A stretch of DNA of 64,000 nt from Schmidtea nova (taxonomy: Eukaryota): contig CM097882.1 in assembly GCA_044892505.1 (NCBI GenBank), positions 14,632,001-14,696,000 on the forward strand, written 5' to 3'. Under the pieces are notes generated by a model. The model worked only from the letters and a program-made list of their open reading frames with translations. It was not told the DNA's origin and did not search any database. Position numbers and translations under genes: made by a program. The number at the start of each line of letters is the position of its first letter. Position 1 is the first letter of the stretch. Of the stretch, positions 1-64,000 are shown one piece after another.

Positions 1-103
1 TATCTAACATCAGTTGGCAAAGGTTTTGACTTCAACGATGTAACTATCAGAACATCCTGAAAATGAGAATTCTATACACGAATCTATCACTTTGTGCAAT
101 ATA

Positions 104-946
104 CAGGAATACCTCGAACAGTACGGTTAATCGGTTCTGGAATTTAGCCGTACTATTTGAAACCGGACTATTCGAGGCATTCTGGCGCTAATAAATTTAC
201 GGCTTAGTACCCCTATTAAGAAATTTAAAAATCGTGATTATAATCTAGTAAACAAAAAATATTTTGTTATGTATTTTTATTTTTCTGATATTCAAGAGCA
301 AAACAAGCATATTTAACACAGTTGTACATTTGTAAAGACTTAGTGCCTTCGCTTGAATTTCCATTTGACTAATTGGAATACGTTTTTGGCTAAGGTCTTC
401 TATCCATATAGATAATAGTCGCTCCATGTTAACCATTCGAGGGCTTCTAATTCTGGTTACCACTTTTGACAAATATGACGCCGTAGCTATACCTTACGAC
501 TTGTATTGATCTTTATTTTTCACAATTTTCCGAACTGACGCCTCGTTCATTCCCCCTTCTTTTCCTACTTTAGCAAACGAAGCCCCTTCCTCATGAAGTT
601 TAATAACACTAAGCTTCTGTTCTAAAGTGATTCATTTGCGTTTTTTGGTTGTGGAGTCACTTTTACACTTTGTTCTGCCACTCATTTTATTTTTTTAAAT
701 TAAAATCTAAATATATAAAAGTCAACATACTGTACGATTAAAAATATAAAACCAACAACTTTGATCTATTATTGATCTATTGATTTTATAATAACGAATA
801 AATTCTAAAAAATTAATTAAAAAAAACTTTTTTAAATTTCGAAAATTTTATTTAATCATTTTAAAAACAATTATATTTTGAAAATTTCAAAACCGTAATA
901 TAGAGAAACCGTACTGATCGAAACCGTACTATGCGAGGTATTCCTG
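104..946 (-). mobile_element. Internally deleted Tigger/pogo (Tc1/mariner superfamily) DNA transposon
   Basis: TIRs CAGGAATACCTCG..AGTACGGTT at 104 and inverted at 946, TA on both flanks. The minus strand retains a stop-interrupted HTH-psq/CENP-B-type N-terminus (ITLEQKLSVIKLHEEG...MERLLSIWIEDLSQKRIPISQMEIQAKA). Confidence 0.9.
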
Positions 947-1075
947 TACGTTCATTATATTGTATATCATCATTACCGCTACACTGTAATAGATTGATGC
1001 AAAAATGACAGCTTTCAAAAAATAATTCAAAACTATTTATTGCATTATTAACTAGTTTTTTGTTTATACTGTTAA

Positions 1076-1617
<542 letters not shown>

Positions 1618-3748
1618 TTAAACGATCCAATAATTTTTCAATAAATTCTTACTCTTGATTTACACGTTTTCTTATTTTCACCTTTGATCTTTCTATTTCA
1701 GAAATTTCCATTTATTATAAATACTAGATCAAAAATTTTTAAAAGTACAAATTTTCGGCAGCTTTTTCAAGTAAAAACGAGCTTTGTAGAAAATTTGTTT
1801 ATTCAAAAAAAATTAATATACTCTATAAAAATAAAATTTTCTGAAATTACACGGTTTTGACTAATGATGCAAAAATTAACTGTAACTCGAGCATTACTTG
1901 CATCACTTCTAATCCATTTATCAACAGATAGTTGAATAATTAATTCGATTTTCGGTATGTGAAGATAATTAAATTAACTAATTGATTAATGAAAATAAAC
2001 ATTTTAATTAAGGTAACTAGTTTTAATTTGATTAATAAATAAAATAAGTGTTAATTTGATTTTACTGTTTAATATATATGGGAATGAGCTTAGCTTTCGA
2101 GATTTTTTTATGATTTTAAGAAAGAATTATAGGTTTTTGTTATATATTACACGAATTTTGGATAACATAAAACATATCCCACATTTCACTACAGGAGGCA
2201 CATGGTTTTTAACACGAATTCGTTTTTTACAGAATTTTTTTATTAACAAATATACACAATTATTCCTTTTTGTTTTTACCGATTTTTCCTTAGAAATTGA
2301 CACAGTCAGAACTAAATTATAGATAACATTTAAATATATTATTTGGTTTACATACACAACATACTAATGCAATTTCGAGTTGCAAAATATCAGCAATGCA
2401 AATGATGTAAATAAACATTGTTTGTGGATGTTTATTGATGAAGCTTTTAAGCACAGTAATTGTATTTGCAATTTGCTATCGTGATTAATGCAATTGTTAG
2501 GCATTTTTCAGATATCTATATTTGCGATTGTTTAATTTATGTTTCTGATCTTTGGTGAAGTTGACAGTTGAATAATGGCATTCTATTCATTAATCACTGC
2601 TTGCATCCATTAATGTACTTCCGTCATCAATTGTAACTGGTTATAATGTGTAAATGTTTCGTATTCAGTTATCAAAATTAAAGTAGTAAATGAAAATGAT
2701 CTGTTTTTCCCAGTTGGATTGTTATCCTTTAATTATTGAGAATCTATACGTGTGTCAAATCATTGTACATGAACGAATAATGCATGATTTAGTCATGAAA
2801 TTCGGTAGAACGTGCTAGTGAATGGACATTTACAATCTCCCGTCTTTTAAAAATCTATTTAAGCTGTAGAAATATAATATTTACATGATAAATTTTACAA
2901 TCTTGTCCATTAACTTATAATTACAATTTCTTTAATTTCTTTTCTAAAATTTAAAATTTTCTAAACTTAAAACATTTGAATTGAAATATTAAAAATCAAC
3001 GACATTTTACATTTTTCCATGTCACAATTACGTTGGAGCAGAACGGTTAATATAATATGGTTGAAGTAATACAAGTGATTTGTAAAATGAAAACTTTAAA
3101 TGAATTTTCATTAAAAAAATATATTTTTATTCGTTTAATTCTGCTGACTCTAATATTAAAATCTGAGCACAATACTATTTACAAAATTTTTGTTTCAAGC
3201 AATTAAGATAAATTTCTTTCTAATAAGCTAAAGTTTTAATAAACTGTTTTAATAAATTTCTATCATTTCTCCATTATTAACTTTGGTGACAATAAGAAAT
3301 TAAAACATTGCAACTTGCCATTTATATATCCTATTTTATCGCATTTAATAAATAAATATATTTTTAATACAATGTTATTTGAAATTCAAACTTTATATAA
3401 TTTTTCTAATTTTTTACCAAGTATTTCTTTCAACCGTTATACTTTGTATATTAATAAATATTTAATTTTTGAAATAAATTTCAATTTCAATAAATATTCT
3501 TACCTGTATTAAAAATTTTTTATATCGAAAATTTTTTTACGTTTTTAGTGTTTACTGTAATTTTTAATATAATAAATCAACGATTGCTGATCTGATTGTA
3601 CTTTGTATGATTAACTTAAAGTTTATTACTATGCATTATGCATAATTGTTGGAAATAGTGGCTATTTTTCTGAATATTTGAATTATATTACTATATAGAT
3701 AAATAATTTATTAAGAGTCGAAATGAAATTGTATATGTAATCTTTTAG

Positions 3749-5804
3749 TTCCTGGATACATAAGTCGTTCGGTAGCCGGTAGTTATGACAATGAGGGTAT
3801 TGCGATATTTGCATTGATGTTCACTTACTATCTGTGGATCAAAGCCGTAAAAACTGGCTCAGTTATGTGGAGCATATTTTGTGCGTTGAGTTATTTGTAT
3901 ATGGTGTCTGCTTGGGGTGGATATGTGTTCATAATCAATTTAATTCCACTGCACGTGTTCGTGTTACTATTAATGCAACGATATAGTTCCAGAATATATG
4001 TCGCATACACAACGTTCTATATACTTGGCTTGTTGTTCTCCATGCAGATTCCCTTTGTGGGATTTCAACCGATCAAAACCAGTGAACACATGGCCTCTGC
4101 TGGGGTTTTCGTTTTGTTACAGGTAAGGCGCGATAAATACCTAGATTTTGGATTTGATAACCGCTAATATTTGAATATTTCCAGGCATATGCTTTATTGC
4201 GATATCTGCAAACCAAACTCAGCCAAAACCAGTTTAGAAACTTCTTCGTTTGTGCGGTAACATTCAGTGCAGGAATCGTTTTCCTAACTGTTATCATATT
4301 GACTTATTTCGGAGTCATTGCTCCATGGAGCGGCAGATTCTACTCGCTATGGGACACTGGTTATGCCAAAATACATATTCCAATTATCGCCAGTGTTTCC
4401 GAACATCAACCCACAACTTGGGTTTCATTCTTCTTCGATCTCCATATGCTGGCTTGTGTGTTCCCAGCTGGAGTTTGGCTTTGCATTAAGCAAGTAAATG
4501 ATGAACGCGTTTTCATTATACTCTACGCAATCAGCGCTTCGTATTTCGCCGGTGTCATGGTGCGACTCATGCTTATTCTCACTCCAGTTGTCTGTGTTCT
4601 GGCCGCGGTCGTGTTCAATCGATTATTTGAAGTCTACCTAAAGGAAGATCAAATTCAATCTGCGTCATCTAACATCAATTCCGATCCAGTTGGTGCATTG
4701 AATAGCGTTGCTAACATCACCGCTACTAGCACCAGCACTGTTACTAACACTGCCACCGGCGCCATATCAACGTCGTCCACTGTCGGTACCAAAGATAAAA
4801 AGCTTTACGACAAAATCTCCAAACCGAAAAAAGGCAGCCAAATCAGCGCGAGTGGCGACAAATCAAAATCCAGCAATTCCGTATCCACTGACAACAGTTC
4901 CGATTCCACCAACACAGCCAGCGTCAGTGATGAATTCATGGGAATCAATATCAAAACCATCGCAATCCTCGTGCTAATTATCGTCATGTTTCTGTTCGTT
5001 GTCCATTGCACCTGGGTTACGTCGAACGCCTATTCGAGCCCATCGATCGTATTAGCCACTTACAATTCTGATGGATCCCGGAACATACTCGATGACTTCC
5101 GCGAAGCTTATTACTGGCTCAGTCAAAACACTCACGATGATGCTCGAATCATGTCCTGGTGGGATTACGGGTATCAGATAGCCGGGATGGGTAACCGGAC
5201 GACACTGGTCGACAACAATACCTGGAACAATTCCCACATCGCACTCGTTGGCAAGGCAATGGCATCAAACGAATCCGCAGCGTACGGAATCATGCAAGAT
5301 CTCGACGTGGATTATGTGCTCGTGATATTCGGTGGTGTGATCGGGTACTCCGGTGACGATATCAATAAGTTCCTGTGGATGGTCCGCATTGCCGAGGGGG
5401 AACACCCGAAGGATATCAAGGAGAGTGATTATTTCACCCCCAATGGCGAATATCGTGTCGATAGTGCCGCCTCACAGATCATGCTGAACTCGATGATGTA
5501 CAAGATGAGCTATTACCGATTCGGTGATTTGCAGTTGGATTTCCGCACCCCTCCAGGATTCGATAGGACGAGGAATGTGGAAATCGGCAGGAAACATTTC
5601 ACACTCGACCACATCGAGGAAGCCTACACGACAGAGCACTGGTTGGTGAGGATCTACAAGGTCAAGAAACCTTCCAATCGATTAGGACTCGATAAGAACC
5701 GCAAACGGATCCCGGTGTATAATTCCCGGAAAACTGTCAGCAACAAGCTCGGAGTGATCAAATCCAAGCCCCAAGTTACAAAGGGCAAATCGATAAAGAT
5801 ATAA
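3749..5804 (+). CDS. STT3B: Oligosaccharyltransferase catalytic subunit STT3, STT3B-like; 5'-partial; exons 3749-4122 and 4185-5804
   Basis: Acceptor TTTTAG at 3748, then (V)[16 protein letters not shown] 62-nt GT-AG intron (4123-4184) joins LLQ|AYALL in frame. Motifs SEHQP, WWDYG, DNNTWN and [11 protein letters not shown] are present; the [11 protein letters not shown] segment resembles the B paralog. Confidence 0.95.
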
Positions 5805-7363
5805 AGCAAAATCCGGATTCGAATTACGCGCGTTTTTGAGAGTGTGTGTTTGTGTTGTAATATCCAATCAAAATAATAAATTTTATTTATCGATTCATTG
5901 CAGGTGTAAATTTGTTTGTTCTTTTTTGTTTTTTTGAATCCGAATATCAAATTCGATAAATTCCGTTTTTTTATTCTATATTTATATTATATTATTATAA
6001 TATTGATCATTTTATTATCGTCATCGTCGTCACATGCTATCCACCGGCAGTATTGATTGGTTATTTCATGTCCTTTTCCAACGATTAGTAGTGATAAATG
6101 GATTTTTATTGTGCATTTTTGTGTACACGAATTTCTTCAATGTGTGTGCGCTTCTACTTCTCTTATTATTATTTGTTCGTTTATTATTGGATAGTTGTGA
6201 GCTTGTTTTTTATTGGTTGAATACAGCTACATTACATTCATGCTGCTATGAATTTAGGATTTAATTTTAACATCTTTATTATGATAATAAATGTTTGGAA
6301 TTGTTTCATTGGGTTTTGTTTATATGATGTCTTAATTTGTTTTTTGGCTCGCATCTACTGATGAGTTTGTATTTTTATGTAACTTCGTTGAAAGTCATTT
6401 ATATACTCCATCTCCTTGAGTACAAATTATGTTTATCAGTAAAAACGTATAATAATTGAACGCAAATATCAACTTTTGAATGTCTTTGTTATTTAAAAAT
6501 CTTTAGTATAAATCAACTAAATATTAAGCCGCACAAAATTTACAAAACCTATAGATTTCAAGTGGCTTAGAAAGTTTCCAGATTCGGTATTTAATTGTTA
6601 GCATGTAGCGTATACCATAAACAACTATTTGATGCCCAGAAAGGTTTTTGCCATTTTTTAAATAATAATTTTGTATAGTAAACGGATGCCGGAAAAAAAG
6701 TCACAAATGTTATGGGGTATTCACTCATGTAAATCTGCTCACTTTTTATCATTCATTCATAATTTTTAATATTTTAAATAATAGAATAAAATAAATATAT
6801 AATTATAAAATTCTGGCATTATATTAAGCATAATGTTATATAAAATTATTGAAAATCAGAAAGGAAATAAGAAGTTATGTTTAGATGGTTATATGTATGT
6901 AACAGGAAAGCAGCTGTTTTTCATTTGAAATATTATTTAACATTTTTTAATACTTTTTTATGGTTTTGCTTAACTTAAATATTCATTAAATGAATTTATA
7001 ATTGTGACATCTAAATTGTTTTTGGTTTTTTTTTCATGACTTTTTTTCCGTGGCTTTTTTCATCTGAATTATAAAATACATTTGGTTATTCACCAAGTAA
7101 AGTTAACATATTTTATTGTCAAACAAATTATTCGTACTTGTTTATTATATGAGTTCATACTTGATTCTAATGCATTGTTGACCATTTCCAAAGTACATGA
7201 TAAACTTAAAATAAATTTTGAACTAATTAGCTGACAGGACTTATAAATTTGACTGAACGGAACCATCTTCAATGCAGTGACTGTCTTGTGTCAAAATTAA
7301 ATAAAACAGATAAAACCACTTATGCAAAATTCAATTATCTCTTTAGCCTCGATGTGGTATCTC

Positions 7364-7535
7364 CAGTCCTGGATTTACCTTTAGGCTGACAAAGTTGAAG
7401 CCTAGGAACCCGTCTGACGGGGCCCCAAATTTTATTTTATTTTTATAAAAATTTATTAAATCTTTTAATTATTTTCAGATTATTATATTTATGTAATATA
7501 CCGTATATACTCGCGTATAAGCCGAGTATATACTA

Positions 7536-7589
<54 letters not shown>

Positions 7590-8010
7590 TTCTTAGTGAA
7601 TTGTATAATTCAAAATAAATTAAATATTACCCAAAATTTCATTTTTAATATATCCTCTTATATGCGGGTCGGATTATACGCGAGTATATACGGTATTTAA
7701 TATACGATATTTAATTATATTACATATTATATTTAATGTAATACTTTTCTAAAGTAAAGACTTCACGAAAGCACAATATTTTTTTAATTTTTATTTTTAA
7801 AAAAAATGTTGGCTTTGATTTTCTTCAACCGTTTTAAACGTTCATGTTTAAATTTTTTATATGTGAATAAATATAATATTATTTTCGAAATTAAATTATT
7901 ATTTTAACTAAAATAGCAGGAAGCAAATTAATCTTTTGGTTTAAAAAAATTATAAAAGGGCCGCATAAGATTTTTAGCCTAGGGCCCCCTCAAGAGTAAA
8001 TCTGACTCTG
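7364..8010. mobile_element. Non-autonomous hAT element (MITE)
   Basis: Imperfect TIRs CAGTCCTGGATTTAC / GTAAATCTGACTCTG, 8-bp TSD GGTATCTC / GGTATCCC, subterminal AGCCTAGG and GGGCCCC motifs. Confidence 0.75.
7501..7693. mobile_element. pogo/Tc2-type MITE nested in the hAT MITE, containing a (TA)n tract
   Basis: TA-CCGTATATACTCGCGTATAA...TTATACGCGAGTATATACGG-TA; (TA)n at about 7537-7587. Confidence 0.85.
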
Positions 8011-8089
8011 GGTATCCCTATACACTTCTATCCCCCCTAAATATGCTAGAGATTGTTTAGAAAGAAAAAAAAGAGAATGTAAACTTATA

Positions 8090-9180
8090 ATAAATGAAAT
8101 TCAAACAGAATACATCATTGAACTTCTCACTGTGATTCTCGGATACACCTACCAACAAGTAAGAGGTCTACCAATGGGCTCTAGTATATCAGCCATACTA
8201 GCGATTATATTCATGGATTATCTCGAACAATAAACATTGATAACCATAAAAACCATTGGTATATACGCATGATATGTAAATGATATCTTTATCACGACAA
8301 ATAGCAAAAAAAAGAAGTGTAAGAAATATTTCATATTTTCAATGCGGCACACAATGACATTAAATTTGAGATTGAATACCCAAAAGAAGACGGATCACTC
8401 GAACTATTAGATCTGAGAATAAAAATAAATTCAGAAACACCAACATACGGGTTCCACAGAAAGTAAGCCCACAAAGATATATTTATACACAAAGGATCAA
8501 CATTTCCTCATCTACGGAAGGTAAATGTCATAAGGAATGAGAGACAAGGGATAGCTAATCGATGCACAAAAGAAAATGACATTTCAGCACAGCAAACACT
8601 ATTTACTGAAGTCCTGCATCGTAATGGATATCAAAATAGTAACAAGATTAACAAAATAAAATGCAACCCGAGAAGACAGAAAGATCTACCAAAGGAAAAA
8701 AATATTTTTACCTTCGAATTCCTTTTATCAATGACTGTATGGACTTTATGATCATCAAAGAACTTAATTTTACTGGTCTTCAAACAAGTTTGGCAAATAG
8801 ATCTAAGACATTGAGACAGACCATAGCCAACAACCCGAGAAAAGAAAATATCTGTAGATGGAAAACTGCCAAACATCAAAGAAAATATGTTTCCACAAGA
8901 ACATTGTCTATAGCATCATGTGTAATAAATATGAATAAATTTATATCGAAAGCACCCTTCGGACTTTGCATCAGAGAATTAAAAAACAATCTTGATTCTG
9001 ATGGAAAGTCATCGGATATAGATATCTTCATCAATGTCAGACAGAAAAAAAAGAAAATCTAGTATCAGTGAGAATATTGACAAGCGAAAACGACGAAAAA
9101 AATCTCAGACTGAAAGAAGCTATTCTCATTAGAGACAAATATCCATAAATTAACTTTAAAGAGGAAGTTAGCGAAATCAC
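8090..9180 (+). pseudogene. Decayed Penelope-like retroelement (RT thumb plus GIY-YIG region)
   Basis: Across stops and frameshifts: GLPMGSSISAILAIIFMDYLEQ, YVNDIF (degenerate YVDD), HNDIKFEIEYPKEDGSLELLDLRI, YLRIPFI and LRLKEAILIRDKYP-INFKEE. Confidence 0.85.
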
Positions 9181-9539
9181 CCACTTACAACCTTGTTAGA
9201 AAACATGTTGTCCTACAAAGAAGAAAGAGACAAAAGGAAAAAAGGGGAGCAAAAGAGAAAGTACAGAAAATAAATGGCCATTTCTAAGAGATATAATTAA
9301 ATTAATTTTAAAAAATTCAAATATAAATGGTTAGAAATTGGAATGTAGGATACAGACAATGAAAGGGTAAAAAAGTTTAAATTTTAGAAAGGATGAAAAG
9401 TTTTTAAATTTTTTTTTGATTTGAAATCGAATATGTCCCCGGGCACCAAGGTACAGGACGCCAAAATGAGGCTTACAACGTTACATTATAATAAGTCAAC
9501 AAGGGTAATAAATCGGTCACAAGATCGCTGCAATCAATC

Positions 9540-10145
9540 ATTGCAGCCAGCCGAGATACGGATTCTGCGTACAACTGGTTCCGCCTGCACATGACTTGTT
9601 GAGCGTTGATAAAAAGCAGCATATGTGAGGCACTTCAACAAGAAATGTCAACACGTTTTTTACGACTAAAAGACCTGAACACAAAATTTGGGTTTCTGCT
9701 GGATGTTAAGACTCTTCTATCCGACATAGATGTCGATGCAATTCGTCGAAATTGCACAGATTTTGAAAATTTCGACGACACGGACATCAATGGCCACGAA
9801 CTTTTCACAGAAATTGGAGATCGCAGAATGCTGCTCAGTAACCGGAATGAAGTTCTACTAGAAACTCCTTTAGATCTTCTTGGTTTTATGGAAACGACAT
9901 ATTTCCGAATCTGCGAATTTCACTTCAAATTTTATTAACAATAGCAGTTTCAATTGCAAGCTGTGAGCGGTCGTTCAGCAAATTGAAACTTATTTTGTCG
10001 CATTTGCGTGCGTCAATGGAACAGGATCGTCTCGGCGATCTTGCTCTTCTTAGCGTTGAAAGAGAAACATTGGAAAAAACAGATTTTGATTGCGCAATTG
10101 ACCAGTTTGAGACAGTGAAATCAAGAAAAATAAATCTTTTGTAGA
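9540..10145 (+). pseudogene. hAT transposase C-terminal dimerization-domain remnant
   Basis: IAVSIASCERSFSKLKLILSHLRASMEQDRLGDLALLSVERE...KSRKINL at about 9940-10140. No clear TIR pair found. Confidence 0.8.
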
Positions 10146-10546
10146 CTATGTAAACCAGTCTATGACAGTGAATGAGTGGGTCATGTACTATAATTTCTAT
10201 AAATTTGCTTCTTTAAATACAATGTTTTATTAAAATTTAAATTGTTTTCCTTATTAATTGTAATAGAAAAATGTGATGAGAGAATTGCTGTTTATTGACC
10301 GGAAATCTAGCGTTTCGTCTTCAAATGTATATTAAAATTCAAAAATGGTGCATGTAGTCCTCAGGCCTTATATTTAGCAACCAACTTTGAGTGTAATTAA
10401 TAAAAATAAAACATCTCAGTAAAATAGTCAATACATAAAATCAATTTATTTAAATAAACATCGTCTTATTCATCATACTATTGGTCAACTCAATAAATGC
10501 AAGCATCCAATCAGAATTAGAATGCAAAAATCATTAATATAACTGA

Positions 10547-12024
10547 TCAGGATTGCTGTTGGCCAGCTGTCTGATTTGATTGAATTGCGGTGGATTGCCC
10601 AAAAATCGATGGAACAACGCTCTCAATCTAATAAAAACAATAATAGAAAACAATTCATAGGCGAGAAAACTAAACCGGTTTCCAAATCTGAATGATATTA
10701 TCATTGGCCGTGCTACCGATAACATTCCTCACATCGGGATGCCAACTGAAATCGGTAATTGCAGCGGAATGGCCGCCATGGACAAACTGCAGTTCCGGTG
10801 GATCTTCAACTGCAGCTGCGGCTTGCAACCTCTCACTGTCATGGACAACATCAATATCCCACAAACAAATCGTCCTCGACGCTGCACTGCAAGCCAATAC
10901 ATTCGATGCATGAGGTGACCAACGGATATTCCCCATTGATTCGTTGTTGTTTTGATTGGACAATGAGTGCAATTTCACCGAGAGATTCCTCAAGTCCCAC
11001 AACGCAACAGTTCCATCATCACTCGACGTAGCAAACACAAATTGAGAAAACGGTGATCCAGCAATCGATGTAACAGTTGATTTGTGAGCGATTATTGAAT
11101 GACTCGCTCGTGATCGATTGCGGCTGCGAATATCCCAAATTCCAATTGAACAGTCAGTGGAGGAGGAAAGGAAAACTGTCGGTATTGTTGGCCACCAAGA
11201 TACGTCGGTAATGGTTCCAGTGTGACCGTTGAATAATCGATTAACGTTCTGATAATTATTATCCGATGTTCCATTGCCTGCGGACAGTAAATCCCACATT
11301 GCGATGGATTTGCCATCTCCAGCTCCCAAAAGGCACCCGGTTTCAGTGAGATTCCATGAAAGAATACCATTTACAGTTGAAAATCCATTCAATTTAAACA
11401 ACGGCTTGGTGAATGTATCGGGAATCGTGGCGAATTCTTCGGCTTCCTCATCGGTAATTCCATACGATCGGTTTTCTGTGTCATAGATATTGATGGAATT
11501 GCTCGATGTTGTGGCAATTATTTGTGATTTCTGGGGCATATGTCGAGCTTTTGTTATAGCATTTTGATGGATTATTCGTTTCTGTAATTCGATCTTTCCC
11601 ATTCCCGATTTAAATGTTCCAAATGCTGAAAAAGGGAGAGAAAAAATACAATAATAAATTGTCCAAACTGTTTATGAATACTTACGAGTGTCAGTATCGA
11701 TATCATCTTCACTTGGTAAATATACATCAGCTAATAAAACATGATTTCTATCGGAATCAGTTGTTGAGCCAAGTAATAAACGAGATTTAACAACTGTTCC
11801 GTTTCTGATAGTGCTCGGCAGCCACTCGAATGTGAAACTAGGCCAGTGCAACGCATGTGTCATTACCATGTCGTATAAAAATGAGACACATTTTTTCCAG
11901 TTTTTGTAATCATCATTTAAAATTCTTTCCTCTGATTCATCTACATATTCTTTTGGGTTTGATATAATAAAAATATTGAAAAATAAATAAATATATATTT
12001 TTAAATATTACCTTTGCTCAACAT
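10547..12024 (-). CDS. Divergent RBBP4/RBBP7 (RbAp48/MSI1/HAT2)-like WD40 histone chaperone; predicted exons 12024-12012, 11949-11686, 11625-10676, 10627-10547
   Basis: Spliced N-terminus [49 protein letters not shown], WD repeats, and EDPPELQFVHGGHSAAITDFSWHP near the end. GT-AG introns of 62, 60 and 48 nt keep the frame. The last exon is less certain (alternative stop at 10670). Confidence 0.88.
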
Positions 12025-13199
12025 TTTTATATGAATATTAAAACAAAGAATTTTTTTGCTCTTTTTATTTCATTAACATTTAAATTTGGCAATCTTTGAT
12101 TTTTTTATTCAGTTTCAGTTTCGGATATATTTAAGTTATAAATAAATGTGTTTTTATCAAGATAGAAAATTAAAAAAACATTTATAATCAATTATTTCTA
12201 TTTAATAAGGTTAATATAGAAAAAAATTAATTGAATTCATTTAAAATTAAGTTTTAATAAAATAAACAATAATTATTAAAATTTTAATTGAAAACTAAAA
12301 ATTGTTTTATTGTCACGAAAACCCTATACTAAAACAGTTGCAAGAAGTTTACTTGAATTCTCACACAAGACGCGGAATGAAACCCTAATAAAAGCGAAAA
12401 AAATAAATATATTAATTAATTAAACAAAATATCAAAATTGAATAAAACAGAAATGACGAGAAGTATTGAATGAAATTGATATAAAAAGAAAATAAAAACA
12501 ATAATATAATATACACAGCAGTCATAAAGCACGAAAAATAAACTAAGTATTAAAAATAATTTTAGAATAATATTATAAATGTAAAAATCTAAAATAAAGG
12601 TTTGGCTGGTAGAAGCGAAAATAAATTTTGTATAAGAGTTGAATTCAAAACTCACTACAAAACATAATAGAACTAAGCAGCTGGTGGGTTATTGGGAACA
12701 CGTGAAAATTAATAACCGTGGCTTTCATCCAATATCCTCGTATATAAACATTGACAAAACTAAATTGTGGCCAATCACAGTGTAACGTTGGAACTGCAAC
12801 AAATGGATGGACATTAGAAAAACTGATTGTCGAGGGCCAGCTTAAGGGTAACCGATGGAAGGTACTATTAAGGTTCCGAGAATCTCAACTTGATGGTCTG
12901 CAAATATATTAAAGCACAAGATCTGTTTATTAAGTTTTATTTATTTATCACAATATATTAAAAGCTGATAAAAATTACTTTTTCAAAAAATGAAACTTTT
13001 TACAATATATACATAAATTAAATATAAGAATTAAAACAAAAAATACAATAAATATAATTAAACATAGAAAATGGTTTAAACGATAAACAAACAACAAATA
13101 TTGATAGATAAACATCAACCTTTACATTTATAAGGTCAGGAATGCTAGGAATAAGGATAACCCTGAAAATAGTAACTGATGTCTGTTATTTAAAAAAAA

Positions 13200-13580
13200 G
13201 AAATTTGTTGATCAAACACAAATATTGTTGACAAATGATAAACGTTGCCACTCAGAATAAAGAACAACAAAAAATAGTATTTAAACCAACGTTTTCCTCA
13301 GTTAAATCACCTTTAAAATCTTGTAATCTAAGGAGAGTTACAATTTCGGTAGATGACAGTTGTAACGTAAATTAGAGCATACAAAATTTACATATTTTAG
13401 CTCAGGAGACTGCATTAACTTACAAAACACCTATAAACACGAGTATATATATTTCTTGGCGTAGTAAGCCAATTATGTCTCCTTCTAAATTAATCAAAAA
13501 TACAAATGGACAAGATTAATTATTTATTATTAAACAAACTTTCTTTCTTGATTATTAAAACAACAACAATTTATATAACT
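13200..13580 (-). mobile_element. Gypsy family 2: 5' LTR (13471-13580), PBS and decayed gag start
   Basis: 13471-13580 is a slightly diverged reverse complement of the 110-bp LTR at 21637-21746. It is followed on the minus strand by TGGC...ACGCC, similar to the PBS of the 47788 element, and by a decayed ORF (LLRLQDFKGDLTEENVG). Confidence 0.75.
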
Positions 13581-14967
13581 AATATGAAGATTATTAAAAA
13601 ATTTTCGAAAGATTTTAATTCTTACCAAGTTGATATATTGTATATATTAGGTGTACTATAATTTTAATAAAAGGCCATTTTAGGTTGTAACACCTCGTAG
13701 ATAGTTTTCACTAATTAAACTAAATATCCCTATATGTTTTCATTATACAAAAAATGAAACATGTGTAACAATCAGTTAAATAGGATCTTATTGAATGAAA
13801 TATCAGGTTTTATAAATAGTATAACCACTATAGATTTAACAAATTTTTTCTAAGAGAAATAGTTAAGGGCATAGGATGTTATTGTTTGCAAGTAAGATAA
13901 TTAAGGTTTTAGGATGTTATCATCTTCAAGCAAGATATATAGTACTATAGGATGTTAAGAGCTGCAAATTGATGAATTATATGTATTTTCTAAGTGAAAT
14001 GGTAGATTCTCAGTGTGGTAATTTGAATATAAAAAATGTTGTTGGATGAGATGAGTAGCGTAATGATGGATATGAACGAGTGAATTCTGTATGGATTTTC
14101 TGGATGTGACTAGCTGTATGTGGATGTTAATGACTGAAATGATATAATTTACATGAAATTATCGATGAATGAAATTTTGTGTATATTATTAGATATGGGT
14201 GGTTGTTAATGAATGGTTTTGGTGTATTGTTCTGCAAATATGATTGTGTTGGGCAAAAACTGCAAATTGTTTTAATAAAGCAATAACCTCATAAGTAGAG
14301 AGCGTGCAAGATTCAGTTTTAACCCAAACATCCATTAAAAATCCAAGCGATTAAGTGGAAAACACCAAAAAGGTGAAGTGGACTCAAGCACATCAACCAG
14401 TAGAGAACGCGCTAGCTGTGAGTCTGAAAGTCCTTACACTGAAACCTCGAGGAAAATTGAAAGATTTCAAGAGAAGAACGTTTAAAAGTTAGAATAGGCG
14501 GATAACCCATTGAAAATACCCATAAAAACGGAATTGTGTTATAAAACCTCAGTGCAGAAAAAGTTTAACAAAATCTTAGCCGAAAATTGTGATTTTATCA
14601 CAAAATTTCACGTTTAACAATAAAAAGAACTAATATTGATCGAAAAATCATAAATTAAATCAAATCGAACAAATTTTGATTCAAAAATAAAAATTTTTAA
14701 TTAAAGTAAACTATTTGTGGTTTATAAAAAATTATTACACAAAAATATGGATTTAATTTTCGGAAAATGATTAGAATTAATTTAGAAAAATTAAAAAGAA
14801 CATTCTAGAACAAATTGTTTTACTGCACTGGTGAAGGTAACGCAAAATCGATTATATATATACCGCCATCAAAATGGCAATAAACAGAATTTGTGAAAAA
14901 TTTATTTTGCTCAGAATTTGTGAGAAAATTTTATTTAAAACTTTATTTCTTTTTGGTCGCCGAAGAG

Positions 14968-15110
14968 TCATTTCAGAAGACAGAATTTAATCATTTCAGA
15001 AGGCAGAACTTAATCGTTACAGAAGACAGAATTTAAACATTACAAAAGACAGAATTTGATCATTACAGAAGGCAGAATTTAATCAATTCAGAAGGCAAAA
15101 TTTAAGAATT
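14968..15110. repeat. Degenerate tandem repeat, unit about 24 bp (TCATTTCAGAAGACAGAATTTAA)
   Basis: About six diverged consecutive copies are visible. Confidence 0.8.
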
Positions 15111-15137
15111 TCACTAAAGAAAATACCATTTGGTCCC

Positions 15138-15223
15138 TTGATACAGATCTTGATACAGATCCTGATACAGATCTTGATACAGATCTTGATACAGATCTTG
15201 ATACAGATCCCTTGAAACAGATC
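15138..15223. repeat. 12-bp minisatellite (TTGATACAGATC)
   Basis: Six near-perfect copies plus one degenerate copy. Confidence 0.9.
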
Positions 15224-15652
15224 CCGCATCGTGGAATACTAATGTGAGAATTTTTCTTAATTTGGGTATGGGATCATCAATCGTCATGCCCATTGATCAT
15301 CCCATGCCCAGTAACTTGGTTATTTTTATATTTATTTGTTTTTTTTATTTATTATTTATCCCTAACTCGTTGATAAAATTTTATAGGAAAATATCAATTT
15401 TAGAAGTTAAAAGATTCGTTTACCTTTATTTTATTTATTATTCTATTAAAATTTTCTACACTGTCATAAATTCCCATACTGAACATCAACTCTATTTCGT
15501 ACAATATTTATTGTATAAAGATAAAAATAATTTTATTTTTTGTTTTGCTCCCATACCCCCTGAAACCTGTTTCTGGCCTTGTACCGAGCGGATGGAAGTA
15601 GCCTGAGCGAATCGCTGGTTCGATTCGTAATCGATCAGCCCATATTTCCGAG

Positions 15653-16398
15653 TCCAGGTGAATAGCCCAAACATCCATTATCACTTCATCTCAACTGGGG
15701 AACAGTGGCTTGGCCAAGGGCAAGGTGTTATACTAATGATATTTGATTTATAATAATGTAGTTTATCTGAATTTATAATTCTAATATATTCATAATTAAA
15801 AATTGATACCACATATAAACGTAAAGATGATTTCCTCCATTAATGTCTTTTCCATTATAAAAAATGATCTGCGCAAGAATATTTTACTCGTCGTTCGCCT
15901 TCACTCTCACAACAACTGTCATCTTATCCGAAAACGCAAGAAAATTGGAAGCTAATATTGAAAAGAGAATCGTTTGAAATAATGCTCAAAGCTGGTATAA
16001 TGATCACGAAATGAAACGAAAATTTTTTTTCCAGGTGAATAGCCCAAACATCCATTATCACTTCATCTCAACTGGGGAACAGTGGCTTGGCCAAGGGCAA
16101 GGTGTTATACTAATGATATTTGATTTATAATAATGTAGTTTATCTGAATTTATAATTCTAATATATTCATAATTAAAAATTGATACCACATATAAACGTA
16201 AAGATGATTTCCTCCATTAATGTCTTTTCCATTATAAAAAATGATTTGCGCAAGAATATTTTACTCGTCGTTCGCCTTCACTCTCACAACAACTGTCATC
16301 TTATCCGAAAACGCAAGAACATTGGAAGCTAATATTGAAAAGAGAATCGTTTGAAATAATGCTCAAAGCTGGTATAATGATCACGAAATGAAACGAAC
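15653..16398. repeat. Near-identical tandem direct duplication of about 370 bp (15653-16021 and 16030-16398)
   Basis: Both copies start TCCAGGTGAATAGCCC and end GAAATGAAACGAA, with only a few differences. Confidence 0.9.
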
Positions 16399-16836
16399 TG
16401 TGAAGACAAGTATTGATTGATCTGAATTAAACCTCATTCATTATCTAAATAATTTTCTCCAGTGAACCTTGTTTTCGGGAGCCTGAAGTTCCTAAGTGAA
16501 GTGTCCCGAAAAATTCGCGCGCACTTTGGTTGGGAAATTCATGCTCGAACGAAACCGAAATTCACTTTACTCGATGTCGAAAAATGTTCTTTGAAGAATT
16601 TATAACTTATTTTACTTTTATTTTTATTCAGTATATAAAACTTTTTAGATTGAATTCTTATTTGGATCGCGAAATTTTTGGATAAAAATTTATTATTATG
16701 TGGATTTCGGTTTTGATCATAAAAATAAAAATTTACTTTTTATTATATTGAAAAATTTTATAATGAGAAAATTGTAAACCAAAATTTTTCTAAGAGTTTG
16801 TAAATCAAAAATTACATCGAACCCCATTTAAATTTT

Positions 16837-18095
16837 AAATTAGTATTAATTTTTAAAATAAAATATATATTTTAAATTCTATTATAGTCAAAAAATTTAA
16901 ATCGATTAAAATTTTTAAATTTAAATAAATTAATCTTAAAAGTATAATATTCTTTTATTTTTATACAAAAAAATATTTTTTTAAAGAATATATTATAAAT
17001 AATTTCATATTTATAAACAACAGAATGATTGAAAACGAAATCCACAATCCCCAATTGAAAATGCTCTAAAACTCGAGTACAGAAAAGACGGTCAGTCTTG
17101 TCCAAAGTATGTGGCAATACGCCCATGACATTTGAAAACTTAAACGAGTATAGAACACAAATCAAAAGAAGAAAATAAACATCATCAACAACCACATCAG
17201 TTAATTTACTTAAACCGAAAAAAATGAGGCAAACACATGGACTCAAAACTCTCACACTCACATATTCACAAACAACGATATGACTGAAAACAACGCTAAA
17301 TCCCATTAATTGACTCCGCTCTGAAACTCGAATACAGAGAAGACGGGCAGTCTTTTCCAATGTTTTGGGATTTCACCCATGACGTTTGAAAATATAAACG
17401 AGAACAGAGCAAAGAACAATACAGAAAACTTAGAATCACCAACAATCACATCAATTAATTCATAAACAATAGAATAAGAGAAGGAATCAGCACGAGTGTA
17501 AACCTCATCTGTATTGTTCTTTGCTCTGTTCTCGTTTATATTTTCAAACGTCATAGGTGAAATGCCACATACATTGGAAAAGACTGCCCGTCTTCTCTGT
17601 ATTCGAGTTTCAGAGTGGAGTCAATTAATGGGATTTAGCGTTGTTTTCAGTCATATCGTTGTTTGTGAATATGTGAGTGAGAGTTTTGAGTCCGTGTGTT
17701 TGCCTCATTTTTTTCGGTTTAAGTAAATTAACTGATGTGGTTGTTGATGATGTTTATTTTCTTCTTTTGATTTGTGTTCTATACTCGTTTAAGTTTTCAA
17801 ATGTCATGGGCGTAATGCCACATACTTTGGACAAGACTGACCGTCTTTTATGTACTCGAGTTTTAGAGCATTTTCAATTGGGGATTGTGGATTTCGCTTT
17901 CAATCATTCTGTTGTTTATAAATATGAAATTATTTATAATATATTCTTAAAAAAAATATTTTTTTGTATAAAAATAAAAGAATATTATACTTTTAAGATT
18001 AATTTATTTAAATTTAAAAATTTTAATCGATTTAAATTTTTTGACTATAATAGAATTTAAAATAAATAATTTATTTTAAAAATTAATACTAATTT
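16837..18095. repeat. Long inverted repeat: arms 16837-17425 and 17508-18095, 82-bp spacer; made of Penelope-like GIY-YIG and 3'-tail remnants
   Basis: Mirror ORFs 16872-17360(-) and 17677-18060(+) encode nearly the same peptide. Each arm has two degenerate GIY-YIG-like segments (FKFSNVMG...LDKTDRLLCTRVLEH; LEKTARLLCIRVSE). Confidence 0.85.
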
Positions 18096-18145
18096 GTTCG
18101 AAAAAATCGATTTATTTGATTATTATTTGAATGTGAGATTGGGTA

Positions 18146-18187
18146 GAACCTGATGAAGAGAATTAAGTTCTCGAAATATATTGTGCA
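18146..18187 (+). ncRNA. Putative minimal hammerhead ribozyme, Penelope-associated and probably degenerate
   Basis: CTGATGA-A-GAGAA-ttaag-TTCTC-GAAA-TATAT, just 3' of the plus-strand Penelope-like tail. Stem I pairing is poor. Confidence 0.55.
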
Positions 18188-18199
18188 AAATATATATAT

Positions 18200-19523
18200 T
18201 TGGATTGGCGTGTGTTGTTAATTATTTTAGTGNNNNNNNNNNNNNNNNNNNNNNNNNNNNNNNNNNNNNNNNNNNNNNNNNNNNNNNNNNNNNNNNNNNN
18301 NNNNNNNNNNNNNNNNNNNNNNNNNNNNNNNNNNNNNNNNNNNNNNNNNNNNNNNNNNNNNNNNNNNNNNNNNNNNNNNNNNNNNNNNNNNNNNNNNNNN
18401 NNNNNNNNNNNNNNNNNNNNNNNNNNNNNNNNNNNNNNNNNNNNNNNNNNNNNNNNNNNNNNNNNNNNNNNNNNNNNNNNNNNNNNNNNNNNNNNNNNNN
18501 NNNNNNNNNNNNNNNNNNNNNNNNNNNNNNNNNNTTTAATTATTTTGGCAATATGTTTGTTAACTATGTCGTTGTTTAAAAAAGGGTATGAAATTATATA
18601 GCATCTTGTTCATATAGCGGAGGCGGTTCGAATGACAACATTGATACTTGAAATTTTTAAAATTTTTAATTTTTGGTCCAAAATTAAATTTTTTCGACCA
18701 GGCAACTTAAAAATGGTACCACCGTGTGCGTCACTGAAATGCAGAGCGAACGATTCCACTTTTAACCTTGGTACTTTAAAGTATTTTTGTTTTTGTTTCA
18801 AAATTTTATTTTTTAATCGGACACCTTCAAAAATAGTATTATTGTGTGCGACACTGAAATGCCTTGCGAACGATACCAAATTTGACCTTGATACTTGTAC
18901 TTTTAAAATTAAAAAAAATTATTTAAATTTGAAATGAGTTATCGATGACGTCACTTAATTCAAATTTGAAATGAGTCATCAACGTGTCATAGAGTGAGTC
19001 ATCGATGAGTCGTAATGGTGAGTTATCAATGTGATGAGTCATCGATGAGCCATCGATTTAAAATTTTAAAAAAACTTCTCAAAAAATAGCAGAGTTAGTG
19101 GTGAGTCATTAAAATCAAAAAAATTTTCAAAATAATCAAAATTGAGAAAGTTTAAAAAAATTACTTATTTTTCGATGAGTCATAAAAATTTCGGACGAGT
19201 CATTCATCAGTATTCGATTATTTAAATAAAAAATTTTAAAAAAAAACAGAAAATTTTTCGAAAAAAAGTATGAGTCATCGAAGACTAAAAAAAGTTTTTT
19301 AAAAAAAATTTGTTAAAAAAACAGAATATTTTTCGAAAAAAAGTATGAGTCATCCATGACTCATCGATGCGTCATAAAAAATTTTGAAAAAAAAGTTTTA
19401 AAAAAAGAGAATATTTTTCGAAAAAAAGTATGAGTCATAAATTTCTTTTTACCCCGGGGTTCTTTGTTCGTTATTTTCACGCCCACGTATGTCTTTGTTC
19501 CCAGCTCTACACATTTACCTACT
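18200..19523. mobile_element. One terminus of a Maverick/Polinton-derived element (family related to 32625-37506)
   Basis: Ends ...ACACATTTACCTACT (reverse complement starts AGTAGG). It has a dense ATGAGTCATCGATGA array (18930-19440), a junction AAATTTGAAATGAGT(T/C)ATCGATGACGTCA shared with 37306-37335, and TTATTTTGGCAAT satellite-like sequence beside the N gap. Gypsy RT follows immediately. Confidence 0.75.
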
Positions 19524-21746
19524 GAAGGAATATTGTCTAAAGGAGTAGTGGTTTACCTAGACGATATATTGATTTATGGGAAAGACAGAAAAGAACATGA
19601 TTTACGACTAGAGTAAGTATTCAAAAGAATAAAAATAGCAGGGTTGAAAATTAATCCTGGTAAGTGTGACATTTTTAACGAAGAACTGACATTTCTGGGA
19701 CACATTGTTAGTTCCTAAGGGATAAAGAAGATCAAAGAAATTAAAGAGGCAGAGATACTGACATGTGCTAAACAATTGAGGTTGTTCCTGGATATGACTT
19801 ACTAATACATGAAATTCATAAAAGATTACGCAAAGATTGCTGAATCGTTGTACGCAGCCACTTCCGGAAGCGGAAAAATGATTAATTGGTCAGAAAATTG
19901 CAATAAAAGTTTTGAATTACTCAAAACAAAATTATGTGAAACCCCAATCCTGGATTATCCAATATTAGAGGACATATTTATTCTGGACACAGATGCCAGT
20001 TTAGAGCCATTGGAGCCGTTCTGTGTCAAGAAAGAGGAGACAATACAGAGGTCGTTATTTCGTATGGATCAAGACATTTAACGGCACACAAAAAAGGGTA
20101 TTGTGTGACAAGGAAGGAATTACTTGCAATACACGTATATGTCTTATATTTCAGACAACATTTATATGGAAAGGCTTTTGTAGTGCAAATAGATCACAAA
20201 GCACTAGTCTTCATGAGATACACCAAGAAAGCAATAAGCCCACAGTTTCAGACATGGCTAGCCGACCTTTTCGCATATGACTTCGACTTGCAATATAGGA
20301 AAGGAGAAGAACATAGGAATGCAGACGGTATCTCAAGGATCAAGGGGATGTTATGTGCTCAATGACAGACACAACATGAAGGCGCGAAAGATGAAAAAAC
20401 TAGATTGAGACATATTAGTATATTACAGAAGACTGAATTCAATGACAAGATTATTAAGCAAACAAGAGGATGACGTAGACTTCATACACATGTCAAGGGT
20501 ATTACTGGGAAAAGAGAATGAAGAAAATCTGAACAAGAAGAAATTCCCCTTTAATTTGCTGAAGAACACAAAATTCGAAAACGGATTATTGCTGCTTGAG
20601 AAAGACGGAAAGGATGTAATATTAGTACAATTTGACTACTCTAATACATTAGTCAAAGACATACATACAGAAATGTGTCATATTGGAGTGAAGAAATTAA
20701 CAAGTTACATGAGCGATTTATTTTTTTGGCCGAATATGCAAGGAACAATTAAAAGCTGTTTAAGATCATGTGAAATATGTTGTAAACGGAAGATAGTACA
20801 AGAGAAAACAAAGGAACGACTGATACCGATAATGAGTTCAGATTTCTTAGAACAACTGGTTGTAAATATAGCCCACATGAAACCTCAAGGAAGTTACAGA
20901 TATTTATTAGTTATTATTGACCGTTTTAGCAAGATGGTTAGTCTAACTGCACTTGAAAGACAAGATGAGAAATCGTTGTTCAAAGCCATATTAGAGAAGT
21001 GAATATATAGATTAGGTAAACCACAAAGTCTTTTATCAGACGAAGGTAAGAATTTCGACAGCATGTTCATGAAGACACACCTAGGGAAGTAATGCATCGA
21101 ACAACACCTGAGCTCACCATACCAACACCAATCAAATGGGCTGGTGGAAAGGACAATACTAACAATCAGAGACTTATTGACAACTTCTATATTCAGTGAA
21201 TTAGGGGAGAGAAATTGGGTAGATTTACTCCCACATATAGAATTTTGTATTAATGCGACAACACAGAGTACAACAGGATTCTCACCATTCGAAATTGTTT
21301 TCGGGAGGAAAATTAATCTACATCCAACAATACTACGGACAAATTTGAACACAACCGAAATACGCAAGCAGGTTCTAGCAAACAGTGAAAGAGCAGCAAA
21401 ACGAATGAAAGAAACAGACACAGATAGAAGGACGCATAGAACTTTTGAAGTAGATGAGAAAGTATTGGTTCGGAAAGAACCACAGAATCGGGACAAAAAT
21501 AGCCTACAGTACGACGGGCCGTTCGTAATATCAAGATTTTTGTCAGAACACCAAGTGTAGCTGATCGATGGAGATTCAAAGAAACTTCAATGTATCGAAT
21601 GGCTGAAGAAATGGGCAGATCCTTTAAGAAAGAGGGAGTTATATAAATTATAGTTGTTTTAATAATGAAGAAAGAAAGTATGTTTAATAATAAATAATTA
21701 ATTTTGTCCATTTGTATATTTGATGAATTTAGAAGGAGACATAACT
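19524..21746 (+). mobile_element. Gypsy family 2: decayed 3' half (RT, RNase H, integrase), PPT and 110-bp 3' LTR (21637-21746)
   Basis: VVVYLDDILIYG, ILDTDAS, VTRKELLAI, TDHKAL-like, HTEMCHIGVKK, YQHQSNGLVER and GPF motifs with many stops. PPT AAGAAAGAGGG; LTR with inverted ends AGTTAT...ATAACT. Confidence 0.9.
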
Positions 21747-22400
21747 ATACATGCTAAGGTAATTTGGTAATAATTGAAATCTTCTAAAACATTGATAAGA
21801 TACATAACATATAAATTATATTAACTGCCCAGGAAGATGTTGAATATAAAAATGAAAATTCAAAACGATTCAATAAATTTATTTGCACCATCAAAAGATA
21901 AAAATGTCCAAATCAATATACAGTAGCGATGGATTCGGACCAGAAATTCCAATAGAAGGTAATGAAAGATAATGATAAATATTATTTCTGTAGACGCATC
22001 GAGTTGGCCAATTTTAGAGTATTTAATTCCAATGTACGATAAGATAGTCAAGCTTCAAAGTTTTAGCATAATATCTCCAAAAAATCAAACTACTAACAAA
22101 GATACTGAATAGTTGTTCCATTTCTTCCACGGCAGATTCAACTGACAATATAACTCTTAACTTTAATAGGAAATAAAATGAAATTTTTATTTTATTAAAA
22201 AACAATATTACCAGTATAATCCACTGAGATCTGGATGTCACGAAATCCAATCTTCATATGATTCATTTAACTGGATAAATTAAATAAACTAGAAAAGTAT
22301 AAGCATACAAATTTCTTACTTATAAGATTTAACTTTTGCATTCGATTCGATTTGGATTTCCAACCTAAAAATAAATTTAAAATCAATAAGGTATATTATA

Positions 22401-24484
22401 CACCAAAGCGCATAAATTAAGGGCCAGACAGGCAAAATTTAAAGTATCTATAATAACAAATAATTTTATATATAGAAAAAATATACATACCTACTGCAGA
22501 TTAGAACAAAGAAAAAAAGCACGGTCATAAATTAGGGGCCTATATTATACACCCTATAACGATGACCAACATCTCCTATAATATAAAATTAAATTATATT
22601 ATAGAAATTCAAAACACTCACCTGTGTGTTATCGGTGTGCTAACATTCATTAACATCCTTTATTATGTGGTAGACAAAAAGGACAGAAAAATTTTGTAAA
22701 CCACAAAAAGGCATTATATAGTAAAAACTGCATGCAAACTTCTAATGGGTGCAAATTTAATCAATCACTAGCATCCCATAATAAATCTTACGCACACAAA
22801 AAAGTTGATATTTTCTTCATTTTAATTATTTTTTTATCAATTTTTAAAATGAAATTAAAAGCAAAATCATTGAAAAAAAATATATTTCAAGAGGGCACAT
22901 TGTAAGATGTCTTTTTCATTTAAAATTTAAATAAATTTTTTATAGCAAATCCGATAATTCTGAAGGCTCCAAGTTAAGCTTTCGGGAAAATGATCAGCCA
23001 AATTTGGAAAAATTATTTTTTTATTATAAAAATAATTAAATTTTGATAGCAATTCTGATATTTCAGAAGGCTCCACGTTAAGCTTTCGGGAAAACAACCA
23101 GCTAAATTTGTAAATATTATTATTTTAATAATTTTTAATAATTAATTTTTAATAATTAATTTTTTTAATTATTTTTTTAATCATTAAATCAAAATTTTTA
23201 TAGAATATCATTTAATGAAGGACAATCAAGTTCTACAGGGCTTGGTTTGGAAAGAAAAACTAGAAAAAAAGCTGACAAAGCCAAAATCGTGATTGCCATG
23301 GAAAATGGGGAGGATTATTTTCAATTTAGTAGACTGTTAGGAATTACTAAAAACACAATAAAAGCAATAGTAGTTAAGTATAAAAAATTTGGCTTTATAT
23401 CAAAAAGAAAATCGGTGGCAGCAAATCAAAGATTTCCGAAGAAAATGGAAACAAACTGTTAGATTATGTAGAATAAAATTATTTTTCAATCTAACAGAAA
23501 TAAAAAATTACTTAAATACACAAAACTGTTCGATTTTTGAAAAAGTCCAAAATGATGCAAAAAAATAGATATCTCTGGAGATTAATGTTATTAATGTAAT
23601 AAAATAATAAATTTTAATATAGTTTCTTACTTTTTTTCGAATATAAATCCTTTCGCATGTTCATACATTACTAAAAAAAGTCATTTGAATGATAAATTTA
23701 AGTAAATATCTTACTTAAAACAAAGAAAATTCATGAATAATCATGAATACACACACCAACTAGCATTATAGAGGATGCTAGTCATCGATATAGGGTGTAG
23801 AAAATAAGAAAAATAAATTAGGTCAAAAAAACAAACTTACACAACACACAAATAACCTATAATGAAAAATACAAACACATGGACATAATTTAAGGGACAG
23901 TCTTTAATTAAGGGATTTTAAAATTTAAAAAAATCATGATTTATGATGATATTTCAGAAACATTTTTGGAATCAACTGTACCATTTATTGGAGAGGATCA
24001 AGAAGAAATGTAAACTTACAATTATATTAAAAAAATTTTAAAAAATATTTTTAGAAATGCAGAAAATGAAGCTATAATGCCTCAAACGGCCGAAACTGTA
24101 GAAAGAAAACATCGAAAAACGTAAAACAAATTTGAATTTTTAATTTTTAACTTAAAATTTTATAGATAATCTGAACATGACAAAAAATTATTGAAAGAAG
24201 CAATGAAACGGCGTGAAAATTATGAAGAACTCGGCAGGTAAATAGGTTTTGAACCTAAGATTATAAAATTATAAAGACTTACTTTTTTCTGTATTTCATA
24301 AATATCTAAAAAATATCTAGATAAAATAAATTGGTATTTAACTTAAAATATTAAATAAATTTAAAATATGTTAAAATAGCTTAAATACATAGCTAAAAAA
24401 TTAAATTAAAAATTAAATAAGAAGATAATAAATACCAACTGCTGTATTAAGTGTTTTATGGCCCTTAATTGCAGACTGTTGGTG
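22401..24484 (+). mobile_element. Degenerate Tc1-like transposon
   Basis: TA-CACC...AATTAAGGGCCA and inverted TGGCCCTTAATT...GGTG-TA. The internal fragment 23247-23462 looks like a Tc1 N-terminal HTH (KIVIAMENGEDYFQFSRLLGITKNTIKAIV). Confidence 0.5.
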
Positions 24485-25026
24485 TAGTAAAACTATTACC
24501 ATATAAAAATCTATCCAATCAGATTTCGTGAATTTGACAGTTTGCCTAAAATAAATATATAGATTTATTTTTATTTTTTATGTTTCACGTTAATTTAATA
24601 GACCAGGGGACTGGCAAGATACTACCCCGTGTATAATATTAAAATTAAAATTTTTACACGTTTAAAATACCTAGAAATTTGTATGATTGACAAACGTAGA
24701 TTTAATACAATTTAACTTACCATTGCTAACGACTCGGTGAAAATTTAAATTTTAAGTACATTTAAAACCGGTATTTAGAAGAAAATCAATTAAATTTTTA
24801 AATAAAAAAAGTAAAATTTAAAATTCAGAAAGAAATAGTCGAAAAAAATTCAAACTCATAAAAGTTAATAACACTGGAAAATCAAATGTTTGTTTTGAAA
24901 AAACTTTTGCGCCTGAATTGAGTGGTGATGCTGAATAAATATTTGAGATTTGATAAATATGAATGTGCAGGAGAGAAGAAGTTGAATTGAAAATTATTAT
25001 TTATTTGTATATGTTTTGTTCAGCAA

Positions 25027-25593
25027 ATGGAAACCAAAATAGATAAAATGATGGCCCAAATGACCGAAATGAATTGGAGTTTGCGGCACCTAACAGCCCA
25101 CGTCGCAGAAATGGAGGAGTAAAGGAAGCTTCTCTGAGAAGAGCTCCGAGTGATGACAGAGCGAATGGAAAAGTTTCGTTCTCGGTGCCGGAAAGTGGAG
25201 TCTACATGGACGAATGTATAAGGCACCGCGAAGATACGAAGACAAATCAAGATGCTACAAGATCTGGCCACCTAAGATGCGCTCCAACTTCGCGCAATGA
25301 AAATGACAATAAGGAATCAGGATGCGGAGATCACCCAACTGAAGATCGATGCCGGAATCGTCTTGGCGCTACAACCGAAAGTGGAATTACCCGTCTTGGA
25401 GTTATTTCCAGTGCGTGCTGGACAAAAAATGTCGACACATGGGCCAATGACAAATCCGAGTACTGATCGGCCAAATAAATGGAGACTCAGTAATGGAGTT
25501 CATGCCCATCGAAAGCGACATCAGGAGACTCTACTCCTGGGGCAGTTCCGCAAAGTGTCGGTCAAAACTATTGACTTATCGATTACCGACTGA
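25027..25593 (+). pseudogene. Decayed ORF of unknown family with predicted coiled-coil N-terminus
   Basis: A single GC-richer frame runs from ATG 25027 (METKIDKMMAQMTEM...) to 25593 with about four in-frame stops. It is preceded by a TTCAG acceptor-like site. Confidence 0.35.
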
Positions 25594-26299
25594 CATTGTA
25601 AACAATTTCTGTAAATCAAAATTCATTTTGTGTTATTGTCTCAATTTTAATTATATTTATTGTATATAACGAATTATTTCAAAGTTTGAATGAATGGATC
25701 GACTGATATCGTGACTGTTTGAATAATGTTACAACGAGATTCGGTAAATAACGCAATGCTTGTTGAGCGATAGAGACGTTTTGCTTTGTTTACTTTTAAT
25801 TAAACCGCTTGATAATACCTTGGTACTGATCATGAGGAAAACCACCGTGACGTGATTTTCTTTCTTGCAATCGTCGTTTAAAATTTCCACGGTTTATTAT
25901 AAAGTTAATGTGGAATAAGGGACAAAAATGGGCGCGAAACCTTCTATCGGTAGCCCTTGAACTCAGGAGATGTTCGGTTAATAATAGTTTCGATTTTTTC
26001 ATCGCTCACTGTTCGCGAACATCCACCCATTTGTTGTATTACCAACATTACATTGTGACGGGCAACAAGATGGTTAAACTAATGTTTTGTATGTTGAGTT
26101 GTTGATGTGAGCCATAGCAACAGCAAGGTCATATTGACGGTCAACAACCCACCATCACTGTTACACAATTTACCAAATATCCGTTTCCACTGTCGGAGCG
26201 AAAATATCCATTTTCATCCAATTCTTGTGATACAAATCCACAATCATAAATATTCGTCATCATCTAATTCTTCCCCTTTAAATATCAATATAATAATTT

Positions 26300-27400
26300 A
26301 ATCTTTTCATATTCGTTCAACAACTCTTTTTCTTAATTTCCGAACCTTTGTGCCACAATTCTCTAGTATATATTCAGTTTTCTCATAATCTTCATAATCT
26401 AATGCTATTGTAAACGGGTTTAATTTGATTTCAATTTTTTTGAGTTCTTTTCCCAATCGTCGTAATATACATCTTAACTTTTCTCTATATCTTGATTATT
26501 CATACATATGACCTTATTGCATGGATAATATTTAATTTACTATTTCTATCAATTTCAATTTCTTCTATTAACTTCAATTGTCTGACAATTTCATTTTCAT
26601 CTCCTTTACTCAAAATCTCTTTTAATTCCCTACAAATTTTCTGTGACTTATCTTTTATTGTTTCATTGTTTCTACTAATTTACGCTATCTGAATTTTAAT
26701 TTTATTCTCAGGTTTATGACCACAATCTATTAAAATTTCATCATCATTTAAACTTCTATTTTTAAATTTTACTTCCGTTATCAATTTCTAGCAATTCTTC
26801 TCCACTCTACTTTTAAACTCTTACGCATTCTCCTATTTCACAACAAATACTCATTCACACCAATAACAAAAAAATCTAGCCGTTTTCTCTTGGAACAATT
26901 TCCAAAATATTTTCATTATATATTTGGTCTCAGTTTTATCTTTTGAATTTTCGCTATGATAATCAGCCCTTTTTTCAATTACACTTTTCAATTTTTGTCT
27001 ACTCATCGGCATTTGGCTCAATTTCTTTAACCATGTCATTATTTTAGATGCTTCTTTTACTTTTGATTCTATTAAAATTTTATGCTCGACATAATCATTT
27101 TTTTCAGCTTCTAAGTCACCATTTGCTACTTCCTTTATTATATCTAACTCTGACCGTTCTGATTGCTGTTCACACATCATATGATTATCAATTTCTTCAT
27201 TTAATTCAAATTTGCCCATTAATTGATCCAATCGTCAACCCGTTTGTTTAATATCTTTTTCAATTCTTTCATTACCATCGTCTAGTTGTACAAAAGCCAT
27301 GTTATCAAATTTTGATTTATAATTTTTAAATCTGATCTTCTTTAATATCGGTCTTTGAAATTTTTTATTATTCTTTGGGCATAATCTAGTCATGTGTCTT
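26300..27400 (-). pseudogene. Decayed intronless virus-like ORF(s), probably Polinton accessory genes
   Basis: Lys/Glu/Ile-rich reading frames with stops (ORF 26851-27231 ends in a CxxC: FFCYWCE). They are collinear and co-oriented with the adjacent ATPase. Confidence 0.4.
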
Positions 27401-27409
27401 TAACCTATG

Positions 27410-27996
27410 CATGAGTGAAATTGAATTTGCCCTTTGGAGATTTACTCTGTCTCTCTGTGGCAATTGTGACGTTGACGGAGATCTCGATCTTGCAAAACAA
27501 TTTCGAGAAATATGACCTTTCCTATCTTCAGATATTCTTGTCTTGCAAGAAAATATATAACCGTTGCAACTCTTGGGTTTTTAAAAATAACCAGATAATG
27601 TACATTTAAATTACGTTTTCGATGATTTCCACCTTGATGGAAAAGATATTGTATTATGAATATAACTGTACCTCCAGCATGTCTAGAAATCTTTGAAAAT
27701 AAATTATTAAATTCTTTTCTTTGTTGGCTTCTTGAAATAAATCATCAATTATGATGAAGTCTTTCTTTTTTCAAACTCTTTGTTCAATCTTTATCAAACC
27801 CTTTGATTATTTTCATTTTGACTATGCAAGATTCTGTCTGTGTCAAACCATTTTCAGTTTCAGAACCTTGATGCCAATATATTTGATTAAATTTTTCAAC
27901 AAATAAATTTGATTGTAACAATTTACATACAAAAAGCGTTTTACCACTACCACTAGGTCCAACAATTTGGTAAACAGCATCATTTTGCAACTCCAT
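27410..27996 (-). pseudogene. Polinton/Maverick DNA-packaging ATPase (A32/FtsK-HerA-like), frameshifted
   Basis: Walker A GPSGSGKT, Walker B FIIIDDL (second frame), then SRH...FIIQYLFHQG, LNVHY and FKNP...LARQ, the motif order typical of Polinton ATPases. Confidence 0.85.
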
Positions 27997-29614
27997 TTCA
28001 ATATAATAATTTGAAACTTTGTTTATACATTTAAATTTACTTGTTGAATACATTGATTTAAAAAATTAAATTTTTCAGACAAAAAATGCCAAAGAAAGAA
28101 CCGGGCACACTGCCCCCATAAGGTGATCCAACCAAAAACTGAGTAACCCCATAAAAAAACTATGATTTCTGCACAAAAATTAACATTTTGCACATTTTAG
28201 AATTTAAAAATCAATAGTTGCACTTTTAAATAATGTGCAGAACTTTTTAAACATACTGACACTTCAAAATAATAAAAAGTTATACTTAATTATTTGTTTG
28301 CACTTTTTTTGCACTTTAAATTCAATACGATTTTTACATTTGTTTTTAAACGAAACTTTGGAACGAGATTTCGATATATTGGTTTGACCAAAATGAAAAT
28401 ACTTTACAAATATAATGTGTCTCGTCATTGCCTACATCTTTTGTCTTGGATGTTTTCTCAAATCTATCTTAAAAGTCGTATATTTCTTTAAACGAAACAT
28501 TATTACACGATTTTGGAACATGAGGGTTGAGAAAAATAAAAGGTTTTTAAAGCTTAAATGTGCGTCTTGATATGATTTACAACTTTTGTCTTAGAAGTTT
28601 TCTCTTATCTTTATTATATTTCCTTCTGTGCTTATTTAAAAAAGATTTTAGGGGGTAGTGATAGGGGGTACTCTCAATAATAATTATAAAAATAAAAAAA
28701 AACATGTGCGTGATAACTTATGGTGAATCGGGGGCTCACAAAATTTCAAAGTGATTTTTTGACGACTTTCTCACCTCCTATTAAAGGATTTTCAACACAA
28801 AAAATTTTCAGTGCGATAAAATCTACCTAACTGCAATTAGAAAAATTAAAAAAGTTTCTTTGCACTTAGAAAAGAATTGAAAAGGACAATTTTTACAAAT
28901 TTTTCACTGTTTTCACTTTTTTGTGTTTTTGCACACTTGTTACAAAACATCCTTCAACACATAAAATGTGAAAAATCAAAAAATCAGTAATCTAAAATTT
29001 AAACAAAAAATTTATGGAGGGGGAGGGGGAGAGGGGCTATGTGCTCAATAACTCATGGTGAATCGGGTGGAGGGTCTCACACCCCCTATTCCTCTGAAAA
29101 TTTAATTTAGTAGTTGACTGCAAAAATAGAAGAATCATACTAAACAACTTCAACAACTCAGCCAAAAAAAACAAACAATTTAGCAATTAAATCAATTGTG
29201 ATATTAGGGTACGATGAAACAAAAACAGATAAACAAAACTTGAACAAACCTAATGAAATTATAAAAATCATACAAACTGTACCGAATATAACCAATAAAT
29301 TAACGGCAAATGGTGAAAGAAAATGCATAATGAACACTCAATAATTAACAACGGAAATCCAGTCCACGCAAAAGTCAAACGACTAGATAAAAGAAAACTC
29401 GAAATAACTAAGAAAATATTCGACGATGTGTTAAAAAACAAAATCGTCACACACTCAAATTCAAATTAGTCATTATCCCTCATGGTTAAAGAAAATGAAA
29501 ATGATGAATTGCGAGTTTGCGGAGACTACATAGAATTAAATAGCACCACAACAGCCAATAAATACACAATCCCAATTATAAATGACATTATAAACAGGTT
29601 TAACAAACCAAAAC

Positions 29615-31527
29615 GATTCCCTATCATTTGGTCGAACATCAGGTGGTCGAAGTTTACTTGGTTGAAATTCGTTTCGTCGCTGTTCATTTGGTCGAGAATT
29701 CATATAGTCGAAATTTATATATTCAAAATTCATATAGTCGAATATGTGTGGTTTAAGTGACGATAATTTAGTAGATATTAGTTTAGGATTTAAAACTTTA
29801 ACTATTTAATTTAAATTAAATAGTTTCCAAAAATTAGTTTCCAATAATTTATCCCATACAAAATGTCGAAATTAAACTTTGTCATTAGTAGTAAAGGAAA
29901 AGTATGTATTTGAAGGCTATTTATACACAAAAGATAAAGAAGTAAACGGAAAAAAATATTGGCAATGTGAAATAAGAAGCTGCAACTCAAGAATGCATAG
30001 CACGGGCGATGTTATTGTAAGAACACCAAGTGATCTTCACCAGCATTCTCCATCTTGTGATCGTGTTTCTGCAGCAATTGTGGCTGGACAAGTACATCGA
30101 AACGCATTAGATTGTGAGAGTACAACCAAAAACATTGTACAACAAGCGATGTCTCAGGTACCTGTCGTTGTTGCACCTGCGCTGGCTTCAACTTCACCAT
30201 TATCACAAATTGTAAGAAGAAAACGAAAAGCAGCACTATCTTATGAAGACACAGAAACAGAGCTTCATGAAAGAATTATTGTTCCAAGGAAGCTTCAACG
30301 CACATGCGACGATATTGAATTCTTGCGATTTTCTTCAGAATAAATGATTTTATTTGCGTTTCCTCTTGGAATAGATTTGAACAGAATAGAACGGAATTAG
30401 TTTGCAGATGGAACATTCTATGTAGCTCCAAAAGAATATACTCAGCTCTGCACCATTCTTGTTCTACTTGGAAATTATGAAACTATCGCGTGCGTTTACG
30501 CTCTTTTAAAGAATAAATCAAGGGAACCGTATGCTGTCATGTTTCAGTTTTTGCGGGATTTGAATCCGGATAAACCCTTAAAACCCGCAAGCATCACCGT
30601 AGACTTTGAACAAGCACCTATGACAGCATTTAAAGAAACATTCCTAGACATCGAGATACACGGATGTTTCTTCCATCTGTGTCAAAATATTTGGAGACGA
30701 ATTCAAGAATCTGGTCTTCAGATCTTGTATGTTTCAGAGGCAGAATTTGCATTGAAGACTCGATGTCTAGCAGCAATCGCATTTTTACCAACGGAAGATA
30801 TCATTCGAGGATTCGAACTTTTGACACATGACGAAGATTATCCGGATGAATTAGACCAAATAGTCGATTATTTCGAATCAAATTACATCGGTAACATCGG
30901 CCAACGTTCCACAAGAAGACGACCGAATTTTCCCCATTCTATGTGGTCACAGTATGAACGAGTTAAAAATAGCCTTCCACGAACGACCAATTCACTAGAG
31001 GGGTGGCATAACGCACTGAAAGGTGTCATCTAAAAAGCACACCCGTCAATGGCAGCATTCGTAACTAAGCTACGTCTAGAAGAGTAAACTGTAGCACGCA
31101 AAATTGAAAGAGACATTGCTGGTCATCCTAAGAAATAAGACGAAGAAATACGAGGCCGTCAACGCTAGAATAAAGCTATTGGTGGATGGATATAATTCGA
31201 ACAATATTATGCAGTTTCTGAGAAGCATTGCTCATAACATCGCGTATTGAATGAATTACTTTTGTACTTTTGTACTGTTTTTACTCTTATGTATTTTAAA
31301 TACAAAATTTTTATTACTTTTTTATCATATATTTGTTTTATTTTATGAATAATAAATTTCGACAAAGTGATTTTCGACTTGTTTGTGTTTTGACCAATTG
31401 ATCTTACACGAAATGAAATTCGACCAAATGAACTTTCGACCAAAAGAATTCGGCGAAATGAACTTCGGCGAAATGACGTTCGACGAACTGATCGATTCCC
31501 AATCATTTGGTCGAAGATCATTTGGTC
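29615..31527 (+). mobile_element. MULE (Mutator-like) element with decayed FLYWCH-MULE transposase (about 29863-31246)
   Basis: 9-bp TSD AACCAAAAC / AAACAAAAC; subterminal TTTGGTCGAA / TTCGACCAAA repeats. Peptide FEGYLY...YWQC..RSC...H.H, FADGTF, VDFEQA, HGCFFHLCQ, RTTNSLEGWHN. Confidence 0.9.
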
Positions 31528-33082
31528 AAACAAAACTACTCAGAAAAATTGACTTAAAAAATGCCTATAATCAAATTTGTGTCCGAACAGAAAACATAAA
31601 GAAAACAGCAATCATCACACCTATAGTCCTTTTCGAATAAAGCAGAATCCAATTTGATTAAAAAACACTGCGGCAAATTTTCAACACTTCATGGATCAAA
31701 TACTACAAATTCAACAAAATACAGTTGCATATTTAGAAGACATTCTTATAGCGTCAGCAACCAATGAAGAACACATTCAAAACATAAAAAGCGTATTCGA
31801 AATACTTAACAAACATGAGTTAAAAATTAACATAAAAAATGCGAATTTTTAAAGACAGAAATAAAATATTTGGGACATACACTAAACTAAACGACAACAA
31901 AGCCCTTAGAAGACAAAATTAAAGCCAATTAAAACTACCCTTTACCCAAAACAACAAAAGAGTTAAGACGTTTCCTCGGAATTATCAACTTCTACCACAA
32001 ATACATATCAAAATGTAGTGAAATGTTAGCTCCTTTGAATGAATTGAACAAAATAAAGAGAAACATTAAAATAAATTAGAACGAGGAACTAATAACGGCT
32101 TTCAAAAAAGCAGAAGAAAACCTGAAAAACGCAAGTATTCTAAGTTGTCCTAACCAGAAATTACCGTTCATAGTCAACACAGACTGTTCAGGATCAGCAA
32201 TGGGTGGAACAATTTTTCAAGAAGAAAACAATGGGAAAAAAACACATAGCTTTCTTTTCAAAGAAATTAAAAACACACCAAATGAGATACTCCACATTTG
32301 ATAGAGAGTTATTAGCGTTACATGATACGATCAGACACTTCCAATATCTACTTGAAGTAAAGGAATTCGAAGTGTCCACTGATCACAAACCATAATTAAA
32401 CGCAATGAACAAGAAAAACCCTTCACCAAGACAAATACGACAATTAAATTATATTTCACAATTTAATTGTAAAATAAACTATATAGCAGGATCAGCTAAT
32501 ATAAGTGCAAACACACTATCAATAATAGAGTTTCCAAAGATGAACTCATTAAAACTGGAAGAAATAGACGGTATCTGGTACGACACAACAAATGACAACA
32601 ATAAAAGAATCATCGTACCACCAAAGTAAACAGAAGTGTGCACCATGAGTCATCGCTAAACAAAGGAAATGACGTCATCGGTACCCCCGCCCCGCCCCTG
32701 ATGACTCATTTTTTCTTTGTCATGACTCATCGATGACTCATCACATGACACATCGATGACTCATCACATGACGTCATCGATGACTCATTTCAAATTTTAA
32801 ATTTGAATTTCCAAAGGTCAAATAAAGTCAAACCTTCAAACAAGGGTATCATTCGAAAGGTCTTTTAAAGGTCTATACAATGGTCATACCTTCGAAGGTG
32901 TATGGTGGGTGCTCAACCTTCAAAGGGTGCAAAACCTTCAAACTTTTTCAAACCTTATAATATATATATATATATATCATTCGAAAGGTATTTGAGTGGT
33001 AAGTATGTTGGCCATACCCTCAAAGGTTTATGGTGGGTCTTTAACCTTCAAAGCGTGCAAAACCTTCAACCTTTTTCAAACC

Positions 33083-33153
<71 letters not shown>

Positions 33154-33376
33154 TTCGAAAGGTATTTGAGAGGTAAGTATGTTGGTCATATCCTCGAAGG
33201 TGCGTGGTGGGTGCTCAACCTTCGAAGGGTACAAAACCTTCAAACTTTTTCAAATCTTGTGTGTAATATATCATTCGAAAGGTATTTGAGAGGTAAGTAA
33301 AATGGTCATACCCTCGAAGGTTTATGGAGGGTCCTTAACCTTCAAGGGGTCAAAAACATTCAACCTTTTTCAAACC

Positions 33377-33435
<59 letters not shown>

Positions 33436-33777
33436 TTCGAAAGGTATTTGAGAAGTAGGTATGTTGGTCATACCCTCAAAGGTGTATGGTGGGTCCTGAA
33501 CCTTCAAGGGGTCAAAAACCTTCAAAATTTTCAAACATTATAATATATATATCAAACAAAAGGTAATTGAGATGTGCACACAATGGTCATACCTTCGAAG
33601 GTCTATGGTGGGTGCTCAACCTTCAAGGGGTCAAAAACCTTCAAATTTTTTCAAATCTTATAATATATATATCAAACAAAAGGTAATTGAGATGTGCACA
33701 CAATGGTCATACCTTCGAAGGTCTATGGTGGGTGCTCAACCTTCGAAGGGTGCAAAACCTTCAAACTTTTTCAAACC

Positions 33778-33848
<71 letters not shown>

Positions 33849-34089
33849 TTCAAAAGGTATTTGAGAGGTAAGTAAAATAGTCATAACCTCGAAGGTTTAT
33901 GGAGGGTCCTTAACCTTCAAGGGGTCAAAAACCTTCAACCTTTTTCAAACCTTATAATATATATATATATATATCATTCGAAAGGTATTTGAGAGGTAGG
34001 TAAGATGGTCATACCCTCGAAGGTGTGTGGTGGGTGCTAAACCTTCAAGGGGTCAAAAACCTTCAAATTTTCTCACACAAAGATTTCTC

Positions 34090-34236
34090 ACATGTTCAAT
34101 ATGTAATATCAATAGAGTTGGCATTTTATATTTACCTTGTGGACATGTCATTATTTGTTCAAAATGTTTAAAAAATATTGATAAGTGTGAATCTTGTGGT
34201 ATTAATATTGATGAATATCATGTGATATACATATAA
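34090..34236 (+). pseudogene. C-terminal IAP/MDM2-type C3HC4 RING finger remnant inside the Maverick
   Basis: CSIC-x11-CGH-VII-CSKC-x6-CESC followed by a 12-residue tail and stop. It is fused directly to the last subterminal repeat unit. Confidence 0.85.
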
Positions 34237-34329
34237 TGTCGTACAAAATATATGTATTTTCATTTAATTTATTTTTATCATTGGCTAAGGGAATGAACTT
34301 TGTGATTAATTATTAGTCTATTTTTTTTG

Positions 34330-36330
34330 TCTTTGTTAACTTGGCTTGCAACTGCCATGTCTTTGTTAATCTGACTTGCTAACAATACATGTCTTTGTTA
34401 ACTTGCATCTGTATTGCAATGTCTTTGTTAACTTGCATCTGTATTGCAATGTTTTTGTTAAAATTGCACATGAATTGTAGTGTCAAAATAGGTAGGAAAA
34501 TAAATATATATTACGTTATGGTAGTGTAATTATTTTATTTTGACATCTTGAAGGTTTGAAAATATATACACACACACATCTCAAATATCTTTCGCATGAT
34601 ATTTATATAGTTTTAAAAAATTTTGAACACTTGAATATTTTTTATTAACTTGCGTGTATGTCTTTGTTAACTTGTATCCACATTGCAATATCTTTGTTAA
34701 CTTGCATATGTATTGTTAAGGTGTTTTGGCATTNNNNNNNNNNNNNNNNNNNNNNNNNNNNNNNNNNNNNNNNNNNNNNNNNNNNNNNNNNNNNNNNNNN
34801 NNNNNNNNNNNNNNNNNNNNNNNNNNNNNNNNNNNNNNNNNNNNNNNNNNNNNNNNNNNNNNNNNNNNNNNNNNNNNNNNNNNNNNNNNNNNNNNNNNNN
34901 NNNNNNNNNNNNNNNNNNNNNNNNNNNNNNNNNNNNNNNNNNNNNNNNNNNNNNNNNNNGTTAATCAGGCTTGCAATGTCTTTATTGACTTACATCTACA
35001 TTGCAATGTCTTTGTTAACTTGCATATGTATTGCAATGTCTTTGTTTCGTTGCACATGGATTGCAATGTGTTTATTAAGGAATTTGGCAATGAAATGTCT
35101 TTGTTAAGAAATTTGGCAATGAAATGTCTTTGTTAAAGAATTTGGCATTGAATTGTCTTTGTTAAGGAATTTGGCAATGAAATGTCTTTGTTTAGTTATT
35201 TTGGCATTGAAATGTCTTTGTTAAGTTATTTTGGCAATGATATGTTTTTATTAAGGAATTTGGCAATGAAATGTCTTTGTTAAGGAATTTGACAATGAAA
35301 TGTCTTTGTTTAGGTGTTTTGGCAATTAAATGTCTTTCTTTAATTATTTTAGCATCAAAATGTCTTTATTATGGTATTTTGGTAAATGAAGTTGAATTGA
35401 AGTTGAATGAAGTTGAATTTTAATTAATGTTCGAATAATAAGCTTTGGCAGATAAAAACCATCACAAAAGATGTTCTGATACTATATGTCCTGCTAGTAA
35501 ATGTTCTGTTCGTGTCTCTGTTTAGTTATTTTGACATTGAAATGTCTTTGTTACGTAATTTAAAATGTCATTGTTAAGAATTTTGGCAATGAATTGTCTT
35601 TGTTAAGGAATTTGGCAATGAATATTCTTTGTTTAGTTATTTTGGCAATGAAATGTCTTTTTTTAGTTATTTTGGCATTGAAATGTCTTTGTTAAGTTAT
35701 TTTGGCAATGATATGTCTTTGTTAAGTTATTTTGGCAATGATATGTTTTTATTAAGGAATTTGGCAATGAATTGTCTTTGTTAAGGAATTTGGCAATGAA
35801 TTGTCTTTGTTAAGAAATTTGGCATTGAATTGTCTTTGTTAAGGAATTTGGCAATGAATATTCTTTGTTTAGTTATTTTGGAAATGAAATGTCTTTGTTT
35901 AGTTATTTTGGCATTGAAATGTCTTTGTTAAGTTATTTTGGCAATGATATGTTTTTATTAAGGAATTTGGCAATGAAATGTCTTTGTTAAGGAATTTGGC
36001 AAAGAATTGTCTTTGTTAAGAAATTTGGCAATGAATATTCTTTGTTTAGTTATTTTGGAAATGAAATGTCTTTGTTTAGTTATTTTGGAAATGAAATGTC
36101 TTTGTTTAGTTATTTTGGCATTGAAATGTCTTTGTTAAGTTATTTTGGCAATGATATGTTTTTATTAAGGAATTTGGCAATGAAATGTCTTTGTTAAGAA
36201 ATTTGGCAATGAAATGTCTTTGTTTGGCTTCTTAGTATCGAAATGTCTTTGTGTAATTATTTTACCAATTAAATGTCTTTGCTGATATTGCACATGGATT
36301 GCAATGTCTTTGTTAATATTGCACATGGAT
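34330..36330. repeat. 29/30-bp minisatellite array inside the Maverick
   Basis: Units GTTAAGGAATTTGGCAATGAAATGTCTTT (29) and GTTTAGTTATTTTGGCATTGAAATGTCTTT (30), with a GTTAACTTGCATCTGTATTGCAATGTCTTT variant at both edges. N gap at 34734-34959. Confidence 0.95.
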
Positions 36331-38022
36331 TGCAATGTTTCTTGATGACTCATATTTGTGTTAAAAAAATTTGTGTTAAAAAAAAATTGAACACATACAC
36401 ACATGAATATGACCATCATACTCAACTTTCAATTACCTTTTGTTTGATACATATAGTAAATAGTTTTGAACCTTGGACCCTTCGAGGGTCGACCACCTAC
36501 CTTCAAGGGTATGTCCATCAAACTCATTTATCAATTACCTTTTGTTTGATACATATATTACATAGTTTTAAAAATTTTGAACCTTGGACCCTTCGAGGGT
36601 TGACCATCATACTCAACTCTCAATAACCTTTTGTTTGATATATAACTTGTAATGTTTAAAAATCTTTAAAGGTTTTTGACCCCTTGAAGGTTTAGCACCC
36701 ACCATAGACCTTCGAAGGTATGACCATTGTGTGCACATCTCAATTACCTTTTGTTTGATATATATATATATTATAATGTTTGAAAAAGGTTGAAGGTTTT
36801 TGACCCCTTGAAGGTTAAGGACCCTCCATAAACCTTCGAGGGTATGACCATTTTACTAACCTCTCAAATACCTTTCGAATGATATATTACACACAAGATT
36901 TGAAAAAGTTTGAAGATTTTGCACCCTTCGAAGGTTGAGCACCCACCACACACCTTCGAGGATATGACCAACATACTTACCTCTCAAATACCTTTCGAAT
37001 GATATATATATATATATATATTATAAGGTTTGAAAAAGGTTGAAGGTTTTGCACGCTTTGAAGGTTAAAGACCCACCATAAACCTTTGAGGGTATGGCCA
37101 ACATACTTACCTCTCAAATACCTTTCGAATGATATATATATATTATAAAGTTTGAAAAAGTTTGAAGGTTTTGCACCCTTTGAAGGTTGAGCACCCACCA
37201 TACACCTTCGAAGGTATGACCATTGTATAGACCTTTAAAAGACCTTTCGAATGATACCCTTGTTTGAAGGTTTGACTTTATTTGACCTTTGGAAATTCAA
37301 AAATAAAATTTGAAATGAGTCATCGATGACGTCATGTGATGAGTCATGTGTTGAGTCATGTGATGAGTCATGTGATGAGTCATGTGATGAGTCATCGATG
37401 AGTCATAACAAAGAAAAAAATGAGTCATCGGGGGGCGGGGGCGGGGGTACCGATGACGTCATTTCCTTTGTTTAGCGATGACTCATGGTGCACACTTCTG
37501 TCTACTCACCAAAGTTCTGTAAATATTACCTACAAAATACCACAATGCCTATCACCCAGGAAACAGAGCCACATACGAACTTTTGCATACAAAAGTCTTT
37601 TGGCCTTATTTTAGAAGCGACGTAAAAACGTTCGTAAAAATGTCAAAAGAACAAAATAATAAAAAACAATTTAAAACAGTATTTGTAAAATTTCCAAGTG
37701 CGGAAACGTTCAAAACAATACATTTTGACATCGTCGATCCTCTACCCCAAACAACAAGCACAAATACTTGCTAACAATAATTGATCGTGAAACAAATTGG
37801 TTTGAAGCCATATACATAAACGAAATATCTGCAGCAAAGATTTTCAAAAAACTAGAACTAAATTGGTTCGCACGGTATGGTTGCCCAAAAACACATATCG
37901 CCGATCATGGTAGACAATTCGAATCCGAACTTTTCAAAGAGCTTTGTAACAAGTACAATATTACAAAAATTAGAACAACTGCTTATAATCCACAATCAAA
38001 CGAAAAAGTGGAAAGATTGCAC

Positions 38023-38641
38023 CAGTGGCGTACCTAGGGTAAATAGCGCCTATAGCAAACACCAATCTTGCGCCCCTACCCGACGATAGGTTACTTACGT
38101 TTTTTTTCTAAAAAACTACTTTAGAATTGGGTAAAAAAAGCACACAAGTTAAATCTATTAACTTTTTATTACAAATTTATCTTTCTTGCTTTAGCTGACG
38201 CAAATTGTTTAATTATATTATCAAAGTCAATTTCTTGGGTCATTTCTCGTTCTATGCTAAGTAAAGCAAGATCACATAATCGACTTTGGCACATCAAGGC
38301 TCTCAAATATGTAAGTATAAATTTTCATTTGCTAAATGATCTTTCGCAACTGGCAATAGAAACCGCGATTGTCAGCAATATTTGCAATGCTATACACATA
38401 TTGGGAAAAACGTTTTCATCTCCATACTGAACTATAAAATTAAGTAATTGTTCGGGGCTTGATAAACAAAAAACGAATGCGTGCTTTTTCCTACGCAGTT
38501 TTTTAATACACATATTTATATCTATAAAAATATTTTTTTAATTTTCATTTGCGTATTTATACGTTAGGCGCTTTTTCGCGCCCCCTTCAGTTGGCGCCTA
38601 TGGCACGTGCCATGCCTTGCCATATCCTAGTTACGCCTCTG
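38023..38641 (-). mobile_element. Internally deleted hAT element
   Basis: TIRs CAGTGGCGTACCTAGG / CCTAGTTACGCCTCTG, exact 8-bp TSD GATTGCAC. Minus-strand dimerization-domain remnant FPNMCIALQILLTIAVSIASCERSFSK. Confidence 0.92.
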
Positions 38642-41600
38642 GATTGCACCGATCAATAAAACAAGCAATCAGAATAAAAACGAACCATAACAGCAACTGG
38701 TTGGAAAAATTACCAGAAATTTTGATAGGATTATACAACAATCATTCCATCACAAACAATTAACTTCCAAATCAATCGGTCTTTGGACAAAACCAAAATC
38801 TACCAAGTTTAAAAGATAACAACGAAAAAAAGACAAAAATAAATAACAAGATTAACGAACCTCAAATACTCTAACAGAAAAGTATGTTGAAAACCAAAAA
38901 AACCCAACAAATCCAAAACCAAACAAAATTAATTATCAACACAGTTTTGGTAAAGAAAACATTTTACAAAAACGTGGGCACAATACTAAAAGTCAACAAA
39001 CAGATCAAAATAAACATCCGCAGATTAAAACCATATCACGAAAACAAAACATCCATATTCAACAATTCACACAAAGAAAATTAAACAAAAAAACAGATTT
39101 CATTCAATAACCACAATACAATAAAAGAATTTGATAAGAACTCAATCATCACTTCACACAAAAAGCTATACAGTGAATGCCTCAAGTAACACAACAATCA
39201 TTCACACAATAAAACTTGCAAACATATCTCGATTTACAATTTTATATTTTTGTTTTATTGGTCTGATTTACTGCGTTACACAATACAACACAATGCACAT
39301 AACAAATGTATAGTACACATATAAATTGTACATATTTTATTGTTTAAATTATCATCTCCGAGGTAAAAAAATTGTAAAACTCACATTTGGATTTAATATG
39401 TTAACCTCCGGTTTTTCAAAGGGAAAGTTGTGTAGTGTACTTGATCGGATTCATTTTTGTCTTTATCAATTATGGTAATTTTGGGGGTTTGTGTTATTTT
39501 GATTTTTGATTTTAAACCCCCCCCCCCATACGATATTCCCCTTTGCTGTGTTCGCAGTTCTTTTATTGTTTTGTGATAGTTGTGAAATGATTGTGGAATA
39601 AATAATAAAATAATAAAATTTAAAATTAAAAAAAAATCAATTCCTATAGTTAAGGAAAAACTATAGGACTTGACAAGTGAGATGGAAAATTAAAAAAATA
39701 AAAATACGTAAAATTAAAACTTGAAATAAGAAAATATGGAATTTAAAAGATTTTTTTGAAGATTATGGAAAATTTAGGTTTTATTTTCTGTGGTTTTTAA
39801 CTACCTGAGTAGGTGTTATTTTTTATTTTATATACGTTAAGTAAATAAAATTTGTTATCAAATTGGTTTGATTTATTATTTGTTACCACAAAATAAATAC
39901 ACACACAAATAAAACATAACAAGCACCCCAGCTGTCCTGATACACTTTTACAGGTGACTCGGCTGGGCTCAACAAACTTCTTTAAAAACACATTTATTTT
40001 ACATAATTATACTACTCATTACAAACTCTACATAATTGGTGTAAAAAAGTATGTTTCATCGTCGGTCTCTGTTCATTGGGAACTTCTGTTTCTCACAACT
40101 CTCTTGTCTACAACATCTGATGTATGGGACGAAAAAAAATAATAAAAATGAGTCGTTATTAATTCTATTAAAATGAAGTCCGTCAAACATAATAAGATTA
40201 TATTTGATTTTATTACAACAGAGTTTATAGTGGAACGATTTCCGATTATAGGTAAATATCTGTAAGCGAATCCGGGTAAGATACTTGCGCAGTCAATTGT
40301 CACGCAAAATTTCCTAGTTGTAACCGACGTCGTTGATTAAATCCCATTCGATTTTTCTTTACTTTCGGAGTTTTACTTTCCGGTGCTTTGGCAGTGGCCC
40401 TGTCAACTTCCACCGTTATCGATGGTTTAATCCATGAGTCATAAGTGAAAGGTCGTAGATTAGTTTCCATAAAAGTTTTAATCATGTATTTGTGGCAGTT
40501 ACGCAATTCCAATCGGACTGCATCTAATTCTAACTGTACATCAACTATGGCTCTTTGCGCTCTTTCGGTTTTCTATATTTGTTCCTTCATTTGCTGGGGA
40601 AAGAAGTAGCTCTTCTCTACGAGGATAATTTTTCGTTTTAATTTATTGATCTCCGTTTCATGCCACTGGTTAGTTTAGCGCATATATTTGCATAAACTAA
40701 TGGGGTTTTGACTGATTCCAGTAGTCATTCTGAATTCAATTTTTATTATGACTTAATCAGATGAAATATGTAAGACACCCCCCAGTCTATCTCATTATTC
40801 GTGATGCCCTGGCTTTAGAACCTCTAAATTCGGTTTAATTTTCAATCACTCTCTACATATAATCAAACAACAAAATTAAGTGAACATTTTATACAACTAA
40901 ATACGAAAACTAAGATTTTATTTTTTATACAAATATCTAAGTGTCATATAATAGATAAACGAGCTTGTCATGCACTGTAGAAATTAAATGAGGATCCCTT
41001 GACCGATCTCTTCTGGAATTTTACACTCACAAAAATCGGAAATATTGCAGCTCAAACAGCTTGAAAACTGGGTGGTCCCGATCAATTTTTGTTTTCGAGG
41101 TGGTCTTGGTGGAGATAATAGAAATTTTCCCATCACGTCGAATTCAGCTTTCGGAATGTACCCGAAACGAACAATTCGGATTACTTCTACATTTTTATCT
41201 TTTATCTGCAAAAATTAAGTTGCGTTTATCGGATCGTAGGCCTCTTCAGGATCGACCGGTCATCATTGGCTTTCCCGCTACCAGATTTTATCACTTTCAC
41301 CCTTCCAGATGGTGAATGGGCATCTGCGTTTCCTCTCTTTGCACCACTACATCATGGTGACTTCCACTTCTTGGCCAACTTCATAAGGTTTAAGCTTCAA
41401 GGGTCTCAGTACTCTCTGATTTTGTCCTTCAATTTTCGAGAGACATTACAAATATCGGCTTGATAGTTACAAGTTCAACTGTTGAATGAAACTGTCGTCT
41501 TGCATGTTCATACAATTTCTTTGAAAATTTTAAGATATAATCGATTTAATGGTTCTATTGATGAATGGCTCAACCTCAACCTCAACCTCAAACACTCCCC

Positions 41601-44290
41601 TTAACTTATATTCCCACTATAGAATTTAGATAAAAAATGTGAAATTCCTAGAGTATTTATTATTTATTGAAACCGCGCAACTCGAAGGTCACGGCGGTTT
41701 CTCCTGAACCCCGCGACTTGTCACCACGGAGGCTCAGGCCCATTAATTGGGAATGTAAAGTTTGAGGGTTTACCCACGAATGAAAATTATACACAAATAA
41801 AAATCACAAAACAACTAATTACTTGTATTTAATATCTTGATACAAATTACAAGCTTCAAAAATTTATAAATGAGTTGTTTCCAAATTTATCTAAATGTCA
41901 GTAATGATGCGATCTACGAAAATGCTGCGATAGATTAGTAATATAAAACTCTCTCAATGAACATATTCTGTCAAAATTTAATGGTATTCTAAACTGACTT
42001 TAGTGTCGGTATATATACCAGTATTGGGTTTCTATTGATCAATCAGAATTGGCCCACCAACCTGCCACAGTAAGTAATTTGATTTGTTTATGTATTAATT
42101 CTAATTGACATTTTCAGGTTTTCGGTATCTCTTTGCTCAATATTCAATTTCGATAATTGATAATGTGGTATTGTTTTCTCTAACCAGGTGAGTTTGTTTG
42201 TTAATATTATTCTTTTAAACTTTTATTAACAGGTTTATTTTTTGGTTCATTCGGATTAATTCTGCTACGCTTAGAGTTTAATTTTTAATTCTTATTCATT
42301 TATTTACTTTTTAGACTCTCTGATTGGCCCAACATATATAACAAAGATCGAGTGATTTTAAGAATCTATAATCTAGCTTGATAGTGGCTGTGACGAATTA
42401 TACAATAGCGGTAGGTTTGTCAGGTTCTTCTTCTCAGACTTCTGCTACTTATTGACCTATCGATTAGTATAGATATTTGGAAATAATTTTAATATTTACA
42501 AAAATGAGATAGACAATGCATAGACGAAGAAGATCGAGCAATTATATGTTGATCTATGTATTGTAGCAAGATCTTTTTACTTTTTATCCTGGAATACTAT
42601 ACTGAATTTCAAATAGAATAGAATATGATTCTAAACGCAATATTACTTTGAAAAAAAATCTTGCTTTTGGCCAGGCCACCAACGATGAGGTGAATGAGGA
42701 TGATTAAGTGTTGCCATCAAAGATGGACCAAAAAATGTATCACATCTACTCTCCGAAATGCTTCAATGACTACTAAATCGATACTAGACCGCTAAAAAAA
42801 ATCAAGATCAGAAGGTATGGAAAAAATTATTAAAGTTAAAAAAAATACTATAAATTAGTAATTGATTTTTGAATGCGAATGTGGTCATTTGGGTTATAAC
42901 TGGAATTTAATTGTCGCAATAACAAAATATTCATGAAATAAAAATCAAAAGAAATTTAATAAAAATCGAATGAATAAAATTAATAATTATTGAGATTTAT
43001 AAAGTTTATCATAATACAACAAAATAAATAAAATATCTGTGATTGGTGTATGACCAATCCACCACCTTTCAAAAAACTCCTTACATTTTTCCGGACCTCT
43101 TTCAAAAAATTTCGTTTTTGAATAACATTATCCAATAATCCAAAACTCTTTTTTGGATCAAGAGTTTTAAACGAGTGTTGATCTTCTAACAACTGAAAGT
43201 GTTGTTGAAAGTGGCTAATGACAATTGTTCAAATTTAAAAAAATGATCGCTTTGTCTCAATTTTTTAAAATGAGAGTTATTTTGTCGAATTTGATAGCGG
43301 TTTATATACTGTGAATTTTTACTTCTTTATTTGATGCAGTAAAACAAATTTTTTCTTAATTTTTCCAATAAAATTCATTTCATTTTTTCAAAATTTAAAT
43401 TAATATTTATGTGTAAATTTTTTAAAAATTTAAATAAATTCATTTTAATCTAAAATTTTATTTTTAGACAAAGTTTTCCCTAATTTAATAAATTTTTATT
43501 CAAATTATTTTCTTTGGTGTTTTTATCATTTAGTTTAATATAAATCTAAAAGTTTTCCATAAAATATTTGAAATTTTTCTAATTTTTAGTTAGTTTACTG
43601 CAATTAATGTTATTATATTATTTTTGTGTAACAAACTTATTTGGGCTTAATTTTAGCCCAACATAAAAATCTCGCGGGCTTCCCAAATTGCTACTTTCAA
43701 TTTCAAATTCAAAGAGGTTAAGAGTCAAGAAAATTATTATGGCAAACGGTTGTACACAAATACACGAGCTACATGGTCGTGATTGTGCCTACGCGTACAA
43801 TAAAAACAAAATTTCAACTTTATAAAAATTCATTCCATATAAGTCAATAAGTTTACATTGACTCGAAAAATTAAAAAATAAAATATGCGCCTACAGCGGC
43901 TTGAATAAAAGTTTAATATGAGTCTACAGTGACTCGAATTAAAGTTTTTCAAAGTTTTTAATTGTTAAATTTATCAATCAAGTCTGTTTGATTTTGGTTG
44001 GGATGGTTTGAACATTTTATTTGTTGTTTCTTGGTTTGAATTGGTTCTTTGCTCCATTTGCCATTTCTATATCGTATGAGGATGTTTGATCTCTGATCAG
44101 ATGACTAGCTACCAGTATAAATGAAGAGAACAAAGTTAACAAATTGCCATGGGGTAAGTCTTTTAATTAAAATTTAAAGTAAGTATTTTGTTCTATTATT
44201 TAAACTTTTAAATTTGGTCAACATTTAAAGTTAGTTTACTTTTACTATTTTATTTATAAATACAAGTTGGTTTGTCGTTAGCAGAGTTTA

Positions 44291-44385
44291 TTAAAATATA
44301 ATAATAAGGTAACAATAGTAAGCCTTCTCCGCAAATTAACATTGCGGAGAAGGCTAACTATTGTTACCTTATTATTATATTTTAA
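44291..44385. repeat. Hairpin with 44-bp arms (one mismatch) and 7-nt loop
   Basis: TTAAAATATAATAATAAGGTAACAATAGTAAGCCTTCTCCGCAA-attaaca-TTGCGGAGAAGGCTAACTATTGTTACCTTATTATTATATTTTAA. Confidence 0.9.
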
Positions 44386-45069
44386 TTATTGATAAGCTTT
44401 AATTTTATATATGTTGGGGATGTGGTAAACAGACATGAAAAAAATTAAATAGCTCAAATACTGTGTGCAAATCAATAAATATACAAAAATTTTATAATAA
44501 TTTAAGTACAAAAATTATTATAAATTTGGAAAAATTAAGAATAAAGGTTCAATTGGGGAAACTGGTATGGGAGGATGTCAAATGATGAGACAAATTAAAT
44601 AAGGTTATTTAAATTTAAAAAATGGTCTCCAGAAAAAGATATTTAATAAATATAAATTAATGAATAATTTATTAGTTATGTAGGAAACCCGAGTCAATAG
44701 GAAACCCGGGCTAGTGGAGAGCCCAAACAAGGTGAAAACCTGAAATTAAAATTAAATCACGAGAAGCGCAAATCAAGCAAATCTAATTATAATAAATTGT
44801 AATCAGCAAAAGCGAATTTACAAAAGTTGATAATCAAATTACATTCCAAGTATGGGAACGCAATCAAATGGTTGAAAAAGTAGAAAAACTATAAAAACGA
44901 CAAAGAAAAAACATCTAATCACCAGTTGGGTCAAAGCAAAAAGTCAAAATAAAGGTAAGGAAAAAGTTTAAAGTGATATTAAGAAATTCGATAAGAAGGG
45001 AAATAAAATTTTCTCGGTTACTACAAAGACAGATTTCCCATTGGGACACCTACCCTAATGTTTGAAGTG

Positions 45070-47394
45070 TAGGCTGGCCATTTTCGCGGAATCATCCGGG
45101 ACAGTCCCGGATTGGCACCTCTGTCACGGAATCGCGGTTTAGTTCCAATATGTCCGGGTTTAGAATTTCTTTTTCTTTTTTAAGCTTTGCATATATTCGT
45201 AAAGGAAAAATTTAAAAGGTCATTCGCAGCTAGGTCATTTTTACATTGAGAAATTTCTGAAAATTGGTTTAAAATCAATATCTGTTCTTAGAAAATACAC
45301 AAAGCCATTTGTTTCAGTTGTAAAACTCTTGTAAGTATGAATTTAATATTTGCTTGATTGAAAAAATTGATTAGGAATGATTAGATCAAGAATGTCATCA
45401 GCAAGTAAACATCAAAAAACATCATGGAATGATAAATACTCTTTCGAGTTTGGATTTATACAAAAAGTTCAGGATGATGAATCACGGGCGCTTTGTACAA
45501 TCTGTTCAAGTCGATTTCTTATCGTTCATGGTGGTCGTCGAGATATTCTGAATCACATCAAGTCAGATCGTCATACATCAGGTGTAAAAGCTGGATAATC
45601 AAGCAAGAAAGTCAGCGATTATTTTCAGAAATTGACAGCAACGAATGAGGAGCAGAAGGTAGCCGGAAAAGAAGCAGTTTTTGCATTTCACACTGCAAAA
45701 CACAATTATTCATTTCGTTCAAATGACTGTACTGCTGGATTTATCAGAGGACTCGTGATCCAAAGTTTTCACTCAGAAAGACACAGACTGCAAAATTGAT
45801 CTCCAAATTATTGGCTCCATTCATTGACAAACCAATCAAAAAAGCATTAAGCAAGGCAAATTTTGTCTCTCTTATTACCGACACATCAAACCATGAAAAC
45901 ATAAAAATGCTGCCGATCGTTGTACGATATTTTGATCCAGTCAAAGGTGTTGTCAATAAGAAATTGGCTACTGTATCGATTTCTAATGAGCAGTCTTAAA
46001 GACAATCTTCAAAGAAATTGTGAAAGTGATAAGGGAGGGAAGCTTGTTAGATAAAGTTGTTGCATACGCTGCTGATAACAGCAACCTAAACTTTGGCGGC
46101 GTGGAGAGGAATGGAGGGAATAATGTTTGGAGAAAACTTCAAAGAGAATTGAATCAAAAAATAATTGCCAATGGATGTATGGCACACATAGCGCATTACG
46201 CTTCTCGAGGTAGACATTGAAGCCATAGTTGTGAAAATTCATAAGCATTTCCGTATTTTTACTGTGCGTACTGAACCATTTAAGAACCTATGCCAAGACA
46301 TTGATTAAGTCTTCATGCCAACGAAAAGCCACTCTGAAACTAGATTCCTCTCTCTCGAGCCTGCAGTCAAAAGAATTATCGAAATGTTTGAGCTTTTAAA
46401 ACATTATTTTCTAGGCTTAGAGAAATGTGCTCCAGTGATTTGTTCTTTCTTCAACAATTCTCAAGGAGAGTTTTGGGTTCTCTTCATGGTCAATCAGCTC
46501 AAGAACATCAGTGACTCCATCAAGCTTATTGAAGCATCATCAACTACTTCTTTTGAAGCTTTCGATGAGCTTGCAACATTGAAAGTCAAGCTTACCAATA
46601 GTATGAATTATTCTTTTTTGCCAACTGCTGTGCAATCTGAGTATGAAAAGTTTGACAAACGAACTCAAGAAAGCATCAAGGACAAAGTCAGAGATTTTTA
46701 TTCGACAACAATCGAATATATTGATTTATGGGGAAAATCAGTTGATGGATCTGAAGTATTTTCATGGCTTATTTTGAGAAAGTATCCAGGTTGGAATGAT
46801 GTCGAAAAATCTTTTAAATATGCTGAAGACAGATTTGGAAAGGAAATTCAATCCAAGATCGACCGAGACTTATTGTTTGATGAAGTTCAATTGATGAAAA
46901 GCTTTGTCATATACAATTTGAACGTCTGGACTACCAGCAACCTTGCTCTCGATGAAGTATGGTGCCAAATCTTCATGCATTTTCGACAAACTGTTACTCA
47001 ACTCGTCAATTTGGAAAGGATTGTGGAGTTCGCGTTTCCTTTAGCAGGTACTTTAACCGAGGTTGAGCGACTTTTTTCGTTAGAAAAACAAATATGGAGC
47101 GTTCAGAAAAGCAGATTGGAAATAGAGACTCTCGATTCCTTACTTACTATCCAATTCAATGAGGAATTATAGCAGTCAATTCTAAGACATGATTAAAAAG
47201 GATACAGTTTCTTCGATAAGGTGCACTCAAGTGGAAAATATGATTATAAAAATTTGTAATATGAAAGTTTCAATAATAAAACTAATAAAGGTGAAATTTT
47301 GACATATTTTCTCTATTTTACTGACAATTTCAACCATGTCCCGGTTCTTAACAAAAATGTCCCGGAATTTTTAAAAAACCTTCTGGCCAGCCTA
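45070..47394 (+). mobile_element. Full-length but mutated hAT transposon (Blackjack-like); transposase about 45377-47240
   Basis: TIRs TAGGCTGGCCA / TGGCCAGCCTA, exact TSD TTGAAGTG, subterminal GTCCCGG motifs. Motifs CTIC...H...H zinc finger, SLITDTSNH, YAADN, CMAH, SETRFLSL and TEVERLFS, with several stops and frameshifts. Confidence 0.92.
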
Positions 47395-47867
47395 TTGAAG
47401 TGTGCAGATCCAAATTTGTGTGTATTGACAAATTTGAAAATAAAGATTATTGTGTTGGGTTTTCTTCATTGTTATTAAAGAAAGAACACAGGAGTCAAAT
47501 ATCAACCGACTATTTGTTAATAAGCCAATAGATTTTAAAAATGATAAGTTATAATAATTGAAAGGTAAATTCCATTGTTTTATAATAAATTATTATTTAT
47601 TTTAGATTTATCAAATTCTCACCAGGAATCAGCCAAAATCATACAAGTGGTAATTTTATACCATGTTGTGTATTGTTTTTATTAAATTGATGTGTTTATT
47701 AAAATTAAATACAAGTTTCGGATCAGATAAAAAAATGCCCATTTATAGATCAGGTAAAAAAAATGCCCAAAAATTTTTATCATATATAGTGACGATATTT
47801 AGATTAATATTTGTTTAAATATTACAGTTTTAAATAGAATATAATTTTGGAAATAACGTCTTATATT

Positions 47868-49130
47868 ATGACTAATAATGGAAATGTTACTGGCGACCAC
47901 GCCGAAATCGCAGCTATTACAAGATCACAACAAAGGCAGAAAATTGTCGAATCTTTGCCAAAAAATATTCAAGAATCGATTTACCCAGTGATAAATAAGT
48001 TTTTTGGAGGAAAAGAAGAAAATGCAAAGGACTGGCTTGAATCTATTGAAGAATTTGTGACGATAAATTCGCTCAATTTAGGAGCAGCATTCGATTTATT
48101 ATTACACGGAGATGCAAAAGAATTATGGATGGCCTTTAAGGAGACACTTAAGACTCCGGCTTCAGATCAAGAGGTAAAAGGTTGGTTTATTTTAAAATAT
48201 GTAAAATCCAAAAGTTTTTTACAAAATATCGAAGACATGAGTCTGATAAAGCAGAGGTCGGACGAAAGGTTTGAAAATTTTATAATCAGAGTGAGGAAAT
48301 TAGTCCGTGAAGTTCTTTCCGCAAATCAAACGGAAGACATGATTGTCAAGGATATTGTTACAAAACGTATGTATTCAGAAAAAGTTAAGGATGCAATTGC
48401 AATGAACCCAGAAGTATCTCTCACAGAAATAGAGAAAATGAATGTAAACTTTGAAAATAATTTACATACAGAAGACACCAGAGAGATATTTGCACTGGCA
48501 GATAATAGGAAACAATCGTCATATGCATCTGTAACAAGAAATAAAATCCCAGTAAGGCAGAATGTTCACCCAGTGATTAGACCATCAGTTCCAGAGACTA
48601 ATCTGTATGTCAGTGATAAAAGAAATTACGACAAAAATGGCAATAGACCACATTTCACTGAAAGAAGGCGAAATTCAGAAAGTTTATTGGTTAATGAGAG
48701 ACCCAATAGGCCTATGGTTTCTATGAAACATATTGCAAGACGAGTTTACAACAAAGCGAAAGGGTTTCCGGAACCAGAATTGCGACCCTTACAACCCGGT
48801 CAATGTTATTGTTGTGGCGAATCAGGTCATATTCGGAACAATTGTCCTTTAAGCAAATGTTGTTTAATATGTGGTAAAAATGATCATTTTTTTAATAATT
48901 GCCCTCTATTAAGAAGTAATAATACAAGAAAAATCCACTGTATTCAAGAAGAGAATGATTTAGGAAATCTGACTTATTCGTATGAAAACCTTGAGAATAA
49001 TGGCACGTCAGAATCTGAAGTAAATGAAATAGGATCGATTACAGGAGGTCATAGAAGATATAACAAAGAACGTCCTTTAAACGAGATACGCTCTATGGCA
49101 AACATTTCGTCTGTGGAGTCGTTGAATTAA
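47868..49130 (+). CDS. Gypsy Gag with two CCHC zinc knuckles
   Basis: Open frame from ATG 47868; capsid-like WLESIEEF and ERFENFIIRV segments; CYCCGESGHIRNNC and CLICGKNDHFFNNC. Confidence 0.9.
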   Translation: MTNNGNVTGDHAEIAAITRSQQRQKIVESLPKNIQESIYPVINKFFGGKEENAKDWLESIEEFVTINSLNLGAAFDLLLHGDAKELWMAFKETLKTPASDQEVKGWFILKYVKSKSFLQNIEDMSLIKQRSDERFENFIIRVRKLVREVLSANQTEDMIVKDIVTKRMYSEKVKDAIAMNPEVSLTEIEKMNVNFENNLHTEDTREIFALADNRKQSSYASVTRNKIPVRQNVHPVIRPSVPETNLYVSDKRNYDKNGNRPHFTERRRNSESLLVNERPNRPMVSMKHIARRVYNKAKGFPEPELRPLQPGQCYCCGESGHIRNNCPLSKCCLICGKNDHFFNNCPLLRSNNTRKIHCIQEENDLGNLTYSYENLENNGTSESEVNEIGSITGGHRRYNKERPLNEIRSMANISSVESLN

Positions 49131-52100
49131 ATGTGAAGAACACAGAAAACCGAAATGTTATGATGTTCAAGAAGACGGATGGAAGGTGGTGGAGTTTTGT
49201 TCAATGATGTGGAAAAGTGATTGAGATGTTGTGGGATACAGGTGCATCGGTTACGGTAATGTCAGAGGCCATATGGAGAAAGTGTGGCAGTCCAGTTTTA
49301 AAACCGTTGGATATTGCGCTTAGAGGTGCGTTTGGAAATAAACCGATATCATGCTTAGGTGATTTTATGACTTCGATTGTTTGGAATGAATTGTGTCAGA
49401 AAGTAAAGGTAATTGTGGTTAGAGATATAAGTCCAAGTTTTGTGGGTGGAATGAATTTGATTTTAGCTTTTAAAATAAAACTGGTGCCAGATACATCAAT
49501 TGCATTAATCGATTCAGATACGGTTGGTGTTAGCTACAGTGATAAAGAACGATGTCAAAAAGCGCTGGATGTTTTTGGACCAAATCCAAATCCAAAACTG
49601 GTGGAGTTAGTAACCATGTATAGTTCGATCTTCATGGCATCGGATTTTGATTTAGGTTGTACTAGTTTAGTTACTCATACTATAAAAACGTCGGGAAATC
49701 CAATAATTCAAAATCACAGGCGCATCGCAATGCAAATGGAATCAAAAGTGGACGATATGATTATGAAATTATTAAAAATGGGCATTATCAGGAAATGCCA
49801 AAGCCCATGGAACTCACCTACGGTCGTGGTAGGTAAAAAAGATGGATCAATCAGAATGTGTCAAGACTTTAGGAAAGTCAATGAAGTTACTGAAAAATTC
49901 AGTTTTCCAATGGCGGACTCCCAAACAATATTCGATTCTTTGTCCGGATCTTCAGTTTTTTCATCTCTAGACTTGGGGCAGGCATATTATCAGGTATATG
50001 TTGATGAGGCGTCTCAGTTAAAAACAGCGTTTTCTACAAAGAAGGGACAGTTTTGCTACAATCGAATGCCATTTGGATTATCCACAGCTCCAGCAACTTT
50101 CCAAAGACTTATGCACATATTATTTGATGATATTTTGTATAACGGTGTTGCAGCATATTTAGATGATGTTCTGATATATGGAAAAAACTATCGAAGAACA
50201 CAATAGAAATTTGGAGGAAGTTTTCAAGCGAATTAAATTAGCGGGGTTAAGGATCAATCCTAAGAAATGTAGTTTTTATAAAAGTGAATTGATATTCTTG
50301 GGGCATAAAATTTCAGCAGAAGGTATATCCACGAATAACAAGATGATAAAAAGAATTATTGAGGTTGAAATACCGAAATGCAGTAAACAACTACGTTCAT
50401 TTTTGGGATTAGCAAATTATTATAGCAAATTTGTTCCAAATTTTGCTGAAATAGCCAAACCGTTATATGAAGCTACAAAGGGACATGAAAAAGATATTAA
50501 ATGGAATGACGAGTGTGAGGAAAGTTTCCAAAAACTTAAGCATGCACTATCGAGTGCACCAATATTGGCGTTTCCAAATAAGGTCGATTACTTTATTTTG
50601 GATACTGATGCGTGTTTTAGCGGAATTGGTGCTGTTCTAAGCCAAGTTCAAAATGGTTGTGAAAAAGTCATAGCATATGGTTCAAGACTTTTAAGTGCTC
50701 ATGAGAAAGGATACTGTGTGACTAGAAAAGAATTATTAGCAATATACGAGTACGTCTTATATTTTCGGCATTATTTATATGGAAAAAAATTTTGATATAC
50801 GTACGGATCACAAGGCTTTAAAGTTCTTAAAGTCAACTTCGAAACCAATAAGTCCACAATTCCAAACATGGTTGAGTGAGTTGTCTGGTTATGATTTTGA
50901 TTTAAAATATAGGAAAGGTGAAAATCATAGTAACGCTGATGGACTATCGAGGATATTACTAAGTTATTGCTCACAATGTCAAACCGAACACGAAGAAGGA
51001 AAACTTGAGAAGAGCCGAATAAGATTTTTGAACGTGATTACTTCAAGTAATTTAAATATGCAGGTATATATTGAGAATCAGGAAACAGATAATTTGCTGT
51101 CTACAATAAAGAAATATGTACTAAACCCGAGTCCCGAGATACCTCACTTGATTCGGGATTCACCTTATTCCAAAAGACTGGATCAGATATTTGTAAAAGA
51201 CAATCTGTTATTAATAGTAAATGATGATAAGCAGAAGATAATAATTCCGCAGAAAATGGTGTCACAAGTCGTACAGCATATGCACAAAGAACTCTGTCAT
51301 TTAGGAGTTAAGAAAACAACAAATTATATGAACGATTATTTTTTTTGGATACACATGGTAGCCGATATACGAGATATTATAAAAAAATGTGATGTATGCA
51401 TGAGAAGGAAAGTATTGACAAGTAAGACAGCTGAGTATTTAATTCCTAGGGTAATAATGAGTTCGATGGAACAAATCGTAATCGATATTGCTCATATGAA
51501 AGAAACCAGAAACCGTAACCGTTATTTGGTAGTAATAATTGATCAGTTCAGCAAGATGGTTAGTTTAACGCCTACTCAGAACCAAGATGAAAAGACAATA
51601 TATCGGGTACTTTTACACAATTGGATATACAAATTCGGTAAACCAGCTTACATTGTTTCGGATAGAGGTAAAGTTTTCGAAGGAAGTCAAATCAAAGGGT
51701 TAATGGATAATTTTAACATCGAATGGATATTTACCTCACCATATGATCATAAGTCTAATGGTTTAGCAGAACGGGTAATACGAACGGTTCGTGATATGAT
51801 CGTGACATTTCTGAATGATGGGCAAACTGGAGGGTGTTGGGATGACATCATGCCAAAAATTGAATATTCCCTGAACTCAACAACACAGAGTTCTACGGGA
51901 TTTTCGCCAATGGAAATACTATTTGGAAGAAAGGTTAATATACATGGAAAGAATTCATTTATAGATCTTAATCGAGAACAAGTATTATTGACAGCACAGA
52001 ATAATATTAAGGTAGCGGCAGATAAAATGAGATCAAGAGATGCAGATAAGAAAATTCATCGGCATTTTGAGGTTGGTCAGAGAGTTCTAGTAAAAATGGA

Positions 52101-64000: not shown

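Follow-up and report, generated by a model that had tools for sequence, protein, structure and literature searches.

Position 32625–37506 of the window (the whole 64-kb stretch of Schmidtea nova DNA analysed here) holds an element that raises the question of whether a short Maverick/Polinton form has itself been mobile or whether we see the remains of one larger copy. The insertion itself is real: in the assembly, 4882 bp separate the two parts of a decayed Gypsy pol at the start of its integrase domain. The end of the RT, RNase H and a linker lie to the left (31631–32618, forward strand), and the integrase zinc-binding and core domains to the right (37513–38019, forward strand; PF17921, E 1.3e-7; PF00665, E 1.3e-9). 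The Gypsy reading had been described as resuming across the target-site duplication (TSD); the two parts are indeed colinear, but the frame breaks no more than ~25 bp to the right, and the Gypsy contains other stops and frameshifts.

The element is flanked by two exact copies of the 6-bp sequence CACCAA (32619–32624 and 37507–37512, both on the forward strand), a 6/6 match with a chance probability of about 5.5e-4. Its termini are AGTA...TACT, reading AGTAAAC on the left and, in reverse complement, AGTAGAC on the right. Among TSD lengths of 2–12 bp, the 6-bp register is the sole perfect duplication of at least 6 bp with symmetric ends (19/20). An 8-bp register containing one mismatch has equal terminal symmetry and G...C ends, the 7-bp registers reach a symmetry of 3–5/20, and the direct repeat around the element, 9 bp long at its full extent (chance probability about 0.017), gives 5/20 when read as a 9-bp register. 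A 6-bp TSD and AG...CT ends are shared with Maverick/Polinton elements (adintoviruses), whose (AGT)2 motif, taken from vertebrate elements, is matched at 5/6 positions on the right and 4/6 on the left, the ends here being AGTAG and AGTAA rather than the full motif.

The inverted arms are ~0.8 kb long (about 830 bp left and 770 bp right) and 98% identical, with 693 of 707 aligned bases identical in the core TIR. This several-hundred-bp length, again as in Maverick/Polinton elements, lies within their range of about 100–1500 bp and within the published Maverick TIR lengths of 46–1447 bp (PMC8097293). The TSD, termini and long mirrored TIRs of the original prediction are accordingly all present. 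The left terminal block (32625–32846, forward strand) starts with the AGTAA end and contains 11/23-bp tandem repeats and, in 32625–32800, six TGA(C/G)TCA, two TGACGTCA and two GC-box-like motifs. Next comes a left array (32847–34075, forward strand) in which (TA)n spacers separate nine ~120-bp subunits; the mirrored TIR stops within it, near 33450. On the right, the reverse-strand array (36407–37256) has five clear ~120-bp subunits and degenerate inner pieces, with the mirrored TIR stopping near 36740, and the reverse-strand terminal block (37257–37506) contains 12-bp tandem repeats, the TACT end, nine TGA(C/G)TCA, two TGACGTCA and two GC-box-like motifs. Motifs of these kinds go by the names AP-1, CRE and Sp1. 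A TIR 23-mer had no match in prokaryotic genomes, and a literature search on the TIR motifs gave nothing relevant. ATG-started frames of 99–132 aa in the arms translate repeats, have no Pfam match and were rejected as genes; a single Rfam match over a (TA)n run (mir-1277, scoring 29.7 bits where the cut-off is 81) was likewise rejected.

Much of the interior is a 29–31-bp satellite (34328–36338, forward strand), which encloses part of a 120-bp subunit oriented as in the right arm (34568–34605). The satellite is interrupted by an assembly gap of 226 N (34734–34959) and has one orientation on both sides of it; an exact 11-mer of the satellite has 24 forward copies in the element, distributed to either side of the gap, and no reversed copy anywhere in the window. 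Satellite sequence alone most likely fills the gap. The 4.9-kb span originally given agrees with the assembly, but it overlooked this gap, because of which the length is an assembly estimate only. Repeat-class bases make up 4097 of 4882 (about 84%). Hence, the element is no minimal cis element, and a single, largely repetitive copy with 2% arm divergence does not support the proposal that it would define the minimal cis elements.

All 68 interior stop-free segments were scanned against Pfam, and no polymerase, integrase or capsid gene was found in the assembled element, the 226-N gap being unread; the description as non-autonomous thus holds for the assembled sequence. The longest frame, of 143 aa, is repeat-derived, and Pfam matches to AcrF8 and DIKK (E 0.008, under the cut-off, in satellite frames) were rejected. 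Maverick/Polinton elements are defined by pPolB and a retrovirus-like integrase (PMC5499653); since both genes are absent from the assembled sequence, we file the element as a derivative rather than a Polinton proper. Profile matches to the ATPase, protease and capsid module are likewise lacking, and the element is 4.9 kb long compared with 13–25 kb.

The sole Pfam match above the cut-off is a RING (34075–34236, forward strand; PF13920, E 2.4e-10), the 3' remnant of an IAP-type C3HC4 gene comprising 53 codons and a stop. It covers only profile positions 109–161 and has no in-frame ATG, but it is undecayed and keeps 8/8 zinc ligands, so that the label "cis-only" was mistaken. An IAP-type accessory gene is a further likeness to adintoviruses, which carry IAP homologues and in which accessory regions flank the core genes. 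The best relative of the remnant is P0033 (residues 145–198, 57%), whose residues 1–144 have no match anywhere in the window. A family search with P0033 recovered only itself among 64 candidates, and in the Atlas the family falls in generic RING clusters (0.86–0.90). That the RING family comes without genomic context, and that the position of the gene in the parent is inferred, count against a Maverick derivation. The RING homology begins exactly at the end of left-arm subunit nine, in N-free sequence, fusing the left array to the last third of the gene at 34075, where a 9-nt direct repeat is present. We infer that this 5' edge is a deletion breakpoint.

Two further features of the window bear on the identity of the element. 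First, a diverged end at 18535–19523 (forward strand), abutting another Gypsy RT, has the order of the element's right end: a satellite-like gap flank, ~120-bp units, a TGA(C/G)TCA cluster and TACT. It is about 30% diverged, its outer 100 bp do not align with the element, and neither a partner end nor a TSD for it was found in the window. Its gap flank aligns with the satellite when gaps are allowed (3/1000 shuffles and 1/862 window tiles) and was missed by an ungapped score matrix; the satellite link is therefore moderate. The shared order suggests that this lineage characteristically carries the satellite in a subterminal position. Second, a broken Maverick-type packaging ATPase lies at 27445–28002, the window's ATPase profile matches being limited to 27526–28034; it has no TIR around it and is bounded by neither end. 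When the ATPase was aligned to prokaryotic genomes, 2/53 candidate stretches passed, as short partial P-loop matches that were not used. Evidence for the proposed Maverick/Polinton identity is indirect, consisting of the TSD, ends, TIRs, RING remnant, related end and ATPase relic, while no core gene lies inside the element and no autonomous element with its TIR is seen in the window.

A Maverick/Polinton origin is likely, and we give about an even chance to the element being a defective insertion of this kind whose short form shows no sign of having moved or multiplied. The parent would have been ordered as left TIR, core genes, RING E3-ligase accessory gene, 30-bp satellite and right TIR, and a retroviral-type integrase would have made the 6-bp staggered cut. 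A single large deletion, running from the inner part of the left arm into the RING gene, may have removed the core genes of the parent, either at the locus after insertion or in the single inserting molecule; speculatively, the junction repeat would be compatible with end-joining or a template switch. The arms would have diverged by 2% since. In the parent, origin and enhancer functions probably lay in these motif-rich ends, for which adenovirus ITRs offer an analogy. A 618-bp hAT-like deletion derivative in the same Gypsy integrase counts for the deletion reading. Leftovers of large virus-like transposons are common, with 96% of vertebrate Maverick loci degraded (PMC8097293).

Clean ends and a TSD would be equally expected of a mobilised family of ~5-kb mini-Mavericks, in which the deletion preceded any spread and an intact element supplied the polymerase and integrase for copying and integrating the short form in trans. 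We consider such a family, as originally inferred, rather unlikely, although the element retains intact ends, an intact TSD and a RING remnant free of decay, and comparable forms are known. The window, with its one copy, offers no evidence for the original description as a satellite-like derivative mobilised and possibly packaged in trans. Defective Mavericks and "N" Polinton families, the suffix denoting non-autonomous, are already catalogued, among them zebrafish Polinton-1N1_DR, -2N1_DR and -4N1_DR. These have thousands of annotated fragments each, whereas our element is known from one copy, and their consensus sequences (n = 3) measure 15,469, 11,092 and 10,436 bp, the smallest about twice the 4,882 bp here. 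Active polB-less polintons, TIR-flanked and inferred to be still mobile, have been reported in the butterfly Pieris mannii and other insects, but they belong to a set of variants of at least 12 kb and still encode other polinton proteins (10.1101/2025.02.07.637071). No second copy of the junction was found in the 64 kb (a weak test, in one window), the second end belongs to another family given its ~30% divergence, and no non-autonomous copies are apparent in Anolis. Packaging would be a further and less likely step. Its nearest model is provided by transpovirons, ~7-kb linear TIR-bounded DNAs carried in the particle of a helper virus (PMC5499653), which, unlike our element, encode a helicase and parasitise mimiviruses; the element has no packaging evidence. 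Intact Mavericks cluster at ~17 kb ± 10%, which the authors interpret as a constraint on genome size (PMC8097293); together with the zebrafish lengths, this speaks against a 5-kb unit being packaged.

Less probable still is a foldback-type DNA transposon outside the Mavericks (Galileo-, Mutator- or hAT-related) with repetitive TIRs and a captured RING fragment. The absence of Maverick core genes, the perfect 9-bp direct repeat and the 7/8 match of the 8-bp register would all fit such an element. Mutator/Foldback elements have 9–10-bp TSDs flush with their TIR ends, Galileo (P superfamily) 7-bp TSDs and hAT elements 8-bp TSDs with short TIRs. The poor terminal symmetry of the 9- and 7-bp registers argues against the first two, and the mismatch in the symmetric 8-bp register, its G...C ends and the ~0.8-kb arms argue against hAT. 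The tandem-subunit arms do resemble the long, internally repetitive TIRs of Galileo/Foldback (PMC3573991), but the second end, independently of the first element, also seems to terminate in TACT. The 7-bp and 9-bp TSDs of those elements do not fit the symmetric ends here.

That a longer, possibly complete Maverick has collapsed in assembly, its genes hidden in the gap, is improbable: the gap does sit in satellite on a repeat-rich scaffold, another duplicated segment has, at one and the same site, 153 N in one copy and 309 N in the other, and 6/7 Anolis copies are incomplete owing to gaps, but the same satellite continues across the gap in the same orientation, the truncating junction is visible outside it, and five assembly gaps of five different sizes (153–836) suggest that gap lengths are estimates.

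As a single deleted copy, the element is ordinary and useful only to tag a Maverick lineage in the S. nova genome. Recurrence of the junction at many loci would help to weigh trans-complementation against reinfection through particles as the way in which Mavericks multiply inside a genome, the latter argued to be the main Maverick route (PMC8097293). A 5-kb form that moves would point to a route independent of the capsid and help to delimit the cis sequences, and Mavericks could then spread in a genome without a capsid-sized genome. The modules kept by such a family (the bZIP-motif terminal block, the 120-bp subunits and the 30-bp satellite), the order of which is conserved in the 30%-diverged relative, would mark cis-acting origin and integration signals.

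Both ends, that of the element and that at 18535–19523, abut Gypsy pol, and a preference for Gypsy targets is possible (n = 2).

The insertion into the decayed Gypsy integrase is real: 4882 bp (32625-37506) lie between two copies of CACCAA, a six-base match with a chance expectation of ~5.5e-4 at the local base composition. Because the target sequence continues with AGT, the direct repeat reaches 9 bp (chance ~0.017), and we therefore enumerated all registers of the target site duplication (TSD) for lengths 2-12, scoring the symmetry of the element ends out of 20. Only the 6-bp register combines a perfect duplication of at least 6 bp with symmetric ends (19/20); the 8-bp register leaves equally symmetric ends but carries one mismatch, and the 7- and 9-bp registers score 3-5/20. 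This bears out the 6-bp TSD with AGTA...TACT ends of the original prediction, the termini reading AGTAAAC and AGTAGAC, with a difference at position 5. The long mirrored terminal inverted repeats (TIRs) that it described are equally well founded, with 693/707 bases identical in an arm alignment over 32625-33381 (7 indel blocks; Jukes-Cantor distance 0.020). The arms hold ~120-bp subunits, nine on the left and, on the right, five clear ones plus degenerate pieces. In 35 comparisons among the subunits recovered by our search anchor (5 of the 9 left, 7 right), three mirrored pairs stand at 97-99% identity and the remaining 32 comparisons at 66-88%, with the next mirrored pair falling to 81%; this drop places the true TIR ends near 33450 and 36740.

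Reverse transcriptase (RT) and RNase H fragments flank the element on the left. On the right follows the integrase, represented by its zinc-binding domain, which covers Pfam positions 12-48, and by its core. The Gypsy reading, proposed to resume across the TSD, is indeed colinear there, but its frame is broken within ~25 bp to the right of the element and at several other places. The same integrase holds a 618-bp hAT-like deletion derivative (38024-38641; 8-bp TSD GATTGCAC, dimerisation-domain remnant), and the RT of this Gypsy a FLYWCH and MULE transposase remnant (29600-31540), making the locus a nest of dead elements. Tandem repeats of 15 bp lie close to both edges of the MULE remnant.

Several interior features were missing from the original description: a 226-N assembly gap at 34734-34959, a RING remnant and the repeat content, which by our own boundaries amounts to 4097 of 4882 bases and includes a satellite of 29-31-bp period. 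The C3HC4 RING (34075-34236; Pfam E 2.4e-10) retains all eight zinc ligands and a stop codon, with no in-frame ATG. It alone reached the Pfam cut-off among all 68 interior stop-free segments of at least 20 aa, upholding the predicted lack of a polymerase, integrase or capsid gene in the assembled element; the longest frames of the arms, a non-exhaustive coverage, gave no Pfam match. The RING has 328 relatives at E ≤0.001, the best being a 198-aa protein (P0033) whose C-terminal 54 residues share 57% identity with it. In 20 of the 150 relatives listed, for the most part selected because their identity was high and they matched in one stretch only, a domain scan found RING alone in 17, BIR in 2 and a VWA domain in 1. 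BIR domains occur in 10 of 15 longer relatives, so the element's RING is of IAP type. The relatives lacking BIR include a family of 110-200 aa whose members carry an IAP-type RING at the C terminus and share an N-terminal motif (protein handles P0033, P0037, P0049, P0060, P0077, P0099, P0124, P0127, P0128 and P0154), possibly a Maverick accessory gene family; its N-terminal part has no match anywhere in the window. Adintoviruses carry IAP homologues, and the supplement excerpts of the same source contain an IAP label and no "RING" (PMC8502044).

RING homology begins at 34075, the exact end of subunit nine, in N-free sequence. At this junction (34058-34098), TTTCTCACA is present as two direct 9-nt copies spaced 15 bp apart. 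An exact satellite 11-mer has 24 forward copies in the element and no reversed copies in the window; 45 looser anchors fall 7 to the left and 38 to the right of the gap, the orientation is unchanged across it, and a partial subunit in right-arm orientation sits on its left. In the parent element, the RING gene would have stood last before the right-end satellite, and the simplest model is a single deletion from the inner left arm into the RING gene, which would place the former core genes at the visible junction rather than in the gap.

The element is probably truly short. We favor a one-off remnant of a deleted Maverick, to which we give about even chances; what separates it from a mobilised mini-Maverick family, the doubtful reading first proposed, is the order of deletion and insertion. 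Of the seven zebrafish Polinton entries listed in PMC9341512, three are N families, measuring 10.4-15.5 kb; Polinton-N1A_NV is named in PMC11296320, and polintons without polB are reported as still active (10.1101/2025.02.07.637071). In Anolis, non-autonomous copies were not evident (PMC3014272). The open-licence literature yielded no gene-less mobile Maverick family of ~5 kb; Repbase and bioRxiv supplements, outside that scope, may hold such families. Intact vertebrate Mavericks measure 12.7-24.6 kb, with TIRs of 46-1447 bp, 6-bp TSDs and, linked to jumping-back, (AGT)2/(AG)3 ends; of the vertebrate Maverick loci, 96% are degraded, and a size constraint is described (PMC8097293). For Maverick/Polinton elements generally, 13-25 kb, TIRs of 100-1500 bp and TSDs of 5-8 bp are given (10.1101/2023.08.22.554363; see also PMC8969392). 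PMC6431247, 10.1101/2022.07.12.499685, 10.1101/2024.01.15.575659, PMC11131425 and PMC12289875 contribute no decisive point to this comparison.

A non-Maverick transposon of foldback type is a still less probable reading. Polintons proper are defined by pPolB and integrase (PMC5499653, which also treats transpovirons); the element fails this gene test and is therefore filed as a probable derivative. Taken jointly over the favored reading and two of its rivals, Maverick derivation is likely. Judged from a broken Pox_A32-type packaging ATPase (27445-28002, minus strand), Maverick-type genes are present in this genome; its best relatives are 61-75% identical in 24 of 32 matches. It lies within a Maverick-like relic (26300-29090) that has no visible TIR around the ATPase and falls inside neither the element nor the second end described below. 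Downstream of the ATPase, the relic also shows unassigned frames, among them 26854-27234, and on the upstream side there are weak ~140-bp repeats.

Assembly collapse, as the explanation for the shortness, is the least probable of the readings. The five gaps in the window all differ in size, which suggests that the sizes are estimates, and rough ones, since the two copies of a duplicated segment (57128-57817 and 60701-61559) share the position of a gap that is sized at 153 N in one and 309 N in the other.

A second, diverged end (18535-19523) repeats the element's order of parts: satellite-like gap flank, ~120-bp units, motif cluster, TACT, then Gypsy RT. It is 68-74% similar to the element over 90-163 bp (~30% diverged), and its gap-flank score is matched by 3 of 1000 shuffles and 1 of 862 tiles. 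Of the window's 26 TGA(C/G)TCA sites, 25 fall within the element and the second-end element. Three findings speak against the link: the outermost 100 bp of the second end fail to align to the element, an ungapped matrix did not detect the gap flank, and the window holds no partner end. The second end holds nine TGA(C/G)TCA sites and repeats of 75-77 bp. Adenovirus ITRs resemble the element's motif-rich ends.

Elsewhere, the window (~30% GC, which we take to point to an AT-rich animal) carries intron-poor host genes for STT3 (3727-5804), a divergent WD40 protein (10673-12007) that we take to be RBBP4-like, and an EF-hand protein (63654-63998). A 377-bp tandem duplication at 99% identity (15653-16397) is possibly an assembly artefact. 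The frames of a near-perfect 1.26-kb palindrome (16837-18095; 94%) have no Pfam match but by eye look similar to a GIY-YIG/Penelope-like end. A near-complete Gypsy (47788-52339) has gag, protease, RT, RNase H and integrase spread over several frames. Its direct repeats at 47788 and 52259 are identical and 81 bp long, and as LTRs they would be unusually short.

Follow-up and report, generated by a model that had tools for sequence, protein, structure and literature searches.

Host-factor sites in the ends of viruses and transposons are a familiar idea, and AP-1/CRE-bearing LTRs and small TIR elements form a general class. Two viral systems offer analogies to the locus described here, and the preliminary description of this locus had invoked both of them. 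Adenovirus ITRs carry Sp1 and ATF sites (PMC5717082), and high activity is reported for the end region of Ad5 in reporter screens (PMC12338741). Baculovirus hrs carry CRE/TRE sites (PMC13513840). Both analogies hold. For Mavericks, Barreat & Katzourakis 2021 (PMC8097293) give (AGT)2, (AG)3 and (AC)3A as end motifs, with 6-bp duplications and AGT-type ends in vertebrate Mavericks; the passages on the ends cover end motifs and not transcription-factor arrays, and the paper states that Maverick particles are so far unobserved. No description of AP-1/CRE arrays in Maverick ends was found in searches of the open-access literature, and nothing on them was found in bioRxiv 10.1101/2025.02.07.637071. 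Since host-factor sites at viral and transposon ends were already known, the surprise of meeting them here is limited.

The window, that is, the whole stretch of 64,000 nucleotides that was analyzed, contains a gene-less element with long TIRs, E1, which is inserted between the RNase H and integrase regions of a decayed Gypsy pol. The coordinates of E1 and of the other features are collected in Table 1. The TIRs extend over ~1.45 kb on the left and ~1.1 kb on the right, and their outer segments are 98-99% complementary. The ends look Maverick-like, and the tips carry AP-1 and CRE sites, which are two spacings of one half-site, with optimal flanks. The right end motif matches (AGT)2 in 5 of 6 letters and the left one in 4 of 6; the end of a second element, E2, matches in 5 of 6 as well. 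Since 6-bp duplications and AGT-type ends are known for vertebrate Mavericks, a non-autonomous derivative is the best reading of E1, and its Maverick origin is probable, an assignment that rests on the ends and not on genes. No pPolB, integrase, ATPase, protease or capsid gene lies within 32625-37506 (226 of these bases are N), and E1 is accordingly not classed as an autonomous Maverick. Pfam gave no match in the two internal frames of E1 that were scanned, the other listed frames being repeat read-throughs, and Rfam gave no match in E1. The sites had been assigned to a Maverick TIR from the start, and they do lie at its TIR tips, the element being of Maverick type by its AGTA ends and 6-bp duplication. 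An autonomous, gene-bearing partner of E1 was not found in the window or in the viral-contig searches. Inside E1 lie 31 of the 33 window copies of the words GTCTTTGTT/AACAAAGAC, with one further copy at the E2 tip; the GTCTTTGTT of the central 30-bp unit is similar to a Sox/TCF HMG-box site.

Table 1. Features of the window discussed in the text, in order of position
Feature	Position	Strand	Remarks
Host gene, STT3B-type, with long Ser/Thr-rich insertion	3727-5804		few, short introns; best PDB match STT3B, E=4e-215
Host WD40 gene	10670-12007		few, short introns
E2, one end of a diverged homologous element	18535-19523	-	end AGTAGG; other end outside window
E3, remnant of a gene-bearing Maverick	27445-29095	-	A32-type packaging ATPase with stops (27445-28065); non-coding end AGAGGA (29095)
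Decayed Gypsy pol split by E1	31834-38019	+	RT/RNase H left, integrase right
Left target-site duplication CACCAA	32619-32624	+	
E1, gene-less, long TIRs, probable non-autonomous Maverick/Polinton derivative	32625-37506	.	4882 bp including 226-N gap 34734-34959
Left end motif AGTAAA	32625-32630	+	
Left bZIP-site array	32645-32788	.	6 AP-1, 2 CRE, 1 decayed unit
GC run CCCCCGCCCCGCCCC	32684-32698	+	two overlapping CCGCCC hexamers; E1-family-specific, absent from E2
E1-E2 common block	32768-32905	+	CRE, AP-1, TTTCAAATTT, AAGGTCAAA, start of ~120-bp repeat unit
Inner part of left TIR	32847-34078	+	~120-bp units split by (AT)n tracts
Non-coding centre	34327-36338	+	29-30-bp minisatellite
Inner part of right TIR	36590-37267	-	~120-bp units
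Right bZIP-site array	37315-37487	.	9 AP-1, 2 CRE; G run at 37430-37447
Right end motif AGTAGA	37501-37506	-	
Right target-site duplication copy	37507-37512	+	

E1 belongs to an abundant family. In one run, from the best-matching organism, a stretch of 581 bp is covered by 13,494 contigs, of which 2156 match at no less than 99%; much of this is 120-bp repeat. The summed contig depth is ~1e6 at the tip versus 38-88 for the 8 X2 contigs listed, and is not a copy number. This pile of contigs shows that the family is very large and has young members, without itself being a copy number. Contigs of runs X5 (soil) and X6 are limited to short pieces or to the side with the 120-bp repeat, and both runs were excluded as evidence of range. 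The 7 runs listed include no RNA run with the sequence, which counts neither for nor against expression. Other insertions were seen in the same neighbourhood. A small hAT-like insertion (38023-38641; 8-bp duplication GATTGCAC, CAG ends) lies in the same Gypsy integrase region as E1, and a Mutator-like element with FLYWCH and MULE domains and 15-bp subterminal repeats (29600-31530) is nested in the Gypsy host of E1. Elsewhere in the window, a nearly intact Gypsy gag-pol with four overlapping frames occupies 47838-52248, and near-identical tandem or gap-flanking duplications at 15653-16397 and at 57248-57547 and 60830-61129 (377 bp at 99%; 300 bp at 93%) may be assembly artefacts. The host is an animal, and the first exon of its WD40 gene resembles the RBBP4/7 histone-binding region.

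The preliminary description had reported about six AP-1 sites, two CREs and a GC box crowded into the left tip of E1. Our recount within 32625-32800 gave 6 AP-1 sites, 2 CREs and the GC run, so the dense array is real. TGA(C/G)TCA occurs at 32646, 32702, 32723, 32734, 32757 and 32781, and TGACGTCA (CRE) at 32670 and 32769. All 8 left sites have the extended form ATGA..TCAT, with optimal flanks, in a span of 144 bp that starts 21 bases in from the E1 end, and position 32745 holds a decayed unit, ATGACACAT. Sites 1-4 mirror each other imperfectly about the GC run, whose CCGCCC hexamers we assume to be Sp/KLF-type, while sites 4-8 form an 11-12-bp tandem array. The mirrored copy reported for the right end is present there as an array, although the mirroring is inexact: with its more numerous tandem units and a slightly longer G/C run, the right array is not an exact copy of the left. 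Unit number changes by slippage, with 6 versus 9 AP-1 sites at the two ends.

The surroundings are AT-rich, as had been stated (the GC content of the window is 30.9%), and the comparison with shuffled sequence that had been suggested was carried out. None of 2000 dinucleotide shuffles of 32625-32800 matched the observed counts; the shuffle means were 0.08 for AP-1 and 0.017 for CRE, and no shuffle gave 6 AP-1 sites, 2 CREs or 2 GC-box hexamers. Over the whole window, 100 shuffles gave expectations of 0.79 for ATGASTCAT (23 observed), 0.47 for TGACGTCA (5 observed) and 0.01 for CCCCGCCCC (4 observed). The window minus E1 and the E2 end (56,529 bases) contains a single AP-1 site and no CRE, and control palindromes of the same letters occur 0-8 times each in the whole window versus 26 for AP-1. 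The shuffle enrichment exaggerates the independence of the sites, because it ignores tandem and mirror copies. The tandem array at 32721-32788 holds 5 of the 8 left sites, and site pairs 1-2 and 3-4 look mirrored about the GC run, spacers included (shuffles that preserve the motifs reached the mirror score in 6 and in 1 of 300 cases); the spacer mirrored at the E1 tip is AACAAAG. Given the tandem array and the mirror pairing, the independent site origins number ~2-4 and not 8. An independent origin of three isolated near-tip sites (P ~7e-9) was dropped when the mirror symmetry was found. Overall, the array is a real, non-random, conserved feature.

The array is also kept in E2, the diverged relative of E1. 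The E2 end has 9 perfect AP-1 sites and 1 perfect CRE within 18930-19438, along with several one-mismatch sites and decayed units; the 10 perfect sites fall in 594 bp (18930-19523) and are scattered among A/T-rich spacers over ~500 bp. On the inner side of the bZIP sites, E1 and E2 align with a score of 66 versus 50 for the best of 1000 shuffles, and no alignment was found between their tips. Because the inward parts align and the tips do not, the two ends are homologous and the sites have outlived their spacers. The E2 family has kept and re-amplified the same sites among unrelated spacers. Within the 75-bp repeat of E2, 9 of 9 motif columns are invariant versus 40 of 66 others (Fisher p=0.023), and the invariant stretch runs 16 bases past the motif. 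The conservation across families, a check on which had been suggested, extends to the AP-1/CRE sites, which are kept in E2 amid new spacers, but not to the GC box. No GC box is present in the E2 end, and the contigs of the related organism do not cover it, so it does not qualify as part of a conserved core. Among the variants listed for the X2 contigs are a CRE turned into AP-1 by one base omitted at 32773 (33 contigs, possibly misplaced neighbouring units), spacer changes at 32699, 32708 and 32766-67, and a duplication of the CRE-AP-1-TTTCAAATTT block. In organism C, two contigs join the tip straight to the CRE-AP-1-TTTCAAATTT block, skipping the GC run. Next after E2 comes a Gypsy RT that begins mid-domain, its first half lying outside the window. 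Beside an assembly gap, a non-coding inverted repeat (16837-18095; arm segments of 427 bp and 113 bp at 98%) is possibly the E2 centre or a separate foldback element.

The window also holds one remnant, E3, of a gene-bearing Maverick, the only such remnant in it. Its ATPase matches Pox_A32 with E=0.0011, under the curated cut-off, and its Atlas feature score is 0.96 against a cluster in which Pox_A32 makes up 25% of the members. The E3 end has no perfect site, only the one-mismatch ATGAGTTAT, which lies inside a 13-bp word common with the E1 tips. The likeness of the E3 and E1 ends is confined to this word and a C-rich run (2 of 2000 shuffles equalled the alignment score), and all 4 window matches of the word are at the E1 tips or the E3 end, the pattern having been picked post hoc. 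The decayed Maverick remnant, with more broken frames, can be followed over 26100-29095 on the minus strand, where it abuts a Gypsy protease fragment.

Beyond the window, the site pair was found at 68 distinct metagenome loci versus a single locus in prokaryote genomes totalling 596 Gb (~4 expected with uniform base use); many of the 68 come from few samples, so they are not independent, and the count has no matched control pattern. Further sites lie within 300 bp at 50 of the 68 metagenome loci, and at least 3 such sites at 27. A Pfam scan of 101 of the 114 long frames, from which the 13 belonging to prokaryote loci or to duplicate or overlapping ones were dropped and which left out loci with no 110-aa frame, identified a Maverick gene in 1 metagenome locus only. 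This locus, L022, is a Maverick with pPolB (E=5e-47) and PC4, and it is unrelated to E1. None of its 3 AP-1 sites and 3 CREs falls within an ORF, and the distance from the pair to the probable spliced start of the gene downstream is ~120 bp. The end region of L022 (4385-4868) is crowded with AP-1, CRE and further repeated words that we presume to be YY1-like and ETS-like, and its PC4 gene has an apparent short spliced first exon. Among the other loci, L051 contains at 630-860 a small TIR element with CACAGTG ends and 9 AP-1 sites, in whose flank a T-run/GAAAT/site motif is much like the E1-E2 common block, and L031 contains at 1010-1325 a Copia LTR with ~20 AP-1 sites in 30-bp repeats. Both a Copia LTR and a small TIR element thus carry the same kind of array, and AP-1 arrays are not Maverick-specific. 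Three gene-dense virus-like contigs (L032, L035 and L067), one of which encodes a histone-fold protein, have paired AP-1 sites between ORFs only, with 19 of 19 sites outside ORFs of at least 150 aa. Among viral contigs, none of the 13 pPolB loci examined (of 57 from a polymerase alignment) carries an array, an end being visible in 2 of the 13. In the same contigs 15 loci matched the 16-letter pattern, all of them lacking an array, 1 locus matched the longer pattern and 0 the inner-repeat pattern, and single-sequence searches with the broken ATPase of E3 and with the polymerase of L022 yielded no relatives.

We favor, with some reserve, the interpretation that the array serves host bZIP proteins as a landing pad, one that came down from an autonomous parent and grew by slippage. 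It is fairly likely that host AP-1/ATF dimers bind the tips. The proteins concerned would be host Jun/Fos/ATF orthologues. In the autonomous parent the bound end would act as promoter/enhancer for the outermost genes, a role suggested by L022, where the site pair precedes a gene. For gene-less copies any benefit would arise in cis, and because E1 is gene-less, the only selectable benefit of its sites is in cis. Bound factors might hold the end nucleosome-free just inside the replication origin and the integrase site, and site-rich copies might be mobilised oftener by the polymerase and integrase of a helper, perhaps chiefly in stressed or dividing cells. The E1 array can only aid end access or replication, or ride along. 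The preliminary description had pictured a stress- or mitogen-inducible switch that couples host signalling to the transcription or replication of the element. Coupling to the element's own transcription is ruled out for the E1 copy, which has no genes; for the parent element the interpretation is plausible, while its GC-box and host-enhancer parts are weak.

The coexistence of AP-1 and CRE spacings requires change exactly at the palindrome centre. Together with the persistence and re-expansion of the E2 sites in different spacers and the lack of enrichment of same-letter control palindromes, it argues against the array being a neutral passenger, in which inversion and slippage made many copies of 1-2 ancestral palindromic sites, with no selection for binding in a gene-less family. 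We consider this explanation unlikely, although the whole of E1 is built of tandem repeats (120-bp, 30-bp, AT), the unit number is unequal between its ends, and decayed units are found in both E1 and E2. The comparison of left and right E1 ends over the first 166 bp, which is uninformative, also leaves room for a passenger: 1 of 6 substitutions falls in the cores (65 bp), indistinguishable from random.

Distinctly unlikely, in our view, is a structural or element-protein signal, with the palindromes bound by a helper protein or folded as a displaced-strand hairpin and the likeness to AP-1 secondary. The tip does fold well (-34.7 kcal/mol, z -6.5; motif-preserving shuffles were as good in 3 of 300 and 7 of 300 cases) and its spacers are mirrored about the GC run, but the pairing includes a mismatch between the 7-bp AP-1 and the 8-bp CRE, and E2 keeps the sites yet spreads them across 500 bp of A/T tracts. 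Transposase-bound subterminal repeats are common, which would suit a protein of the element; the presence of the same words in an unrelated LTR and in virus-like promoter regions points instead to a host factor.

Were E1 a foldback or Mutator-type element, with a 9-bp duplication and no Maverick ancestry, the array would be an enhancer on a cut-and-paste transposon; this origin we regard as very unlikely. The direct repeat flanking the single insertion can be read as 9 bp (CACCAAAGT) as well as 6 bp, since the target went on with AGT. The 9-bp reading leaves ACT unpaired at the right end, whereas with 6 bp the two ends are symmetric. AGTAG is found independently at the end of E2, and the 13-bp word of the E1 tip, a pattern chosen post hoc, recurs only at the ATPase-bearing E3 end; these points outweigh, in our judgement, the lack of a Maverick gene in E1, an end motif with only 5 of the 6 letters of (AGT)2, and the modular, repeat-built inverted repeats that are typical of foldback elements. 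Finally, closely packed perfect AP-1 sites make strong enhancers in the cells of animals, and the CpG observed/expected ratio of 0.97 in the window shows no depletion, so methylation silencing may be weak, but co-option of the E1 copy as an enhancer of neighbouring host genes is most improbable, as E1 lies amid other insertions within a decayed Gypsy and already has a decayed unit and the variant base 32699. The proposal that the sites act on neighbouring host genes finds no support at this locus, because the nearest host genes (the two seen) are >20 kb off, behind nested transposon debris.

For the reactivation of integrated Mavericks, the perfect, conserved, length-variable AP-1/CRE array at the ends suggests a candidate trigger (JNK/MAPK or cAMP signalling). 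Should the family be as abundant as the contigs suggest, it would also constitute a large reservoir of AP-1 sites in the host. A bolder proposal, which we think quite unlikely, is that E1 represents a helper-dependent Maverick satellite that reached thousands of copies through its amplified end AP-1/ATF sites, much as defective viral genomes amplify origins or enhancers. Were this true, the host genome would be seeded with thousands of AP-1 clusters, able to titrate or rewire the host AP-1 response, and mobilisation would be tied to wound/stress signalling. Each Maverick family might then tune to one host signalling pathway through its homotypic end array.

Compared with known systems, E1 is like the (AGT)2//(ACT)2 Mavericks (PMC8097293) in its long TIRs, its perfect 6-bp duplication and a right end that begins AGTAG. 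It is unlike animal Mavericks in having no pPolB, integrase, ATPase or capsid genes, in its size of ~4.9 kb and in a sixth end base that departs from (AGT)2. The tandem AP-1 sites of L031 and L051 also belong to mobile elements that spread them through the genome, but these elements have other mobilisation chemistry and their sequence kinship with E1 is limited to the motif. The adenovirus ITR, of protein-primed lineage, likewise has ATF and Sp1 sites for host factors on the inner side of its origin (PMC5717082). E1 differs from it in being integrated and gene-less and in carrying a homotypic, length-variable array of 8-11 sites, mostly AP-1; in adenovirus the sites named as enhancing replication are NFI and NFIII/Oct-1 beside the core origin. 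Baculovirus hrs resemble E1 in their clusters of CRE/TRE sites in repeats, and their enhancer activity is reported to correlate with motif number (PMC13513840). The hrs are unlike E1 in being internal and in consisting of 30-bp palindromes with an EcoRI site that act with viral IE1; no hr-type 30-bp imperfect palindrome with an EcoRI core was found in 32625-32800, where the repeat units are 11-12 bp. By analogy with these viruses, we propose that the E1 end may function like an adenovirus ITR or a baculovirus hr, while being a member of neither group.
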